From Acidimicrobiales bacterium (lineage in GTDB: Bacteria > Actinomycetota > Acidimicrobiia > Acidimicrobiales > CATQHL01): a stretch of 64,000 bases of DNA. Location of the stretch: assembly GCA_965206165.1 (NCBI GenBank), contig OZ242194.1:1845813-1909812 (forward strand). Direction: 5' to 3'. Positions 1-64,000 of this stretch are shown one piece after another; position 1 is the stretch's first letter; each line of letters opens with the position of its first letter. Below the pieces are notes generated by a model. It was not told the origin of the DNA. It saw nothing but the letters and a program-made list of their open reading frames with translations, and did no database searches. Made by a program: the position numbers and the translations under genes.

Positions 1-2
1 CC

Positions 3-1016
3 GTTCGGGAGTTGATGGACACCGAGCGGGGCTATGACGAGGCCGTGTGGCGGCAGATGGCCGATCAGATGGGGTTGCAGGGCATCGCCATCGAGGAGCG
101 TCACGGTGGCGGGGGATTCACGTTCAGGGAGTTGGTGCTGGTGCTGGAGGAGATGGGCCGGGCGCTGCTGTGTGCTCCGTACTTCTCGACGGTGGTGCTG
201 GCGGCGGGCGCGCTGAGCCGCAGCGGCGACGAGGCGGCATGCGCGGAGCTGCTACCCGCCATCGCATCCGGCGACTGCATCGCCACGCTGGCCTTCGAGG
301 AGGACGATGCGCAGCCGACTGCGGCGGTGCCCGATGGGGCGGGCTGGCGGCTCAGGGGCGAGAAGAGTTACGTGCTCGACGGGCACGTGGCCGACGTCGT
401 GCTGGTGGCTGCACGGAGTCCGAAGGGGCTGGGCCTGTTCCGTTGCAGCGGTGACGCCGAGGGTCTGGGGCACGAACTGCTCCCGACGCTCGATCTGACG
501 CGCAAGCAGGCCCGGCTCACGTTCGCCGGCACCCCGGCAATTGCCGTCGGCAGACCCGGCAACGGAGCGGCCGTTCTGGACGGCGTACTGCAGCTGGCCG
601 CGGCGGCGCTGGCCGCGGAGCAGGTGGGGGGTATGCAGCGCTGCCTGGACATGGCCGTCGGCTACGCCAAGGAGCGCATGCAGTTCGGTCGGCCCATCGG
701 CAGCTTCCAGTCGATCAAGCACCGCTGTGCCGACCTGCTGCTGGACACCGAGACGGCCCGCTCGGCGGCGTACTACGCCGGCTGGTGCGCGGCGACCGGC
801 GACGACGACCTTCCGGTGGCGGCCGCCATGGCCAAGGCGCACTGCTCCGACGCCTACTTCCGGGCGGCCGCGGAGAACATCCAGATCCACGGCGGCATCG
901 GCTTCACCTGGGAACACCCGGCGCACCTCTACTTCAAGCGGGCGAAGAGCAGCCAGCTCATGTTCGGTGATCCTGCCCACCATCGGGAGCGGCTGGCGGA
1001 CATGGTGGGGCTCTGA
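3..1016 (+). CDS. Acyl-CoA dehydrogenase family protein (5' partial, runs off window start)
   Basis: Frame is open from window edge; ACAD motifs YAKERMQFGRPIGSFQSIKH and IQIHGGIGFTWEH. Confidence 0.93.
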   Translation, partial: VRELMDTERGYDEAVWRQMADQMGLQGIAIEERHGGGGFTFRELVLVLEEMGRALLCAPYFSTVVLAAGALSRSGDEAACAELLPAIASGDCIATLAFEEDDAQPTAAVPDGAGWRLRGEKSYVLDGHVADVVLVAARSPKGLGLFRCSGDAEGLGHELLPTLDLTRKQARLTFAGTPAIAVGRPGNGAAVLDGVLQLAAAALAAEQVGGMQRCLDMAVGYAKERMQFGRPIGSFQSIKHRCADLLLDTETARSAAYYAGWCAATGDDDLPVAAAMAKAHCSDAYFRAAAENIQIHGGIGFTWEHPAHLYFKRAKSSQLMFGDPAHHRERLADMVGL

Positions 1017-1079
1017 GCGGCCAGGTGCGGTCGGGGCGCCCGCACACCCGTCCATTCCACACGTGAGGGACCGGTAGCC

Positions 1080-1526
1080 GTGCTTTGGGTGTTCGTCGCC
1101 CTCGCCATCGTGGTGGTGATCGCGGTGGCCCGTTACACGGTGGCAGCGGTGAGCACCCGACTGGCCAACACCGAGGCGGTGGCGGTCTACGACCTCAGCG
1201 CGGCGACGGAGTTCGTGTACCGGGGTCTGCCGGCGGAGATCGGCGAGCGGGCGGGACCCGACAAGGTGGCGCTGCTGCTGGCGTGGCATCTCGATCACCT
1301 CCGCCGTCGGGGAGTGGCCGCGTTCGGGCGGGCCGACACCATGGCCGCCGGCGCCTCGCGCAACCCTCGCCGGAGCGAACCCGACGAGGCCCTCGACAGC
1401 TTGCTGCGCCGCGCCGCTGCCGAGGGCCTCGAACTCGATGCACTCGACGCGGTCGTGATCCTGGAAGTCAACGCGCAGTACCTGGCATCCATCGGCGCCG
1501 TCGGCGGGCAGGCGGACGAGGTCTAG
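1080..1526 (+). CDS. Hypothetical protein with N-terminal membrane anchor
   Basis: N-terminal hydrophobic helix MLWVFVALAIVVVIAV; fills the gap between flanking genes. Confidence 0.7.
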   Translation: MLWVFVALAIVVVIAVARYTVAAVSTRLANTEAVAVYDLSAATEFVYRGLPAEIGERAGPDKVALLLAWHLDHLRRRGVAAFGRADTMAAGASRNPRRSEPDEALDSLLRRAAAEGLELDALDAVVILEVNAQYLASIGAVGGQADEV

Positions 1527-2045
1527 CCGGTAACCGGTTCGGTCGCTCCTGAGCGAAGTGTGGCCTCGAGTTCTCGGAGGTAGCCGGCGAACGCTTCCAA
1601 CTCGTTGGTGCGCAGCCACCCAAGGCGGGTCAGCCAGCGGTCGAGGTGCTTGGCCATCAACCCGTCGATCAGGTCGTGACCCTCGGTGCTGAGCCGGGCC
1701 AGCATTCCCCGACGGTCGTCGGGATCGGGGACCCGCACGACCAGGCCCAGTTGTTCCAGGTGGTCGAGCCGCCCGGTCATTCCACCGGAGGTGAGCATCA
1801 CCGTCTCGGCAAGGTCGCTTGGCCTGGCCTGGAACGGGGCGCCCAGCCGCCGAAGAGCCGCCAGCACGTCGAAGAGTCCCAATGTGAGTCCGTAAGGGCG
1901 CAGGAACTCGGCCATCGCCTGCTCGAAGAGGCGGTCGATGCGCGAGATCCGCCCGAAGATGCCGATGGGAGTGGCATCGAGATCGGAGATCGGGCCGCTC
2001 ACGCGCCCATTGCTCGAGTATCGAATCGACGTGGTCGGCGGTCAC
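1523..2045 (-). pseudogene. MarR-family (UrtR/TamR/PecS-like) regulator, frameshifted by a 7-bp tandem duplication
   Basis: GTG at 2045 overlaps the upstream stop and gives MTADHVDSILEQWARERPDL. Duplicated GAGATCG (1979-1985/1986-1992) shifts the frame. Removing one copy joins it to DATPIGIFGRISR...FDVLAALRR...TSGGMTGRLDHLEQLGLVVRVPDPDDRR. Confidence 0.85.
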
Positions 2046-4396
2046 CGGAGATCCTCGAGTGCGCTGTTCCTGCCCCCGTGCAACTGCTCGAACAGGCGCC
2101 GGGGGGTCACCGGCACACGATCGACGCGGGCGCCGAGGCCGGCGAGAGCATCCTCGATCGCATTGGCGATTGCAGCCGGAGGCGAGATCGCTCCGGCCTC
2201 ACCCACACCCTTGATTCCCAGCGGGTTGAGCGGAGACGGGGTTTCCAGGTGGGCCACCGCCAGGGTCGGCACGCCGGTGGCGTCGGGGACCAGGTAGTCC
2301 AGCAGCGTCGGGTTGAGGGGCTGGCCGTCGTCGTCGTAGACCACCTCCTCGAACAGCGCCGCTCCGACGCCCTGGGCGACCCCTCCGGCGATCTGCCCGT
2401 CCACGATCACCGGTGACAGGAGCGGGCCGCAGTCGTGTACCACTACGTAGTCGAGCAACTCCACCTCGCCTGTCGCCTCGTCGACGGCCACCCGGGCGAC
2501 GTGGGTGCCGCTGGCGAACGTGACGGTCGGCGGTTCGAAGCAGACCATCTCCTCGAGGTCGGCAGCGTCGTGTCCGGCGAACGCACCCCCGGGGGCGAAC
2601 CCTGCCGCGACGTCGGCAAGATCCATGTGCGCTGACGGCGTACCGGTCACTTCCACGATGCCGTCGCGGATCCGCAGATCGCCGGGCGAGACCTCCCAGT
2701 GCTCGGCGAGCGCCTCCAGGATTCGATCCCGCACGGCGCAGGCCGCCTGAAAGATGGCGCTGCCGGCCACCACCGCGCTGCGACTGGCCAGGGTTCCCCA
2801 TCCGTACGGCACGGCTGCGGTGTCTCCGCCGGTGATCGTCACCCTGTCGGGGTCGATGCCCAAGGCCCGCGCGCACACCTCGGCGAAGACGGTCTCGTGT
2901 CCTTGACCCTGGGAGCATGCCCCGGTCGCAACCTCAACGTGGCCGGTCTCGTCCATCCGCACCAGCGCGCTCTCGAACGGTCCGACGCCGGTTCCCTCGA
3001 CGTACGTGGAGACCCCGACGCCGAACCTGCGGCCGCTGCCATCGGAGGTGCCGCCGCGACGGACAGATGACAGATCGACCATCGACAGGGCGGTGTCGTA
3101 GCAGGCGAGAAAGTCGCCACTGTCGTATTGCATCGGCGTCCCGTCCCGGTAGTTGATGCCGACCGCGTAGGGCATCTCGTCGGCGCCGATGAGGTTGCGG
3201 CGGCGGACTTCGAAGGGGTCGAGACCGGCCTCCCGGGCGGTGGCGTCGAGGATGCGGTCCATGGCGAACACCGCCTCGGGGCGCCCCGCACCCCGGTACG
3301 GCGACAGCGGCGCCTTGTTGGTGACCACGGCCGTGGCCTCGACGTCGAGAGCAGGCACCCGGTAGCAGCCGCAGAGATGGGCGAGGGTGTTGTACGGCTG
3401 CACCACGCCCAGCGGGTTGGCGGCGCCGCAGTCCACGAGGATGCGATCCCGGAGCCCGAGGATGCGCCCGTCGGCTGCCAGAGCCAGTTCGATGTCGTGG
3501 GTTTGGTCGCGCGACTGGATGGCGGCGATTCCGTGCTCGCGCCGCTGCTCGACCCACTTCAACGGAACGCCCAGTTCGAGCGCCAGCAACGCCACGACGA
3601 ACTCCTCGGCGTAGGGCAGGGCCTTGACGCCGAACCCGCCACCCACGTCGGGGGCAACCACCCGGATCCGGTGCGCCGGTCGCCCGAGTGCCTTGGCCAG
3701 CGCCGACCGGAGCGGATGGGGGACCTGGGTGCTGCTCCATACCGTGAGGAGGTCGGTGCGATGATCGTGGCAGGCCACCACACCGCGCGGCTCCATGGGA
3801 TGGCAGGCGAGCCTTCCGGAGTGCAACCGGCGCCGGCCGACGTGGGCGGCTTCGGCGAACGCCGCCTCGATGTCGCCGAAACCCGCGGCGATGCGCAGCG
3901 AGCGATTATCGGGCCAGTGGTCGTAGAGGAGGGGAGCACCCGGGGCCAGGGCCGCCGCGGGATCGGCCACGGCCGGCAGCGGTTCCAGGTCGGCGACCAC
4001 CCGCTCGGCAGCGTCAGCGGCGGCGTACGGGTTGCCGGCGACGATCACGGCGAGTGGATCGCCCACGTGCCGGACGCGATCGGTCGCCAGCAGCGGCCTG
4101 TCCTCGTGGCGCACGAAGACGCGGTTGTCGCCGAGGGCGCGCATCAATCGTTCCTCGAAGACACCGCCGTCGGCCTCGTTGGGTGCCGTGGCGGCGAGCC
4201 GCCCGGCGAGGTCGCGGCCGCACCAGCCGCTGACACCGCGGGGGATGTCCACGCCGATGACGGTCCCGTGCGCGACATGGCTGCGCACGAAGGCCACGTG
4301 GCGCATGCCCGGCAGGTCGATGTCGGCCACGAAGCACCCGTTGCCCCGCAGCAGGCGGGCATCCTCGCGCCGTCCGGCCCAAGCGCCGCTCGCCAT
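2042..4396 (-). CDS. Xanthine dehydrogenase/CoxL-like molybdopterin-binding large subunit
   Basis: RREDARLLRG, DVGGGFGVK, PYRGAGRPE, SQGQGHET, GIKGVGEAG; lacks the AYRCSFR motif of form I CODH. Confidence 0.92.
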   Translation of the reverse strand: MASGAWAGRREDARLLRGNGCFVADIDLPGMRHVAFVRSHVAHGTVIGVDIPRGVSGWCGRDLAGRLAATAPNEADGGVFEERLMRALGDNRVFVRHEDRPLLATDRVRHVGDPLAVIVAGNPYAAADAAERVVADLEPLPAVADPAAALAPGAPLLYDHWPDNRSLRIAAGFGDIEAAFAEAAHVGRRRLHSGRLACHPMEPRGVVACHDHRTDLLTVWSSTQVPHPLRSALAKALGRPAHRIRVVAPDVGGGFGVKALPYAEEFVVALLALELGVPLKWVEQRREHGIAAIQSRDQTHDIELALAADGRILGLRDRILVDCGAANPLGVVQPYNTLAHLCGCYRVPALDVEATAVVTNKAPLSPYRGAGRPEAVFAMDRILDATAREAGLDPFEVRRRNLIGADEMPYAVGINYRDGTPMQYDSGDFLACYDTALSMVDLSSVRRGGTSDGSGRRFGVGVSTYVEGTGVGPFESALVRMDETGHVEVATGACSQGQGHETVFAEVCARALGIDPDRVTITGGDTAAVPYGWGTLASRSAVVAGSAIFQAACAVRDRILEALAEHWEVSPGDLRIRDGIVEVTGTPSAHMDLADVAAGFAPGGAFAGHDAADLEEMVCFEPPTVTFASGTHVARVAVDEATGEVELLDYVVVHDCGPLLSPVIVDGQIAGGVAQGVGAALFEEVVYDDDGQPLNPTLLDYLVPDATGVPTLAVAHLETPSPLNPLGIKGVGEAGAISPPAAIANAIEDALAGLGARVDRVPVTPRRLFEQLHGGRNSALEDLR

Positions 4397-4430
4397 AGTC
4401 AGGCCACTTCCATGGCCCAGTCGTCCCGCC

Positions 4431-4904
4431 TCACGGCGCCTCCCGGTAGATCGGGCCGCGAGCCATCACCGGGTCCAGCAGTCCCTCCGCCACCCAGGCG
4501 GTATACGCGAAGGGGTCGTAGGTCTTGGCCACCTGTCCGGGATAGCCGATGCGCTCCCGGACCAGGGGGCACAGGTAGTAGCACGCTGCCACGACGGTCG
4601 TGAGAGCTACGTAGGCCGGCTCGTCGGTGCCGTGGTAGGCAGCTAGCTGCTCGGCAGTGAAAGTCTCCGGATCGAGTGCGGCCACCGCTCGTTGCAGGGG
4701 TTCGCGCAGGTCGTCCCGCCACGTCAGAACGTCATCCATGTGCGAGGCGATCGCGGCCACGTCACCTGCCGATGGCATCCCGTGGGCGGCCGGAAGCATC
4801 ACGTCGGCCAGCCGGGCGAGGCGGGAGGTGTCGATGGCCCCCGCGCCGCCCCCGGCCGAGCCGGTCGCGTCCACTCCCGCAGCGCTCCCGCAAGCGGACG
4901 TCAT
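4431..4904 (-). CDS. Small partner subunit of GMC oxidoreductase (gluconate 2-dehydrogenase subunit 3-like)
   Basis: ATG at 4904 overlaps the GMC stop (ATGA); LADVMLPAAHGMPSA and YYLCPLVRERIGYPGQ are typical of GMC-associated small subunits. Confidence 0.72.
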   Translation of the reverse strand: MTSACGSAAGVDATGSAGGGAGAIDTSRLARLADVMLPAAHGMPSAGDVAAIASHMDDVLTWRDDLREPLQRAVAALDPETFTAEQLAAYHGTDEPAYVALTTVVAACYYLCPLVRERIGYPGQVAKTYDPFAYTAWVAEGLLDPVMARGPIYREAP

Positions 4905-6511
4905 ACCGCCACCTTCTGGCTCCGGCGGCTGCGCACCAGCAGGTCGGCGGTTCGTAGCGCCAGCGCGGTGATCGTGCACGTCGGGTTCACCCCCGAACTG
5001 GTTACGAACACGCTGCCGTCCAGTACGTACAGGTTGGCAACATCGTGCGACTGCTGGTGGGCGCTGACGACGGACGTTGTGGGGTCGTCGCCCATGCGGG
5101 CGGTGCCCATCAAGTGCCAGCCTGAGTACGGGATCATGCTCGCGGTACCGATCTCGCTGCACCCGGAGGCCTCCAATGACTCCGCCGCCCGGGCCTCGTG
5201 AAACGCCATCAGGCGCCGCGAGTGCTCGGAGATGCGGTAGTGCACCCGTGGGATCGGGATGCCGTCGCCGTCGGTGCGATCGGGGTCCAGTTCGACGCGA
5301 TTCGACTCCTCGGGGAGATCCTCGCCGAAGATGGCCCAACTGGCGCCGCGCCCGAAGATCCGTCCCATGCGGGCATGGTGGTCGGCCCCCCAGACCTCGT
5401 TGCCCGCGCGCATCGGGAGAATGTGGTTGAGGGGGCCGCCGACGGGCGAAAGAGCCCACTTGGCCCCGCGCAGGAAGCCACGGTCCGGGTCGCTCTCGTA
5501 GAACTGGTAGGTGGTGATGCTGGCTCCGAACTGGCCCTGCCAACCCTCCACACCGTCGTCCCACCAGCCGGTCACCACCGAGAAGGGGTGCATCATCAGC
5601 CGGCGTCCCACCAGGCCGCTGGAGTTAGCCAGACCGTCGGGGCAGTGGCGGTCGTCGGCGGAGAGCAGCAGCAGGCGGGCAGTGCCGATGGCGTTCGCCG
5701 CCAGCAGAACCACGTCAGCCCGCTGGTGCTGCTCAACCCCGTCGCGGTCCAGCCACGTGGCGCCCGTGGCCAGCCCCCCGGCGCCCACGGTGATGCGGTT
5801 GACTCGCGCCCCGGTGATCAGCCGGGCGCCGGCGGCAATCGCCCGGGGCCAGTGGGTCAGGTCGGTCGAGGCCTTGGCTCCCTCAGCGCAGCCCGACGTG
5901 CAGACGCCGCGCTGGACACACGGCCGCCGACCGTCGTAAGGCGCGGACAGGATGGCGTTCGGCTCCGGCCACCAGTGCCACCCCAGCCTGTTGTGGCCCT
6001 CTGCCACACGGCGCCCGGCGATACCCAGCGGGAGCGGCGGCACGGGGTAATCGGCGTGCGGCGGGTAGGCAGGATCGCCCGCCAGCCCCGACACACCGAT
6101 CTGCCGGTCGATGGCGTCGTAGTACGGCACCAGCTCGCCGTAGGAGAGCGGCCAGTCGTCCGCCAGCCCATCCAGGGTGCGCGCCCGCAGATCCGAGGGC
6201 AGCATCCGGGGCCAGGTGGCGTTGTAGATGATCATGCTTCCGCCCACCGCGTTGTACATGAGCGGTTCGATGTCGGAGTCGGCGTGGTTGACGGGATAGT
6301 CCTCGGGCAGACACCGCACGTTGGGACTCAGCGCCCAGCGCCGGCGGATCGCCAGTTCCCAGTCCGGCCGGGTGCCGGGGAAAGCCGACCGATCGGGCCA
6401 GTCGCCCTGCTCGAGGCACACGACGTCGAAGCCGTGCTCGGCGAGGTGACGCGCCGCTACCCCGCCGGATGCCCCGGCGCCGATGATCAGGGCGTCGGCC
6501 CGATCGGTCAC
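4901..6511 (-). CDS. GMC family FAD oxidoreductase
   Basis: IIGAGASGG FAD motif, CVQRGVCTSGC Cys cluster, HLMGTARMG, NPTCTITALA. Confidence 0.93.
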   Translation of the reverse strand: MTDRADALIIGAGASGGVAARHLAEHGFDVVCLEQGDWPDRSAFPGTRPDWELAIRRRWALSPNVRCLPEDYPVNHADSDIEPLMYNAVGGSMIIYNATWPRMLPSDLRARTLDGLADDWPLSYGELVPYYDAIDRQIGVSGLAGDPAYPPHADYPVPPLPLGIAGRRVAEGHNRLGWHWWPEPNAILSAPYDGRRPCVQRGVCTSGCAEGAKASTDLTHWPRAIAAGARLITGARVNRITVGAGGLATGATWLDRDGVEQHQRADVVLLAANAIGTARLLLLSADDRHCPDGLANSSGLVGRRLMMHPFSVVTGWWDDGVEGWQGQFGASITTYQFYESDPDRGFLRGAKWALSPVGGPLNHILPMRAGNEVWGADHHARMGRIFGRGASWAIFGEDLPEESNRVELDPDRTDGDGIPIPRVHYRISEHSRRLMAFHEARAAESLEASGCSEIGTASMIPYSGWHLMGTARMGDDPTTSVVSAHQQSHDVANLYVLDGSVFVTSSGVNPTCTITALALRTADLLVRSRRSQKVAV

Positions 6512-6590
6512 TTGCTTCGCGGGACCGCTAGTGCAGGTCGTCGTTGGTCATGCCCTCGGTCGACCCGGCATCCGCGACTGGACTCCGCGT

Positions 6591-7343
6591 TCACAATCGG
6601 GCCTCACGGTGCGCTGCGATTCCGGCGACCACCTGATCCACGAGTGCATCCAGGTACCGCTCACCGGCGGTGGCGTTGGCGCCCCGCGGGTCGCCGATGA
6701 TCCCGACCGGCGAGAGGGCGGCCATTCCCTCCGAGCGCAGGATGGCGCTCGCCTCGGTGGCCGGGCCGACGTGTCCAGGGACCGCCGCGGCCATGTCAAC
6801 GGTCTCGGGGGCGATGGCGAGCAGGATGCTGGTTTCGAAGTGTCCGGCGTGGGTTCCGACCGTCTCGCGATCGAGCCCGCAGTACTCCTCGGCGACACGG
6901 TGGACCGCGTCGCGCTGCGCCGGCCAGTCGTCGAACGCCACAACACGGCGGCGTTCGACGAGTGGGAGAGAGGCGACGGCGTCAGCCATCGCCCCGACGT
7001 TGCCAGCGTGACCGGTCACGAGGTACGCGGATCCGAATCCGTGGCTGAGAAGGGTGCGGGTCGTCTCCGTGAGCACGTCGGCGAGGGTTCGCCGCGCCAG
7101 GCTGGCGGTACCGGGAAACGTCAGGTGGTGGGACGATGCGCCCACCGCCTGGCACGGGGCCACGACGCACCGACCTGCGCGATCGGCGGCGCGGGATGCC
7201 ACCACGTCGGCGATGCGCCTGTCGGTGTCGAGCGGGAGGTGGGGTCCGTGCTGTTCGAGTGCGCCGAGTGGCACGATCACGTCCAGTGGGCCCTCGTCGA
7301 GGCGCTCCCGAAGTGCCGTCCACGTCATCGACCCGAGGTGCAT
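6591..7343 (-). CDS. Creatininase/creatinine amidohydrolase family protein (MftE-like fold)
   Basis: PLGALEQHGPHLPLDTD, GHAGN, HAGHFETS, GIIGDP. Confidence 0.9.
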   Translation of the reverse strand: MHLGSMTWTALRERLDEGPLDVIVPLGALEQHGPHLPLDTDRRIADVVASRAADRAGRCVVAPCQAVGASSHHLTFPGTASLARRTLADVLTETTRTLLSHGFGSAYLVTGHAGNVGAMADAVASLPLVERRRVVAFDDWPAQRDAVHRVAEEYCGLDRETVGTHAGHFETSILLAIAPETVDMAAAVPGHVGPATEASAILRSEGMAALSPVGIIGDPRGANATAGERYLDALVDQVVAGIAAHREARL

Positions 7344-7463
7344 GGCCCGCCTGATCAGGGTCTTTTGCCGGTGGCCGGGGTGGCCGGGGTGGCCGGCCGT
7401 GCCGAGAACCGAGCAGGTGCGACCTGCGGCTGGGTCGCGTCCCGCTCTGAGACGCCGGTCAGA

Positions 7464-7943
7464 TCAGAGCGCATCGAGTTCGGGATCGAGATAGGCGGGC
7501 TTCTGCGGGCGCCCAACGCCGATGACGACCTGCACGAGGGCATCGGTGTCAGTGTGGTTGCGCAGGCCGTGCATGATGCCTGCCGGGCTGTGGATCATCT
7601 CCCGCTCCCGAAGGACCGTCTCGAGGATCCGGCCGTCGTCCGCTTCCCACCAGGCGGTCAACTCGCCCTTGACGACGAAGAACACCTCCTCCACCTCGTG
7701 GGCGTGGGAGGGGGCCTCGACGCCGGGGGGCATCATCATCACCGAGAGCGTGAAGTGGTCGGCCGTGATCGTGCCCGGCTCGATGTGCTTGCCGGTGATG
7801 CTGGCCCCCACCATGCGCACGTGAGCTCGCCGGTACCTCTCCTTGAGGTCCCCCTGCTTGGCGAAGGGCTGCCAGTCGAGCTCCTTGGCTCCGTACCGCT
7901 GGATGTGCTCGTGAAACTCCGCCTCGGTGAACTCGCTGGCCAT
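7464..7943 (-). CDS. Cupin domain protein
   Basis: PSHAHEVEEVFFVVKG and PAGIMHGLRN cupin motifs; GGAG upstream of ATG 7943. Confidence 0.88.
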   Translation of the reverse strand: MASEFTEAEFHEHIQRYGAKELDWQPFAKQGDLKERYRRAHVRMVGASITGKHIEPGTITADHFTLSVMMMPPGVEAPSHAHEVEEVFFVVKGELTAWWEADDGRILETVLREREMIHSPAGIMHGLRNHTDTDALVQVVIGVGRPQKPAYLDPELDAL

Positions 7944-7996
7944 CGCCACTCTCCATCCGGCCCGGCTCCCCGCAGCGGGGATGCTTCGATAGCAAG

Positions 7997-8014
7997 TATC
8001 TTAGAACAAAGTTT
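7997..8014. promoter_or_regulatory. Putative UrtR/MarR operator (CTT-N6-AAG) overlapping a TAAGAT -10 of the minus-strand operon
   Basis: TATCTTAGAACAAAGTTT is an AT-rich imperfect palindrome upstream of the operon that ends in the UrtR-type gene. Confidence 0.5.
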
Positions 8015-8125
8015 CTCGCCGCCTAATCACTCCGACCGGCTCGCATCGACACGACGTTTAAGCGGGGAGTTCGGTAGGGCGATCCATGGCAGCGAACCCG
8101 TGCAATCCCCTTTAGCATCGTCGGC

Positions 8126-8350
8126 GTGTACCGCCCCAAGGGAGTGGCCGACCACCGCTACGTCGGCGACAAGCGCACGGGTGCCGTCTACGACCTCGAT
8201 GCGGTCTCCGGCGATGATGCGCCGCCGCCGGCCACGGGGACACCTCGAGCGGTCATCGACGAGTTGGTGGCGTCGGGACGGTACCTGTGCTTCGCGCCCG
8301 ACACCCTGGCCGAGGCGCGCAACCGCGGCTACCGCCTCCGGGGCGGGTGA
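8126..8350 (+). CDS. Small hypothetical protein
   Basis: TAGCAT-N7-GTG leaderless-type start; abuts the next gene; FAPDTLAEARNRGY. Confidence 0.7.
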   Translation: MYRPKGVADHRYVGDKRTGAVYDLDAVSGDDAPPPATGTPRAVIDELVASGRYLCFAPDTLAEARNRGYRLRGG

Positions 8351-9172
8351 GTGGAGGAGATCCCCTCAGGCCCACTGACGCTGTCGGGCTATCTCGCCCG
8401 GCCGCTTCGCTCCGACGGCGAGGTGCTGCGGGCTCCGAGGCCCGCCGTCGTTTTCTGTCACGGCCTGCCGGCGGCGCCCGGCGGGGCTGCCACTGCCGGA
8501 CGGTCGTATCACGTTCTGGCCGACCGCCTCGCCGCCGAAATGGGTTGGTCGGCGCTGGTGCTCAACTACCGCGGCTGCGGGGAGTCCGAGGGCGACTTCT
8601 CCCTGCTCGGATGGGTGGAGGATGTGCGCGCCGCGGTCGACCACGTCTCGGAACGAACCCGCACCACCGGGGTCTGGGTAGCCGGCTTCGGCACGGGGGG
8701 AGCTGTGGGGATGCGCGCCGCAGCGGACAGCCCGACGGTGCGGGGAGTGGTGTCGGTGGGGGCGCCGGTGGATTTCGGCGAATGGGCTGCCAATTCCGAC
8801 CGCCTGCTGCGCCACTCCCGCGACACGGGCGTGGTGCGCAGTGACACGTTCCCCGCCAACCGCCAAGCGTGGCGCGACCAGTTCGCGGGATTCAGCTCGA
8901 CCGATGCAGCCGACCGGTTGGCGCCGCGCCCGCTCATGGTCGTGCACGGCTCCGACGACGAACTCGTGTCGTCGCTGGACGCCCGCGCCATCGCCGATGC
9001 TCACGGCGCCGCCGATCTGCGCATCATCGCTTCCGGGGGCCACCGCCTGCGCTACGACCCGCGCTGCATCTCCCTGGTGCTGGGCTGGCTCGACCGCCAC
9101 GGCCACGACACGGCACCGGAGACGTCGACCGCCGGTGAGGAATCGCTAACGGAGACCCCGACCGCTCCTTGA
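8351..9172 (+). CDS. Alpha/beta hydrolase fold protein
   Basis: VVFCHGLP, NYRGCGESEG, GFGTGG (nucleophile elbow lacks Ser), VVHGSDDELV. Confidence 0.85.
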   Translation: MEEIPSGPLTLSGYLARPLRSDGEVLRAPRPAVVFCHGLPAAPGGAATAGRSYHVLADRLAAEMGWSALVLNYRGCGESEGDFSLLGWVEDVRAAVDHVSERTRTTGVWVAGFGTGGAVGMRAAADSPTVRGVVSVGAPVDFGEWAANSDRLLRHSRDTGVVRSDTFPANRQAWRDQFAGFSSTDAADRLAPRPLMVVHGSDDELVSSLDARAIADAHGAADLRIIASGGHRLRYDPRCISLVLGWLDRHGHDTAPETSTAGEESLTETPTAP

Positions 9173-9185
9173 GCCGGCTGGGCGG

Positions 9186-9812
9186 TCAGTTCGAGAAGGC
9201 GATCGCCCCGACGAAGAAGAGCATGACGAAGACGATGAACACGATGCCGATCAGGCTGATGCACAGCCCCGCGATGGCGAGTCCCTTGTAGGGCAGCCCC
9301 AGCCGCCTCGCCCGGCTAAGGCCGATCGAGGACAAGGTCACCGCCGCGGCCCAGAGGACGACGTTCACGAAGGGGATCGGGATCCACATCGTGATCGAGC
9401 AGACGAACCCGGCAATCGCCATCGGGTTGCGCTTGTCGCCGCGTGCCGAGGTCGCCCCTGACGTACCGACGCTCGTGGAGTCATCGGCGGGCTGCTCCTC
9501 CCAGACCGATGGTGCCTCCTCGCCGCCCGCGTCGCTTTGCCAGGGGAACTCTCCTGGCGGGTGGGGTTCCGGGGATTCGAGATCGGGCGGCGGCTCCTGC
9601 CGGTCAGGCGAGGATCTGGTCGGCGCGGCCATCTCCGGGGGGTCGGGATCGGGCGAGGGCTCCCGCCACTCGGGTGCGGGATCGCCGGCCTCGGCGGGAT
9701 CGCTCGCGGGATCGTCCCACGGGAACCGGCGTCGCTCGGAGGACTCCGGATCGGCACCTCTCGGCTCATCGCGGTCATACCGGCGCTTGTCGCGGTTGTA
9801 GCGGCCCATCAC
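9186..9812 (-). CDS. DUF4190-like membrane protein with Pro/Glu-rich N-terminus
   Basis: NPMAIAGFVCSI...GLAIAGLCIS two-TM C-terminal domain; GGAGG RBS. Confidence 0.75.
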   Translation of the reverse strand: MMGRYNRDKRRYDRDEPRGADPESSERRRFPWDDPASDPAEAGDPAPEWREPSPDPDPPEMAAPTRSSPDRQEPPPDLESPEPHPPGEFPWQSDAGGEEAPSVWEEQPADDSTSVGTSGATSARGDKRNPMAIAGFVCSITMWIPIPFVNVVLWAAAVTLSSIGLSRARRLGLPYKGLAIAGLCISLIGIVFIVFVMLFFVGAIAFSN

Positions 9813-9837
9813 ACCTCCCGATTCGCCGGCGAGCGGT

Positions 9838-10419
9838 TCAGTCCTGTTTCGACTTACCGGCGGCCTTCTGTTCCTTCTTCCAGGCGCGCACCCTGGCGAG
9901 GGCTTCGGGGCCGTCGATGTCGGCCACCGAGCGGGGAGTGTCGTCGGCGAACGGACCGGCGTGGCGCTCCCAGCCGTCCGGGCGGACGGTGAACCGCTTG
10001 GCCAGGATGGCGAGGAAGATCATGGATTTCTCGTCGCCGTATCCCGGCAGCGCCCGCACCCTTTCGTACAAGTCCTGCCCGCTGCTCGCGGATGTCCAGA
10101 CAGCACCCGCGTCACCGTCGTAGCCGTCGGCCACATGACGGCAGAGTTCGTGGGCCCGGCGGGCCATCGCCGCGGGGAAGCGGTGCAGTGCCGGCTTGGT
10201 GCAGAAAGCTGCCTCGAGGTCGGCCGGATCCATGGCGGCGATGGCGGCGGCGTCAAGCTCACCGCCTAGCCGCTCGGCCAGGCGGGAGGGCGACTTGAAC
10301 GCCCATTCCATGGGGATCTGCTGATCCAGCATCATGGCCAGCAGCAGTGCCAGTGGTTCGTTGTTGACGAGTGCGTCAGCGACGTCATCGCCGGTGACGG
10401 CAAGCGTTCCAGCGGTCAT
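9838..10419 (-). CDS. HhH-GPD-type base excision DNA repair family protein
   Basis: LLLAMMLDQQIPMEWAF, LHRFPAAMA, LPGYGDEKS, PRSVADID. Confidence 0.88.
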   Translation of the reverse strand: MTAGTLAVTGDDVADALVNNEPLALLLAMMLDQQIPMEWAFKSPSRLAERLGGELDAAAIAAMDPADLEAAFCTKPALHRFPAAMARRAHELCRHVADGYDGDAGAVWTSASSGQDLYERVRALPGYGDEKSMIFLAILAKRFTVRPDGWERHAGPFADDTPRSVADIDGPEALARVRAWKKEQKAAGKSKQD

Positions 10420-10675
10420 GTCCCGAGCGTACCGGCCCTGCTCAGCCCACGCGGCGGGTCGCGGGCGGCCGGGCGGAGGCGTTCGGGCCCGCCGGTAGCG
10501 TTCGGGGCGTCATGGCGTGAGAGTACCGGTCCCCGGCGGCGGTCTATCGGGCGCGTAGGAGGTAATCGTGGGACGGCCAAGGGGTCGTGAGTTCGCGCCG
10601 GCGAGCCGCGGCCGATCCGGAGCCGGAGAGCGCACCGGTGGTGATGCCGTCGTCGATCGGCGACGCTCCGCCCGC

Positions 10676-12124
10676 ATGCCTGACGTGCCGAGGCGGGCGT
10701 GGGTTGTGCTGGGTGTCGCGTGCGTCAGCATCTTCCTGGTGGTGATCGACGCCTCCATCGTGAATGTTGCCTTCCCGACCATCGGCGCCGATCTCAACAC
10801 CACCGACGCCGTGCTCTCGTGGATCCTGACGGTCTACAACGTGACCGTTGCCTCGCTGCTGCTGCTGGCCGGGCGAGCTGCCGACAGGCTCGGGCGGAAG
10901 CGGGTGTTCCTCGTCTCGGTGGCGGTCTTCACCCTCGGGTCGCTGCTGTGCAGTCTTGCCCCCAGTGCGGGCGCGCTCATCGCCTTCAGAGTCGTGCAGG
11001 CGGCCGGGGGATCGGCGATCTTCCCGGCGTCGTTGTCGCTCGTTCTTCCGGAGTTCCCCGTCCAGCGGCGCTCCATGGCCGTCGGCGTCTGGGCCGCCGT
11101 CGCGGGGCTCGGCGGTGCTGTCGGGCCGTCCGCGGGCGCACTGCTGATCGAACTCTTCGGTTGGCGCGGCATCTTCTGGCCGAACGTCCCCATCGGCGTC
11201 GTCGTCGTGGTCCTGGGTCGCCGCGTACTGGCCGAGTCGCGGTCGCCCGCCGACACCGGACGTCTGGACGTCATCGGTGTTCCGGTGAGTGTCCTCGGTG
11301 TTGCACTCGTGCTGCTGGCCGTGGTGCAGGCCGAGCATTGGGGCTACACCAGCGCCCGCACGTTGACGCTGATCGTGGTGGGTCTGGCACTGCTGCCGGT
11401 CCTCGTCTGGCGGTCACATCGTCATCCCTCTCCGGTGCTCGACCTCTCTCTGTTCAGGATCCGGTCGTTCCGGGTGGCCACCGTTGCCACGCTGTTCTTC
11501 GGGTGCGGCTTCCTCGGGGGGTTCTTCATCAACTCCCTGCTGCTGCAGCGGCTCTGGGACTGGCCGATCTGGAAGACGGGTCTCGGGCTCAGCCCGGGCC
11601 CGCTGATGTCGGTTGCCAGTTCCTGGCTGTCCGGCCGCGCCGCGGACCGTGTGGGCCACCGGTGGCTCACGGCCGCGGGGTGCGCGCTGTGCGCCGCCTC
11701 CTTCGGATGGCAGTACTGGCGTGTCGGCGCCGAACCCGACTACGTGTCGGACTTCCTCCCGTCGATGCTCATGCTGGGCGTCGGCGCAGGGCTGGCGATC
11801 ACCTGCATGATCGGCGCGCCCCTCGCGGACCTGGGCACCGACCAGTTCGCCATGGGCAACGCCACGGCCCGTACGGTGCAGCAGCTCTGCTATGCGGTGG
11901 GGGTGGCGGCCGTCGTGGCTCTCCTCGGCGCCGGCGGAACAGAGGATCCATCCCGCTACGAGCGCGCCTGGATCTGGCTCATCGCGGCGTACGGCCTGTC
12001 GGGACTGACGATGGCGCTGTTCTTTCCCTCCGGCAGCGCCGCCGGGCGGGCCCGCACAGGCGGTGCCGGCGACCCGCCTTTGGCTGCTACGACAGCGGCC
12101 CGCACTCGTAGTCGACGGGGTTGA
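10676..12124 (+). CDS. MFS transporter, DHA2 (EmrB/QacA-like); start uncertain
   Basis: DASIVNVAFPTI, GRAADRLGRKRVF, WRGIFWPNVPIG; many TM helices. Confidence 0.9.
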   Translation: MPDVPRRAWVVLGVACVSIFLVVIDASIVNVAFPTIGADLNTTDAVLSWILTVYNVTVASLLLLAGRAADRLGRKRVFLVSVAVFTLGSLLCSLAPSAGALIAFRVVQAAGGSAIFPASLSLVLPEFPVQRRSMAVGVWAAVAGLGGAVGPSAGALLIELFGWRGIFWPNVPIGVVVVVLGRRVLAESRSPADTGRLDVIGVPVSVLGVALVLLAVVQAEHWGYTSARTLTLIVVGLALLPVLVWRSHRHPSPVLDLSLFRIRSFRVATVATLFFGCGFLGGFFINSLLLQRLWDWPIWKTGLGLSPGPLMSVASSWLSGRAADRVGHRWLTAAGCALCAASFGWQYWRVGAEPDYVSDFLPSMLMLGVGAGLAITCMIGAPLADLGTDQFAMGNATARTVQQLCYAVGVAAVVALLGAGGTEDPSRYERAWIWLIAAYGLSGLTMALFFPSGSAAGRARTGGAGDPPLAATTAARTRSRRG

Positions 12125-14813
12125 CCGCCTCGGCATCCACGCCCAAGCGATCAATGGCGTCCTCGACAGCGGACGCGTCGATCTCTCCGGCGGCGGCGAG
12201 CCCCGCCAGGACGGCCACCGTGACGTGGGTACCGTCGACCTCGAAGAAGCGGCGCAGGGACTCGCGCGTGTCGCTACGGCCGAAGCCGTCGGTCCCGAGG
12301 ACGGAGTAGCTCCCGGGCACCCACCGGGCGACCTGATCGGGCACCAGCGTCAGGTAGTCGCTCACCGCCACGACAGGTCCCTGTGCTCGGGCCAGTCTGG
12401 CGGTCACTCCCGGGACTCGGGGCGTCTCCTGGGGGTGCAGCCGGTTCCAGCGCTCGGCGTCGAGGGCCTCCTCCCGGAGCTTCTTGTACGAGGTGGCGCT
12501 CCACAGTTCGGCGCCGGTGTCGTAGTGCTCGGCGAGGATCGCCTGCGCCTCGCGGGCTGCGGCGTGCGCAGGCCCGGAGAACAGGATGGTGGCCCGGTGA
12601 CGCTTCCCCGGCGGCCCGGGGTCCCAGCGGTACAGGCCGCTCATGATGTCGTCGTCGCTCACGTGGTCGGCGCGGGCGGGCTGGAGGTGGTTCTCGTTGT
12701 AGATCGTCAGGTAGTAGAAGACGTCGTCGCCGTGCGCCACTCCCGCCGGGGGATACATGCGCTCGAGCCCGCAGGCGATGATCGTGGCCATCTCGTAGGC
12801 GAAGGCGGGGTCGTAGGACTGGCACGCCGGGACCGAGGCCGCCAGCAGGTGACTGTGCCCGTCCTGGTGCTGCAGCCCCTCGCCGGCGAGGGTGGTGCGC
12901 CCCGCCGTGGCGCCCAGAAGGAACCCTCGCGCCCGGCTGTCAGCCGCCGACCAGATGAGGTCGCCCACCCGCTGGAAGCCGAACATGGAGTAGAAGGTGT
13001 ACATCGGCACCATCGGCACGCCCAGGTTGGCGTAGCTGGTGCCCGCGGCGATCCACTCCGCCAGCGAGCCGGCCTCGGTGATGCCCTCCTCCAGGATCTG
13101 CCCGTCGGTGTCCTCGGAGTAGGACAGCAGCAGGTCGTGGTCCACCGGTTCGTAGAGCTGCCCGTGCGGGGCGTAGATCTCGAACTCCCGGAACAGCGAG
13201 TCCATCCCGAAGGTGCGGGCCTCGTCGGCCACGATCGGAGCGATCCGGGGGCCGACGTCCTTGTCACGCAGCAACGAGCGCAGCAAGGTGGTGAAGGCCA
13301 CGGTGGTCGAGACCTCCCGGCTGCCCGAGCCGTCGTCGAAGGTGGCGAAGATCTTGCGGTCGGGCTGGCTCAGCGGCCGGCGGTCCCGCACGATGCGCGA
13401 GGGCAGGTTCCCGTCGAGCGCCTGGCGGCGTCCACGCATGTACACCATCTCCTCGGCGTCCGGTGGCGGCCGGTAGTACGGCGGGGCGGCGTCGTCCACG
13501 AGGGCGCTCTCGGGGATCTCGTCCCAGAGGCGCAGCCGGTCGCGGAGTTCCAGCAGTTGGCGGGTGGTCATCTTCTTGATCTGATGCGTGGCGTTGCGGC
13601 CCTCGAAACCCTTGCCCAGGCTCCAGCCCTTGATGGTCTTGGCGAGGATCACCGTCGGTGAGCCGACGTTCTCGGTAGCGGCCTTGTAGGCGGCGAACAG
13701 CTTCTGGTGGTCGTGGCCGCCGCGTGGCAGGTTGGAGAGGTCCTCGTCGCTGTAGCCGTCCACCATGGCGCGCAGGCGCGGGTCGGGCCCGAAGAAGTGC
13801 TCACGGATGTACGTGCCGGACTCGGTGGCGTAGCGCTGGTACTCGCCGTCCACGGTGGAGTTCATCTTGTTGAGCAGCAGACCGCTGTTGTCGCGCTTCA
13901 GCAGATCGTCCCAGCGGGACCCCCAGATGACCTTGATGACGTTCCAGCCGGCGCCGCGGAAGAGACCCTCGAGTTCCTGGATGATCTTGCCGTTGCCCCG
14001 CACGGGTCCGTCGAGGCGCTGCAGATTGCAGTTGACCACCCAGATGAGGTTGTCGAGTCCCGAGCGCCCGGCCAGGGAGATGGCGCCCTGCGTCTCGGGT
14101 TCGTCCATCTCGCCGTCGCCGACGAAGCACCAGATGCGCGACTGCGCGGTGTCGTCGATTCGCCGGTGGTGCAGGTAGCGGTTGAAGCGGGCGTGATAGA
14201 TGGAGTTGATGGCGCCGAGCCCCATCGACACCGTGGGGTATTCCCAGAAGTCGGGCATGAGTCGCGGGTGCGGGTAGCTGGACAACCCTCGCCCGCCGAT
14301 CTCCATGCGGAAGTTGTTGAGATGCTCGGTGGTGAGCCGCCCCTCGAGGAAGGCGCGGGCGTAGACGCCCGGGGCGGCGTGGCCCTGGAAGTACACGTGG
14401 TCACCGGGCAGGCCGTCGTCCTTGCCCCGGAAGAACCAGTTGAAGCCCACGTCGTACAGCGAGGCCGACGAGGCGAAGGTGGACAGGTGCCCGCCGATGC
14501 CGTCGGCCGCCTTGTTCGCCCGGATCACCATGACCGCGGCGTTCCAGCGGATATAGCGCCGGATGAGCTTCTCGAGGTGCTCGTCACCGGGGAAGAAGGG
14601 CTGGCTGTCGGCGGGGACGGTATTGACGTAGGGGGTGGTGACGGTGGCGGAGATGCCGACATCGAGTTGCTCTGCCCGCTCGAGCAGCCGGGCCACGAGC
14701 AGCCGGGCACGCTCCTTGCCGCGTTCGTGGACCAGGGCATCGAAGGAGTCGATCCACTCACCGGTCTCGGTGGGATCGGTGTCGGGGAGTTGGTGCGAGA
14801 AGTGGCCGCGCAT
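12087..14813 (-). CDS. aceE: Pyruvate dehydrogenase E1 component, homodimeric type
   Basis: DTDPTETGEW, GGHLSTFASSA, YPHPRLMP, GDGEMDEPE, TLAGEGLQHQDG, GFGRSDTR; probable start ATG 14813. Confidence 0.96.
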   Translation of the reverse strand: MRGHFSHQLPDTDPTETGEWIDSFDALVHERGKERARLLVARLLERAEQLDVGISATVTTPYVNTVPADSQPFFPGDEHLEKLIRRYIRWNAAVMVIRANKAADGIGGHLSTFASSASLYDVGFNWFFRGKDDGLPGDHVYFQGHAAPGVYARAFLEGRLTTEHLNNFRMEIGGRGLSSYPHPRLMPDFWEYPTVSMGLGAINSIYHARFNRYLHHRRIDDTAQSRIWCFVGDGEMDEPETQGAISLAGRSGLDNLIWVVNCNLQRLDGPVRGNGKIIQELEGLFRGAGWNVIKVIWGSRWDDLLKRDNSGLLLNKMNSTVDGEYQRYATESGTYIREHFFGPDPRLRAMVDGYSDEDLSNLPRGGHDHQKLFAAYKAATENVGSPTVILAKTIKGWSLGKGFEGRNATHQIKKMTTRQLLELRDRLRLWDEIPESALVDDAAPPYYRPPPDAEEMVYMRGRRQALDGNLPSRIVRDRRPLSQPDRKIFATFDDGSGSREVSTTVAFTTLLRSLLRDKDVGPRIAPIVADEARTFGMDSLFREFEIYAPHGQLYEPVDHDLLLSYSEDTDGQILEEGITEAGSLAEWIAAGTSYANLGVPMVPMYTFYSMFGFQRVGDLIWSAADSRARGFLLGATAGRTTLAGEGLQHQDGHSHLLAASVPACQSYDPAFAYEMATIIACGLERMYPPAGVAHGDDVFYYLTIYNENHLQPARADHVSDDDIMSGLYRWDPGPPGKRHRATILFSGPAHAAAREAQAILAEHYDTGAELWSATSYKKLREEALDAERWNRLHPQETPRVPGVTARLARAQGPVVAVSDYLTLVPDQVARWVPGSYSVLGTDGFGRSDTRESLRRFFEVDGTHVTVAVLAGLAAAGEIDASAVEDAIDRLGVDAEAVNPVDYECGPLS

Positions 14814-14921
14814 CGGTCTCCATTGTCGCACGCCCCAGCCAATTTCGGCCAAGTCCGGCCGGTGTCTTCTCGAGGTCTGATGGGGAAGGGAATCGCCAAA
14901 CGAGTTGGCGGTCGTGCGAGG

Positions 14922-15419
14922 ATGAGCGACGTGATTGATCCGGCGAGCGGGGTGCGGCGACCGACGGTGGTGTACACCGATGGTTCGTGCCGCGGGAATC
15001 CCGGCCCCGGCGGCTGGGGCTGGGTGGTGCCCGATGGCCCGTGGGCCGCCGGCGCCGCACCGGCGACGACCAACAACCGCATGGAGATGCAGGCGGTACT
15101 GGAGGCGCTGGAGGCACTGCAGGGTCGCGACCCGGTGGAGGTCGTCACCGACTCCAACTACATCGTCAACTGCTTCGCGCAGCGATGGTGGGTGGGATGG
15201 CAGCGTCGCAACTGGCGCAACTCCAAGAAGGAGCCGGTCAAGAACCAGGATCTGTGGGTGCCGCTGATCGAGCAGGTCCTGGCGCGAGGTGTGGCATTCC
15301 GCTGGGTGAAGGGACACGCCGGCGACCGCTGGAACGATGCGGCCGATCTGCTCGCCACCGCCGCCGCGGACGCGCAGCGAGACAGCCGGGGTGATAGCTA
15401 CCGGCTGGGGGGTCGCTGA
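14922..15419 (+). CDS. rnhA: Ribonuclease HI
   Basis: YTDGSCRGNPGPGGW, TTNNRME, TDSNY, KNQDLW, WVKGHAG, NDAADLLA. Confidence 0.95.
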   Translation: MSDVIDPASGVRRPTVVYTDGSCRGNPGPGGWGWVVPDGPWAAGAAPATTNNRMEMQAVLEALEALQGRDPVEVVTDSNYIVNCFAQRWWVGWQRRNWRNSKKEPVKNQDLWVPLIEQVLARGVAFRWVKGHAGDRWNDAADLLATAAADAQRDSRGDSYRLGGR

Positions 15420-15492
15420 GCGTGCAACTCGGGCCGGCGAGCGGGATCTCCGGGCGTCCCGGCCTTCGGGCTGAACGTCTCGACCGTGCCCG

Positions 15493-17295
15493 ATGAGGGT
15501 CGGGACCGACACCGGCGGCACATTCACCGACCTCGTCGACGAGACCGGGGCGGTGGCGAAGGTTCTGTCGAGACCGAAGGATCCGGCCGGGGCGCTCGCG
15601 GGCGGCCTCGAGGTGCTGGGGACTGCGCGCCCCGACGTGCTGACGCACGGCACGACCATCGCCACGAACGCGGTTCTGGAGCGCCGCGGGGCGACGGTGG
15701 CGCTGGTCACGACGGAGGGGTTCGCCGACGTCATCGAGATCGCCCGCCAGAACCGCCCGTCGCTCTACGACCCGTTCGCCGACCGGCCCGAGCCGCTGGT
15801 GGGGCGTGACCGGCGCCACGAGGTGGGCGGGCGGCTCGCTGCCGACGGCACCGAAGTGACCCCGCTCGACGTGTCGGGCCTCGGCGAGATCGGTCCTGCC
15901 GAAGCGGTGGCCGTGTGCCTGCTGCATGCCGACCTGAACGGTGCCCACGAGCAGGCCGTGGCTCGGGAGCTTCGCCGGCGTGGCCACGCCGTCACCTGCT
16001 CCAGCGACGTGGCGCCGGAGTTCCGGGAGTACGAGCGCACCTCCACGACGGTCATGAACGCCTACGTCCGGCCTCTGACGGCGGCGTACCTCCGAGCGTT
16101 GGGCGCGCTCGCCGACGAGGTGCTCGTAATGACCTCCGCCGGCGGACTGGTCCCCGTGGCGGCCGCCGCCGAGGCGCCGGTGCGGCTGCTGCTGTCGGGC
16201 CCCGCCGGAGGGGTGCGCGCGGGCGCCTACTACGCCCGCGTCAACGGCTATCCGGACGCCGTGACCTTCGACATGGGCGGCACGAGCACCGACGTCTGTC
16301 TCGTCAGCGGCGGCGAACCCGCCCCCGCGGCGCAACGCGCGATGGCGGGCCTGCCCGTGCGGGTACCGGCCCTCGACGTGCTGACGATCGGTGCCGGCGG
16401 CGGGTCGGTGGCCCGCATCGACGCCGGCGATGCCCTGGTGGTCGGTCCCGAGAGCGCCGGAGCCATGCCGGGACCGGCCTGCTACGGCCGTGGCGGCACG
16501 CTGCCCACGGTGACCGACGCCAACCTGGTCGCCGGGAGGATCCCCACGCAGACCTCCTTCAGCGACCTCGGCACGCTGGATGTGAAGGCCGCCGCGGAGG
16601 CCCTGGCCGCCGGCGGGTTCTCGGCCGCCGATGTCCTGGCGGTCGTGAACGCCAACATGGCCGGTGCGCTGCGCCAGGTAACGATCGAGCGTGGCACCGA
16701 CCCCTCCGAGGTTGCGCTGGTGGCCTTCGGCGGGGCGGGACCGCTGCACGCCTGCGATCTGGCGGACGAGTTGGGCATGCCCGCTGTCATCGTCCCGCCG
16801 CGGGCGGGCGTGCTGTCGGCGGTCGGCATCCTGGGCGGCCCGCGCCAGACCGACATCGTCCAGTCGTGGCCCGCCACCGCGGACCACGAGGGCTTGGCGG
16901 AGGCAGCGGCCGCCCTGGCTGCGCGGGCGCGCGCCGACTTGCGCCATGCCGACCGGGTGGCGGTGCGCTATGACTGCCGCTACCGGGCGCAGAGCCACGA
17001 GCTGACCGTGGACCACCCCGACGACTTCGCCGCCGAGCACGTCCGCCGCAATGGCTATTCCCGGCCCGACACCCCGGTGGAGGTCGTGGCCCTGCGGGCG
17101 AGCGCCGAGGCGGACTCACCGGTGAAGCTTGCGGATCTCCCGCCGGGCGCTCGCCAGGACGCCACCGGACCGACCGTCGTGGTGGAGCCCGATACGACCC
17201 TCTGGGTGCCCGAGGGGTGGTGCGCCAGCGTCGGCGAGGCGGGAGCGTGGATCCTGCGCCGCACGCGTAACGGCGATAGGTCGCCGTTGTCGTGA
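15493..17295 (+). CDS. Hydantoinase A/5-oxoprolinase family protein
   Basis: DTGGTFTD, HGTTIATN, EFREYERTST, SGPAGG, DMGGTSTD, PTVTDAN. Confidence 0.93.
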   Translation: MRVGTDTGGTFTDLVDETGAVAKVLSRPKDPAGALAGGLEVLGTARPDVLTHGTTIATNAVLERRGATVALVTTEGFADVIEIARQNRPSLYDPFADRPEPLVGRDRRHEVGGRLAADGTEVTPLDVSGLGEIGPAEAVAVCLLHADLNGAHEQAVARELRRRGHAVTCSSDVAPEFREYERTSTTVMNAYVRPLTAAYLRALGALADEVLVMTSAGGLVPVAAAAEAPVRLLLSGPAGGVRAGAYYARVNGYPDAVTFDMGGTSTDVCLVSGGEPAPAAQRAMAGLPVRVPALDVLTIGAGGGSVARIDAGDALVVGPESAGAMPGPACYGRGGTLPTVTDANLVAGRIPTQTSFSDLGTLDVKAAAEALAAGGFSAADVLAVVNANMAGALRQVTIERGTDPSEVALVAFGGAGPLHACDLADELGMPAVIVPPRAGVLSAVGILGGPRQTDIVQSWPATADHEGLAEAAAALAARARADLRHADRVAVRYDCRYRAQSHELTVDHPDDFAAEHVRRNGYSRPDTPVEVVALRASAEADSPVKLADLPPGARQDATGPTVVVEPDTTLWVPEGWCASVGEAGAWILRRTRNGDRSPLS

Positions 17296-18836
17296 GCGGG
17301 CAACTCTCTCCTGCGGCGCTGCAGATCCTCGTCTCGCGCCTCGAGGGCGCGGCGGTCGAGATGGGCGAGGTGCTGCGCCGCGCCTCGTTCAGCCCCAACA
17401 TCAAGGAGCGCGCCGACTGCTCGGCGGCGCTGTTCACCGCCGGCGGGGAGTTGCTGGTGCAGGCCGAGCACATTCCCGTCCACCTGGGTTCCATGCCGGC
17501 GTCGGTGCAGGCGGCCATCGATGCGTTCGGGGGCGACCTGGCACCGGGCGAGCAGGTGATCCTCAACGACCCGTACGCCGGCGGCACCCACCTGAACGAT
17601 GTGACCCTCGTGGCGCCCTGCCACGTCGACGGCCGGATCGTGGGCTGGGCGGCCAACCGCGCCCACCACGCCGACGTCGGCGGCTCGGCCCCCGGGTCGA
17701 TCCCGGCCGGCGCTCGGACGGTCTTCGAGGAGGGGCTGCGCATCCCGCCGGTGCGCTTCACCGATGACGTCGTGGCCATTATCTGCGCCAACTCCCGCAC
17801 ACCTGTCGAGCGCCGGGGCGACCTCGACGCCCAGATGGGAGCCAACCGCTGTGGCGTGGCGCGGCTGGCGGAGTTGGCCGGTGCCCCCTTGTCGGAGGTC
17901 ACCGACTACGGCGAACGGCGGATGCGTGCGGCCCTTGCCGGACTGCCCGACGGCACCTGGCGCTTCGAGGACGTGATGGACAGCGTGGGGCCGCGCCCGT
18001 CCCAGCAGGAGCCGGTGCGGATCGCCGTGGAAATCACGCTTGCCGGCGACGGCGTGAAGTTCGACTTCTCCGGTACCGACCGCCAGCGTCCGGGCAACGT
18101 AAACGCCCCGGCGGCGGTGACGGTCAGTTGCGTGGGGTTCGCTCTGCGCAGCGCCACCGACCCCACGATCCCCTCCAACGGTGGGGCGATGCGACCCGTG
18201 GAGGTTGTGGCGCCGTCGGGGACGCTGGTGGCCGCCGAACCACCGGCGGCTGTGGGGGCCGGCAATGTGGAGATCAGCCAGCGCATTGCTGACGTCTGCC
18301 TCGGCGCTCTCGCCGGCCTGGCGCCCGACCGGGTCGGCGCCGCCTCCCAGGGCACGATGAACAACATCCTGGTCGGTGCCGCGGGCTGGGTGTACTACGA
18401 GACCGTCGGCGGCGGGCAGGGGGGTCGCCCCGGTCGGGCGGGCATGAGCGGCGTGCACACGGCCATGACCAACACGCTGAACACCCCCGTCGAGGCTCTG
18501 GAGCGCTCCTACGGCATGCGGGTGCGGCGCCTGCGCCTGCGTTCCGGAAGCGGCGGCGCAGGTCGCTTCCGAGGTGGCGACGGCATCGAGCGAGATCTGG
18601 AGATGCTCGAGCCCACCACCGTGTCGCTGATCTCCGAGCGTCGCCGCAGCCGTCCCTGGGGATTGGCGGGCGGCGAGCCCGGTGCGGCGGGGGAGAACTG
18701 GCTGTTGCCCGGCGGCCGTGAAGAGGACGCCAGACGCCTCGCCGACAAGGTCACCCTGGATCTCGAAGCAGGTGATGTCGTGCGTGTGCGCACCCCCGGC
18801 GGGGGCGGCTGGGGCTCGCCCGAACGAGGGGGTTGA
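17292..18836 (+). CDS. Hydantoinase B/5-oxoprolinase family protein
   Basis: SPNIKERADCS, HIPVHLGS, NDPYAGGTHLND, HHADVGG, TPGGGGWG; coupled to the upstream gene. Confidence 0.93.
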   Translation: MSGQLSPAALQILVSRLEGAAVEMGEVLRRASFSPNIKERADCSAALFTAGGELLVQAEHIPVHLGSMPASVQAAIDAFGGDLAPGEQVILNDPYAGGTHLNDVTLVAPCHVDGRIVGWAANRAHHADVGGSAPGSIPAGARTVFEEGLRIPPVRFTDDVVAIICANSRTPVERRGDLDAQMGANRCGVARLAELAGAPLSEVTDYGERRMRAALAGLPDGTWRFEDVMDSVGPRPSQQEPVRIAVEITLAGDGVKFDFSGTDRQRPGNVNAPAAVTVSCVGFALRSATDPTIPSNGGAMRPVEVVAPSGTLVAAEPPAAVGAGNVEISQRIADVCLGALAGLAPDRVGAASQGTMNNILVGAAGWVYYETVGGGQGGRPGRAGMSGVHTAMTNTLNTPVEALERSYGMRVRRLRLRSGSGGAGRFRGGDGIERDLEMLEPTTVSLISERRRSRPWGLAGGEPGAAGENWLLPGGREEDARRLADKVTLDLEAGDVVRVRTPGGGGWGSPERGG

Positions 18837-18897
18837 TCTCTCTGCGGAAAAACTTTCTCGCGCGTGTCAACCGAACCGGTGACTGAGGCGTCTGTCA

Positions 18898-19020
18898 GTC
18901 AAAGATCGCCGGGATCTTCCGGATGGCCGCAACCCGAGCAGTTGGAGCAGCAGGGTTGCGGCCGGTGGAATAGGCGGGTTCGGACCTTTTGGAGCGAGGT
19001 TCGAGCCCGCTTTCTTTGTT
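18898..19020 (+). ncRNA. Candidate small RNA with three hairpins (unassigned family)
   Basis: Hairpins 18902-18918, 18925-18963 (perfect 11-bp stem) and 18974-19010 plus a U-tract; both large loops contain TTGGAGC; ECF-like promoter TGTCAAC-N17-CGTC at 18865-18892. Confidence 0.45.
18974..19020 (+). terminator. Intrinsic terminator
   Basis: 14-bp stem GCGGGTTCGGACCT/AGGTTCGAGCCCGC (2 G-U pairs) followed by TTTCTTTGTT. Confidence 0.75.
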
Positions 19021-19059
19021 CGTTCGAGAGCAGCCGCGGAATCTGCGACACTACGAGCC

Positions 19060-20664
19060 GTGCGTTCGGGTTCGGAGTCTCCACGCAGCGATGTAGCGGT
19101 GCCCGGGCCGGCCTTCGGCCCCGAGCCGCTCTCCCCGACGTTGTTCCTCGACCGCAGCGCGCTGGTCTTCGGCGACCGGGTGGCCGTGATCGATGGCAAG
19201 CGCACCTTCACCTACGCCGAACTGCACGATCGGTGTCTCCGTCTGGCTGGGGCACTGCGCGCCGCGGGCGTCGGTCCGGGAGATCGCGTCTCGACCCTCG
19301 TGCCCAACACGCACGTGGCACTGGAGGCCCATTTCGGCGTGGCGTGGGCCGGCGCCGTGCTGAACGCGCTGAACACCCGCCTGTCGGCCGCCGAACTGAC
19401 CTGGATTGTCGGACATGCCCGTTCCGGGATTCTGATCTGCGACCACTCCCTACTCGACATCGGCGAGGCGATCATCGCCGCGGTCGATCACCCGGTCGAG
19501 TTGATCCGCTGCGGCGAGCCGGGCGGTGACTACGAGCAGCGCCTCGGGGCGGCTGACCCGCTGCACCACCAGATCGGCGACGAGTGGGGGATGCTGAGTC
19601 TCAACTACACCTCCGGCACCACCGGGCACCCGAAGGGGGTCATGTACTCCCACAGGGGCGCCTACCTGCAGGCCCTGGCGATGGTCGCCCAGGGAGGGCT
19701 CGGCCCCGCCACGGCGTTCCTGTGGACGCTGCCGATGTTCCACTGCAACGGCTGGTGCTACCCGTGGGCCGTCACCGCAGCCGGCGGCGTGCACGTGGCG
19801 CTGCGCCGGGTGCACCCCACCGACATCTGGACGGCAATCCATCATCGGGGGATCACCCACTTCAATGCCGCGCCCACCGTGCTGACGATGCTGGCGGCGC
19901 ATCCCGGTGCCGTCGCCGCGCCGGAGCCCGTGCACGTCGCCGTCGGTGGCGCCCCGCCGTCGCCCAGCCTGCTGGCGCGCCTCGCCGAGTTGAACCTGCA
20001 CGTCATGCACCTCTACGGGCTCACCGAGAGCTACGGGCCCGCCGTCATCTGCGACTGGCGGCCCGAGTGGGACGCGCTGCCGGCCGGCGAACAGGCCCGG
20101 CGCAAGGCCCGGCAGGGTGTCGCCAACATTGCCTCCTTGCCGCTGCGGGTGGTCGACACCGCCGGCCGCGACGTCCCCGCCGACGGGGCGACCCCCGGTG
20201 AGGTGGTGCTGCGGGGGAACATCGTCATGATCGGCTACTTCCGGGATCCCGAGGCGACCGCGGCCGCCACGCTCGAGCGCCCGGACGGCGCGTGGTTCCG
20301 CACGGGCGATGTGGGTGTCGTGCATCCCGACGGCTACATGGAGGTGCGCGACCGCGCCAAGGACGTGATCATCAGCGGCGGGGAGAACATCACGTCCATC
20401 GAAGTGGAGCAGGTACTCGCCCGTCACCCGGACGTGCTGGAGTCGGCGGTCGTGGGGGCTCCCGACGAGACCTGGGGCGAGGTGCCCGTGGCGTTCGTCT
20501 CGCTGCGTCCAGGGGCCGCGGTAACCGAGCAGGAACTCATCGACTTCGTGCGCGCCGCGATCGCACGCTTCAAGGCCCCCAAACGGGTGATCTTCGGCGA
20601 TCTCCCCAAGACCAGCACCGGGAAGATCCAGAAATACGTCCTGCGGGAGCGCCTACGGGACTAG
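19060..20664 (+). CDS. Acyl-CoA synthetase (AMP-binding enzyme); start uncertain
   Basis: YTSGTTGHPKG, YGLTESYG, FRTGD, DRAKDVIISGGENI, PKTSTGKIQK. Confidence 0.93.
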   Translation: MRSGSESPRSDVAVPGPAFGPEPLSPTLFLDRSALVFGDRVAVIDGKRTFTYAELHDRCLRLAGALRAAGVGPGDRVSTLVPNTHVALEAHFGVAWAGAVLNALNTRLSAAELTWIVGHARSGILICDHSLLDIGEAIIAAVDHPVELIRCGEPGGDYEQRLGAADPLHHQIGDEWGMLSLNYTSGTTGHPKGVMYSHRGAYLQALAMVAQGGLGPATAFLWTLPMFHCNGWCYPWAVTAAGGVHVALRRVHPTDIWTAIHHRGITHFNAAPTVLTMLAAHPGAVAAPEPVHVAVGGAPPSPSLLARLAELNLHVMHLYGLTESYGPAVICDWRPEWDALPAGEQARRKARQGVANIASLPLRVVDTAGRDVPADGATPGEVVLRGNIVMIGYFRDPEATAAATLERPDGAWFRTGDVGVVHPDGYMEVRDRAKDVIISGGENITSIEVEQVLARHPDVLESAVVGAPDETWGEVPVAFVSLRPGAAVTEQELIDFVRAAIARFKAPKRVIFGDLPKTSTGKIQKYVLRERLRD

Positions 20665-20719
20665 GAGTCATCGCGCGAACCCGGCCGTCCAGGACGACCC
20701 GCAGCCTGGTGCAACTCGC

Positions 20720-21730
20720 TTATCCGATCTCCTCGATGGCGACCGGCCGGCGTTCGCGTGCTGAACGCCACGCGGCGAGGGCCATGACCAGCGCCGCACG
20801 GCCGTCGGCGAGGGTGCAGGGGGACGGGGCTCCGCGCACCATGGCCACGAAGTCCGACCACTCGGTGACGTACGACGGGAGGTAGCGCTCCACGAAGAAG
20901 TACGGCAGGCCCGGCCCGCTCGACCCGTCCGGGCCGCGGCTCATGGCGGTGGCGACCGGGGGGTTGTTCGAGGCAGCCATGCCCGCCGAGCCGAACACCT
21001 CCACGCGCTGGTCGTAGCCGTACACCGCTTGGCGGCTGTTGTCGATGGTGCTGATGGCGCCGCTGGGGTGGCGGCAGACGACGACCGCTGTGTCCAGGTC
21101 GCCTACCGAGCCGATCGCCTCGTCGACGAGCACCGAACCGGTGGCGTACACCTCGGTCACCTCGAGGCCGGAGACGAACCGCACCATGTCGAAGTCGTGG
21201 ATGGTCATGTCGCAGAAGAGGCCTCCGGAGACCTCCAGAGTCAGCAGGGTCGGCGGGGGCGCCGGGTCGCGGCTGGTGACCCGTACCAGATGCACGTCGC
21301 CCAGGTCGCCCGTGGCCACCTTGTCGCGCACGTAGCGGTGGCTGGCGTCGAAGCGCCGGTTGAACCCCACCTGCACGGCGATGCCCGCAGCCTCCGCCGC
21401 GGCGATGCCGCGGTCCACCTCGCCGAGTTCCAGGGATAGCGGTTTCTCCACGAAGGTGGGCTTGCCGGCGACGGCAGTGGCGACGAGTAGATCGATGTGG
21501 GTGTCGGCGGACGTGCAGATCGCCACGGCATCGGTGTCGCCCGAAGCGATCAGATCCTCTGCGCTCGAGGCGCGCCGCGCGCCGAAACGCCTGGAGAGTT
21601 CGGCCGCAGCGGCGTCCACGATGTCGTAGACGACCGCCAGTTCTGCGCCGGGGACCTGGTGGGCGAGCAACTCGGCGTGCATCCGCCCGATGCGGCCGCA
21701 GCCGAGCAGGCCGACGCGTACGGCGCTCAC
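20720..21730 (-). CDS. iolG: Inositol 2-dehydrogenase (Gfo/Idh/MocA family)
   Basis: GCGRIG, EKP, GFNRRFD, SRDP, DMTIHDFD, YGYDQRVEVFG, FFVERY. Confidence 0.88.
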   Translation of the reverse strand: MSAVRVGLLGCGRIGRMHAELLAHQVPGAELAVVYDIVDAAAAELSRRFGARRASSAEDLIASGDTDAVAICTSADTHIDLLVATAVAGKPTFVEKPLSLELGEVDRGIAAAEAAGIAVQVGFNRRFDASHRYVRDKVATGDLGDVHLVRVTSRDPAPPPTLLTLEVSGGLFCDMTIHDFDMVRFVSGLEVTEVYATGSVLVDEAIGSVGDLDTAVVVCRHPSGAISTIDNSRQAVYGYDQRVEVFGSAGMAASNNPPVATAMSRGPDGSSGPGLPYFFVERYLPSYVTEWSDFVAMVRGAPSPCTLADGRAALVMALAAWRSARERRPVAIEEIG

Positions 21731-21809
21731 CGGGCACCCGGAGCGGGCAGATCGGTCCGCGGAGCGCCCTGGGCGACTCGGACGGGTCGGTCGGGGCGCG
21801 GTGAGTGCA

Positions 21810-23279
21810 TCATCGGCCCCTTTCGGTCAGCGCCACCGGCTTGTTGGTCCCGAAGGGCTTGAGGTCGGAAACCACCCGACCGTTGCTCACGGCGACAGGG
21901 TAGAGATCCACAGGCGCGGTGGCCGGGCGGCGAACCGCGTTGCCCGTGCTCAGGTCGAAGCGGCCATTGTGCTTGGGGCACTCCACGACGCTCCCGAGCA
22001 CCACGCCGTCAGCCAGGTGTGCCCGGCCGTGGGTGCACAGCCCGTCGGTGAGGACGAGAGTGCCGTCGTCGAGCCGGAAGAGGGCGTAGGAGACGCCGTC
22101 CACTGCCACGCGTCGACCGCCTCCACGGGGTGGCGAGTCGGCGGGGCCGAGATCCACGAGCCCGTCGTGCCGATCGCCGGCCCAGACGACCTGCCCTGTG
22201 TCGACGTGGGCGCGCTCTGCCCGCGGAACATCGGGCACGTCATCGCGGGGCCTGTCGTAGGACGGGTCGCGCCACTGGCGCCACACCGTCGAGAGGATCT
22301 CGCGATAGGCGACGATGGTGTTCGGCGACGCCGGCGCCAGGTGGCCCTTCAGTTCCTCGTGCAATGAGGGGAGGGCGTAGTACGGAACGGTGGGGAAGAT
22401 GTGGTGCTCGACGTGATAGTTCATGTTGGAGTACAGGAACCGGAAGAACGGGTTCATGTACACCGTGCGCGTGTTGAGACGGTGATCGAGCACGTCCTCC
22501 TGCCCACCGGCGTGCTGCATGAGGCCGAAGAAGACGTACAGCCAGGCGCCGTAGAACGAGGGCAGGCCCACGAACAGCAGGGGCACGATCGAGCCGATGG
22601 CCACGGACCACGCCACGGCGCCGGCCAGGACGGCGACGTAGACACGGGCCTCCCAGCGGAGCTTGGGCAGCTCGTCGGCGGGAATGAAATCGCGGGCGTC
22701 GCCGTCGATGTGCCCGAAGGCGTGTTGCAACGTGCGCCAGACTGCCTTTGGCAGTTGCACGACCGGGACGAACACCAGCGACACCGCAAGAGGTCCTGAA
22801 GGGCGGGGGATGGCGATTTCCGGGTCACGGCCCACCACGATGGTGTCGGTGTGGTGGCGCACGTGCGTCCAGCGCCAGAGGGTGGCCTGCCGCCAGACCA
22901 TGAACGACGCCAAGTGGTAGACGACGAGGTTGGCGAGTCTGGAGCGGAACGCCGTGCCGTGGCCGCACTCGTGCCAGCGGGAGTCGGCGGCGCCGCCGTA
23001 GAGAGCGCCGTAGGCGGCGAAGGCCGGCACGGCCCACCACGAGCCCAGCGACAGGAAGGCGAGGTAGCCCATCCCGCCCAGCAGCGCCAGCCAGCCGATG
23101 GTGTCGCGGGCGGCCCGGGCGTTGGTGCGCACCTGCAACTGCTGGAGGAGCACGGGATCGATCGGCGGCCGGAACCACTCGGCTTCGACGAGCCCCGCAG
23201 CGCGCGCCCGCGCCGCTTCGGGTCCGGTGAGGCTGTAGTCGCGCCGGGGCGGCTTGGCTGCAGTCGCGGTGGGCGCCAT
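21810..23279 (-). CDS. MocD-like membrane di-iron (desaturase-family) oxygenase fused to a MocE-like Rieske ferredoxin
   Basis: N-terminus RDYSLTG..AEW as in MocD; His boxes HECGH, HVRHH, QH, HVEHH; C-terminal Rieske motifs CTH and CPKH. Confidence 0.85.
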   Translation of the reverse strand: MAPTATAAKPPRRDYSLTGPEAARARAAGLVEAEWFRPPIDPVLLQQLQVRTNARAARDTIGWLALLGGMGYLAFLSLGSWWAVPAFAAYGALYGGAADSRWHECGHGTAFRSRLANLVVYHLASFMVWRQATLWRWTHVRHHTDTIVVGRDPEIAIPRPSGPLAVSLVFVPVVQLPKAVWRTLQHAFGHIDGDARDFIPADELPKLRWEARVYVAVLAGAVAWSVAIGSIVPLLFVGLPSFYGAWLYVFFGLMQHAGGQEDVLDHRLNTRTVYMNPFFRFLYSNMNYHVEHHIFPTVPYYALPSLHEELKGHLAPASPNTIVAYREILSTVWRQWRDPSYDRPRDDVPDVPRAERAHVDTGQVVWAGDRHDGLVDLGPADSPPRGGGRRVAVDGVSYALFRLDDGTLVLTDGLCTHGRAHLADGVVLGSVVECPKHNGRFDLSTGNAVRRPATAPVDLYPVAVSNGRVVSDLKPFGTNKPVALTERGR

Positions 23280-24511
23280 TACCGATCTTCCCGTCCATCC
23301 GGCGGAGCCGGCGGGCCGGTGAGCCGATCAGACCCCTCGTCGTCCCGCACGGACACCACATTTTCCCAGCAACCGGTGAGGTTGCTGCGTAGCAGGGCCG
23401 CCTGCACGCTCACCGTCGCCAGCGCCTGCTCCAGGCTGGCGGAGTGGGGTCGTCCCTCGGCCACAGCGGTGAGGAATTCGTGGTCCTCGATGGCCACCGT
23501 GTCCTCGAAACCGAGCGCGTTGGCGTCGCCGGGCACGAAGTTGCGGTGGTACGGGTGGCGCTCGCCGCCGCGGACCAGGGTGTAGCCCTGCAGCGGGTCG
23601 TCGGCGCGGAACACCCGCAGTTCGTTCATGGTCTCGAAGTTCCAACTCAGGGCGCCCGCAGTGCCGTACACGTCGAACGCCATCTGGCTCTGGGGACCCA
23701 CGATCGTCCGGCTCGCCTCGAAGGTGCCCCGGCTGCCGTTGGCGAAGACGGCGAGGGCGCCGAAGTAGTCCTCGTTGGTGACGCGACCCCTGGGGTCATC
23801 CGGTGCGCCACGGTCGTAGTGGGTGCCGGCACCGGAAGGCAGTGGTCGCTCGGAGATGAACGTCTCGCTCGTGCCCACCACTCTGGTGATCGGGCCATTG
23901 AGCATCATGGCGAGGTCGATGGCGTGGCTGAGGATGTCCGTCGATGCTCCGTGACCGGCCTCGGTGCGCAGGAACCGCCAGGTGAGCAACCCCAGAGGAT
24001 CGGCGCCGTACATCGAGAAGAAGCGCCCGCGATAGTTGGTGATGACTCCCAACTCGTCCGCTTCGATGAGCTGTCGCGCCTCGATGACGAGCGGGGCGAA
24101 GCGGTAGTTGTAGCCGACGCCCGTGATGACCGCGGCCTCTCGGCAGGCGCGTTCGATCCTCGCGGTCTGCTCCGGAGTGCCGCCGACCGGTTTCTCGCAG
24201 AACACGTGGCGACCTTCGACAGCGGCCGCCACTGCGACCGGCTCGTGCAGCATGTTGGGCGCGCAGATCACGACCACGTCGGTATCGGGGTGCTCCACAG
24301 CCTCGCGCCAGTCGTCCGTGGCCGCGGAGAAGCCGAAGGCACTGGTAGCGGCTCGGCGGCGGGCGGCCAGAGTGTCCGCACACACGACCAACCGGGGCTC
24401 GTAGACCCGTTCGGGAAACAGCGTCGGGAGGCGCATGTACGAGCGGGAGTGGGCCTGGCCCATCCAGCCGAAGCCGATCACGGCCAGACCGATCGGCCGC
24501 CGGAGGATCAA
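23279..24511 (-). CDS. Gfo/Idh/MocA family oxidoreductase
   Basis: GFGWMGQAHS, CEKP, GYNYR, DILSH; TTG start overlaps the upstream stop. Confidence 0.9.
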   Translation of the reverse strand: MILRRPIGLAVIGFGWMGQAHSRSYMRLPTLFPERVYEPRLVVCADTLAARRRAATSAFGFSAATDDWREAVEHPDTDVVVICAPNMLHEPVAVAAAVEGRHVFCEKPVGGTPEQTARIERACREAAVITGVGYNYRFAPLVIEARQLIEADELGVITNYRGRFFSMYGADPLGLLTWRFLRTEAGHGASTDILSHAIDLAMMLNGPITRVVGTSETFISERPLPSGAGTHYDRGAPDDPRGRVTNEDYFGALAVFANGSRGTFEASRTIVGPQSQMAFDVYGTAGALSWNFETMNELRVFRADDPLQGYTLVRGGERHPYHRNFVPGDANALGFEDTVAIEDHEFLTAVAEGRPHSASLEQALATVSVQAALLRSNLTGCWENVVSVRDDEGSDRLTGPPAPPDGREDR

Positions 24512-25479
24512 GGCACGGCTCCCTTCGGATGCCGGCGCCGGCGGTCCACCGCCGGGTCGGCGGCAGCCGGGTCCAGCAGGTGCTCGGGAGTGCCGCCGCG
24601 CAGCCACGTGAGAGCCTGCGCGAGCGCCTGGCTCGCGAGCCGGATCTCGCCGACGGTGGTTGCCGAGGCAACGTGCGGGGTGACCACAACGTCGTCGCGG
24701 TGCAGGAGCGGGTGATCGGCCGGCAGCGGCTCCGGATCGGTCACGTCCAGCCCGGCTCCGGCGACGTGGCCGGACTCGAGGGCTGCGAGGAGGGCGTCGT
24801 GATCCAGCAGCGAGCCACGGGCGCAGTTGACGATCACCACGCCGGGGCGCATTGCCGCCAGCGAGGCGGAGTTGACGAGGTGGCGCGTAGCCGGTGTGGC
24901 GGGGGCGTGCAGCGACACGACATCGGCGGCCGCCCAGATCTCCTCGAGGTCGACCAACCTGCCGACGGGTGCGGCGTCGAGATGAGGGTCGTGTGCCAGT
25001 ACGCGCATACCCAGCGCCTCGACGTAGCCACCAAGGCGCCTCCCGATGCGCCCGCAGCCGATGAGACCGAGCGTGCGGCCGTCGAGTTCGAGTCCGCCGA
25101 CCGCTGCCGCCGTCCCGATGAGACCACTGCCGTCGCGGAGGCTGCGCTCGGCAGTCTTGAGACGCTTGCTGAGGGCCAGCAGCAGTGCCAGGGCATGCTC
25201 GGCGGTCGACACCGTGGGCGCGTCGGGAGCGTTGCAGGCGGCGACGCCGTGCGCGGCGCAGGCTGCAACGTCCACGTTGTCGAAGCCGATGCCACGTCGA
25301 GCCACGACCTTCAGATCGGGTAGTCGCCGGCAGGCGGTGCCGTCCCAGAACTCACCCGAACCCACGATCACGGCCTCCGCGCCCGACGGGCCGTCGTTGA
25401 GGTCCACGTCGGCGGGTATCTCCGTATCCGCCGACGGCCGGTCGATCCAGACCCGATAGCGCCGCTCCGTCCGCCTCAT
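24508..25479 (-). CDS. D-isomer-specific 2-hydroxyacid dehydrogenase (SerA-like)
   Basis: GIGFDNVD, GCGRIG, NCARG, DVTDPEP, TPHVA; ATGA coupling. Confidence 0.9.
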   Translation of the reverse strand: MRRTERRYRVWIDRPSADTEIPADVDLNDGPSGAEAVIVGSGEFWDGTACRRLPDLKVVARRGIGFDNVDVAACAAHGVAACNAPDAPTVSTAEHALALLLALSKRLKTAERSLRDGSGLIGTAAAVGGLELDGRTLGLIGCGRIGRRLGGYVEALGMRVLAHDPHLDAAPVGRLVDLEEIWAAADVVSLHAPATPATRHLVNSASLAAMRPGVVIVNCARGSLLDHDALLAALESGHVAGAGLDVTDPEPLPADHPLLHRDDVVVTPHVASATTVGEIRLASQALAQALTWLRGGTPEHLLDPAAADPAVDRRRRHPKGAVP

Positions 25480-26123
25480 GGCGGCGGCGCCGGGACGATC
25501 CCGCTGACGGTTGCGACCCCCAGGGCATCGGCGGCGCAGAGATTCCAGGCGTCGGCCGCAACGGCGTCGGGTAACAGCGGCGCGGCCAGAGCGCACAGCG
25601 TGAACACCACGCGGGTCCCGGCCGGCGGGTAGCCGGGCCAGTCCGCCCTCCCGTCGGTTCGCCAGAGCGGGCGCACACCCTGGGGAAGCGGCCCTCCGAA
25701 CAGCCCGGCACTCGACGGCCCGAGCCCGGCGATCGCCCACAGGATCGGGGGCTCGGTGGGATCGAAGGCGCTGACCAGCAGCACCAACTCGGTCGTTCCC
25801 GCAGGAATGTTCCACCATGCCAGCGTGGGGGGTTCACCCGCCAGGGTGGCTGCGAGCGGCAGATCCCCACCCGGCTCGAAGTTTGCTCCCTCGACCAGCA
25901 TCCCGCCAGGCCCCTGGCTCTGGTTGACCGGCACGTAGCGGGCCTGGGAGGCCACGAACCCGGGCGGGGCTCGCAACTCCCGCCCCGACGAGCCGCACCC
26001 AGCAGCGGTGACCGCACACGCCAGGAAGCCGAGCAGGACGATTCTGGCGGCCGGGCGGCGCCGCGACCCGCCGATTTGCCCGGTGGCATCCGACGTAGTG
26101 GAGCGTGCCCGGCGATGTCGCAC
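25476..26123 (-). CDS. Putative lipoprotein, YbhB/YbcL (PEBP)-like; start uncertain
   Basis: Lipobox-like TAAGC, PTLAWWNIPAGTTELVLL, YPPAG..FTLCAL. Confidence 0.6.
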   Translation of the reverse strand: MRHRRARSTTSDATGQIGGSRRRPAARIVLLGFLACAVTAAGCGSSGRELRAPPGFVASQARYVPVNQSQGPGGMLVEGANFEPGGDLPLAATLAGEPPTLAWWNIPAGTTELVLLVSAFDPTEPPILWAIAGLGPSSAGLFGGPLPQGVRPLWRTDGRADWPGYPPAGTRVVFTLCALAAPLLPDAVAADAWNLCAADALGVATVSGIVPAPPP

Positions 26124-26236
26124 GACGCCAGCGTAGGAACCGCACTCGTGCGCGCCACCGATGCCGGTCGGAAATTCCCGTCCGACGCCCCACGCTGGGG
26201 GAGACTTGACCTTTAGTCGGCCCCGGGGAGCGTGGC

Positions 26237-27496
26237 ATGGCCCGAACCTTCCCGCTGCTGCGGAGCCTTCTCCTGCGGCGCATACCAGAGCGGGGACGCG
26301 GCGCGCCCGAGGAGCGGCACTGGACCGGCGTGCAGAGCCTGGTGGCACTTGGGCTGCTGGCGGTTGTCAGCGTGGTCGTCGGGATCCTGCTCGGTGCGAG
26401 CGCGGACCGCCTGGAGAAGCTGGGTGGGCTGCTCCTGATGGTGCCGGCGGCCATCGCTCTGCAGGGGAAGATCTTCGGGGCGCTGGGATCCCGCCTGGGT
26501 ACGGCCATCCACGCCGGTACCTTCCGCCTGAGCCTGCGCCCCGCCACCGTCGTCGGCGAGAACATCCTGGCCGGCCTGGCGCTGAGCGTCGTGACCTCGG
26601 CGGTCCTGGCGATGCTGGCGAAGGCGACGGCGGAACTCTTCAACATCGCCGAGTCCATGAGCCTGGCGTCCTTCGTGGTCATCAGCGTGCTCGGCGGCGT
26701 CATCTCGTCGCTGTTCGTAGCGGTCGTGGCGCTGGGCATGGCCGCCGGTTCGGTCCGCTTCGGCTGGGATCCCGACAACGTGACGGCACCGCTGGTGACG
26801 GCCGCCGCCGATGTCATCACGCTGCCGGTCCTGCTGCTCGTGCTGCCGCTCGCCGAGTCCGCGTCTGTCGTCGGAGCCGTGGCGGTCGTCTGCGGCGCGG
26901 CTGCCGTGGTGACAGCGGCGGGTTCCTGGCGGCTGGGCCGGCCGTCGCTGCGCGGCATTCTGCGGGAGTCCTTCGGAGTTCTGGTCGTGGCACTCCTGTT
27001 CGACCTGGCGGCCGGCGTGATCATCGAGCAGCAGGAATCGTTCTTCGGGCGCTTGCCGAGCCTGCTCGTGCTGCTGCCGGGCTACCTGGCTGTTGGGGGC
27101 GCCCTCGGCGGGATTCTCTCCAGCCGGCTGGCCTCCAAGTTGCACCTCGGCCTCATCGAACCGGCGGCGCTGCCAGGTCGCGACGCCCGCCGCGAGGTGC
27201 GCAACACCTTCTTGCTGGGTCTCCCCGTGCTGGCGGGCACCGCGGCGCTGGCTTATGGGGCCGCCCGGCTTGCGGGTCTCGCGGGCCCCGGCGCCGGCGG
27301 CATGATCGGCGCCGCGCTGCTGGGTGGTGTGGTCGCCGTGGCGGTGGCGTCCTTCGTGGCGTACTACGGCACGATCCTCGCCGAGCGGGTGGGGGTGGAC
27401 CCGGACACCTACGGCATTCCTCTGGTGAGTTCGGCGATGGACCTCGTCGGTGCGCTCACGCTGGTGGCGGCGCTGGCAGCACTGGGGATCCTGTGA
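26237..27496 (+). CDS. MgtE/SLC41-type divalent cation transporter (two membrane repeats)
   Basis: Duplicated motifs GALGSRLGT/GILSSRLAS and WDPDNVTAPLVT..D / VDPDTYGIPLVS..D. Confidence 0.85.
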   Translation: MARTFPLLRSLLLRRIPERGRGAPEERHWTGVQSLVALGLLAVVSVVVGILLGASADRLEKLGGLLLMVPAAIALQGKIFGALGSRLGTAIHAGTFRLSLRPATVVGENILAGLALSVVTSAVLAMLAKATAELFNIAESMSLASFVVISVLGGVISSLFVAVVALGMAAGSVRFGWDPDNVTAPLVTAAADVITLPVLLLVLPLAESASVVGAVAVVCGAAAVVTAAGSWRLGRPSLRGILRESFGVLVVALLFDLAAGVIIEQQESFFGRLPSLLVLLPGYLAVGGALGGILSSRLASKLHLGLIEPAALPGRDARREVRNTFLLGLPVLAGTAALAYGAARLAGLAGPGAGGMIGAALLGGVVAVAVASFVAYYGTILAERVGVDPDTYGIPLVSSAMDLVGALTLVAALAALGIL

Positions 27497-28818
27497 TGGC
27501 CACTTCCCGCAGGGTGTCGGCCTCGTCGATGAGGGCGCCGCGGCGGCGTCGCGATAGCCTCGCGGAGACACCGATGGATGATCGCCCCCGGAATCTCCGC
27601 TCCATGCTCGCTGAGGCCAAGGATCTCAGCGAGTTGATGGTCGACTTGGCGTACGCGTCGGTCTACTTCGGCGACCCGGAGTTGGCCACCGAGGTGCGCG
27701 ACCTCGAGGAGCGGATGAGCGACCTGGTGCACGACATGCGCGCCGTGTGCGTCAAGGCGGCGCGCCGACCCCGGGATGCCGAGGGCATGTCGTCGGTGCT
27801 GCAGGTGGTGAGCGCCATCGAGCGCATCGCCAACGACGCGGTTGACATCGCCCGGGTCGTCACACACCGGCTGGGGATCCCTGCCGAGCTCGTGGTGGCG
27901 CTGTCGGCAGCCGAGGAGGTGTCGCACCGGGTTCAAGTCCGGGAGGGCTCCGACATGGCGCACTGCCCCGTTGCCGCCCTCGAACTGCCCGTGGCCACAG
28001 GCATGCGCATCATGGCCATCCGCCGGGGTCGGGAGTGGATCACCGGTGTGGACGGCGACAGCATGCTGATGGCGGGCGACGCGCTGTTCATGCGCGGCTC
28101 GCCCGACGGCATCGGTCGCCTGCGGGAGCTTGCCGGCGACGAGGCCTGGGTCCCACCTGTGGCGCCGGAGGATCCCTGGATCACCGACCTCGACCGGGCC
28201 ATGGATGTTCTCGTGGAGATGAAGAACCTCTCCGAGGTGGCAGTGGACCTGGCGTACTCGACGCTCGTGCTCGGCGACCCCGGTCTCGCCGCTCAGGTCC
28301 GGCATCTCGAGGGTCGCCTCGACGACATGAACGACCGGTTGGAGTTGTGGGTGCTGCGCGCCGCCGCCGACTCCACCGATCCCGGTCCGCTGCGCGGACT
28401 GCTGCACATCTCGAACGCCGCGGAGGATCTCGGCGATCAGGCCAAGCAGATGGTGTGGCTCGTGGAGAAGGGCGAGGACGTGCATCCCATCCTGGAGATC
28501 GCCCTCGGCGACTCCGACGAGGTGGTGGTCAACTATCCGGTGGCCGAGGGTTCCCCCGTCGACGGCTGCTCCCTGGCCGAGTTGGGGTTGAACATCGAGC
28601 CCGGGTTCACGGTGCTGACGCTGGTACGGGGCCGGAAGTACGTCTACCGGCCGCGTGGCCGCACGGTCCTGCAGGCCGGCGACGAGGTCATCGCCTCGGG
28701 ACCCGACGAGGGGTGCGAGGCGCTTGCCGCCCTGCTGGGGTGGGAGTTGGAGCGAGACGACGAGGCCGGTACGGACCGGTTGCTTCCCCGAGCGGGCGTG
28801 CTCGGGGTACTGGCCTGA
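27496..28818 (+). CDS. Tandem PhoU + TrkA-C (RCK_C) domain protein
   Basis: Two repeats KDLSELMVDLAY / KNLSEVAVDLAY, each followed by an RCK_C-like segment; alternative start at 27574. Confidence 0.82.
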   Translation: MATSRRVSASSMRAPRRRRDSLAETPMDDRPRNLRSMLAEAKDLSELMVDLAYASVYFGDPELATEVRDLEERMSDLVHDMRAVCVKAARRPRDAEGMSSVLQVVSAIERIANDAVDIARVVTHRLGIPAELVVALSAAEEVSHRVQVREGSDMAHCPVAALELPVATGMRIMAIRRGREWITGVDGDSMLMAGDALFMRGSPDGIGRLRELAGDEAWVPPVAPEDPWITDLDRAMDVLVEMKNLSEVAVDLAYSTLVLGDPGLAAQVRHLEGRLDDMNDRLELWVLRAAADSTDPGPLRGLLHISNAAEDLGDQAKQMVWLVEKGEDVHPILEIALGDSDEVVVNYPVAEGSPVDGCSLAELGLNIEPGFTVLTLVRGRKYVYRPRGRTVLQAGDEVIASGPDEGCEALAALLGWELERDDEAGTDRLLPRAGVLGVLA

Positions 28819-28834
28819 GCGCCGCGGTGGGATC

Positions 28835-29770
28835 GTGACGGAGCCGGCGCCCTCGGGCGCGCCCCCGGACGGCGACGCGCCCCTGCGGCTGCTCACGGTG
28901 CATGCGCACCCCGATGACGAGTCCTCCAAGGGGGCCGCCACCGTTGCCCGCTACGTCGACGAGGGCATCCGGGCCGTGCTGGTGTGCTGCACCGGCGGCG
29001 AGGAGGGGGACATCCTCAACCCGGCTGCCGATCTGCCCGGGGTGCGAGAGCGCCTCGCCGAGGTGCGGCGAGCCGAACTGGACGAGGCGGCGGCGATCAT
29101 CGGCTACCACGAGGTGGTGTGGCTGGGGTACCGCGACTCGGGATACCCCGAATCGCCCGACGCCACCGGCGGGCCGGACGAGGCGGCGGACCTGCCGGCC
29201 GGCTCTTTCGGGGCGGCACCGCTTGACGAGGCGACCGAACGACTGGTCGCCATCCTGCGCGCCGAGCGCCCCCACGTCGTGGTGATCTACCCGGACGACC
29301 AGCAGGGGTACCGCCATCCCGACCACTTGCGCGTGCACGAGGTTGGCCTTGCCGCTTACGAGGCCGCGGGCGAGGCGCGGGCGTTCCCGGCGGCTGGACC
29401 CCCTTGGCGTCCGCCCAAGCTCTACTACTCCCTCTGGTCCAAGGCCCGGATGCTGGCGATACACGAGGCGTTCGGCGAGGAGGGGCTTGAGTCGCCGTAC
29501 GAGCAGTGGTGGTTCGAGCGGCCCTGGCAGGATCACCGCATCACGACGCGGATCGAGGTTGCGAAGTGGTACGACCGGCGCTGCGACGCCCTCCTGGCGC
29601 ACGCCACGCAGGTGGATCCCACCTCACCCTTCTGGTTCGGGCTGCCACGCGAGGTGGCGGCCGAGGCATATCCGCTGGAGGACTACATCCTGGCCGGCTC
29701 CGACGTGCCCACGGAGTTGCCCGAGGACGACCTGTTCGCCGGGCTCCGGGGCGCCTCCGGCGCCGGCTGA
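28835..29770 (+). CDS. mca: Mycothiol S-conjugate amidase (PIG-L deacetylase family)
   Basis: VHAHPDDESSKGAAT, CTGGEEG, LGYRDSG, YRHPDH, ALLAHATQVDP, EDDLFAG. Confidence 0.88.
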   Translation: MTEPAPSGAPPDGDAPLRLLTVHAHPDDESSKGAATVARYVDEGIRAVLVCCTGGEEGDILNPAADLPGVRERLAEVRRAELDEAAAIIGYHEVVWLGYRDSGYPESPDATGGPDEAADLPAGSFGAAPLDEATERLVAILRAERPHVVVIYPDDQQGYRHPDHLRVHEVGLAAYEAAGEARAFPAAGPPWRPPKLYYSLWSKARMLAIHEAFGEEGLESPYEQWWFERPWQDHRITTRIEVAKWYDRRCDALLAHATQVDPTSPFWFGLPREVAAEAYPLEDYILAGSDVPTELPEDDLFAGLRGASGAG

Positions 29771-29784
29771 GGAGCGGCGCGGCA

Positions 29785-30177
29785 GTGGAGCCCTTCCTGA
29801 GCGACGGGTGGCTGAGCGCCGTTCACGCCGCAGCTGCCGTTCTTCCGGAGGTCCCGGGCTGCAGCGTGACCGCCCGCGTGGAGGTCCCCGGCGGACCGGA
29901 CGGGACGCGCCGGTTCGGCGTGGTCATCGTTGACGGGCGACTCGTCGAGTTGAGCCCAGGACGTCTCGCCGAGCCCGACTGCACCGTCTCGTGCGCGGCC
30001 GTCGACGCCCGCGACATCATCGGCGGGTGGCTCGACCCCGCCGTGGCCTACATGCAGGGCCGTCTCAAGATCGACGGCGCCTACGAACGTGTCCTCTTCG
30101 GCCTGCGCCCGCTGCTGGACGGCGAGGCGTTCGGCACCTTCGCCGCCGAGGTGGCGGCTCTCGCCGGCGGGGACTGA
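29785..30177 (+). CDS. SCP2 sterol-binding domain protein
   Basis: FLSDGW N-terminus and LDPAVAYMQGRLKIDG. Confidence 0.78.
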   Translation: MEPFLSDGWLSAVHAAAAVLPEVPGCSVTARVEVPGGPDGTRRFGVVIVDGRLVELSPGRLAEPDCTVSCAAVDARDIIGGWLDPAVAYMQGRLKIDGAYERVLFGLRPLLDGEAFGTFAAEVAALAGGD

Positions 30178-30191
30178 GGCCTCGGGGTCGT

Positions 30192-30698
30192 CTACGTGTA
30201 GGGATCCCCGAAGGGGCTCTGCTCCTGGAACGGGCGCGGCTGGCCGACGAACTGGATCAGCTCGATCGAGATGCCGTCGGGATCCCTGAGGTAGCAGGCC
30301 AGATTTCCCTTGTATTTCCCCCAGGCGCAGCGAACCGGCTCGGGCGAACGGAACTCGGCGCGCCCGCGCATCCGCTCGTAGTCCCTGTAGATGTCGGTGG
30401 TCTCCAGGCAGAGATGGGTGTTCCCGGCGTTGTAGGACTCCATGTCCACGCTGCCTGGCCCGGGGTTGTGGTACTCCAGCATCTCCAGCACGGTGCCGCC
30501 CGGCAGTGACCAGAAGGCGCAGGTCATGTCGCAGTTCTCATACCCCACGATCTGTCCCACGTAGTCGTCGATGTCCGCCGCCAACCACGTGGCCTTCCAG
30601 AACGGCTCGGCCTCGAGGAAGTGGTTCCACCAGGGAATCGACACTTCGAGGTCCTTGACCACGATCCCGATGTGATCGACCGACTTGAATGCTGCCAT
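30192..30698 (-). CDS. VOC/glyoxalase family protein
   Basis: DHIGIVVKDLE, LEMLEY, HLCL, YLRDPDGISIELIQ; GGAGG RBS. Confidence 0.88.
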   Translation of the reverse strand: MAAFKSVDHIGIVVKDLEVSIPWWNHFLEAEPFWKATWLAADIDDYVGQIVGYENCDMTCAFWSLPGGTVLEMLEYHNPGPGSVDMESYNAGNTHLCLETTDIYRDYERMRGRAEFRSPEPVRCAWGKYKGNLACYLRDPDGISIELIQFVGQPRPFQEQSPFGDPYT

Positions 30699-30747
30699 GC
30701 TGTGCCCTCCCAGGTGTTCGCGAGGCCCTGCCCCTGCGGCGCGGCCT

Positions 30748-31017
30748 CTAGGTGCCGTAACGGCGGGTGCCCGGCGCAACCATGCTAGCGAGCGTCTCGA
30801 GCAACTCGCCCGGCTCGGGGAAGCGGTCTGCGCAGGCGTACTTGGAGAAGATCTTCTCGCCGTCGACGCTGACGTCGAAGATGCCGCCGCTGCCGGAGAT
30901 TAGGCGCAGGTCACCGATGACGTGTTGGTAGCCGCCGAGCAGTTCTCGGGCCGCGCTCACGGCGCGGTCGGAATAATCTCAAGGCACGCAGTAGGTGATG
31001 GTGATGTTGTGCTTCAT
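30748..31017 (-). CDS. SelW/SelT/SelH (Rdx) family selenoprotein, CxxU, in-frame UGA at 30979-30981
   Basis: [27 protein letters not shown]...[18 protein letters not shown]...RFPEPGE in one frame; SECIS-like hairpin 11 nt after the UGA. Confidence 0.88.
30951..30967 (-). promoter_or_regulatory. Putative bacterial SECIS element
   Basis: CCGCGC-CGUGA-GCGCGG hairpin starting 11 nt 3' of the UGA. Confidence 0.65.
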
Positions 31018-31130
31018 CGCTTCGCTCTCGCTGGGCCCGGCCAGGACGGCCCCTTGCAGTGGACCCGGTGAGGTCCGGTGCACGGTTGCCGCAACCACCG
31101 CGAGGTTACCGGCGGCGTACGCTCGGCTGT

Positions 31131-32810
31131 ATGAGCGATGATCTGAAACTCCGCAGCCACGACGTGACGAGGGGCCCCGAGCGGGCACCGGCGCGGTCCA
31201 TGCTCCGGGCGGTCGGCATGGGCGACGACGACTGGAGCAAGCCGCAGGTGGGGGTGGCCTCCTCCTGGAACGAGGTCACACCCTGCAACCTGTCGCTGGC
31301 CCGCCTGGCCCGCAGTGCCAAGGAGGGCGTCCGCACCGCGGGCGGGTTCCCCATCGAGTTCAACACCATCGCGGTCAGTGACGCCATCTCCATGGGCCAC
31401 GAGGGCATGCGGGCCTCCCTGGTCAGCCGCGAGATCATTGCCGACTCGGTCGAAGCGGTCATGCACGCCGAGCGGTTCGACGCCTTCGTCAGCTTCGCCG
31501 GCTGCGACAAGTCGCTGCCGGGCATGCTCATGGCCGCGGCCCGGATCAACCTGCCGAGCGTCTTCGTGTACGGCGGTTCCATCATGCCGGGACGCCACCG
31601 CGGCCGCCCGATCGACATCGTCAGCGTGTTCGAGGCCGTGGGCGCCCACGCGGTGGGTGCCATCGACAGCGACGAGCTGGCCGCCATCGAGCGCAACGCC
31701 TGCCCCAGCGAGGGTAGTTGCGCCGGCATGTTCACCGCCAACACGATGGCGTCGGTCGGCGAGGGGTTGGGCATGTCGCTACCGGGCAGCGCCTCGCCGG
31801 CGGCCCCCGACAGCCGCCGTGACGACATCGCCCGTGCCAGCGGCGCCGCGGTGATCGACCTGCTGCGCGCCCGGATCCGGCCCCGGGACATCATGACCAA
31901 GGGCGCCTTCGAGAACGCCATTGCCCTGGTCATGGCCCTCGGCGGCTCCACGAACGCAGTGCTGCACCTGCTGGCCATCGCCTACGAGGCGCGTGTCGAA
32001 CTCGAACTCGACGACTTCAACAAGGTGGCGGCGCGGGTGCCGCACCTTGCCGACACCAAGCCGCACGGCCGCTACCACATGGCCGACATCGACCGCATCG
32101 GCGGTGTGCCCGTGATGATGCGCCTGCTCCTGGAGGAGGGGCTGTTCCACGGCGACGAGGTCACGGTGACGGGACGCACGATGGCCGAGAACCTGGAGGC
32201 CCTGGACCCACCCGCCCCCGACGGCGACGTGATCCACCGCTTCGACGATCCCATCCACGACATCGGTGGCATCGCCGTGCTCACCGGGACGCTGGCGCCG
32301 TCCGGCGCGGTGGTGAAGGTGGCCGGTATCGACGACGACACGTTCGAGGGGCCGGCGAGGGTGTTCGACGGCGAGGACGTCGCCATGGAGGCCGTGCTGG
32401 CCGGGGGGATCCGCCCCGGCGACATCGTCGTCATCCGCTACGAGGGTCCGAAGGGCGGCCCGGGCATGCGCGAGATGCTCGCCATCACCGGCGCCATGAA
32501 GGGGGCCGGGCGGGGCGCCGACGCCGCGCTGGTGACCGATGGCCGCTTCTCCGGCGGCACGCACGGGTTCTGCGTCGGCCACGTGGCGCCCGAGGCGTCC
32601 GACGGTGGACCGATGGCGCTCGTGGCCGAAGGCGACCGCATCCGCATCGACGTGCGCGCTCACAGCATCGATCTGCTGGTGCCGGAGGAGGTTCTGGCCG
32701 AGCGGCTCGCCGACTGGAAGGCCCCGCCGCCTCGCTACACGTCGGGTTTCCTGGCGAAGTACGCCCGGTTGGCGCAGGGAGCCGAGAAGGGTGCCATCAC
32801 CGAGGCCTGA
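31131..32810 (+). CDS. ilvD: Dihydroxy-acid dehydratase
   Basis: [51 protein letters not shown]. Confidence 0.97.
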
Positions 32811-32910
32811 ACGGGTTGCCGCCCCGGCCCGGAGGTATACTCGAAGGCGTGATGCAGCGACACCAGGCCCTCGTATCCCGCTGAGCGCGCAGTTCTGCTG
32901 CTCGCTCCCT

Positions 32911-32943
32911 CGACCTCCCCGCCGGGAGGTCGTTGACATTTTG
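32911..32943 (+). terminator. Terminator/attenuator hairpin in ilvB leader
   Basis: Perfect 9-bp stem CGACCTCCC-CGCC-GGGAGGTCG followed by TTGACATTTTG. Confidence 0.55.
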
Positions 32944-33002
32944 CAGGCGGTGCGGGTGCCCTGCGGCAAGCCCCGCAGGATCGACTGGGGAGAAGGTGAA
33001 TC

Positions 33003-34742
33003 ATGAAGATGAATGGCGGGCAGGCCCTGATGCGCAGTCTCGAGCGCCAGGGTGTCGAGATCTTATTCGGGCTGCCGGGCGGGGCGATCCTGCCGGCGTA
33101 CGACCCGCTCATCGACTCAACCATCCGTCACGTCCTGGTCCGTCACGAGCAGGGCGCCGGGCACATGGCGCAGGGCTACGCCCAAGCCACCGGCAAACCC
33201 GGTGTGGCCATGGTGACCAGCGGACCTGGCGCCACCAACATCGTGACCCCGCTCTGCGACGCCTATATGGACTCGGTTCCCCTCGTGGTCATCACCGGGC
33301 AGGTCCCCTATGCCGCCATCGGCACCGACGCCTTCCAGGAGTGCGACACCACCGGCATCACCATGTCGGTCACGAAGCACAACTTCCTGGTGTCGTCGGC
33401 TGAGGAGTTGCCGCAGATCATCCATGACGCCTTCCACATCGCCACGACGGGGCGCCCCGGTCCCGTCCTGGTGGATATCCCGAAGTGCATCGTGGACCCG
33501 CGCAACCCGCGCTCTGCGCTGGAGTGGTACGAGCCCACCGATCACGACCTGCCCGGCTACAACCCGCGCACCGAGCCCGACGCGACGGCGGTGGCCGCGG
33601 CCGCCGAACTGATCTGTGCGGCGCGCCGACCGGTCATCTACTCCGGCGGTGGGATCCTCAAGGCACGTGCGGCCGATGCACTGCTGCGCTTCGCCGAGCT
33701 CGTGCAGATCCCGGTGGTCACGACCCTCATGAACCGCGGCGGGTTTCCCGACGACCACCCGCTGTGCCTGGGCATGCCCGGCATGCACGGCAACTACAGC
33801 GCCGTGACCTCCATGCAGCGCGCCGACCTGCTGATCACGCTCGGGGCCCGCTTCGACGACCGCGTCACGGGCAAGGTGGGTGCCTTTGCACCCGAGGCGA
33901 AGATCATCCACCTGGACATCGACCCGGCGGAGTTGGGCAAGGTGCGCCGGGCGGACGTGGCCATCGCCGCTGACTGCCGTCTGGGGATCGAGGCTCTCAT
34001 TGATGCCGTGAACGCCCTCGGCGGCGCCGATGCACAGGCCGAGCGCCGGCAGTGGCACGACACCATCGCCGACTGGCAGCGGCGCTACCCGCTGGTCTAC
34101 GACTCGAGCGAGGCGGGCGGGCCGCTGAAGCCGCAGTTCGTGCTGGAGCAGTTGCGCGACGCCACGCCCGACGACACGATCGTGTGCTCCGGGGTGGGCC
34201 AGCATCAGATGTGGGCCAGCCAGTACTGGCGCTTCAACCACCCCTACACGTGGATCAACTCCGGTGGCCTCGGCACGATGGGCTACGCGGTGCCGGCAGC
34301 CATCGGCGCCAAGGCCGGGAGGCCCGACCGGATGGTCTGGGCGGTCGACGGCGACGGCTGCTTCCAGATGACGGCGCAGGAACTCGTGACCGCCAACACC
34401 GAACGCATCCCCGTCAAGATCGCGATCCTGAACAACGCCTACCTGGGCATGGTTCGCCAGTGGCAGGAGATGTTCTACGGCGAGCGCTACTCCGAGGTGT
34501 ACCTGTCGCCGGACCTGCCCGACTACAAGGGTTGGGCAGAGGCCATGGGATGCGAGGCCATGCGTATCGAGACCGCCGACGAGGTGCGTCCGGCCATCGA
34601 GAAGGCCAACGAGATCGACGACCGGAGCGTGGTGATCGACTTCCGGATCGACACGACCGAGAAGGTGTTCCCGATGGTGCCGGCAGGCGCCTCCAACGAC
34701 GACATCGTGCTGGACCCGTCCCAGGAACCCCCGCGGTCCTAG
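33003..34742 (+). CDS. ilvB: Acetolactate synthase large subunit
   Basis: GLPGGAILP, RHEQGAGH, TSGPGATN, GMHG, GDGCFQM, LGMVRQWQ. Confidence 0.97.
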   Translation: MKMNGGQALMRSLERQGVEILFGLPGGAILPAYDPLIDSTIRHVLVRHEQGAGHMAQGYAQATGKPGVAMVTSGPGATNIVTPLCDAYMDSVPLVVITGQVPYAAIGTDAFQECDTTGITMSVTKHNFLVSSAEELPQIIHDAFHIATTGRPGPVLVDIPKCIVDPRNPRSALEWYEPTDHDLPGYNPRTEPDATAVAAAAELICAARRPVIYSGGGILKARAADALLRFAELVQIPVVTTLMNRGGFPDDHPLCLGMPGMHGNYSAVTSMQRADLLITLGARFDDRVTGKVGAFAPEAKIIHLDIDPAELGKVRRADVAIAADCRLGIEALIDAVNALGGADAQAERRQWHDTIADWQRRYPLVYDSSEAGGPLKPQFVLEQLRDATPDDTIVCSGVGQHQMWASQYWRFNHPYTWINSGGLGTMGYAVPAAIGAKAGRPDRMVWAVDGDGCFQMTAQELVTANTERIPVKIAILNNAYLGMVRQWQEMFYGERYSEVYLSPDLPDYKGWAEAMGCEAMRIETADEVRPAIEKANEIDDRSVVIDFRIDTTEKVFPMVPAGASNDDIVLDPSQEPPRS

Positions 34743-34771
34743 GCGCGGCGAACGGCACGCAGGGAGAGGTC

Positions 34772-35290
34772 ATGGCCGCTGGAAAGCCCCATCACACCCT
34801 GGTGGTGCTCGTCGAGAACAAGGCGGGCGTGCTGGCCCGTGTGGCCGGCTTGTTCGCCCGGCGAGGGTTCAACATCGAGTCTCTGGCCGTCGCTCCCACC
34901 GACGACCCTCGGATGAGCCGGATCACACTGGCGGTGGATGCCGAGTCGGCTCCGCTCGAGCAGGTCATCAACCAGCTCGACAAACTCATCAACGTCGTGA
35001 ACATCCGCGAGTTGGCGGCGTCGGAGTCCGTCGAGCGGGAGTTGCTCGTCGTCACGGTTGACGCCACCGCCGAGACTCGCGGCCAGATCATGGACCTCGT
35101 GCGGATCTTCGACGGGCGGGTGCTCAACGTGGGGCCCGACAAGCTGATGGTCTCGATGTCCGGCGGGCCGAATCGCGTCGACGACTTCGAGAACCTGCTG
35201 CGGCCCTACGGCATCGTGGAGCTGCAGCGAACGGGCAGGGTCGCCCTGCCCCGCCTCGCCAAGGCCGGTGGCGAGGTCGGCGAATTCTGA
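34772..35290 (+). CDS. ilvN: Acetolactate synthase small (regulatory) subunit
   Basis: LVENKAGVLARVAGLFARRGFNIESL, QLDKLINV, ELQRTG. Confidence 0.95.
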   Translation: MAAGKPHHTLVVLVENKAGVLARVAGLFARRGFNIESLAVAPTDDPRMSRITLAVDAESAPLEQVINQLDKLINVVNIRELAASESVERELLVVTVDATAETRGQIMDLVRIFDGRVLNVGPDKLMVSMSGGPNRVDDFENLLRPYGIVELQRTGRVALPRLAKAGGEVGEF

Positions 35291-35386
35291 GGCCTGTCGC
35301 CCAGGCTCGAGCCGACCACGACGCCGCCCGCACCCGATCTCGACAAACCACCGAACGACGCAGGACCCACAAGGGAAGGAGCCCCG

Positions 35387-36418
35387 ATGGCCGCCACCAT
35401 GTACTACTCCGCGGACGCCGACCGCAGCTTCATCGCCGACCGCAAGGTGGCGATTCTGGGCTACGGATCGCAAGGTCATGCGCACACGTTGAACCTGAAG
35501 GATTCCGGCATTGACGTGCGGGTGGGTCTGCGTGAGGGGTCGGCGTCGGCCACCAAGGCGGCAGAGGCGGGGGTGCGCGTGCTGTCGATGGCCGACGCGG
35601 TCGCCGAGTCCGATCTCGTGATGATGCTGCTGCCCGACACGCGGCAGGGCGAGATCTACACCGAGCACGTGGAGCCGCACCAGGATCCCGGCGACGCGCT
35701 CTACTTCGCGCACGGATTCAACATTCGCTTCAACTGCATCGTGCCCCCGGCGGGAATCGATGTGGCCATGGTGGCGCCGAAGGGTCCCGGACACCTGGTG
35801 CGCCGGACATTCACCGAAGGCGGCGGCGTGCCGTGCCTGATAGCGGTGGAGCAGGACGCTACCGGGCACGCCCGTGAAACGGCCCTGGCCTACGCCGATG
35901 CCATCGGCGGGGCGCAGGCCGGCGTGATCGAGACGACGTTCACCGAGGAGTGCGAGACCGACCTCTTCGGCGAGCAGGTCGTGCTGTGCGGGGGGCTGAC
36001 GGCCCTGACGCAGGCCGCCTTCGAGACCCTCGTGGAGGCGGGTTACCAGCCGGAGGTGGCGTACTTCGAGTGCCTCCACGAGCTGAAGCTGATCGTCGAT
36101 CTGATGTACGAGGAGGGGATCGGGGGCATGCGCTACTCGGTCTCGGACACGGCGGAGTACGGCGACCTGACCCGCGGCCCCCGCGTTGTGGACGACCACG
36201 TACGGGCCACCATGCAAGAGATCCTCGCCGAGGTGCAGTCGGGTGTCTTCGCCGAGGAGTGGATCGCCGAGAGCCGTACCCGGGAGCGCTTCCGGGCTCT
36301 CGAGGCCGCCGGCCGGGAGCACCAGATCGAGCACGTGGGCAGGTCGCTGCGGGCCATGATGCCTTGGATCAGCGCCGGCAAGCAGTCGGTGCAGGAGGCT
36401 TCGGGCGGCCAGGGCTGA
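35387..36418 (+). CDS. ilvC: Ketol-acid reductoisomerase
   Basis: [45 protein letters not shown]. Confidence 0.97.
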
Positions 36419-36434
36419 TCGAGCCGCCGACAGG

Positions 36435-38090
36435 ATGGTCCAGCGCAGCGTCATCACCGCTCTCGCCGTCGGTGCGGCGGCGCTGCTCATCGCCGCGTGT
36501 GCAGAACCGGATCTGACTGTCGGAGTCCCCAGCACGACGACGACCACGGCGCTGGCTCCCCGGGTCGTGGATCCGCCGACCGGCCCGGTCGAGGATGCGC
36601 CGGCAACCGCAGGCAGCGGCACCCAGGCGACGTCCGAAGATGCTGCGCCGGAGCCGGACTCGTCGGGGGACCCCGCACCGTCGCCCTCCGGTGACCCGGA
36701 GGCGACCGCATCTCCCGAGTCCCCGGCGGAGCCGTCCGAGGGGTCCGAACCACCGTCGGCGCCGGCCGCCGACGAGTCGCCGCCCTCGCAGCCGGAGCCG
36801 CCTGAACCACCGCCGGCTCCCGCGCCCGGCGTCGAGATCCCGGGCCTGACCGCCGAGACCCTACGGGTCGGCGTCATCGCCGACGTGGAGACCGGGGGAG
36901 TAGCGGACGGCCGTTCCCGCTCGGTGCACAGCGCCATGCAGGCTTGGGCGGAGGCGGTCAACGCCGCTGGCGGCCTGGCCGGACGCACCGTCGAGGTGGT
37001 GACGCTGGACGCCGGTCTGTTCGGCCACGAGGCCACGCTGGCCGAGGCCTGCGCCGGGGACATCTTCGCCCTCGTGGGAGGCGACGCGCTGTTCGACGAT
37101 GAGGGTGTCGAGCTGCTGCGAGAGCCCGGCTGTGATCTGGCGGACTTCCCGGCGCTGGTGCATTCGCCCCAGCGCGCAGCCGCGCCGCGCACCTTCCAAG
37201 CGGCGCCGTTGTCCAACGAGGTCGTCGACGTGGGCGCCCTTCGTTGGGTGGCCGATCGCCAGCCGGTGCGGATCCGTTCGACGGGCACGTTCTTCGTGGA
37301 CTTCCCCGTCACGGTCATTGCCACAGAGCGGCTCGTCGAGGCGGCCCGCGGTCTTGGATTCGAACTGATCTACGACCCGTCGGTGGTGATCGGCGACAAC
37401 CTCGACCCCTACGTGGAGGGCATGATCGACGCCGGCGTCCATCACCTGCTGTGGGAGGGCGACACCCAACGTCTCGTGGAGCTGCTGGCGTCGGCTTCCG
37501 CGGCCGGTCTGGCCGTCGGCGTGAACTGCGGCTCGGCCTGCCACAGCGCTCTGTTCCTGGAGTCGGCCCGCGAGACCGCCGACGGTGTGCTGATCTGGAG
37601 CCGTTACCTCCCGCTTCGGGAGGAGGACCACAGCCCCGAACTCGCCGCCTACCGCCAGTGGCTGGCGGTTGTCGACCCCGAGGCGACCCCGGACCTGCAG
37701 GGTGTGGCCGCCTGGTCGGCCGGGCGGCTGTTCGAGGAGGCGGTGCGGCGGGCCATCGGCGCCGGCACACCGGAGGAGGATCCAGCCGTTCTCACTCGGG
37801 CGGCTGTCGCCGCCGCGGCATCGCGGATCGTGAACTGGCACGGCCACGGCCTGCACGGCCCCAGCAATCCGGGTCCCGGAGATCCCACGCCGTGCGGCGT
37901 CGTCATGGGGGTCTCCGGTGGGGAACTGTTCCGGTTCCACCCCATCGAGCCGGGCACGTTCGACTGCTCGCCGGAGAATCTGTTCGATCTCGAGGCGACC
38001 GCACAGCTCGGGCTCGACCTCCCCGCCGAGCCCGGCTCCAGCGAGGCGCCCTCTTCCTCCTCGGAATCAGAGGAGACCGGCGAGGGCTGA
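36435..38090 (+). CDS. ABC-type branched-chain amino acid-binding family lipoprotein with Pro-rich linker
   Basis: Lipobox LIAAC; GLTAETLRVGVIAD and VNAAGGLAGRTVEV. Confidence 0.75.
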   Translation: MVQRSVITALAVGAAALLIAACAEPDLTVGVPSTTTTTALAPRVVDPPTGPVEDAPATAGSGTQATSEDAAPEPDSSGDPAPSPSGDPEATASPESPAEPSEGSEPPSAPAADESPPSQPEPPEPPPAPAPGVEIPGLTAETLRVGVIADVETGGVADGRSRSVHSAMQAWAEAVNAAGGLAGRTVEVVTLDAGLFGHEATLAEACAGDIFALVGGDALFDDEGVELLREPGCDLADFPALVHSPQRAAAPRTFQAAPLSNEVVDVGALRWVADRQPVRIRSTGTFFVDFPVTVIATERLVEAARGLGFELIYDPSVVIGDNLDPYVEGMIDAGVHHLLWEGDTQRLVELLASASAAGLAVGVNCGSACHSALFLESARETADGVLIWSRYLPLREEDHSPELAAYRQWLAVVDPEATPDLQGVAAWSAGRLFEEAVRRAIGAGTPEEDPAVLTRAAVAAAASRIVNWHGHGLHGPSNPGPGDPTPCGVVMGVSGGELFRFHPIEPGTFDCSPENLFDLEATAQLGLDLPAEPGSSEAPSSSSESEETGEG

Positions 38091-38111
38091 GAATCGGCCG
38101 GTTGGCGCGGC

Positions 38112-39320
38112 TCAGCCGAGTCGCTGCACGATCATCGCGACGCCCTGGCCGCCGCCCACGCACATGGTCTCCAGGCCGACCTCGCCGTCGGCATCCTCGA
38201 GCCCGTTCAGCAGCGTGCCCATGATGCGGCTGCCGGTCATGCCGAAGGGATGGCCGAGGGCGATGGCGCCGCCGTTGGGGTTCAGCTTGTCCCAGCCGAT
38301 GCCCAGCTCGTCCGCTGAGGCGATCACCTGTGCGGCGAAGGCCTCGTTGATCTCGACCTGGTCGATGTCGTCGATCGTCATACCGGCGCGTGACAGTGCC
38401 TGGCGGACGGCGCCCACGGGGCCGAGGCCCATGATCTCGGGGTCCAGCGCAGAGACGCCGCTGGACACGATGCGTGCGAGCGGGGTCACGCCCAGTTCGG
38501 CGGCGCGCTCAGCGCTCGTCACCACGACCGCGGCGGCGCCGTCGTTCAGGGGGCAGCAATTGCCGGCCGTCACCGTCCCGTCGGGGCGGAACGCCGGCAG
38601 CAGGTCGGCGAGGCGCGCCAACGTCGTTCCCGAGCGGATGCCGTCGTCGTTCTGCACCAACCTCCCGTCCTTGAGCGGGTAGGGGGTGATCTCCCGCTCG
38701 AAGAAGCCGCGGTCGCGGGCCGCTTCGGCGCGATTCTGCGACAGGCACGCGAACTCGTCCTGCCGCTGGCGGGAGACTCCCTTGAAGTCGGCCACGTTCT
38801 CAGCGGTCTGGCCCATGGCGATGTAGATGTCCGGGAGGCCGTCCGGCAGAGGCCAGTCGCCCTTCCCGCCACCGGAGCGGGTGGCGCTGCGGGTCTCGGC
38901 CTCGGCGAACCGCTGGTTGTGCGTGTTCGGCATCTCGTCGGCCATGCCTGCGCCGTAGCGGCTGATGGTCTCCACCCCGCCGGCCACGAAGCAGTCCCCC
39001 TCGCCGGCGGCAATGGCGTGGGCGGCCATCCGGATTGTCTGGAGCGACGACGAGCAGTAGCGGTTGACCGTCACGCCCGGGGCCTGCAGCCCGGCGAGCA
39101 GCCCGGCCACGCGGGCGATGTTGTAGCCGGCCTCACCGGCGGGCTGGCCGCAGCCCCAGATCACATCCTCCACCGTGGCGGGGTCCACAGCGGGCACCTT
39201 CGACAGCACGTCGTCGATGACGAAGGCCGACATCTCGTCGGGTCGGATGTCGACGAGTGAACCCTTGAAGGCCCGGCCGATCGGCGTGCGGGAGGTGGCG
39301 AGTATGACGGCTTCGCGCAT
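38112..39320 (-). CDS. Acetyl-CoA C-acyltransferase (thiolase)
   Basis: NRYCSSS, TAGNCCPLNDGA, EINEAFA, GAIALGHP, CVGGGQG. Confidence 0.95.
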   Translation of the reverse strand: MREAVILATSRTPIGRAFKGSLVDIRPDEMSAFVIDDVLSKVPAVDPATVEDVIWGCGQPAGEAGYNIARVAGLLAGLQAPGVTVNRYCSSSLQTIRMAAHAIAAGEGDCFVAGGVETISRYGAGMADEMPNTHNQRFAEAETRSATRSGGGKGDWPLPDGLPDIYIAMGQTAENVADFKGVSRQRQDEFACLSQNRAEAARDRGFFEREITPYPLKDGRLVQNDDGIRSGTTLARLADLLPAFRPDGTVTAGNCCPLNDGAAAVVVTSAERAAELGVTPLARIVSSGVSALDPEIMGLGPVGAVRQALSRAGMTIDDIDQVEINEAFAAQVIASADELGIGWDKLNPNGGAIALGHPFGMTGSRIMGTLLNGLEDADGEVGLETMCVGGGQGVAMIVQRLG

Positions 39321-39462
39321 GGCGGCCTCCTGGTCAGGGATCGTTGAGTGGCCCGGCGGGCAGAGTCCATTCTCGGGCTGTCAGGGTAACGGTCGCCCTC
39401 CCACCGGCACGTTCAGGCGCGATCAACGCATGGGAGCGCCTCCGGCAGGCGGGCAGCGACGC

Positions 39463-40224
39463 TCAGCGGGTGGTCTTGGCGCGGGCGTCGGCGAGGAGGC
39501 CGCCGATGGCCATCTGCAGGGTGGGGACGTCGATGATCACGGTCATCAGGCGGAAGCCCTCGTCGACGCGGCGCTCTACGAGGTCGACGTTCGTGTGGAT
39601 GCCCGGGACGACGCCGTGGCGCCGGCACGAGTCGACGACCTTGGCCAGGGCCTCGCTGAACGCCGGATGATCGTTGTGCAGCCCGGGTCCTCCAACGCCC
39701 ATCGAGACGGCCAGATCCGACGGCCCGACGTAGACGGCATCGATCCCAGGGGTCGCCAGGATGTCGTCGATGTTGGCGACGGCCTCCGCGGTCTCGATCA
39801 TGGGGATGCACAGCACGTAGTCGTCGACGCCCTCGAAGTAGTCGGGCCTGCCGATGCGGACCCGGGTGGGGCCGACGCTGCGGCGCCCCACGGGCGCGTA
39901 GCGGCAGGAGGCGACGGCAGCGTCGGCGTCAGCGGCGGTGTTGACCATGGGGATGATCACGCCCCCGGCGCCGAGGTCGAGCATCCGCCCGATGATGCCC
40001 GGCTCGTTCCACGTCACCCGTGCGAAGGGCACGCTGTTGCCCAACTCGATGGCACCGAACATCGCTAGGGCGTCGGCGTAATCCACCATGCCGTGCTGCA
40101 CGTCGACGCAGGCGTAGTCGAAACCGGCTCGTCCGATGATTTCGGCGGTGACCGCCGAGGGGATGGACAGCCACGCCCCGATGGTGCACTCGTCGTTGTT
40201 CCACTTCTCTCGGAGAGGGTTCAT
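39463..40224 (-). CDS. HpcH/HpaI aldolase family protein
   Basis: DVQHG, LDLGAGGVIIPMV, MIET, YVGPSDL. Confidence 0.9.
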   Translation of the reverse strand: MNPLREKWNNDECTIGAWLSIPSAVTAEIIGRAGFDYACVDVQHGMVDYADALAMFGAIELGNSVPFARVTWNEPGIIGRMLDLGAGGVIIPMVNTAADADAAVASCRYAPVGRRSVGPTRVRIGRPDYFEGVDDYVLCIPMIETAEAVANIDDILATPGIDAVYVGPSDLAVSMGVGGPGLHNDHPAFSEALAKVVDSCRRHGVVPGIHTNVDLVERRVDEGFRLMTVIIDVPTLQMAIGGLLADARAKTTR

Positions 40225-40309
40225 CTGCTCGGACTTTCTGCTCGCCGGTTGTCGGAGATTCGCTGCTGCGGGTGCCGGCACGGCGATGGGTCACCGGTCC
40301 CGGCGGTGC

Positions 40310-41140
40310 TCACCGCCCGCCCGCTGCCTGCGCCACCCGCAGGGCGCGGTAGCCGATCCTGATGACGCCGGTGCGTTCCAGCACCTTGGGGATGGAGGCA
40401 GAGTGGACGAGCAACTCGTGTTGGGCGACCCAGTCGTCCCAGCCGGGGTGCGCCGCCCGCAATTCGGGCGTCTCGATGCCGGGGTTCACGACGAGTTCGG
40501 TCACACCGGGTTCGATCTCCGCGAGGGTCTGCTCCAGCGCTTCGGCGGTGCGTGGGCGCAGCACGCGGTCGGGGCTCAGCACGCCGTGCTCTTCGGCCCG
40601 CCGGCGGAACGGGAACCCGTAGATCGACTCCGTTTGTCCGCTGTGGAGGCGTAGCGGGAGGTTGAAGTCCACGGCCAGTTCCAGGTACACGTCGAAGAAT
40701 TCGGGCCGCGCATTGAGGGAGTCGAGGTACGTGCCCAGATGGTCGACGTCGAAGCCCCACAGGATGGCCCGCTCGATCTGCGCTCGGCATTCCCGCCGCA
40801 CCTCGTCGGTGTCGGCGTGGTCCCACAGGTCGCCGGCGGTCCGGGGAAACCCGCCGTCGCCGTCCAGCAGCGAGGGTGCAAGCGTGATGGGACCCCACCG
40901 GTACTTGTCGAATGGCGAGTTGAGCGTGAGGTTGACGCCGACATCCTCACCTCGATAGGCGGCGGCCGCCTCCCTGGCCCAGGGACAGGGCACCATGAGC
41001 GAGGCGCTGGTTCCGATGCCGGAGCGCAGCACGTCGTAGGCGCCGACGTTCGTGGCGTGCGCGCAACCGAGGTTCTCGCAGGTGATGATGAGGAGCCTCG
41101 AGCCGGGGGAATAGCCGAGCCGTTCGACCAGCGTCGTCAC
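40310..41140 (-). CDS. ChbG/HpnK (YdjC-like) deacetylase family protein
   Basis: RLLIITCENLG, TSASLMVPCPW, GVNLTL, ECRAQIERA; several metal ligands appear substituted. Confidence 0.8.
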   Translation of the reverse strand: MTTLVERLGYSPGSRLLIITCENLGCAHATNVGAYDVLRSGIGTSASLMVPCPWAREAAAAYRGEDVGVNLTLNSPFDKYRWGPITLAPSLLDGDGGFPRTAGDLWDHADTDEVRRECRAQIERAILWGFDVDHLGTYLDSLNARPEFFDVYLELAVDFNLPLRLHSGQTESIYGFPFRRRAEEHGVLSPDRVLRPRTAEALEQTLAEIEPGVTELVVNPGIETPELRAAHPGWDDWVAQHELLVHSASIPKVLERTGVIRIGYRALRVAQAAGGR

Positions 41141-41182
41141 AGGACCGACCCTATCCGGCTGCCCGATGTTCCTGCGCGGCCC

Positions 41183-41824
41183 TCAACTCTCCAGCGGTGT
41201 GTCCGCGCCGCCGCAGGCCGCCCAGAGCCCCAGGCTCTCGGCGCGTGCCGCTTCGACGGCGGCTGAGAATTGCGTGGTGTAGTCGCTGTTGGGCGGGATC
41301 GACAGCGCCGCGGCGTAGCCCTCCCGTGCCAGCGCCATGTTCACGAACAACCCGTCGGAGGCGCGGTGGATGTACGCCAGCAGGCGGTCGTAGACGTCGC
41401 GCGTCTCCGCCCCGCCGGTCAGCAGTACCGGCGTGCCGGGTGGCAGGAGCGCGCTGGTGAAGGCGGTGGCCTCGGCGCCGAAGCACTCCGCGGGCAGGTA
41501 GCCGCCGGGCTTCTCGGGCGTGTCGATCCCGATGAGCCGCACGCTCTCGGTGCGGCCCCCCTCGAAGACGGCGACGACGGTGTCGCCGTCGACCACACGC
41601 TGGATCTCGGCGCGTGCAGCGGCCGGCGGCATGCCGAAGAGCGATGTCGGGTGGCGCGATCTGATTGCTTGGGGGTCGATGGCGGCCAGCACCACGCCGG
41701 CCGTATCCGGGGTCTCGTCTGACACCGTGCGGGTACCGGCTCCGCACGAGATGCACAGCAGGCCTGCCAGTGCGAGGAGACCGAGGAGTATCGGTCTGAG
41801 CCGCCCCTCGCCCCCGGTGCTCAC
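41183..41824 (-). CDS. Thermonuclease (SNase) family lipoprotein
   Basis: VVDGDT, VRLIGIDTPE, DVYDRLLAY, ARAESLGLW; lipobox-like CISC. Confidence 0.9.
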   Translation of the reverse strand: MSTGGEGRLRPILLGLLALAGLLCISCGAGTRTVSDETPDTAGVVLAAIDPQAIRSRHPTSLFGMPPAAARAEIQRVVDGDTVVAVFEGGRTESVRLIGIDTPEKPGGYLPAECFGAEATAFTSALLPPGTPVLLTGGAETRDVYDRLLAYIHRASDGLFVNMALAREGYAAALSIPPNSDYTTQFSAAVEAARAESLGLWAACGGADTPLES

Positions 41825-42027
41825 GCTGCCGGCTGCGCGTTGGCGGAGCGCCGGCCGGGCGGTCCGGTGGTCAGTCGGCGTGCCCGCAGGATGGCGCGTG
41901 CTTCTGCGACGCGACGGCGCCCGATGGCACGGGTCTCCTCGTCGAGCACCCACGCGGGACGGTGGGCGAGACCGTCGGTGGGCGGCCGAGCCTCTGGTTC
42001 GTGAAAGAGCAGTAGTTGTGGACTCAT
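41821..42027 (-). CDS. Small hypothetical protein
   Basis: WVLDEETRAIGRRRVAEARAIL; leaderless-type start; GTGA coupling to the nuclease gene. Confidence 0.65.
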   Translation of the reverse strand: MSPQLLLFHEPEARPPTDGLAHRPAWVLDEETRAIGRRRVAEARAILRARRLTTGPPGRRSANAQPAA

Positions 42028-42033
42028 GTTCTC

Positions 42034-42055
42034 ATTCTGGCCAGAGGGTGTGACA
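42034..42055 (-). promoter_or_regulatory. PafBC/RecA-ND-like promoter TGTCAC-N10-CAGAAT
   Basis: Same architecture as 50127-50148; -10 lies 6 nt from ATG. Confidence 0.5.
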
Positions 42056-42271
42056 GTGCTCCGAACAGGAGAAACGCAAGGACCAGAGCCGCCGGCTCTG
42101 TGCCGCCGTCGAGGATCGAGGAAGCTGAGCGCTAGCCAGCAGGAAGGTCGAAATAATACCCACTGTAGCTATATGAAAGACACCGTAACGTATATCTATC
42201 CGGTGGCGGTTGCAGTTGGCCCTGGCACTCGCGGGCGGGCGCCTTGGATTGTGCTCAGCAGTCCTCGGGGA

Positions 42272-44044
42272 TCACGGTTCCAGATGCCAGGTCGGAAGTC
42301 GCTGGATCGAGTCCATGATCCCCTCTCCCGAGAACGTGACGGTGAGAGTCTCGGTGGCGCGCGTCATGCCGACGTACAGCAGGCGCCGCCGCAGCTCGTC
42401 CCGCGCCTTCTCGTCGTCCTCCCGTACCCAGACGTGATTGGCCCCACCCACGATGACGTGTCGGAACTCCAGCCCCTTCAGCAAGTGCAATGTGGCGACG
42501 CGAATCCTGCCGGTGGCGATGGCGCCCTTGTCCTTGCTCCGCCGGGCATCGACCGTGTCCGGGACCTGGCTCACGACCTCCTCGCGCAACTCCGACGATC
42601 CGGACAGGATGACGATGTGATCCGGCTCTGCGCCGGCGGTGCGCAGTTCCCGGACCCGGTCGGCGATGGTCCTCGCCTCGGCTCTGAGATCGGCACAGGC
42701 GAGCATCGGTGTAATCCGTCCGTGGCGGATCGCATCCTCGGGCATGACGAGCAGGTCCAGATCGTCGGACTGGATATCTTCCGGTCCCGTCGCGTCGGGG
42801 ATCCGCAATATCTCCAGAGCCGGGTTGAGGATCTCGCGAGTGTTGCGATAGTTGGTTCGGAGGACGGTGCTGCGGCCCTGGGCGGTCCTGTCCGGTGGAT
42901 TCCAAGTCATGCTTCGCTGGTAGACCTTCTGGGCGCTGTCCAGAGCGATCACGAAGTTGTCCCGATCCCGCTTCAGCATCGCCCACGCCAGATCGAGCCC
43001 CGACGCCCCCATGTCCTGCGCCTCGTCGACCACGATCATGTCGAACCGATCCGAGTCGCCGAACCGGAGAGCGACGTCCCGAGCCTGCCGCCTGCGTGCT
43101 TCGAAGTCCGGGTTCTTCTCGCGGGCGACCTCGCCGTCAGCGTCCTGCAGCAGTCCGTGAGCCAGGCTGTCAACGGTCTTGGCGTCCACGTTCTCGAGAT
43201 GCTCGACCTCCTTGCCGAGCGCGAACGACAGAGCCCGGTTGTAGCAGAGCAGGAGGATGCGCCAGTCGGGAAAGTGCTCCCCGAAGTGCTTCGCTCGGTG
43301 GGTGAGGATGAGGGTCTTGCCGCTGCCCGCGACGCCCCGGATCAGCCGGTAGCCGCCGCCGAGGTGCCGGGCGAGTCGCTCCTGTTTGCGGTCCAGAGCG
43401 CGGACCTCTTCGGCATCATCGAGAGCGCGGAACATCAGCGCCTGTTGCGACGCACCTCCGATGACGATGTCGGGCTTGACGGTCGCCCGGACGCCTGTTT
43501 CCTCCTGCGCGCTCAACGGTTGCATCCAACTGCCCATGATCCGGTGCAGCGCCGGCCGCAAGCCCTCGGCTGAGAAGTCCTCCTCGGTCAGCACACGGAG
43601 GGGCTCCTCAGAGGGCAAATCCTCGCGGCGCGCCCCGGGGAGAGCCAGCACGTGCACGACCGGGAGGGCGCGCGCTGGTCCTGCATTCAGGCCGCGTCGC
43701 AACTCCATGGCGCGCTGACCGATGGCCTGTCGCAGAGGCTCGGCCTCCAGCCTCCGGTTACGCAGGAGGTGTCGGCGAGTCCGGGTCACCGTTGGCGCTT
43801 CCAGCACGGCGATGCCGGCCTCGGGGTCCAACAACACGAGATACGGCTCGAAGTCGCCGCCGGATGCCGCTGTACCGGCCGGGTCGAACTCGCGCCGCAG
43901 TGCCGCAGTGTCGCCGTCGCCGGTCCTCTCCAGCCACACGGTCACATCGTCGGGCAGCAGGTCGCGCAGCAACTTGGCGACCACCTGCACGCGGTCCGGG
44001 AGGTCGTTACGACTCGGAATGTTCTGCGGCTGGAGAAAGGCCAT
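42272..44044 (-). CDS. SF1/UvrD-like helicase with degenerate N-terminal NERD-like domain
   Basis: Walker A GVAGSGKT, LCYNRAL, Walker B VVDEAQD, DSAQKVY, LRTNYRNT, KGLEF, LYVGMTRA. Confidence 0.88.
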   Translation of the reverse strand: MAFLQPQNIPSRNDLPDRVQVVAKLLRDLLPDDVTVWLERTGDGDTAALRREFDPAGTAASGGDFEPYLVLLDPEAGIAVLEAPTVTRTRRHLLRNRRLEAEPLRQAIGQRAMELRRGLNAGPARALPVVHVLALPGARREDLPSEEPLRVLTEEDFSAEGLRPALHRIMGSWMQPLSAQEETGVRATVKPDIVIGGASQQALMFRALDDAEEVRALDRKQERLARHLGGGYRLIRGVAGSGKTLILTHRAKHFGEHFPDWRILLLCYNRALSFALGKEVEHLENVDAKTVDSLAHGLLQDADGEVAREKNPDFEARRRQARDVALRFGDSDRFDMIVVDEAQDMGASGLDLAWAMLKRDRDNFVIALDSAQKVYQRSMTWNPPDRTAQGRSTVLRTNYRNTREILNPALEILRIPDATGPEDIQSDDLDLLVMPEDAIRHGRITPMLACADLRAEARTIADRVRELRTAGAEPDHIVILSGSSELREEVVSQVPDTVDARRSKDKGAIATGRIRVATLHLLKGLEFRHVIVGGANHVWVREDDEKARDELRRRLLYVGMTRATETLTVTFSGEGIMDSIQRLPTWHLEP

Positions 44045-44049
44045 GTGCG

Positions 44050-47000
44050 TCAGCGTTGCCCCAGGAACCGGAGTCCCTCGTCGGTGATCCGCAGCGTCTC
44101 GTAGGAGGTGCCGGGCTCGTACTCGGCATCCGCTTCCGCTACCCGCCCTTCATCGATCAGATTGCCGATGATCTTCTCGGCGCCGTCCTCACCGAGCAGG
44201 CGGAGCCGCCCGAATGTGGGGTGCGCGGCGAGTCGCGCCGGCAGACCGTGTTGCGAGGAGTCGGTTCCCAGAAGGGTGCGCACCAGGTTCCGGCGCGAAT
44301 ACCGCGCCCGGTCGCGGGATGTGTCCGCCACGAGTTGCAGGACGATCCGGCGCACGGGCAGGGCTTCCACCAGAGCCTCGCGAGTGAGGCGACTCCCTTC
44401 CCAGGGCCGGTCCAGGTCGGTGCAGCCGTCGCAGCGCCCGCATCGCTCGGGGTTGTCCCGCCCCGTATCGTCGTCCCAACCCAGGTACGCCAGCAGCGCA
44501 CGGCGGCGGCACCGCGGCCCGCCGGCGGCGAACTCACGGCGAGGGCGGGATCGTCCGGCCCCGGTCTGCCCGGAGCACTCTCGAAGGCTCCGCATCTCGG
44601 CGAATCCCTTGGCCAGGCGGGACTGTTCGACCACGACCGCTCGACGCCGCTCCGCCGTCTCCTCGATTGCGGTCCAGTTCGGTTCATGGCCGCGTTGACG
44701 CTCCAGTACCCAGGCGTGCCTCCAGGCGGTGAATCCGATGATGTCCTGCCGGTTCAGTTCCAGCAGGTCGGCTGCTATCGCATCGGGCGGTCGCTGCAGG
44801 GTCCTCGACCATTCCTCGGCGCGGTACTCGTCGCTGCCGCTGCGTTCGACGAGCCGCACGATGCCACGAGCTCGCTCGGCGAGAGGCGGATCGGTGGCCG
44901 CCAACCGCTCGACGAGCGCACCGGTGTCGTCCACGATCGCGACGCGCCCCCGCCACGGGGTGTTGAGGTGGCGGCGCAGACCGGTATCGGCCCGCGGGGA
45001 ATCACCATCTGTCTGCAGGTAGTGGATCGCCAGCGCCACGTCCACGCCTTCCCGGTCGGCGTCGTCGACCCCGTCGGCGAGTTGATCGGGGTCGTAGGCG
45101 TGGGTTCCGACCTCGATCCGGTTCCACACGGCCTGCACCCTCGCCGTCTCGGGCGCTGCGTTACCGATGACGAGCCGGTGGATCGAGCAGTCACGCGGCG
45201 TCCGTAGGAGCACCGCGGTGCCGGCGCTGCGGCCCGTGCCGATGGCGCCGCGGGCGGCCCGGCCGGTCTCCTGGACGTACTCCTCGATGGTGGCGGGCAT
45301 TTCGAGGTGGACGATCAGCGCGATGTCGGGCTTGTCGATGCCCATGCCGAACGCCTTCGTGGCCACGACCACGTCCACGTCGCCGTGACGGAAGGCGTCC
45401 TCGATGTGTTGGCGTGCCGGCTGCTCCATGCCGCCGTGGTAGGGCCGTGCCGAGTGGCCCGCTGCACCCAGCAACCCGGCGATGCGGGTGGTGTCCTTGC
45501 GGGTGGGCACGTAGACGATGGCGGCCCGGGACCGGAACGCCTCGACCACCTGCGAGACGCGCAGATCCCTGTCCTCGCGATCAGCGCAGGGTTCGACGTA
45601 GTAGAGGATCTCGGGCCGGTCGGGGGAGAGGGCGACGGGCTCAGCGTCTCCGGATCGCAGTTCCAGCAGCCGCCTGATCTCGTTGCGGACCTTCGGTGTG
45701 GCGGTCGCGGTGACCGCCAGAGTGGGTGGCCGGTTGGCCCCCATGCGAGCCAGCGCCCGGGGAATGGCCGTGTACTCGGGGCGGAAGGAGTGGCCCCACT
45801 GGGAGATGCAGTGCGCCTCGTCCACCGCAATCCGGGCGACGCCGATCTGCGCGAGGGTCTCCACGAACTCCTGCGACCACAGTCGCTCGGGGCTGATGTA
45901 CAGCAACTTGTAGTCGCCGCGTGCCGCACCCTGCAGTACCGCGCGCCACTCGCCCAGCGGGACGCCGCTGTGAATGGCCGCAACGGTCGTGACGCCGCGG
46001 GTACGGAGGTTCTCGACCTGGTCGTTCATGAGGGCGGTGAGTGGCGAAATCACGAGCGTCAGGCCGGGCGACAGCAGCGCGGGGATCTGGAAGGTGATCG
46101 ACTTGCCCGAACCTGTCGGCAGCACCGCCAGGGTGTCGTCGCCGCGGATGAAACGCCGCATCGTCTCGAGCTGGCCGGGGCGCCAGTCGTCGAACTCGAA
46201 CCGTTCCCGCACCCTGCCGAGCCGCTCGGAGATCTCGGCGGTGTCGGTGAGGTCGCCCTCGGTCAACTCCATCCGTGCGACATCGGCCCAGGGGTCGGCG
46301 CTCGCCACCGCCTCGAGTCGCCCCCGCATCTCGTCGTCGTAGGTGACATCGCCGAGGTGCCCGGCGATCAGCTCGTAGGCCTGGTCGGCGCGGATGGCCC
46401 GTTCCCGTCGGGGCGGTCCGGGCAGTGTGCCGAGAATCCGGTCGCGGTACGGGACGGCGCGGCACAGCCGGTTGTCCAGCACGACGGTGACGCCGCGATC
46501 CTGCTCGGTCCTGATGAGCCGTCCGACCCCTTGCGCGAACCGGAGTGCCGCCCGCGGGACGACATAGTCGGCGAAAGGATCCTTACCCCGGAGTTCCATC
46601 GCCTCCATGCGGGCGCCGACGACGGGGTCGGCGGGCGAGTCGAACGGGATCTTCTCGATGATCAGCATGCTGAGCGCCTCCCCGGGGACGTCGACGCCCT
46701 CCCAGAACGACCGTAGGGCCAGCAGGCTGGTTGCCCGTTCGGCCCGCATGCGATCCACGAGCGCGGGGGCGGAGTCGTCGCCCTGGGCCAGAAGGGGGAT
46801 GCCGTGGTTCTCAACGAATGGCCGTGCGTGGTCCCGGACGAATTGCAGGCGGGTTCGGGCGGTCATGAGGCCCAAGCCTCGTCCCCCGGTGAGGATGAGC
46901 AGCCGGGGGATTTCCCGTGCGGCGGACGCGGTGAATTCCTCCATGAGCCGCGCCCGGGGAGCGGGCAGATAGTCGGTCAGCAGCAGCAGGTGGTTCTCTC

Positions 47001-49365
47001 CGGGGAACGGGCTGCTGATCAGCTTGGGCGACTCCACCACGTCGAGGCCGAGGGTGTCGATGATGTGGCCGAAGTCGCGCCCGACACGCAGGGTCGCCGA
47101 CGTGAGAACGGCGCACTCGAGCGACTCCCAGATGCTGCGGAGGCGGTGGGCGACCGAAACGGGTGAGCGCCGAAGACTCCAGCGCCAGCCGTCGGGGTCG
47201 TGCTCGATCTCGCCGATGGCGACCCACCGTTCGGGATCCTCGACCCAGACCACCTTGTCGATGATCTCTGCGAGGTCGCGAGAGCGCCGGCCAAGGCGGC
47301 GGATCTCCGCCTCCAGCCGGTCGCGCCTGTAGGGCGCGGACAGGTCCTGCGGCAGGTTCACGCCATTGAGGACGTCGGCGACGGAGCGCAGCCGGTGGAC
47401 CACGTCGCGGCCGGTCCGTATCACTTCGCCATAGTCGGGGTGCCGGGTGTCGATGCCTGGCCTGATGCGATGGGAGGCGCCGTATTGGTCGCTCCGGCGG
47501 GCACCCGTGCGTGTGCGGACATACTCCATGAAGGTCTCGCCGAAGGCTCCGCACGCCGCCCGCAGATCGTCGGTGGCGTCACGGAGCGTCTGGAGAGGCT
47601 GCGCGCTCAACGTCCACCGCGCGGCAGTGGCCAGGCGGTGCACGGTGCTGCGACGTGCCGTGGGATCCCACACGGCGTCAGCCAGGGCCAGCAGGTCCTC
47701 ACGAGCCGATTCCTGGCTCAGCGCGTCGGTGGCCGCGTCCTCGAGGTTGTGGGCCTCGTCGAGCACGAGCCGTTTGGCACGGTCGAGCCACTCGTCCCAG
47801 GTGACGAGCAGGGCGTGGTTCAGGACGCCGACGTGTGCGGTGCGCAGGCCGTCGCGTGCCCGCCGGACGAAGTCGCGCCTGTCGAGAGCACTTTGCGCCG
47901 GTCCGAGCGATCCCGCACACGCCAGCCGGAGACGTAGCTCGCGCAATGCCGTCCTGTTCGATCTGACGGGCGCGACGCCGCTGCGTCCGGTGTCGTGCTC
48001 GGGCCGGGGATCCTCAAAGGGTCTCGCGATGCGCTGAATTGCCCCGGCGCGGAGGTCGTCCCAGTCGCCCGTCGGCGTCTGGGCGACCCACCCGCAGATC
48101 ATCGCACCGATGAGCCCGTCCGAGGCCTCGACGTCGTTGTGTTGACGTGTGTGTCCCTCGGCGCCGCCCGCGGCCGGCTCGAGGCGCCGGGTTCCCCCGG
48201 AAGTTGCACCGCCGGCCTCGGGTTCGTCGCTCGCGGGTTCGTCACCCTCGCCGGCCTCGGCTGCCAGCGCGTCGAGTTCTCCGGCGAGTGCATCGAGGTC
48301 GATGTAGTTGGATGCCCCCTTGACGAGAACTGCGTTGAACGGATCGAGTTCCCCCTGCAACTCCTCGAGGGTTGTCATCACCTGGTCCTGCAGGACCTTG
48401 GAGTGGGGGGCGACGATCACGGTCTCGCCGGAGGCGCGGGCGAACTCGATGGCCGGCGCCAGGTAGGCGAGAGTCTTGCCGGTGCCGGTGGGCGCCTCGA
48501 TGAGCCGCGGGTGACCCCCGCGGAGGAGTGCGTCGGCGACATCGGTGGCCATCTCGACCTGCTGGCTCCGGGGCTTGCGGGCGCGGCCCATCAAGGCCCC
48601 GCCGTCGGCGAACATGTCGCCCACGGCCTCGGGTGTGAAGATCCCGGTTGGCGCGGCGCGCTGCGGCGGATCGGGGAGCGGAACCACGTCCTCCAGCAGG
48701 ATCGGCTCGGGCTGGGACCTCAGGAAATCCGCCCACGGGTGCCGGGTCGTGGCCAGCACCCAGCGCTGCAGCCGGCGGGCCGGCTCGTCCGCGTCCAGGG
48801 CCGCCAACAACGGGCCCAGTACCCGGTGCAACAACCGGGCGTCATCGAGGGCGCGGTGATGGTCCCGCGGTTCGTCGCCCCAGAAGTGCCGCACCAGGTC
48901 ATCGAGGCTGCGACCCTGCGGCGGGCGGCTCCCGTCGATATTCGCGGTGACGCCCCTATCGGCGCGGGGGAAGACCAGGTGCGCCAGTTCGAGGCTGTCG
49001 AGACGTGTCACCTCCGGTGGCCGTACCCCGGTTCTCTCTCCCGCCGCATCGAGCAGCCGGAAGTCGTACCCGAAGCCGTTGTGAGCGACCAGCGGGCGCC
49101 CATCCACGAACCGGTAGAAGGCGGCCAGAGCCGTGGCCGGCTCCGGCGCGGTAGCGAGGTCGGCGTCGTCCAGGCCGGTTAGTTCTCGCGTGAAGTCCCG
49201 CAGAGGGCGCGTCGGGCGAACCAAGGTCGTGAACGTCCCGACCTCCTGGCCGCGTTCGGTGGCCACGGCGCCGATCTCGATGATCTCGTGAGCCGGCGGA
49301 TCCGACCGATCGGCATTTGCCTCGAGATCGAACACCACGTATCCCGAGGTCAGCCGCCTGTCCAT
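44050..49365 (-). CDS. Fusion protein: DEDDh 3'-5' exonuclease + DinG/XPD-family helicase + RecQ helicase with Zn/RQC domain
   Basis: Exo: FDLE, HNGFGYD, HRALDD. DinG: RSQQ, APTGTGKT, DEAHN, TSATL, FWEGVD, QGVGRLIR. RecQ: LPTGSGKS, SPERL, DEAHCISQWGHSFRPEY, TATAT, AFGMGIDK, QETGRAAR, CRR..CGRCDGC. Confidence 0.92.
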   Translation of the reverse strand: MDRRLTSGYVVFDLEANADRSDPPAHEIIEIGAVATERGQEVGTFTTLVRPTRPLRDFTRELTGLDDADLATAPEPATALAAFYRFVDGRPLVAHNGFGYDFRLLDAAGERTGVRPPEVTRLDSLELAHLVFPRADRGVTANIDGSRPPQGRSLDDLVRHFWGDEPRDHHRALDDARLLHRVLGPLLAALDADEPARRLQRWVLATTRHPWADFLRSQPEPILLEDVVPLPDPPQRAAPTGIFTPEAVGDMFADGGALMGRARKPRSQQVEMATDVADALLRGGHPRLIEAPTGTGKTLAYLAPAIEFARASGETVIVAPHSKVLQDQVMTTLEELQGELDPFNAVLVKGASNYIDLDALAGELDALAAEAGEGDEPASDEPEAGGATSGGTRRLEPAAGGAEGHTRQHNDVEASDGLIGAMICGWVAQTPTGDWDDLRAGAIQRIARPFEDPRPEHDTGRSGVAPVRSNRTALRELRLRLACAGSLGPAQSALDRRDFVRRARDGLRTAHVGVLNHALLVTWDEWLDRAKRLVLDEAHNLEDAATDALSQESAREDLLALADAVWDPTARRSTVHRLATAARWTLSAQPLQTLRDATDDLRAACGAFGETFMEYVRTRTGARRSDQYGASHRIRPGIDTRHPDYGEVIRTGRDVVHRLRSVADVLNGVNLPQDLSAPYRRDRLEAEIRRLGRRSRDLAEIIDKVVWVEDPERWVAIGEIEHDPDGWRWSLRRSPVSVAHRLRSIWESLECAVLTSATLRVGRDFGHIIDTLGLDVVESPKLISSPFPGENHLLLLTDYLPAPRARLMEEFTASAAREIPRLLILTGGRGLGLMTARTRLQFVRDHARPFVENHGIPLLAQGDDSAPALVDRMRAERATSLLALRSFWEGVDVPGEALSMLIIEKIPFDSPADPVVGARMEAMELRGKDPFADYVVPRAALRFAQGVGRLIRTEQDRGVTVVLDNRLCRAVPYRDRILGTLPGPPRRERAIRADQAYELIAGHLGDVTYDDEMRGRLEAVASADPWADVARMELTEGDLTDTAEISERLGRVRERFEFDDWRPGQLETMRRFIRGDDTLAVLPTGSGKSITFQIPALLSPGLTLVISPLTALMNDQVENLRTRGVTTVAAIHSGVPLGEWRAVLQGAARGDYKLLYISPERLWSQEFVETLAQIGVARIAVDEAHCISQWGHSFRPEYTAIPRALARMGANRPPTLAVTATATPKVRNEIRRLLELRSGDAEPVALSPDRPEILYYVEPCADREDRDLRVSQVVEAFRSRAAIVYVPTRKDTTRIAGLLGAAGHSARPYHGGMEQPARQHIEDAFRHGDVDVVVATKAFGMGIDKPDIALIVHLEMPATIEEYVQETGRAARGAIGTGRSAGTAVLLRTPRDCSIHRLVIGNAAPETARVQAVWNRIEVGTHAYDPDQLADGVDDADREGVDVALAIHYLQTDGDSPRADTGLRRHLNTPWRGRVAIVDDTGALVERLAATDPPLAERARGIVRLVERSGSDEYRAEEWSRTLQRPPDAIAADLLELNRQDIIGFTAWRHAWVLERQRGHEPNWTAIEETAERRRAVVVEQSRLAKGFAEMRSLRECSGQTGAGRSRPRREFAAGGPRCRRRALLAYLGWDDDTGRDNPERCGRCDGCTDLDRPWEGSRLTREALVEALPVRRIVLQLVADTSRDRARYSRRNLVRTLLGTDSSQHGLPARLAAHPTFGRLRLLGEDGAEKIIGNLIDEGRVAEADAEYEPGTSYETLRITDEGLRFLGQR

Positions 49366-49630
49366 AGCGCCGGGACTCTAGACGAGTTCAACTCCGACGG
49401 CGTCCCGCAACCTCAGACGGATGCATGTCTTACAAGTATTCTAATGTTGTTTGGCGTTGTTCCCATCGCTAGAGTTCTGATGTGTCATCACGAGAGTTCA
49501 CAGCATTGGCTCACACGAGCTGCTGCGTGCATTCACCACCACTTCGCAAGTTCCTTACGAGCAGCGGCAGGCATCCCCCAGCTGCGGGGACGACGAAGCC
49601 AGACTCGCGTCGCGACGAGGAGGTGGATCG

Positions 49631-49909
49631 ATGACGGCGGAGGTAGCGGTCCTCAACCGGGAGGCTGTGGCAATTGCGGCAGACAGCGCGGTCACCCTCA
49701 CTTCCCCGGAACGGGATGAGCAGAAGATCTACAACACAGCCAACAAGATCTTCGTTCTCTCTGAGATCGAGCCATTGGCTGTGATGATCTACGGACCAAC
49801 GTCGCTCAAGCGGAAGCATTGCTTCCCGCCCGAACTGAACCCCAGGTATTTCCGGCGCCTCGGCTTCGAGTTGCCCGGTACGGTGAACACAGCGAGGGAG
49901 GTGCAATGA
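49631..49909 (+). pseudogene. Internally deleted Ntn-hydrolase (proteasome-type, N-terminal Thr) gene remnant
   Basis: GGAGG RBS; MTAEVAVLNREAVAIAADSAVT...NKIF..IYG joined directly to the C-terminal-like KRKHCFPPELNP; only 92 aa. Confidence 0.6.
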
Positions 49910-50094
49910 GCAACGCCCCGGATGACCGACAACGACATGCTCCGACACTCCCGAGTTCGGAGCCGAAACCATTCGCCAATCCATATCCCGGCCCTGACAG
50001 TCCGGGCGAGTTCGCTCGACGTGCCGTTGAGGAATTCTTCCGGCAGTACGACAGCGCGAAGGCGAGCGAGCAGGCCAAGCCGTCGGAGGGCTAG
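49906..50094 (+). CDS. Small hypothetical protein
   Basis: GGAGG RBS; ATGA overlap with the upstream ORF; 62 aa. Confidence 0.45.
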   Translation: MSNAPDDRQRHAPTLPSSEPKPFANPYPGPDSPGEFARRAVEEFFRQYDSAKASEQAKPSEG

Positions 50095-50126
50095 CGCCTG
50101 CTGGGCCAACCCCTCCGGGGGTCGAG

Positions 50127-50148
50127 TGTCACACCCCCCTGTCAGAGT
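50127..50148 (+). promoter_or_regulatory. PafBC/RecA-ND-like promoter TGTCAC-N10-CAGAGT
   Basis: Mirror of 42034-42055; -10 lies 6 nt from ATG 50155. Confidence 0.5.
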
Positions 50149-50154
50149 GTGGTC

Positions 50155-50526
50155 ATGAGTGAGAGACACGTTTGGAGGTTCGCTGAGGCGGGGCGGCGCC
50201 TCGCATCAGCGGCCACCGTGATGGAACTGCGGGTTCCGGCGTTCCGCACGCCACCCCGCGTCGCCGGGCTGGATCGCACGATCCGTCGTGGGTCTGGCGG
50301 CTCGGTGCTGGTGTCGGTACGCAGCCGAGGCCGAGCCTGGCCGGCCGTGCTCGCCGACATGATCGAGGGTGTCGTTCGTGCGAACGAACTCCCTCCGCAT
50401 GATGCCGCCCGGGTGCGCAACGAACTCTGGCGGGCAACCGAGGACATCGACGACGCAGCGACGGCTGCGGCCGGGAGTCCCGAGTTGCCGTTGCCCGAGC
50501 CAGGTGAGGAGCAGCAGGCCGCCTGA
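50155..50526 (+). CDS. Hypothetical protein
   Basis: PAFRTPPR..DRTIRR..VLADMIEGVVRAN; leaderless-type start. Confidence 0.7.
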   Translation: MSERHVWRFAEAGRRLASAATVMELRVPAFRTPPRVAGLDRTIRRGSGGSVLVSVRSRGRAWPAVLADMIEGVVRANELPPHDAARVRNELWRATEDIDDAATAAAGSPELPLPEPGEEQQAA

Positions 50527-50566
50527 GTGGGCTTCCGACTCGGCCGGCCAAGTAGCGTGAGCGCAG

Positions 50567-50650
50567 GCCCGGGTGGCGGAATGGCAGACGCAGAGGGCTT
50601 AAACCCCTCGGCCCAACAAGGGCGTGTGGGTTCGAATCCCACTCCGGGCA
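50567..50650 (+). tRNA. tRNA-Leu (anticodon TAA), bldA-equivalent
   Basis: Acceptor GCCCGGG/TCCGGGC-A, D-arm GGCGGAATGGCAGACGC, anticodon arm GAGGG-CTTAAAC-CCCTC, long variable arm, T-loop GTTCGAATC; no encoded CCA. Confidence 0.96.
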
Positions 50651-50983
50651 CTAGAGATTCCCTCACAAATAGCGGTTGACCTGCGAAAACGCTGGGATCT
50701 AAGAATTTGGTTATTACTTGTGTGACCGGATCGTGTCGAGACGGCGGGACGCTACACGCGGTCCAGGAAATCCCCGCCCGGCGACGGCGGTCGGGGCCGC
50801 GGCTTCTTGGGGAGCGTGCGCCGGTCGCGGGGGATCGTGTCGGGGTCGCCGCAGCTCCAGGGTCGGCGGCACGCGCATAAGACGAAACCGGCGGACATGC
50901 TGCTCAGCTTTTCGGCGGTCTCTGCGAGGAACTTTGGCGACCGGTCGTCGCCAGGCGGGCCACCGGAGCATCAACGCCACCCG

Positions 50984-51367
50984 TCAGTCATCGGTGAGGA
51001 GGCCGACGGTGGTGAGTGCTTCGTTGACCGCTACGCCGCCGGCGACGAGCGCTTTGAACGTGGCGGCGCGGGCTTGCATGTCGAGCGGGTAGCCGTCGAA
51101 CCGCAGCTTCACGGTGGTGTCGAGGCGGGCGGTGAGTTCGTGTTCGAGGAGGCGGGCGAGGGGCCGGACGGTGCCCATGTGCCAGCGGCGTAGGGCTTCG
51201 CGTTGGGCGGTGCCGTCGGCGTCGCTGAACAGGCTCACCGAGGCGCCGCATGCGGCGACCATGCGGGCGAACGCCGAGTCGGCGACGCGGACCATGGCTT
51301 CGGGCATCATGGGGCCGAGACGGTTGGGCTTCCAGTCCGACTGTGAGGCAGAGCCGCGGCCTTTGCC
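50984..51367 (-). pseudogene. Phage portal-like protein, C-terminal remnant cut by ISL3
   Basis: QSDWKPNRLGP...AACG..SLF..GTAQREALRRW...PLARLLEHEL...DMQARAATFKALV; 5' part replaced by the IS end. Confidence 0.55.
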
Positions 51368-52510
51368 GGCTCTTCGGATTTCAGCGGGGAGTGAGGGTCG
51401 CGAGGAGGGTCCAGTTGGGTTCGTCGGCGTACAGGAGTGCGCGGATGCGGTAGTTGGCGAAGCGGCGGAATCCGAAGGCGGCGCGTTTGACGCGTTTGAT
51501 CAGATTGTTGGTCGCTTCGGTGGTTCCGTTGGAGACGCGGGCACAGTGCCAGTTGACGATTTGGGTGTGCCAGCGGGCCAGGGTGCGGCCCAGGCGGCGC
51601 AGCTCGGGCGGGCAGTCGGCGTCGGCGAGTTCGGTGGCGTAGCGCTCGGCGAGTTGGGGGCAGTCGATGTCGTAGAGGCCGCGGAGGGTTTCTTTGGCGT
51701 GCCACGCCAGGCGGACCTCGCCGTGGGGGTCGCCGGCGGCGAGCAGGCCGCGCAGTTTGGCCTCGCCGGTGTCGGTGAGGCGTTCGTGGGCGGAAATGAG
51801 TAGCCGCCGCGCCCGATAGAGGGGGTCGTCTTTGCGGCCGCGGTGGCCCAAGGTGTCGTTCTGGGTGCGCCGTCGCACCTCGTCGATGCTGTTGTTCGCG
51901 AGGCGGATCACGTGGAACGGGTCGGCGACCCCGCCGGCGTGGGGCAGCGCCACGTCGAAGGCGCGCCGATAGGCGCCGGAGAGGTCCAGCACGCCCCAGT
52001 CGATGCTCTGGCGCCACGCCTGGGATTGTGCGAGCAGCCACGCGGTGGGACCCGCAGCGTCGCGACCAGGGACAAGGTCGAGCAACTGGCCCCGCTGCAC
52101 GTCCACGATCGAGGTGCACCAGCTCCGGGTACGCCAAGGGCCGCTGCGCCCGAACAGGGTCTCATCGAGGCCGAGCGCCTCCACCGCGCCGACTCGTGCG
52201 GTGTCCGCGGCGAGCAGCGCTTCGCCCCAGGCGAGCACCGCCCGGTTCGCCGTGTTCCAGTCACACCCCAACTCGGCGGCCACATCGGCGGCCGTGCCCG
52301 AGTCCGGATGTGCAGCGCCAACGGCCCGCCGGGCACGTCGTCGACGGCGAGGACCTCCACATCGCCCAGACCGACGATCAACTCGCAGATACGCGTAGGG
52401 GCCCGCCGAGAGGTCGAAGCCGACGAGTTCGACACGCAGGAAGTGACAGTTCGCGCTCGAACAGCGCGTATCGACACCCTGCGCGTTGTGGCCCTGCGAT
52501 AACACCACTG
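51368..52510 (-). mobile_element. Degenerate ISL3-family element (transposase with internal deletion/frameshift)
   Basis: GGCTCTTCG terminal repeat at 51368; LGLDE, DLSGAY, DPFHV, SNGTTEATNNLIKRVKRAAFGFR; the N-terminus lies in another frame and the zinc finger is missing; far end not identified. Confidence 0.85.
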
Positions 52511-52712
52511 ACCGGTCCGAGGCGCTGGGCGTAACGATCTCCTACTCGCCGCCGCGACTTCGGGGGTGTCCCGTGGGGTGGCGGGTTCTGGTTAGGCGAG
52601 TGTGGGGGTCTCGGCTCGCTGGACTCGGGTTTGGCGGCTTCGGAGCGGAACGGCGGAGGGCCGGCGTGGCGTCACGAGGTTCTGTGAGTTGGCGGGCATC
52701 GGCGGGGCTGCG

Positions 52713-53387
52713 TCAGCCCTCTTGGTCGATGTCGTCGAGGAGGCCGTTTCGCACAGCCCAGACTACGATCTCTTGTTTCGTGGTGACTCCCAGCTTGTCC
52801 TGGATGCGGTAGATCGCGTTGCGGACGGTCACGGTCTTGTTGCCGCGGGCCTCGGCGATCTGGGCGTATGTGTTGCCGCCGGCGAACATGGTCAGGATTT
52901 CTCTTTCCCTTTGGGTCAGTGCTTTCAGGGCCGCACTGGCGGTGAGTCCCGGCGCGCCGCGGATCATCTCGAAGGCCTTCCTTATGGATCGGTCCGGTAT
53001 GCGCAGGCGGCCCTTTGCGACGTCTCGAACGGCATCGGCGAGCTCCTCGGGTCCCGAGTGCTTGTGCAGGTAGCCCGTCGCGCCGGCGGCGATCGCGTCG
53101 ATGATCGCGTCCTCCTCGGTTGAGGCCGTCAGGATGAGCACTCGCGTGTCCGGTAGCTGGTCCATGATCTCCCGGCAGGCGTCGACGCCGTTCTTGTTGG
53201 GCATCATCGCGTCCATGACGATGACGTCGGGCTGCAGGCTTTGCGCGGATCTCACTGCCTCTGCGCCGTCTGCGGCCTGCCCGACCACCTCGAAGTCTTC
53301 CTCGCTGTCGAGCGCGTCGCGCAGGCCGTCCCTCATGATGGGATGGTCGTCGACGATCATCACCCTGAACCGTTGCGCTGCAGACAT
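52713..53387 (-). CDS. NarL/LuxR-family response regulator
   Basis: IVDDHP, VMD, LTAS, GYLHK; LTQREREIL LuxR HTH. Confidence 0.93.
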   Translation of the reverse strand: MSAAQRFRVMIVDDHPIMRDGLRDALDSEEDFEVVGQAADGAEAVRSAQSLQPDVIVMDAMMPNKNGVDACREIMDQLPDTRVLILTASTEEDAIIDAIAAGATGYLHKHSGPEELADAVRDVAKGRLRIPDRSIRKAFEMIRGAPGLTASAALKALTQREREILTMFAGGNTYAQIAEARGNKTVTVRNAIYRIQDKLGVTTKQEIVVWAVRNGLLDDIDQEG

Positions 53388-53406
53388 GTCGGTCTCCTCG
53401 TCCTGC

Positions 53407-54600
53407 CTATTCGTAGGGCGTCTCGCAGGTCACGGTTGTTCCCCCGTTGGGGTCGCCCGTTTCCACGATGAGCCTGCCGCCGCCGCGTTCGGCTTGGGCG
53501 ATCATGCCGGCGAATCCGCGGCCGCGTTCGGCGTAGTCGTCGGGCAGTCCGACGCCGTCGTCGGACACCGACAGCCGGATGCAGTCGGTGGCGAAGTCGA
53601 GCCGGACCTCGACTCTGCTGGCACGGGCGTGCAGAGACGCGTTGGTGAGCGCGTTGTGGGCTACTGAGAACAGGCGGGCCCGGGTCGCGGCGGCGAGCGG
53701 CGGCTCGGTGCCGGACTGTGTCATCTCAGCGGGGATCTTGGTGATCTTCGCGAACGTCTCGGTGTGCGACCACAGCACCCTGCCCAGCTCGCGGCCTTCG
53801 AAAATGTGGCCCTCGTCGATGGGGCGTCTCAGCTCCCAGGCGGCCGCCCTCGACAGCGACGAGGCCGCGGCCAGCGTCGAGGCCAGCTCCTCGTTCGAGT
53901 CGCCGGCGAGCCTCATGGCCCTCTGTATGCCCAGGCCGATGAGGTACGCGGTCTGCGCGGCCGTGTCGTGGATGGTTTGGGAGAGCTCGATGCGCTCGGC
54001 ATGCAGCTCCCTTTCGCGTCTCACGGACTCCTGTGTCCTGGCCCGTTCGAAGCGGGCGATGAGGCTGACGGCCGCGACGACTGCGTACATCGCCATGAGC
54101 CTGGCGAGGAGGGCCTTTTCCTGGCCGGCATCGAAGTCGAGACCGGGTCCCAGTGTCACGCTGACCACGGCATAGACCGCGCCGACCAGCGTCGTCCAGG
54201 CCACGCCGAGCCACAGGGAAGGAAACACGACCGCGAACAGCGCCAGGGCGGGATAGTAGGCCACGTAGCTGAAGAGGTGGAACTCGCCGCCGATGACGAC
54301 CGCGGCACTGATCAGCGCCACATCCATGCCGCTGAGGAACAGCAGCCAGCCCCACGACACCCTGCGGCCCCTCCGGAGCCGCCAGTGGACAAGCCCGTTG
54401 AACGCGACCAGCGGCACGTTCAGCCACAGGTACTGCTTGTCGGTGGCCCACCAGAGCTGCGGCCGGTAGGCCAATTCGGCCACGGCGACGACCCAGACGA
54501 GCCAGCGCGCCCGCACCGAGACCCTCGCGGCGTACAGCATCACGTCGCGATCGGCGCCGACCGCCCGCAGAACCCGTCGGCGCACGTCGGCCCCGAACAT
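53407..54600 (-). CDS. Membrane sensor histidine kinase (HisKA_3-like); start uncertain
   Basis: Several TM helices; H-box IHDTAAQ, N-box ALTNASLHA, G-box SDDGVG. Confidence 0.9.
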   Translation of the reverse strand: MFGADVRRRVLRAVGADRDVMLYAARVSVRARWLVWVVAVAELAYRPQLWWATDKQYLWLNVPLVAFNGLVHWRLRRGRRVSWGWLLFLSGMDVALISAAVVIGGEFHLFSYVAYYPALALFAVVFPSLWLGVAWTTLVGAVYAVVSVTLGPGLDFDAGQEKALLARLMAMYAVVAAVSLIARFERARTQESVRRERELHAERIELSQTIHDTAAQTAYLIGLGIQRAMRLAGDSNEELASTLAAASSLSRAAAWELRRPIDEGHIFEGRELGRVLWSHTETFAKITKIPAEMTQSGTEPPLAAATRARLFSVAHNALTNASLHARASRVEVRLDFATDCIRLSVSDDGVGLPDDYAERGRGFAGMIAQAERGGGRLIVETGDPNGGTTVTCETPYE

Positions 54601-55260
54601 GCCCGCGCCCCTCGACCCCCTCAGCGCTCGCCGCGATGCTGCGGGAATCTGACCGGATCCGTCCAAACCTCCCTCTGGCATTGATGAAGACGCCGCTCTC
54701 TCATTCGGGACCCAAGGCCGCTGCATTCCGCATCCCCAAACGTACCGCACCGGTGCGACGCAGCCGAGAGTGCAGTGCACCCAACCAAATGCACCCAACC
54801 GAATACAGGCATTAGTATCTATAGAGACATCCCAAACGCCCCATCAACAGCACACGTTCATGAGCAGATAAACATCCCGAATGACCTGCAAACAAATCGG
54901 ATAATGCATGCAGCAACGCTCTCGTCGGTTTGCTGCAACGTTGCATGCGACAGCCCCATAGGAGCAATGCAAATGAACCCTGTGATGCCCCTATAAACGC
55001 CCCCGGGCTGAACACGGCCGAGGCCAACCAGCACCTCCATCGAGTCGAAACGGCGGCGCAGCAGCAACCCGGCGTGTCGTGGATGGAGCGGCCGAAACCG
55101 AACCCGGCCTCATCGGGGCACAGGCGCGGTCATGATCTACTAGGTCATGTTGCAAGTCGTTTGGCAAGTGTCGTAATGGGTTTGGTGCACTGGTTCTAAC
55201 TTTTCGTCTATGATCCGCGATTGTTCGTGCTCTAAGAGCCTTTCCAGAGAGGTGCATTAA

Positions 55261-57216
55261 GTGATGAAGAACATGCGACCCAAGCAGGCATGCGGCCTAC
55301 TGCGTCGCATCTTCGGAGTCGGAGCACGCGCACGGAGTTCCCGGCCGGCGCGCAAGCTGATGCTGGCGGCCCTTGTGCTTGCCGTCGCGACCTTCGGGGT
55401 CGTCCCCGCGGTCGCGCAGGCTCAACAAGACGGCGCCATCAGCGCCCTGACGCTGACCAGCGACACCCCCGGCACCCTCGACGTGTCCTGGGTCGCGCCC
55501 ACCGGCGCGGCGCCGACCGACTACCGGGTCAACTGGGCGCGCTCCGACGAGGACTATCCGTCATGGACCGACGACACCGCCAACCTCCACCCGACAACCA
55601 CGTCGCAGCAGCTGACCGACCTCGACGAAGGCGTCGAGTACAAGGTCCGGGTGCGGGCCCGCTACCACGACGGCGCCGACGCCGAGAACCCCTGGAGCGG
55701 ACCCTGGGCCGAGGCAACCCGACAGGTCGCCGCCCAGCCGGTTGTGCAGGTCCAGCAAGACGACGGCGCCATCAGCGCTCTGGCGCTGAGGAGCGACACC
55801 CCCGGCGTCCTCGACGTGTCCTGGGTCGCGCCCACCGGCGCGGCGCCGACCGACTACCGGGTCAACTGGGCGCGCTCCGACGAGGACTATCCGTCATGGA
55901 CCGACGACACCGCCAACCTCCACCCGACAACCACGTCGCAGCAGCTGACCGACCTCGACGAAGACGTCGAGTACAAGGTCCGGGTGCGGGCCCGCTACCA
56001 CGACGGCCCCTGGAGCGGACCCTGGGCCGAAGCAACCCGACAGGTCGCCGCCCAGCCGCCACCGGGCGCCCGCTCCGACGACCCGCCGATCACGCTGGAA
56101 CCACCCAAACTCGCCGTCATCGAACCCGACACCGACGACCCCGACGACCCGCCGGTGGCGCTGCAGCAGGGCGACGGATCGGTCATCGAACTCGACACCG
56201 ACGAACCCGACGACCCGCCGGTCACGCTGGAACCACCCCAGCTCACCGTCATCGAACCCGACACCGACGACCCGCTGGTGGCGCTGCAACAGAGCGACGG
56301 AACGGTCAGCGAACCCGCCGACGGCGACCTGCCCGCCGACACCACCACCACCGGCGTCCTGATCGTCGACGGCAACGGCGTGACCGGCCGACACACCGAC
56401 AACGTGACAGACCGAAACCTCGACAGCGACGGCAACCGACATCACTTCATCAGTCCTCACATATACTCCGCCGAGGACGTCGACTGGTACGCCGTCGACC
56501 TCCAAGCCGACGCCTTCTACCAGTTCGACGTCAAGCACGACGGGGGCAATCTGCCGGTGTACCGCCTGAGGATCTACGACAGCGCGGGGAATCCGGTCAT
56601 GGTCACCGTGGGAACAGGGATGAATGAGAGGCAGGTAGCGATAAACAATACCTACGGACTAGGAGGGAATCGGCAGTCGCATTCCGATCTATTAAACGCG
56701 CTGCCGTTCGCGGCAAGTACGGCCGGCAGGTACTACGTGTCCATATCGGCCCCGAAGGGCGGCATAGCCCCCCATCGTGTGTACACCCTGTCCGTGCAGG
56801 CCGACGACTACTCGGACAGCAGCACAGACACCACAGCCGTCGTCGCGGTCGGCGGAAGCATCCGCACCTACATCATGCGCACCGAGACGAACGCCAGCAG
56901 CACAAGCACCACAGACCTCGACACGATCAAGGTCGCGCTGCAAGCGAACACCCGGTATCGGTTCGTGTGGGACGTGGCCTGCCTCCACGAAGGCATGATC
57001 CCCAGCATCTTCGGCCCCACCGGCGTAATCCCAGTGGCAGCGTCAATTTCGCGCGAAACGGACGGTTGGTGTACCGACCTCACCTACGAATTCACACCGC
57101 TCCTCGGCGGGGACTACTTCATTGTCGTCACCGCCAGAGGGTCCGACTTCCCCGGCGCGTCCCGCTACCCGTTCAAGGGCGTCTGGGGCACCCTCACGGT
57201 CGAGCGCATCTCCTAG
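55261..57216 (+). CDS. Secreted fibronectin type III repeat protein with acidic linker and PPC-like C-terminal domains
   Basis: Signal peptide ..PAVAQA; two FN3 units (W..P..DYRVNW...L..GVEYKVRVRARY..WSGPW); DLPADTTTTG, DVDWYAVDL, GRYYVS, DDY. Confidence 0.85.
   Translation: MMKNMRPKQACGLLRRIFGVGARARSSRPARKLMLAALVLAVATFGVVPAVAQAQQDGAISALTLTSDTPGTLDVSWVAPTGAAPTDYRVNWARSDEDYPSWTDDTANLHPTTTSQQLTDLDEGVEYKVRVRARYHDGADAENPWSGPWAEATRQVAAQPVVQVQQDDGAISALALRSDTPGVLDVSWVAPTGAAPTDYRVNWARSDEDYPSWTDDTANLHPTTTSQQLTDLDEDVEYKVRVRARYHDGPWSGPWAEATRQVAAQPPPGARSDDPPITLEPPKLAVIEPDTDDPDDPPVALQQGDGSVIELDTDEPDDPPVTLEPPQLTVIEPDTDDPLVALQQSDGTVSEPADGDLPADTTTTGVLIVDGNGVTGRHTDNVTDRNLDSDGNRHHFISPHIYSAEDVDWYAVDLQADAFYQFDVKHDGGNLPVYRLRIYDSAGNPVMVTVGTGMNERQVAINNTYGLGGNRQSHSDLLNALPFAASTAGRYYVSISAPKGGIAPHRVYTLSVQADDYSDSSTDTTAVVAVGGSIRTYIMRTETNASSTSTTDLDTIKVALQANTRYRFVWDVACLHEGMIPSIFGPTGVIPVAASISRETDGWCTDLTYEFTPLLGGDYFIVVTARGSDFPGASRYPFKGVWGTLTVERIS
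55429..56058 (+). repeat. Near-identical FN3-coding direct repeats (55429-55740 and 55762-56058)
   Basis: Long identical runs; copy 2 lacks 15 nt. Shorter repeats start at 56077 and 56209. Confidence 0.9.
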
Positions 57217-57312
57217 TCGCAGAACCACCTTGCGCCCGCCGCGCGGCGCGACCCGCCGGCGAGCGCAAGGTGGGCGCGACCCCCACCGCGGAGCTATGAG
57301 CGACCGGTTGGG

Positions 57313-58299
57313 TCAGCGGGCGCGCCCTAACGAGAAGGTGATCGCCGACTCGACGTGCTCAATCGTCCGGGTCAGGGCCTGACCGATCAGATCCATCTGG
57401 CGTACCTGCGCGACGCGGGGCAGCGCCCTACTGAGTTCCTGCCCTGACAGCAACTCCTTGAGGATGCCGCATGCTTGGGCCAGGCAGATGATCATCACAT
57501 CACGCGGGTCCGCCGGCGCCGGGCGTAGGGCGACGACCCGGCTGGCGGCCTCGGTCGCCGCCGCGGCGGCGACCTCCACCAGCGCCCGCGTCACGTCGGT
57601 CGACGCCACGCACGCGCACAACTCGGCGGCGCCGGAGAGGACCGCGGCGCATGCCTCGGCGTGCACGGTCCGGTCGCTGCGGCCCCGCCCGGCGCGGCCA
57701 CACGCGCCACGAGAGTCCCCGAAGGCAACCCAGCGGCCGATCATGGCGCCGACGCCTGGGCAGCTTCGGCGTCGGCGGAGGCTGACCACGATGCCGTGCA
57801 CGGTGCTCGTCCACCAGCGGCCCTCGCGGGGCGTCGGGATCTCCTCGGCGATGAGGCGGTCGGCGATGCGCTGCAGGGTGGCGCCGCCGGCGCGCATGTC
57901 CCCCACGATGCGCCGAGCCTCAGGGGAGTGCTCGATCGGCCGGCCGAAGCGGGCGCCCCGCGCCTTCGCCGCCACCATCGCTTCTCGGGTACGCGCCCCG
58001 ATCAGACGCCTCTCGTACGGGGCGACCGACGCCAACAGGCCGGCGGTCAACTCGCCGCTGTCGGTGGACAGGTCGAAGCCCTCGGCCACCACCACGATCG
58101 CCCAACCACGGCGCCGTGAACGCTCCACCAACTCGGCCCACGCCAGCAGGCTGCGGGTGACCCGATCCAGGCGGGCCACCACCAGAGCGGCGGCCGCGCC
58201 GGCGGCGTCGAACTGCGCGGCGATGCGCAGGCCCTCGTCGGCCTGGTCCTCGGTGGACACGCGGGCGTAAGCGAACGCCTGGCCGGGTGGGCCGCTCAC
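57313..58299 (-). pseudogene. Serine recombinase (resolvase-type), degenerate
   Basis: YARVSTEDQ, LVVARLDRVTRS, ERRLIGARTRE, GARFGRP, HTH; the D..SG segment is deleted; the 3' third appears to be an unrelated fused ORF. Confidence 0.75.
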
Positions 58300-58306
58300 A
58301 CCCCCA

Positions 58307-58338
58307 TTTTCACACGATGGGAACCCATCATGTGAAAA
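58307..58338. other. 15-bp inverted repeat around a 2-bp core, possible res/crossover or operator site
   Basis: TTTTCACACGATGGG-AA-CCCATCATGTGAAAA (1 mismatch) immediately upstream of the recombinase start. Confidence 0.5.
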
Positions 58339-58384
58339 CGCCTATCCCCGGACCTCAGCCACCCTCCGGACAGCGCGATAAAGA

Positions 58385-58546
58385 GCCAAAGAGACCCTCC
58401 GCGGCCTCTATGACATCGACTGCCCCAACTCGCCGACGGCTACCTCGGCGGACTCGTTGACGACTTGCGCGACGCCGACTGCCCGCCCGAGCTGCGCCGC
58501 CTGGGCCGCTGGCACACCCAAATCGGCAACTGGCACCACGCCCGTG
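58385..58546 (+). mobile_element. ISL3 transposase fragment, inverted relative to the 51.4-52.5 kb copy
   Basis: GCCAAAGAGACCCTCCGCGGCCTCTATGACATCGACTG and GACGCCGACTGCCCGCCCGAGCTGCGCCGCCTGGGCCGC match the reverse complement of about 51530-51700. Confidence 0.8.
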
Positions 58547-58641
58547 AACCGCCGAAGGCAAAACCCCCCGAGAAGCCCAACGCTGCCTCAAACGCTACAT
58601 CGCCCGCCAGATCTACCGCCTCCTCCAACACCGCAAAATCA

Positions 58642-59996
58642 GGTCCTTCGCGAATACGTGGGTTGGGGGTGTAGCTGAGGGTCCCTGAGGGGGGTTCGAG
58701 GCCCTGCTGGAATCGGTGATTGTCACACCGCCGAGCCAGGAGGGCCTCGATGAGTTTGGATGTTATGCGGGTGCGGCTGCACCTGCGTGGAGTGCGCGTG
58801 TTGGAGGTGGTGGCGGACTCGCCGGGCCGTTTGGAGGTGGCGGTCGAGGCGGCGTGGTCGTCGTCGCGGTGCCCGTTCTGCGGGTTCAAGTGCCGCCGGG
58901 TGCATGATCGGCGCGTCAAGCGGGTCTGGGATCAGCCGGTGTCGGGGCGGGAGACGGTGTTGTTGTGGCGGCGCCGGCGGTGGCGTTGCGAGAACTGCTC
59001 TGGACGCCATTTGGAGGACCATCCGGAGTTCGAGGGCAAGGTGACGCGGCGCTTGGCGCGGCGGTTGGTGGGCGATGTGGCGGTGATGCCGATCAGCGCG
59101 GCGGCGCGCCGCGCTGGGGTGAGCTGGCACCTCGTGAACGATCTGGTCCGGGCGTGGGCGGCGCTGGTAGGCGCGCACCGCCGCCGGCGACCGTGCCGGG
59201 TGCTGTTGGTCGATGAGACGTCGATGCGCCGTCGACATCGCTATGTGACCGTGATCGTCTCAGGCGACACCGGTGAGCTGTTGGCCATGGTGCCGCACCG
59301 GTCCGCTGAGGCGCTGAGCAGGTTCTTCGCCGCTCAGGGACATCGCTGGTGCGCCGGCGTGAAGGTCGTCGTCACCGACGGCTCGAAGGCCTACAAGGCC
59401 GCGGTGGACCGCCACCTGGGCCACGCCACCCACGTGCTGGACCGCTTCCACGTCATCGGCTGGTTCGCCGCCGGGCTCACCGCGGTGCGCCGCGACGTCC
59501 AACGCCGCCAACCCGCCGGCGTCACACCGGCGTTCGACCCGGCGGTGTTCCGGGCGCGGTTCTTGCTGCTGCGCCGCCCCGACCGCCTCGACGACGCCCA
59601 ACGCGCCCGGCTCGACGGACTGTTCGAGGCTCACCCCCGCCTGCGCGCCGCCTGGGAGGCGCTCGGCGAACTGCACGGCCTGTACCTCGCCGACGACGAA
59701 GCCGGCGCCCTCGCCGCCCTGGACAGGTTCACCGATCTCTACCAGACCGGCGACCTGCCCGAGTTCTACAAGATCGTCAACACGCTGCTCGCCGCCATGC
59801 CCCGCATCCTCGCCTGGCACACCGCCGGGCGGCCCAGCAACGGCCGCATCGAGGGCACCAACAACCTCCTCCAAGTCCTACGCCGCACCGCCCACGGCTT
59901 CACCAACCCCCACAACTTCGCCGCCCGCGCACTCCTCGTGACATGATCACCCAACCGACACCAACAGACCCAAAACCCACGTTTCCGCGAAGCCTC
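58642..59996 (+). mobile_element. Complete ISL3-family insertion sequence with 8-bp target duplication
   Basis: Imperfect IRs GGTCCTTCGCGAATACGTGGGTT / AACCCACGTTTCCGCGAAGCCTC; TSD CAAAATCA at 58634-58641 and 59997-60004. Confidence 0.9.
58750..59946 (+). CDS. ISL3-family transposase
   Basis: CPFCG..CENC zinc finger, LVDET, TDGSKAY, DRFHV, SNGRIEGTNN. Confidence 0.92.
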   Translation: MSLDVMRVRLHLRGVRVLEVVADSPGRLEVAVEAAWSSSRCPFCGFKCRRVHDRRVKRVWDQPVSGRETVLLWRRRRWRCENCSGRHLEDHPEFEGKVTRRLARRLVGDVAVMPISAAARRAGVSWHLVNDLVRAWAALVGAHRRRRPCRVLLVDETSMRRRHRYVTVIVSGDTGELLAMVPHRSAEALSRFFAAQGHRWCAGVKVVVTDGSKAYKAAVDRHLGHATHVLDRFHVIGWFAAGLTAVRRDVQRRQPAGVTPAFDPAVFRARFLLLRRPDRLDDAQRARLDGLFEAHPRLRAAWEALGELHGLYLADDEAGALAALDRFTDLYQTGDLPEFYKIVNTLLAAMPRILAWHTAGRPSNGRIEGTNNLLQVLRRTAHGFTNPHNFAARALLVT

Positions 59997-60113
59997 CAAA
60001 ATCAACACTTGACAAACATAGAAGCATCGTTTTCGCGAAGGGCCTCACTCTTGCTCGCTTTGCGAGGCACGGTTGATCGGTTGTGTCACAGGGTGGGGCG
60101 GTAGGATGCCGAC

Positions 60114-61010
60114 ATGAGAGACGGGTTCGACTCAGTAGAGTTCGTCAAGGACCTGGGAGATGAGCTTGTCAGGTCGTTTGGCCGAGCGCGGAACCAAGCT
60201 ACGACTCCTGGGTTAGTCGGCGGCGCTATCGAGAAGCCCGTCCGAACGAAGTTCGAGCAGATTCTTCCCCGAGGCATCGCTGTGGCTTCAGGGTGTGTGA
60301 TCGATACCACAGGCGGAACGAGCCGTCAGATAGATGTGGTCATGTATGAACGAGATATCTGCCCGAGGTTCTCCGTGAACGACACACCTGAGTCAACATA
60401 CTTCCCGTGTGAGGGTGTCATCGCGGCAGGGGAAGTCAAAAGCAGGGTCGGTGCGAAGGAACTGCGAGATGCATTCGAGAAGATCGCTTCTGTCAAGCGG
60501 CTCACACGAAAGATGCACAAGGTTCCGCTCCCGTTTCCGACCGCGGATTCCCCCACCCGTGTGTTTAGGCAAACTAAACGAAATTACGGCGCAGTTTCAG
60601 CAGGGGACATCCCTCAATACTCAGGAGACTACAACGCCAACCAACCCAGTGAAGATGTATTGGGGTTCATATTGACAAGTGATCTCACTATGTCTCCTGA
60701 CACGGCATTTGACCATTACACGAGCTTGTTTGCAGAATTCGGAGCAGCTAGTCCCGATATACTCGTCAGCCTGGATGGCACCATCATTCATGGCTTCAAA
60801 CAGGAGAATGATGGGTCAATAAGGCCAACGCTCTTCATCAGGGACCACACGAGGATCGTCGCCAAGACGCTAGGTAGTCCCTTTGCCCACCTCGTCGCGT
60901 GGATATATACAGCCTATCATTCCATCAAGACGGCAGAGATCGAAGTGTTCCGACGGTATTTTGCTGATGAGGCATCGGACTCAGGCGAAGTGCTCGGATT
61001 GCGTCCCTAG
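60114..61010 (+). CDS. DUF6602-like PD-(D/E)xK nuclease-fold protein
   Basis: E...ILP..G.VID..SRQIDVVMYE...PCEGVIAAGEVKS; markedly lower GC; TAGGAT-N6-ATG. Confidence 0.72.
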   Translation: MRDGFDSVEFVKDLGDELVRSFGRARNQATTPGLVGGAIEKPVRTKFEQILPRGIAVASGCVIDTTGGTSRQIDVVMYERDICPRFSVNDTPESTYFPCEGVIAAGEVKSRVGAKELRDAFEKIASVKRLTRKMHKVPLPFPTADSPTRVFRQTKRNYGAVSAGDIPQYSGDYNANQPSEDVLGFILTSDLTMSPDTAFDHYTSLFAEFGAASPDILVSLDGTIIHGFKQENDGSIRPTLFIRDHTRIVAKTLGSPFAHLVAWIYTAYHSIKTAEIEVFRRYFADEASDSGEVLGLRP

Positions 61011-61082
61011 TTGAGCTTCTATGTCAAGGATGGGGTGAGTTGGGGCTCGGTGGGGTGGTGTTGGAGGTGGATCCTGTCCCGT

Positions 61083-61257
61083 GATGCTCCTATAGGTGTC
61101 AAGCGGCGTGTTGGGTGAGCCAGTTCTGGTAGCGGGTGGCGAGGGTGTGGTTGTGGTGGTTGCCGCGTTCGAGCGCTGAGATGCGTCCGGGGTGGGTGTC
61201 GAGTGCTTGTGCGGTGGTGGTGAGGGTGATGTTGGCCTGGTGGCGTTGTTGGCGCAG
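61083..61257 (-). mobile_element. Second IS110-family 3' remnant (C-terminal HTH + end motif)
   Basis: LRQQRHQANITLTTTAQALDTHPGRISALERG...YQNWLTQHAA* followed by TTGACACCTATAGGAGCATC. Confidence 0.7.
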
Positions 61258-62556
61258 TGTCCCGAGTCACGAAATCTTGCTCAGGTCTAGGTTGGGTCTG
61301 ATGCAAGGAGATGCTGATGTCCAAACCGTCCCAGAATCACTACAGTTGTAGGTGTCGGTGAAGGCGTCGACGTGGTCGGCGAGGTCGATGCCGTTGGCGA
61401 TGTCGTGGCGGTAGAGGTGTTCGTATTTGATGGCTTCGAAGAAGCGCTCGATCATTCCGTTGGTCCACGGCGCGCGCCGGCGGGTGCGGATGTGGGTGAT
61501 GTGACGCTTGGCGGCGACCCAGGCGGCGAAGCGCGCCGACGTGAAGCAGGACCCGTTGTCGGTGACGAGCCGCAAGGTGGCGATCTCGCCGGTGGCGGGG
61601 TCGGTGAGGTCTTCGACCCAGGTGACGCCGAGGAGGGTCTCGACTTCGGCGAGGGCGGTTTCGAAGACGGAAATGGCGTCGCTGGTGGTCTTGCGGACAG
61701 TGACCACACAGGCCAGGTTGACCTTGGCCCAGTAGTCCACGACGGCGCCGAGGTTCCAGGTGCCCCCAGCGGCGGTCTCGTATTCGGAGAAGTCGGCCTG
61801 CCACAGCGGTTGCGCCGTGCTGGCGGGCAGATGAACGCCTCGCGACGCGCCCCGGCGGCCTGGCGCACGTCACCGGTGTAGTGCGCCGGCAGGCACAGGC
61901 TGTTGCGGGCCAAGACCCGGTACATCGTCGAATCCGACACCGACCCGGGGGCGATGTCGTCGACGCCGACGCGCTTCAGCGCGGCGAGCTTGCGGTGCCC
62001 CCACCCCTCCCAGGCCGCCGCCAGCGCCTTCGCGTCCGCCTCGACTGTGTCTTGGGCCGGCGTGGACCGCGGGCCCATCGACGAGCTGGAAGCGGCCCGC
62101 CACCGATACCACGTCGCCCGACCGATACCCGTCACCGCGCAGAACGTCGTGACCGTCACGTCGGCCTTGGCCCGTTCCGCCTCGAGAGCGTCGAAGCTGA
62201 GTGCAGCGAGCCCCCCTTTTTCCAAAGCCGCAACTCCATGTGGGCTTCACCCAGCGCTGTGTTCAGCTCCTCGATCTCGACCGCCAGCTGCTGCTCCCGA
62301 CCCGAGAGCCCCCGACGGGCGCCGGCCTCCAGCGCCTGCTGGCCGCCGGCGAGGAACAAATCACGCCACTTCGAGATCGACACACCAGAGGTGCCCTCGC
62401 GCCGGGCGGCCGCCGCGATCGAGATCTCACCACGCAGCACCGCCAACACGATCCGGACCTTGTCCTCAGCGGACTTCGAAGGCGGCTTGCCCATCAGTGA
62501 TCTCCTTCAGGTCAACACCAGACCATGACCTGTCTCAGAAACTTTGACACGCGCCA
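61258..62556 (-). mobile_element. IS3-family element, degenerate (orfA 62156-62494; orfB frameshifted and 3'-shortened)
   Basis: TG..CA ends with imperfect IRs; orfA HTH; GAAAAAGGGGGG junction; WGHRK, TDNG, NGMIERFFEAIKYE split over two frames. Confidence 0.85.
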
Positions 62557-63277
62557 TGTGTGTCCGCGGGGCGGGTGTTGGCGCTGAGGGCGAGGTTGTA
62601 GATGACTGCTTGGGCGGGCGCTGCGATGGCGCGGGGTGTTCTGCTGAGCGACCGGCGCGTTCCGGCGAGTAGGGCTCCGTTGTGGCGTAGCCGGGAGTTG
62701 GACTTGGCGAGATGTCGCCCTGTGGTGCACGCCCATTCGTGGGCGCAATGTGGCAAGCGAGGACGAACCGCCCTCACCGAATCCGCGACTTGGTCCACTC
62801 GCCGCCCCAGTGACGGCCGACGTGTCGTCCAAGGTGATCGTGAACCACTATGGCTCCGCCGAGGTAGACGCCTACTCGATACACATTCAGCAGCGGGCGG
62901 CTCCACCGCCTTGGCCCGCCGCGTGGCGAAGCGCATCGTCAACCGGGCCTACGTCGGACCACTGCCGGTGGGCCTAGAGCGGGACGACCCCGCCTACGGC
63001 TTCCCCGCAACCCGGCGGACAACTGCGAAGGCGTCGATGCCTTCGTCGAAAGGCGCAACCCTTCTGGACCGGCGGGTATCCGCCTCCTTCGGCTCCCAGC
63101 CTCATCTGCACTGCCGCCCGGCAGTGGAGCTTCGGTCCGGTGGGCCTGCGATACCACGAGTGTCGCGGGCGGCGCGTGCCCAGCGCTTCCTAGCCTAAGA
63201 CCGCCTCCCGTCGGCCCGGCCGGTTCTGGAGGGGAGATATGTAGCAAGCGGTACGCAGGATATGTATACTTGCTCCC

Positions 63278-63508
63278 ATGAAGGCGGTGACGATCACGAT
63301 TCCCGAGGAGTTGGACAGCGAGGCTGCGGCTGAAGCGCGACGGCTCGGGATTTCGAAGTCTGAGTTGATCCGGCGGGGTTTGGCAGCTGTCCTGCCCGCC
63401 GAGCGGCCTGATGCGGGTGCTGATCCGTGGATCGACCTAGCCGGGTTTGGCGGTGAGGGACTTAGCGTGGAGGCGGGCGAGATTGACGCGGTCGTCTACG
63501 GCTCGTGA
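63278..63508 (+). CDS. vapB: VapB-type RHH/CopG antitoxin
   Basis: MKAVTITIPEELD..EARRLGISKSELIR; DP..G..IDAVVYG tail; TATACT-N7-ATG. Confidence 0.88.
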   Translation: MKAVTITIPEELDSEAAAEARRLGISKSELIRRGLAAVLPAERPDAGADPWIDLAGFGGEGLSVEAGEIDAVVYGS

Positions 63509-63915
63509 AGTTCGCTGACACGAGTTGGTGGGTGGCCTGGGCCCTGCCCAGCGACGCCCGCCATCCCGAGGCGCTGGAGGTACTCGCCCGAGTCGGCTCC
63601 GGTGAGCAGGTGCTCTCGACGAATCTGGTTCTTGGCGAGACCTGGACTTTCCTGCGCCGCAAGGACAGTCACCGCACGGCGGTCGGTTTCCTGGATCGCG
63701 TCGCCGTGCTCGGGTCGGAGCGCAAGCTGGTTGTTCACGCTGTGACTGGCGAGCAGGAGTCCAAGGCGTGGGCCTGGTTGCGCCGCCGCGACGAGCGGGA
63801 GTACTCCTTTGTCGATGCGACGAGTTTCGAGGTGATGCGGGCGCGGCGCCTCCGCGAGGTCTTGGCGTTCGACAACGATTTCGCGGCGGCGGGTTTCATT
63901 GAGATGCGCCCGTGA
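63505..63915 (+). CDS. vapC: VapC PIN-domain toxin (VapC20-like)
   Basis: FADTS, VLGETWT, EREYSFVDATSF, AFDNDF; GTGA overlap with the antitoxin. Confidence 0.92.
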   Translation: MKFADTSWWVAWALPSDARHPEALEVLARVGSGEQVLSTNLVLGETWTFLRRKDSHRTAVGFLDRVAVLGSERKLVVHAVTGEQESKAWAWLRRRDEREYSFVDATSFEVMRARRLREVLAFDNDFAAAGFIEMRP

Positions 63916-64000
63916 GCGTACCGACGGATCAGATTGAGCGATTCGTCTATGACAAACTGTCGGTGCCGCTCTGGGTGACCGTCGGGTTCGACCAGTGTGG

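What the first reader, a model, noticed from the sequence alone, without database searches (positions are those of the whole stretch)
42272..49365. Two-gene, three-helicase operon: Exo-DinG-RecQ fusion plus pseudo-NERD/UvrD partner, a candidate new defence or repair system
Seen: one 1771-aa ORF carries an intact DEDDh exonuclease, a complete DinG motif set (Walker A near 48490, DEAH near 47755, motif VI near 46525) and a complete RecQ motif set (Walker A near 46110, DEAH near 45815, Zn cysteines 44420-44515). A 590-aa SF1 helicase starts 5 nt downstream. Known: DinG is a 5'-3' SF2 helicase, RecQ is 3'-5' SF2 and UvrD-like enzymes are SF1. Exo-DinG fusions and helicase-based defence systems (Hachiman, Gabija, Druantia, Nhi, Hna) exist, but I do not recognise a named system with DinG and RecQ in one chain. 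Inference: two opposite-polarity motors plus a nuclease recall RecBCD/AdnAB logic, so this may be a DNA end- or fork-processing machine. Its position near a tRNA island, next to a decayed Ntn-hydrolase gene, favours an accessory anti-phage or anti-plasmid role.
Basis: partly seen in the sequence, partly recalled or inferred. Interest (0 to 1): 0.88.

Follow-up and report, generated by a model that had tools for sequence, protein, structure and literature searches.

The report
Accessory exonuclease-DinG-RecQ fusion with helicase partner
An intact 1771-residue protein joining a 3'-5' exonuclease, a DinG helicase and a RecQ helicase sits beside a UvrD-like helicase with a dead nuclease domain; the two genes travel together as a swappable accessory unit, probably a DNA-degrading defence or repair machine that nobody has tested.

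Summary
Window 44050-49365(-) encodes a 1771-aa DEDDh exonuclease + DinG (no Fe-S) + RecQ (Zn site, RQC winged helix) fusion. A 590-aa SF1 UvrD-like gene starts 5 nt downstream. All catalytic motifs are invariant across 21 homologues, and contigs from four runs bridge the DinG-RecQ junction.

The partner's N-terminal domain is an inactivated NERD (catalytic D to Y68, K to P84). The pair is adjacent in 22 of 23 other fusion loci examined.

It is accessory. It is present in 9 of 18 genus genomes as a clean ~7.3-kb cassette between an SNase gene and tRNA-Leu(TAA), and separate RecQ and DinG genes exist elsewhere in this genome. Its alleles are incongruent with the flanks (96% flank identity against 63-66% for the pair). 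One sister genome carries other cargo in the same slot, including a candidate defence gene.

The fusion is not new as an architecture. It was noted in 2005 on Thermus thermophilus HB27 pTT27, and it occurs on Deinococcota megaplasmids with different partner genes.

Function is untested. Anti-mobile-element defence is the best reading (about 0.5) and accessory repair is the main rival (about 0.33). The neighbourhoods show no general enrichment of defence genes. The "tRNA island" and "decayed Ntn hydrolase" claims are not supported.

The parts
44050..49365 (-). Fusion gene, 1771 aa (P0001): DEDDh exonuclease + DinG-type SF2 helicase + RecQ-family SF2 helicase
48823..49338 (-). DEDDh 3'-5' exonuclease domain (residues 10-181). 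D13, E15, D101, H170 and D175 are invariant.
   Evidence: Pfam RNase_T 76.8 bits; invariants
46396..48576 (-). DinG/XPD-type helicase module (residues ~264-990): Walker A 291-297, DEAH 536-539, motif VI 945-952. Only 2 Cys lie between motifs I and II, so there is no 4-Cys Fe-S site.
   Evidence: PDB sequence hits SaDinG 8zef 3.2e-29 and EcDinG 6fwr
45106..46212 (-). RecQ helicase core (residues ~1052-1420): Walker A 1083-1089, DEAH 1182-1185, motif VI 1365-1372
   Evidence: TIGR00614 315.8 bits, above the 219.8 cut-off; RecQ cores 4tmu 2.7e-77 and 1oyw 1.8e-74
44521..45105 (-). Insertion of ~195 residues (~1421-1615) between the RecQ core and the Zn cysteines. It is predicted to be well folded (alpha/beta). 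The fold was not identified.
   Evidence: model me9fe921aaec7, blocks with pLDDT 90 or more; the fold searches barely tested this part
44422..44511 (-). RecQ zinc-binding cysteines C1619, C1642, C1645 and C1648 (invariant)
44053..44358 (-). C-terminal RQC-type winged helix (residues ~1670-1771)
   Evidence: VIA-align: WRN RQC Z 11.8 (rmsd 2.4, 94 aligned), D. radiodurans RecQ Z 11.3, BLM RQC Z 10.7; Foldseek TMt 0.67-0.70
42272..44044 (-). Partner gene, 590 aa (P0002): inactivated NERD domain + UvrD/PcrA-like SF1 helicase. It starts 5 nt after the fusion's stop codon.
43475..44044 (-). Inactivated NERD (PD-(D/E)xK) domain, residues ~1-190. The NERD motif 'PDF...LEVKD' reads 'PYL...LEAPT' here (Y68, P84).
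   Evidence: no Pfam hit at E<=1; relatives with a true NERD; alignment A5; alpha-beta-beta-beta-alpha-beta order in the model
42275..43411 (-). SF1 helicase core, residues ~212-590. Walker A G237-T244 and DEAQD 340-344 are invariant in 26 sequences.
   Evidence: the A1 profile hits PcrA 3.1e-19, UvrD, Rep and HelD
42063..49383 (.). The presence/absence cassette of ~7.3 kb. Genus genomes without the pair join window ~42062 to ~50126 with only ~200-230 bp in between. Genomes with the pair join ~49383 to ~50119.
49384..50118 (.). Insert of ~735 bp found only in this genome among those compared.
50567..50651 (+). tRNA-Leu(TAA), which bounds the variable slot. The cassette lies on the tRNA's 5' side.
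41183..41953 (-). SNase-domain gene, the conserved flank on the other side. It is present in genus genomes with or without the cassette, so it is not part of the module.

Best explanation
The two genes form an accessory, horizontally exchanged helicase-nuclease module and do not act as housekeeping repair enzymes. Its most likely role is defence against foreign DNA such as phage or plasmid.

Shown by the analysis:
- One polypeptide carries an intact DEDDh 3'-5' exonuclease, a DinG-type motor without an Fe-S cluster, and a RecQ motor with its Zn site and RQC winged helix.
- The next gene is probably translationally coupled. It encodes a UvrD/PcrA-like SF1 motor whose NERD nuclease domain has lost its catalytic residues.
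- The pair is inherited and exchanged as a unit.

Inferred mechanism:
- The ExoDinG part behaves like S. aureus DinG, with 5'-3' unwinding plus 3'-5' degradation.
- The RecQ part translocates 3'-5'.
- On a DNA end, fork or gapped replication intermediate, the two SF2 motors therefore engage opposite strands and move the same way, as in RecBCD or AdnAB, while the exonuclease digests the freed 3' strand.
- The SF1 partner, with its dead NERD domain as a DNA- or protein-binding adaptor, acts as the loading, sensing or regulatory subunit. Other lineages replace it with other partner genes.
For: 1. All three enzyme centres of the fusion and the partner's ATPase motifs are invariant.

2. The pair is linked in 22 of 23 other fusion loci examined. 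These are 13 loci in 12 relatives, 4 of 4 Acidimicrobiia loci from genome contigs, and 5 of 6 in the class sample.

3. Some partner homologues carry a RecQ-type HRDC domain. P0231 residues 754-818 match the E. coli RecQ HRDC 1wud at 1.2e-8.

4. The distribution is patchy. The pair is in 9 of 18 genus genomes and in 8 of 401 class genomes, a floor because a stricter first look was used.

5. The cassette is a clean indel at a variable slot. In G001 the same slot holds a full-length PADLOC PDC-S01 candidate (8.5e-80) and a nucleotidyltransferase.

6. The cassette alleles are incongruent with the flanks.
- G000 against G002: flanks 96%, fusion 66%, SF1 63%.
- G013 against G017: flanks 90%, fusion 74%, SF1 79%.
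- G002 against G007: flanks 87%, fusion 78%.
- For comparison, the housekeeping RecQ and DinG are 93% and 95% identical between G000 and G002.

7. Copies are duplicated, disrupted or decayed in several genomes. G012 has two copies, one broken by a ~3.6-kb insertion. G009 has a decayed second copy. The L018 fusion is split.

8. A 32%-identical homologue with the same architecture lies between a type III-like methyltransferase (7.7e-273) and an overlapping 2624-aa SNF2 protein (DrmD 1.6e-69).

9. Deinococcota homologues lie on megaplasmids near VapBC, cas1c/cas2, cmr genes and IS elements, with different conserved partner genes.

10. The Thermus copy is a 'shell', 'Highly Permissive' gene in Tn-seq (PMC13140390, passages read).

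11. No LexA-box-like site lies upstream. The motif was recalled from memory.

12. S. aureus ExoDinG has both activities without Fe-S and is not LexA-regulated (PMC12345164, passages read).
Against: - No experiment exists for any member.
- No full-length match to a PADLOC system was found, only domain-level hits: DpdF, typeIV_DinG, PsyrT, and 'NERD+UvrD' C3a187.
- In 16 non-syntenic loci, the 83 nearest neighbours are mostly housekeeping. They include adh_short (4), PNPase (3), ABC transporters (3), TruB, DapB and Asd. Two are 3-methyladenine glycosylases, a repair gene.
- Strong PADLOC hits among those neighbours are confined to the L116 genes plus SoFic (1), HEC-09 (1) and mad3 (3).
- No integrase or other mobility gene flanks the cassette, and it lies on the 5' side of the tRNA.
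- DinG, RecQ and UvrD are classical repair families.
- The T. brockianus copy sits next to an S24 peptidase-hypothetical-DnaE cassette.
- Patchy accessory repair modules also exist.
- The polarity of each motor and any physical complex are inferred and were not shown here.
Confidence: 0.5

Rival explanations
1. The pair is an accessory DNA-repair or replication-stress machine. It would supplement housekeeping RecQ, DinG and UvrD by removing crosslinks, R-loops, G-quadruplexes or blocked forks in a 70% GC genome, or by resecting ends for recombination. It would be unrelated to foreign DNA.
For: - All four domains belong to repair families.
- SaDinG contributes to DNA-damage resistance (PMC12345164, passages read).
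- Neighbours are mostly housekeeping and include Tag glycosylase in 2 loci.
- The T. brockianus homologue lies beside an S24 peptidase/DnaE cassette.
- Thermus authors list the pTT27 recQ among recombination genes (PMC11143384 and PMC13140390, passages read).
- Exonuclease plus RecQ recalls WRN.
Against: - Housekeeping RecQ and DinG co-exist in the genome and are 93-95% identical between G000 and G002, where the pair is only 63-66%.
- Alleles are incongruent with the flanks.
- The pair is absent from half of the genus.
- Partner genes are interchangeable across lineages, and one homologue sits in a methyltransferase/SNF2 context.
- No SOS box was found.
Confidence: 0.33
2. The pair is a function of a mobile or selfish element, such as plasmid or island maintenance, replication or conjugative processing, now stranded in the chromosome.
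For: - Deinococcota homologues are plasmid-borne, with 20 Thermus and 8 Deinococcus records among 238 plasmid matches.
- The cassette is exchanged horizontally.
- IS elements and a resolvase fragment lie beyond the tRNA.
Against: - No replication, relaxase or integrase gene is linked to the pair in any of the loci read.
- The plasmids are non-mobilisable megaplasmids.
- None of 38 phage records carries the fusion.
- The cassette is exactly two genes.
Confidence: 0.1
3. The fusion is the organism's sole housekeeping RecQ/DinG, or it is an assembly artefact joining two genes.
For: None found.
Against: - Separate RecQ (735 aa) and DinG (655 aa) genes exist in the same 3.67-Mb single-contig genome.
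- More than 120 full-length homologues were found.
- The open reading frame is intact in 20 of the 23 other fusion loci read. The exceptions are L018 (split), L100 (disrupted) and L099 (first base outside the stored stretch).
- Contigs of 4 runs from 4 studies bridge the junction.
Confidence: 0.02

Closest known systems
Three-domain DnaQ-DinG-RecQ fusion of Thermus thermophilus HB27 pTT27 (WP_011174436.1, annotated 'RecQ family ATP-dependent DNA helicase'; noted by Omelchenko et al. 2005, PMC1274311)
   Same: It has the same domain order and content: RNase_T, Helicase_C_2, DEAD, Helicase_C and RecQ_Zn_bind. It is about 30% identical over residues 10-355 and 489-1417. It is accessory and plasmid-borne.
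   Different: It has no NERD-SF1 partner. Instead, three small genes are conserved downstream in four Thermaceae plasmids, and P0002 has no match there at E<=1e-3. Its function is equally untested.
ExoDinG (S. aureus and B. subtilis DinG; PDB 8zef)
   Same: It has an N-terminal DEDDh exonuclease fused to a DinG motor that lacks a 4-Cys Fe-S site. SaDinG shows 3'-5' exonuclease and 5'-3' helicase activity and is not SOS-regulated (PMC12345164; PDB hit 3.2e-29).
   Different: ExoDinG proteins are ~850-930 aa and stand alone. Here a complete RecQ module is appended. NCBIfam dinG_rel scores 320.9 bits, below its 547.7 cut-off. The 2025 DinG-like review lists ten subgroups and contains no mention of RecQ (count 0; passages read; its Table S1 was not seen).
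RecQ family, especially WRN (3'-5' exonuclease + RecQ + RQC)
   Same: The RecQ core, the 4-Cys Zn site and the RQC winged helix are present. As in WRN, an exonuclease sits in the same chain.
   Different: - The exonuclease is DnaQ-like DEDDh.
- A whole DinG motor lies between the exonuclease and RecQ.
- About 195 residues are inserted before the Zn cysteines.
- The fusion has no HRDC.
- The RecQ equivalog TIGR01389 scores 368.8 bits, below its 640.2 cut-off.
NERD-UvrD helicases (PADLOC C3a187 'NERD+UvrD'; Nhi; GajB of Gabija)
   Same: The partner has the NERD-then-SF1 layout. C3a187 hits at 3e-43 over residues 182-572. Full-length relatives at 25-27% identity in Neobacillus and Bradyrhizobium carry a true NERD.
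   Different: The partner's NERD catalytic D and K are replaced. The Nhi (6.7e-6) and GajB hits cover only helicase motifs, and no GajA is present. The NERD-bearing relatives are not next to a fusion.
RecBCD / AddAB / AdnAB end-processing machines
   Same: They share the logic of two motors of presumed opposite polarity plus a nuclease and an inactivated nuclease domain.
   Different: The protein families differ (SF2 DinG + SF2 RecQ + DEDDh here, against SF1 motors + RecB nuclease there). The resemblance is functional analogy inferred from family properties. It was not tested here.
Multi-helicase defence systems (DISARM, Dpd, ARMADA)
   Same: Several helicases act together, sometimes with a methyltransferase. 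ARMADA has SNF2, YprA and GajB-like UvrD helicases plus a methyltransferase (PMC12458937, passages read). The G225 homologue lies between a methyltransferase and an SNF2 giant.
   Different: The locus has no YprA/DUF1998, PLD or dpd genes. The DpdF models match only the RecQ core, and NCBIfam DpdF scores 209 bits, below its 550 cut-off.

Membership tests
RecQ family helicase | Score above the curated family threshold (NCBIfam TIGR00614) | tested here: met
   315.8 bits against a cut-off of 219.8
RecQ family helicase | Four-cysteine zinc-binding site after the helicase core | tested here: met
   C1619, C1642, C1645 and C1648 are invariant in 21 sequences. The Pfam RecQ_Zn_bind hit is weak, at 20.4 bits below the 25 cut-off. 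The cysteines lie ~195 residues further from the core than usual.
RecQ family helicase | RQC winged-helix domain | tested here: met
   WRN RQC Z 11.8, DrRecQ Z 11.3, BLM RQC Z 10.7 on the model of residues 1376-1771
RecQ family helicase | Orthologue of bacterial RecQ (equivalog TIGR01389) with an HRDC domain | tested here: not met
   368.8 bits against a cut-off of 640.2. No HRDC was found in the fusion. A separate 735-aa RecQ exists in the genome.
ExoDinG / DinG-like SF2 helicase | DEDDh exonuclease plus XPD/DinG motor domains (Helicase_C_2) with Walker A, DEAH and motif VI | tested here: met
   RNase_T 76.8 bits and Helicase_C_2 109.5 bits; motifs invariant
ExoDinG / DinG-like SF2 helicase | Equivalog-level match (TIGR01407 dinG_rel, NF005981 DinG) | tested here: not met
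   320.9 bits against 547.7, and 356.6 bits against 789
ExoDinG / DinG-like SF2 helicase | 4-Cys Fe-S cluster domain of canonical DinG/XPD | tested here: not met
   Only two Cys lie between motifs I and II in the translation. This matches S. aureus DinG and CasDinG, which remain active (PMC12345164).
NERD nuclease domain (PF08378) | Match to the family model and the PD-(D/E)xK catalytic D...ExK | tested here: not met
   No Pfam hit at E<=1 for residues 1-215. The domain aligns with NERD-bearing relatives, but D is replaced by Y68 and K by P84. It is homologous but inactivated.
UvrD/PcrA-like SF1 helicase | UvrD N- and C-terminal domains with Walker A and motif II | tested here: met
   UvrD_C 51.5 bits (cut-off 25.6) and UvrD-helicase 31.8 bits (cut-off 23); invariants; PcrA 3.1e-19
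Thermus/Deinococcus DnaQ-DinG-RecQ fusion family | Same three modules in the same order in one chain, alignable over most of the length | tested here: met
Known defence systems with similar parts (Gabija, Nhi, Dpd, PsyrTA, type IV CRISPR CasDinG) | Full-length match to the signature protein plus the system's other genes nearby | tested here: not met
   Only domain-level PADLOC hits were found. cas_csf4 scores 74.9 bits against 400, and DpdF 209 against 550. The window neighbours are thiolase, HpcH, YdjC, SNase, tRNA and an IS element. DefenseFinder and the full PADLOC pipeline could not be run.
Anti-phage defence system (generic) | Protection of a host against phage or plasmid | not testable with these tools
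   This needs a bench test.

The most novel reading that the evidence does not exclude
The Exo-DinG-RecQ fusion would be the conserved core of a previously unnamed family of anti-mobile-element immune systems found in Acidimicrobiia and Deinococcota. Interchangeable partner modules would set its trigger or specificity:
- a dead-NERD SF1 helicase in Acidimicrobiia;
- a methyltransferase plus an SNF2 giant in one Acidimicrobiia genome (G225);
- three small proteins in Thermaceae;
- a UvrD helicase plus an 886-aa protein in Deinococcus.

It would destroy invading DNA with two opposite-polarity SF2 motors and a 3'-5' exonuclease in one chain.
Probability: 0.4. Interest if true: 0.8.

Novelty: new variant of a known kind. 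Interest (0 to 1): 0.6.

Why it matters
DinG (5'-3') and RecQ (3'-5') normally act as separate repair helicases. A single chain that joins both to a proofreading-type exonuclease, kept intact in hundreds of genomes and across two phyla, is a natural experiment in coupling opposite-polarity SF2 motors. Until now that layout was known only for the SF1-based RecBCD, AddAB and AdnAB enzymes.

The fusion has sat in databases as a 'RecQ family helicase' since it was remarked on in 2005, and it has had no functional study. This work adds four things:
- it is an accessory cassette that is exchanged horizontally;
- it comes with lineage-specific partners;
- in Acidimicrobiia the partner is an SF1 helicase with a dead NERD domain;
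- a genetically tractable host, T. thermophilus HB27, carries a homologue, so the defence-or-repair question can be tested directly.

Tried and rejected
- Complex prediction, using the fusion C-terminus 1376-1771 (A3) with the whole partner (A1), gave no verdict. The score was 0.00 against a mark of 0.32, and the controls were not run. This says nothing for or against binding.
- The look-up of sequencing runs listed no RNA holder, so nothing can be said about expression.
- A search for a partner-fusion 'Rosetta stone' used P0002 with lengths 'longer'. The tool says a blank here is weak evidence.
- Among 38 phage records with a match, none covers 80% or more of the fusion.
- The LexA-box-like pattern had 9 matches in the window with up to 2 mismatches, none within 49366-50560. 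The motif was recalled for Gram-positive bacteria and Actinobacteria and may not apply to Acidimicrobiia.
- The promoter and terminator scan found 0 promoter-like sites and 1 weak terminator-like site at 42096-42082(-). This was uninformative.
- The fold of the ~195-residue insertion (1421-1615) was not identified. Both fold searches were filled by the C-terminal winged helix.
- The whole-partner model is mediocre, with pLDDT 67.6. Its Foldseek hits (SLFN11/14, UvrD, PcrA, Upf1, Dna2, HelD; TM about 0.2-0.29) show only an SF1 fold. The NERD assignment rests on sequence alignment and not on the fold search.
- The 'Ntn hydrolase' reading of 49631-49909 has no Pfam hit and no significant PDB sequence hit.
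- The defence-island test found few defence hits among 83 neighbours of 16 loci. My ORF calls there used a crude GC3 filter and missed some genes, including some partner genes, so the neighbour set is approximate.
- Two rows were dropped from the counts. G008 holds only a 161-residue fragment, in a genome that is 75% complete. G010:C189 holds a lone P0002-like gene in an 866-aa frame. Neither was counted as a fusion locus.
- Literature searches for 'DinG-RecQ', 'RecQ-DinG', 'DinG RecQ fusion', 'DnaQ-DinG-RecQ' and 'Exo-DinG-RecQ' found 0 papers. The 2005 paper surfaced only through.
Table S1 of the DinG-like review and the additional files of Omelchenko et al. may list further members, and I did not see them.
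Full report
**What is there.** The window is G000:C1:1845813-1909812 of a single-contig 3.67-Mb genome with about 70% GC. Names on homologues place it in the Acidimicrobiia.
- ORF 44050-49365(-) encodes 1771 aa (P0001).
- ORF 42272-44044(-) encodes 590 aa (P0002).
- The stop and start codons are separated by 5 nt, reading TGA-CGCAC-ATG.
- Both ORFs show the codon-position GC pattern of real genes.

**Domains of the fusion.**
- Pfam finds RNase_T (10-181), ResIII/DEAD (264-341), Helicase_C_2 (823-980), DEAD (1063-1226), Helicase_C (1278-1372) and a weak RecQ_Zn_bind.
- NCBIfam passes the RecQ-family model (315.8 bits against 219.8). It falls below the equivalog thresholds for RecQ, DinG and 'DnaQ-DinG'.
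- In 21 full-length homologues at 32-69% identity, every catalytic residue of the three modules and the four Zn cysteines are invariant.
- The DinG module has only two cysteines where canonical DinG has its Fe-S site. S. aureus ExoDinG shares this feature and still has 5'-3' helicase and 3'-5' exonuclease activity (PMC12345164, passages read).
- A model of residues 1376-1771 (pLDDT 79.9) ends in a winged helix. Its best matches are the RQC domains of WRN (Z 11.8), D. radiodurans RecQ (Z 11.3) and BLM (Z 10.7).
- A well-folded insertion of about 195 residues precedes the Zn cysteines. Its fold was not identified.
- The fusion has no HRDC.

**The partner.**
- P0002 has UvrD-type SF1 domains with invariant Walker A and motif II.
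- Its family profile hits PcrA, UvrD, Rep and HelD. This suggests an SF1A-type 3'-5' motor, which is an inference.
- Residues 1-215 match no Pfam family even at E<=1.
- Full-length relatives at 25-27% identity in Neobacillus and Bradyrhizobium carry a bona fide NERD domain of 39-49 bits.
- In the alignment, their 'PDF...LEVKD' corresponds to 'PYL...LEAPT' in the P0002 clade. The catalytic Asp and Lys are replaced by the conserved Y68 and the invariant P84.

**Linkage.** A P0002 homologue lies directly downstream, on the same strand, at 22 of 23 other fusion loci.
- All 13 fusion loci in 12 related genomes have it.
- All 4 Acidimicrobiia loci from the genome-contig scan have it.
- 5 of 6 loci from the class sample have it.
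- The exception, G225, is a 32%-identical fusion with the same Pfam architecture but other neighbours (see below).
- In the reverse direction, more distant P0002-like genes (31% identity or less) have no fusion nearby.
- Some partner homologues carry a C-terminal RecQ-type HRDC. P0231 residues 754-818 match 1wud at 1.2e-8. This is a hint that the partner and the RecQ module work as one machine.

**Accessory character.**
- The genome has a separate RecQ (735 aa) and DinG (655 aa).
- In the genus the fusion was found in 9 of 18 genomes, G000 included.
- In an even sample of 401 class genomes it was found in 8. Two more have Exo-DinG only. The tool used a stricter first look, so these counts are a floor.
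- Within the genus the pair lies at one syntenic place, in the order binding protein, thiolase, HpcH, YdjC, SNase, then the pair, then tRNA-Leu(TAA).
- Four genomes without the pair (G003, G005, G011, G016) join window ~42062 to ~50126 with about 200-230 bp in between.
- G001 has 4.3 kb of other cargo in the same place. It includes a full-length PADLOC PDC-S01 candidate (8.5e-80) and a nucleotidyltransferase.
- The unit of gain or loss is therefore exactly the two genes (~7.3 kb), with no integrase.
- This genome also has a private ~735-bp insert (49384-50118) between the fusion's start codon and its ancestral upstream region.

**Incongruent evolution.** The cassette has been exchanged among species, or it is kept as divergent alleles. 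It has not simply co-diverged with the chromosome.

| Comparison | Flanks | Fusion | SF1 partner |
|---|---|---|---|
| G000 vs G002 | 96% | 66% | 63% |
| G000 vs G013 | 94% | 60% | 57% |
| G013 vs G017 | 90% | 74% | 79% |
| G002 vs G007 | 87% | 78% | 64% |

- For G000 against G002, the housekeeping RecQ is 93% identical and DinG 95%.
- Copies are duplicated, IS-disrupted, frameshifted or decayed in G012, G009 and L018.

**Relatives elsewhere, and what is already in print.**
- A tblastn search of plasmids led to genes of 1649-1759 aa on Thermus, Allomeiothermus and Deinococcus megaplasmids. They are annotated 'RecQ family ATP-dependent DNA helicase'.
- They have the same RNase_T/DinG/RecQ/Zn architecture and are about 30% identical along the length.
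- Omelchenko et al. [quoted passage not shown]
- A 2026 Tn-seq study calls the pTT27 recQ a shell gene that is 'Highly Permissive' to insertion (PMC13140390, passages read).
- I found no functional study. Searches for DinG-RecQ fusion terms gave 0 papers.
- The 2025 review of DinG-like proteins lists ten subgroups and does not contain the word RecQ. Its supplements were not seen.
- The ESM Atlas holds three clusters with this architecture, of 347, 72 and 56 members.

**Partners differ by lineage.**
- Four Thermaceae plasmids keep three small genes downstream. They lie near VapBC, cas1c/cas2, cmr genes, IS elements or a WYL gene. In T. brockianus the gene is next to an S24 peptidase-DnaE cassette.
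- In D. actinosclerus a canonical UvrD (828 aa) precedes the fusion and an 886-aa protein follows it.
- In G225 the fusion lies between a type III-like methyltransferase (7.7e-273) and an overlapping 2624-aa SNF2 protein (DrmD 1.6e-69). A weak Res-like gene lies upstream.

**Against a defence reading.**
- PADLOC models give only domain-level hits: DpdF, typeIV_DinG and PsyrT for the fusion, and 'NERD+UvrD' C3a187 and GajB for the partner.
- Among the 83 nearest neighbours of 16 non-syntenic loci, Pfam families are mainly housekeeping, with two Tag glycosylases.
- Strong PADLOC hits among those neighbours are few.
- No fusion was found in phage records.

**Assembly.** Contigs from four runs of four studies bridge 46115-46666, one of them without any difference.

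**Verdict.**
- The thing is an accessory, horizontally shuffled two-gene helicase-nuclease module. Its core protein family has been noted in print but never studied.
- I rate anti-mobile-element defence at about 0.5, accessory repair at about 0.33, and other readings at about 0.15.
- The two-motor, RecBCD-like mechanism follows from the known polarities of DinG and RecQ family members and from SaDinG biochemistry. It is an inference.
- Novelty: a new variant of a known kind. Interest: 0.6.

Noticed in passing
window 49384-50118: This ~735-bp stretch is present only in this genome among the genus members compared. It separates the fusion gene from its ancestral upstream region and contains broken ORF pieces (for example 49631-49909+) with no recognisable family. 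It may have altered the operon's promoter.
   Followed up: partly
window 50149-50526 (+): A 125-aa ORF lies just upstream of tRNA-Leu(TAA), in a block (50126-50532) that is conserved at 73-88% nucleotide identity in the 10 genus genomes where most of the block was held, with or without the cassette. It was not identified.
   Followed up: no
window 51381-52508 (-), 57313-58299 (-), 58720-59946 (+): Two ISL3-family transposase genes and a truncated serine recombinase lie on the 3' side of the tRNA-Leu. A LuxR-type response regulator/histidine kinase pair and an fn3-domain protein lie between them. This looks like a variable region.
   Followed up: partly
window 41183-41953 (-): The SNase-domain protein flanking the cassette hits the PADLOC 'SNc+LTD' model C3a212 (7.9e-29). 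It is conserved in genus genomes whether or not the cassette is present.
   Followed up: partly
L002 (G000:C1:2563094-2567107): The same genome has a second very long frame (1714 aa) with a RecQ-like core, 39% identical to residues 1055-1373 of the fusion. Frames of 1548-1769 aa occur at the matching hits in eight genus genomes. Its architecture was not examined.
   Followed up: no
L116 (G225:C36:205000-224900) 104-19607: This is a same-strand cluster of five genes: an 896-aa protein with weak type III Res hits, an 887-aa type III-like methyltransferase, a 184-aa ORF, a 1759-aa Exo-DinG-RecQ, and an overlapping 2624-aa SNF2 protein. It may be an undescribed restriction-like system.
   Followed up: partly
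L122, L124, L125, L126 (Thermaceae megaplasmids): A four-gene operon is conserved: the fusion plus three downstream genes of ~252-327, ~157-187 (DUF713 in one annotation) and ~503-526 aa. The HB27 copies of the three genes have no Pfam hits and, at most, two marginal PADLOC hits to coiled-coil (SMC-like) models (5.8e-5, 4.4e-4).
   Followed up: partly
L113 (G001:C217) 4831-9152: The same chromosomal slot in a sister species carries an AAA_14/DUF4143 ATPase (PADLOC PDC-S01, 8.5e-80) and a nucleotidyltransferase-domain gene instead of the helicase pair.
   Followed up: partly
L031 (Bradyrhizobium MAG) 6084-11818: An SNF2 helicase with DUF3670, a SWIM zinc-finger protein and a NERD-UvrD helicase lie in a row on one strand. 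This may be another multi-helicase module.
   Followed up: no
G009:C9:72178-73673: Fragments of a second fusion gene (with 2 TGA stops) and of a second partner lie about 50 kb from the intact pair. This is a decayed duplicate.
   Followed up: no
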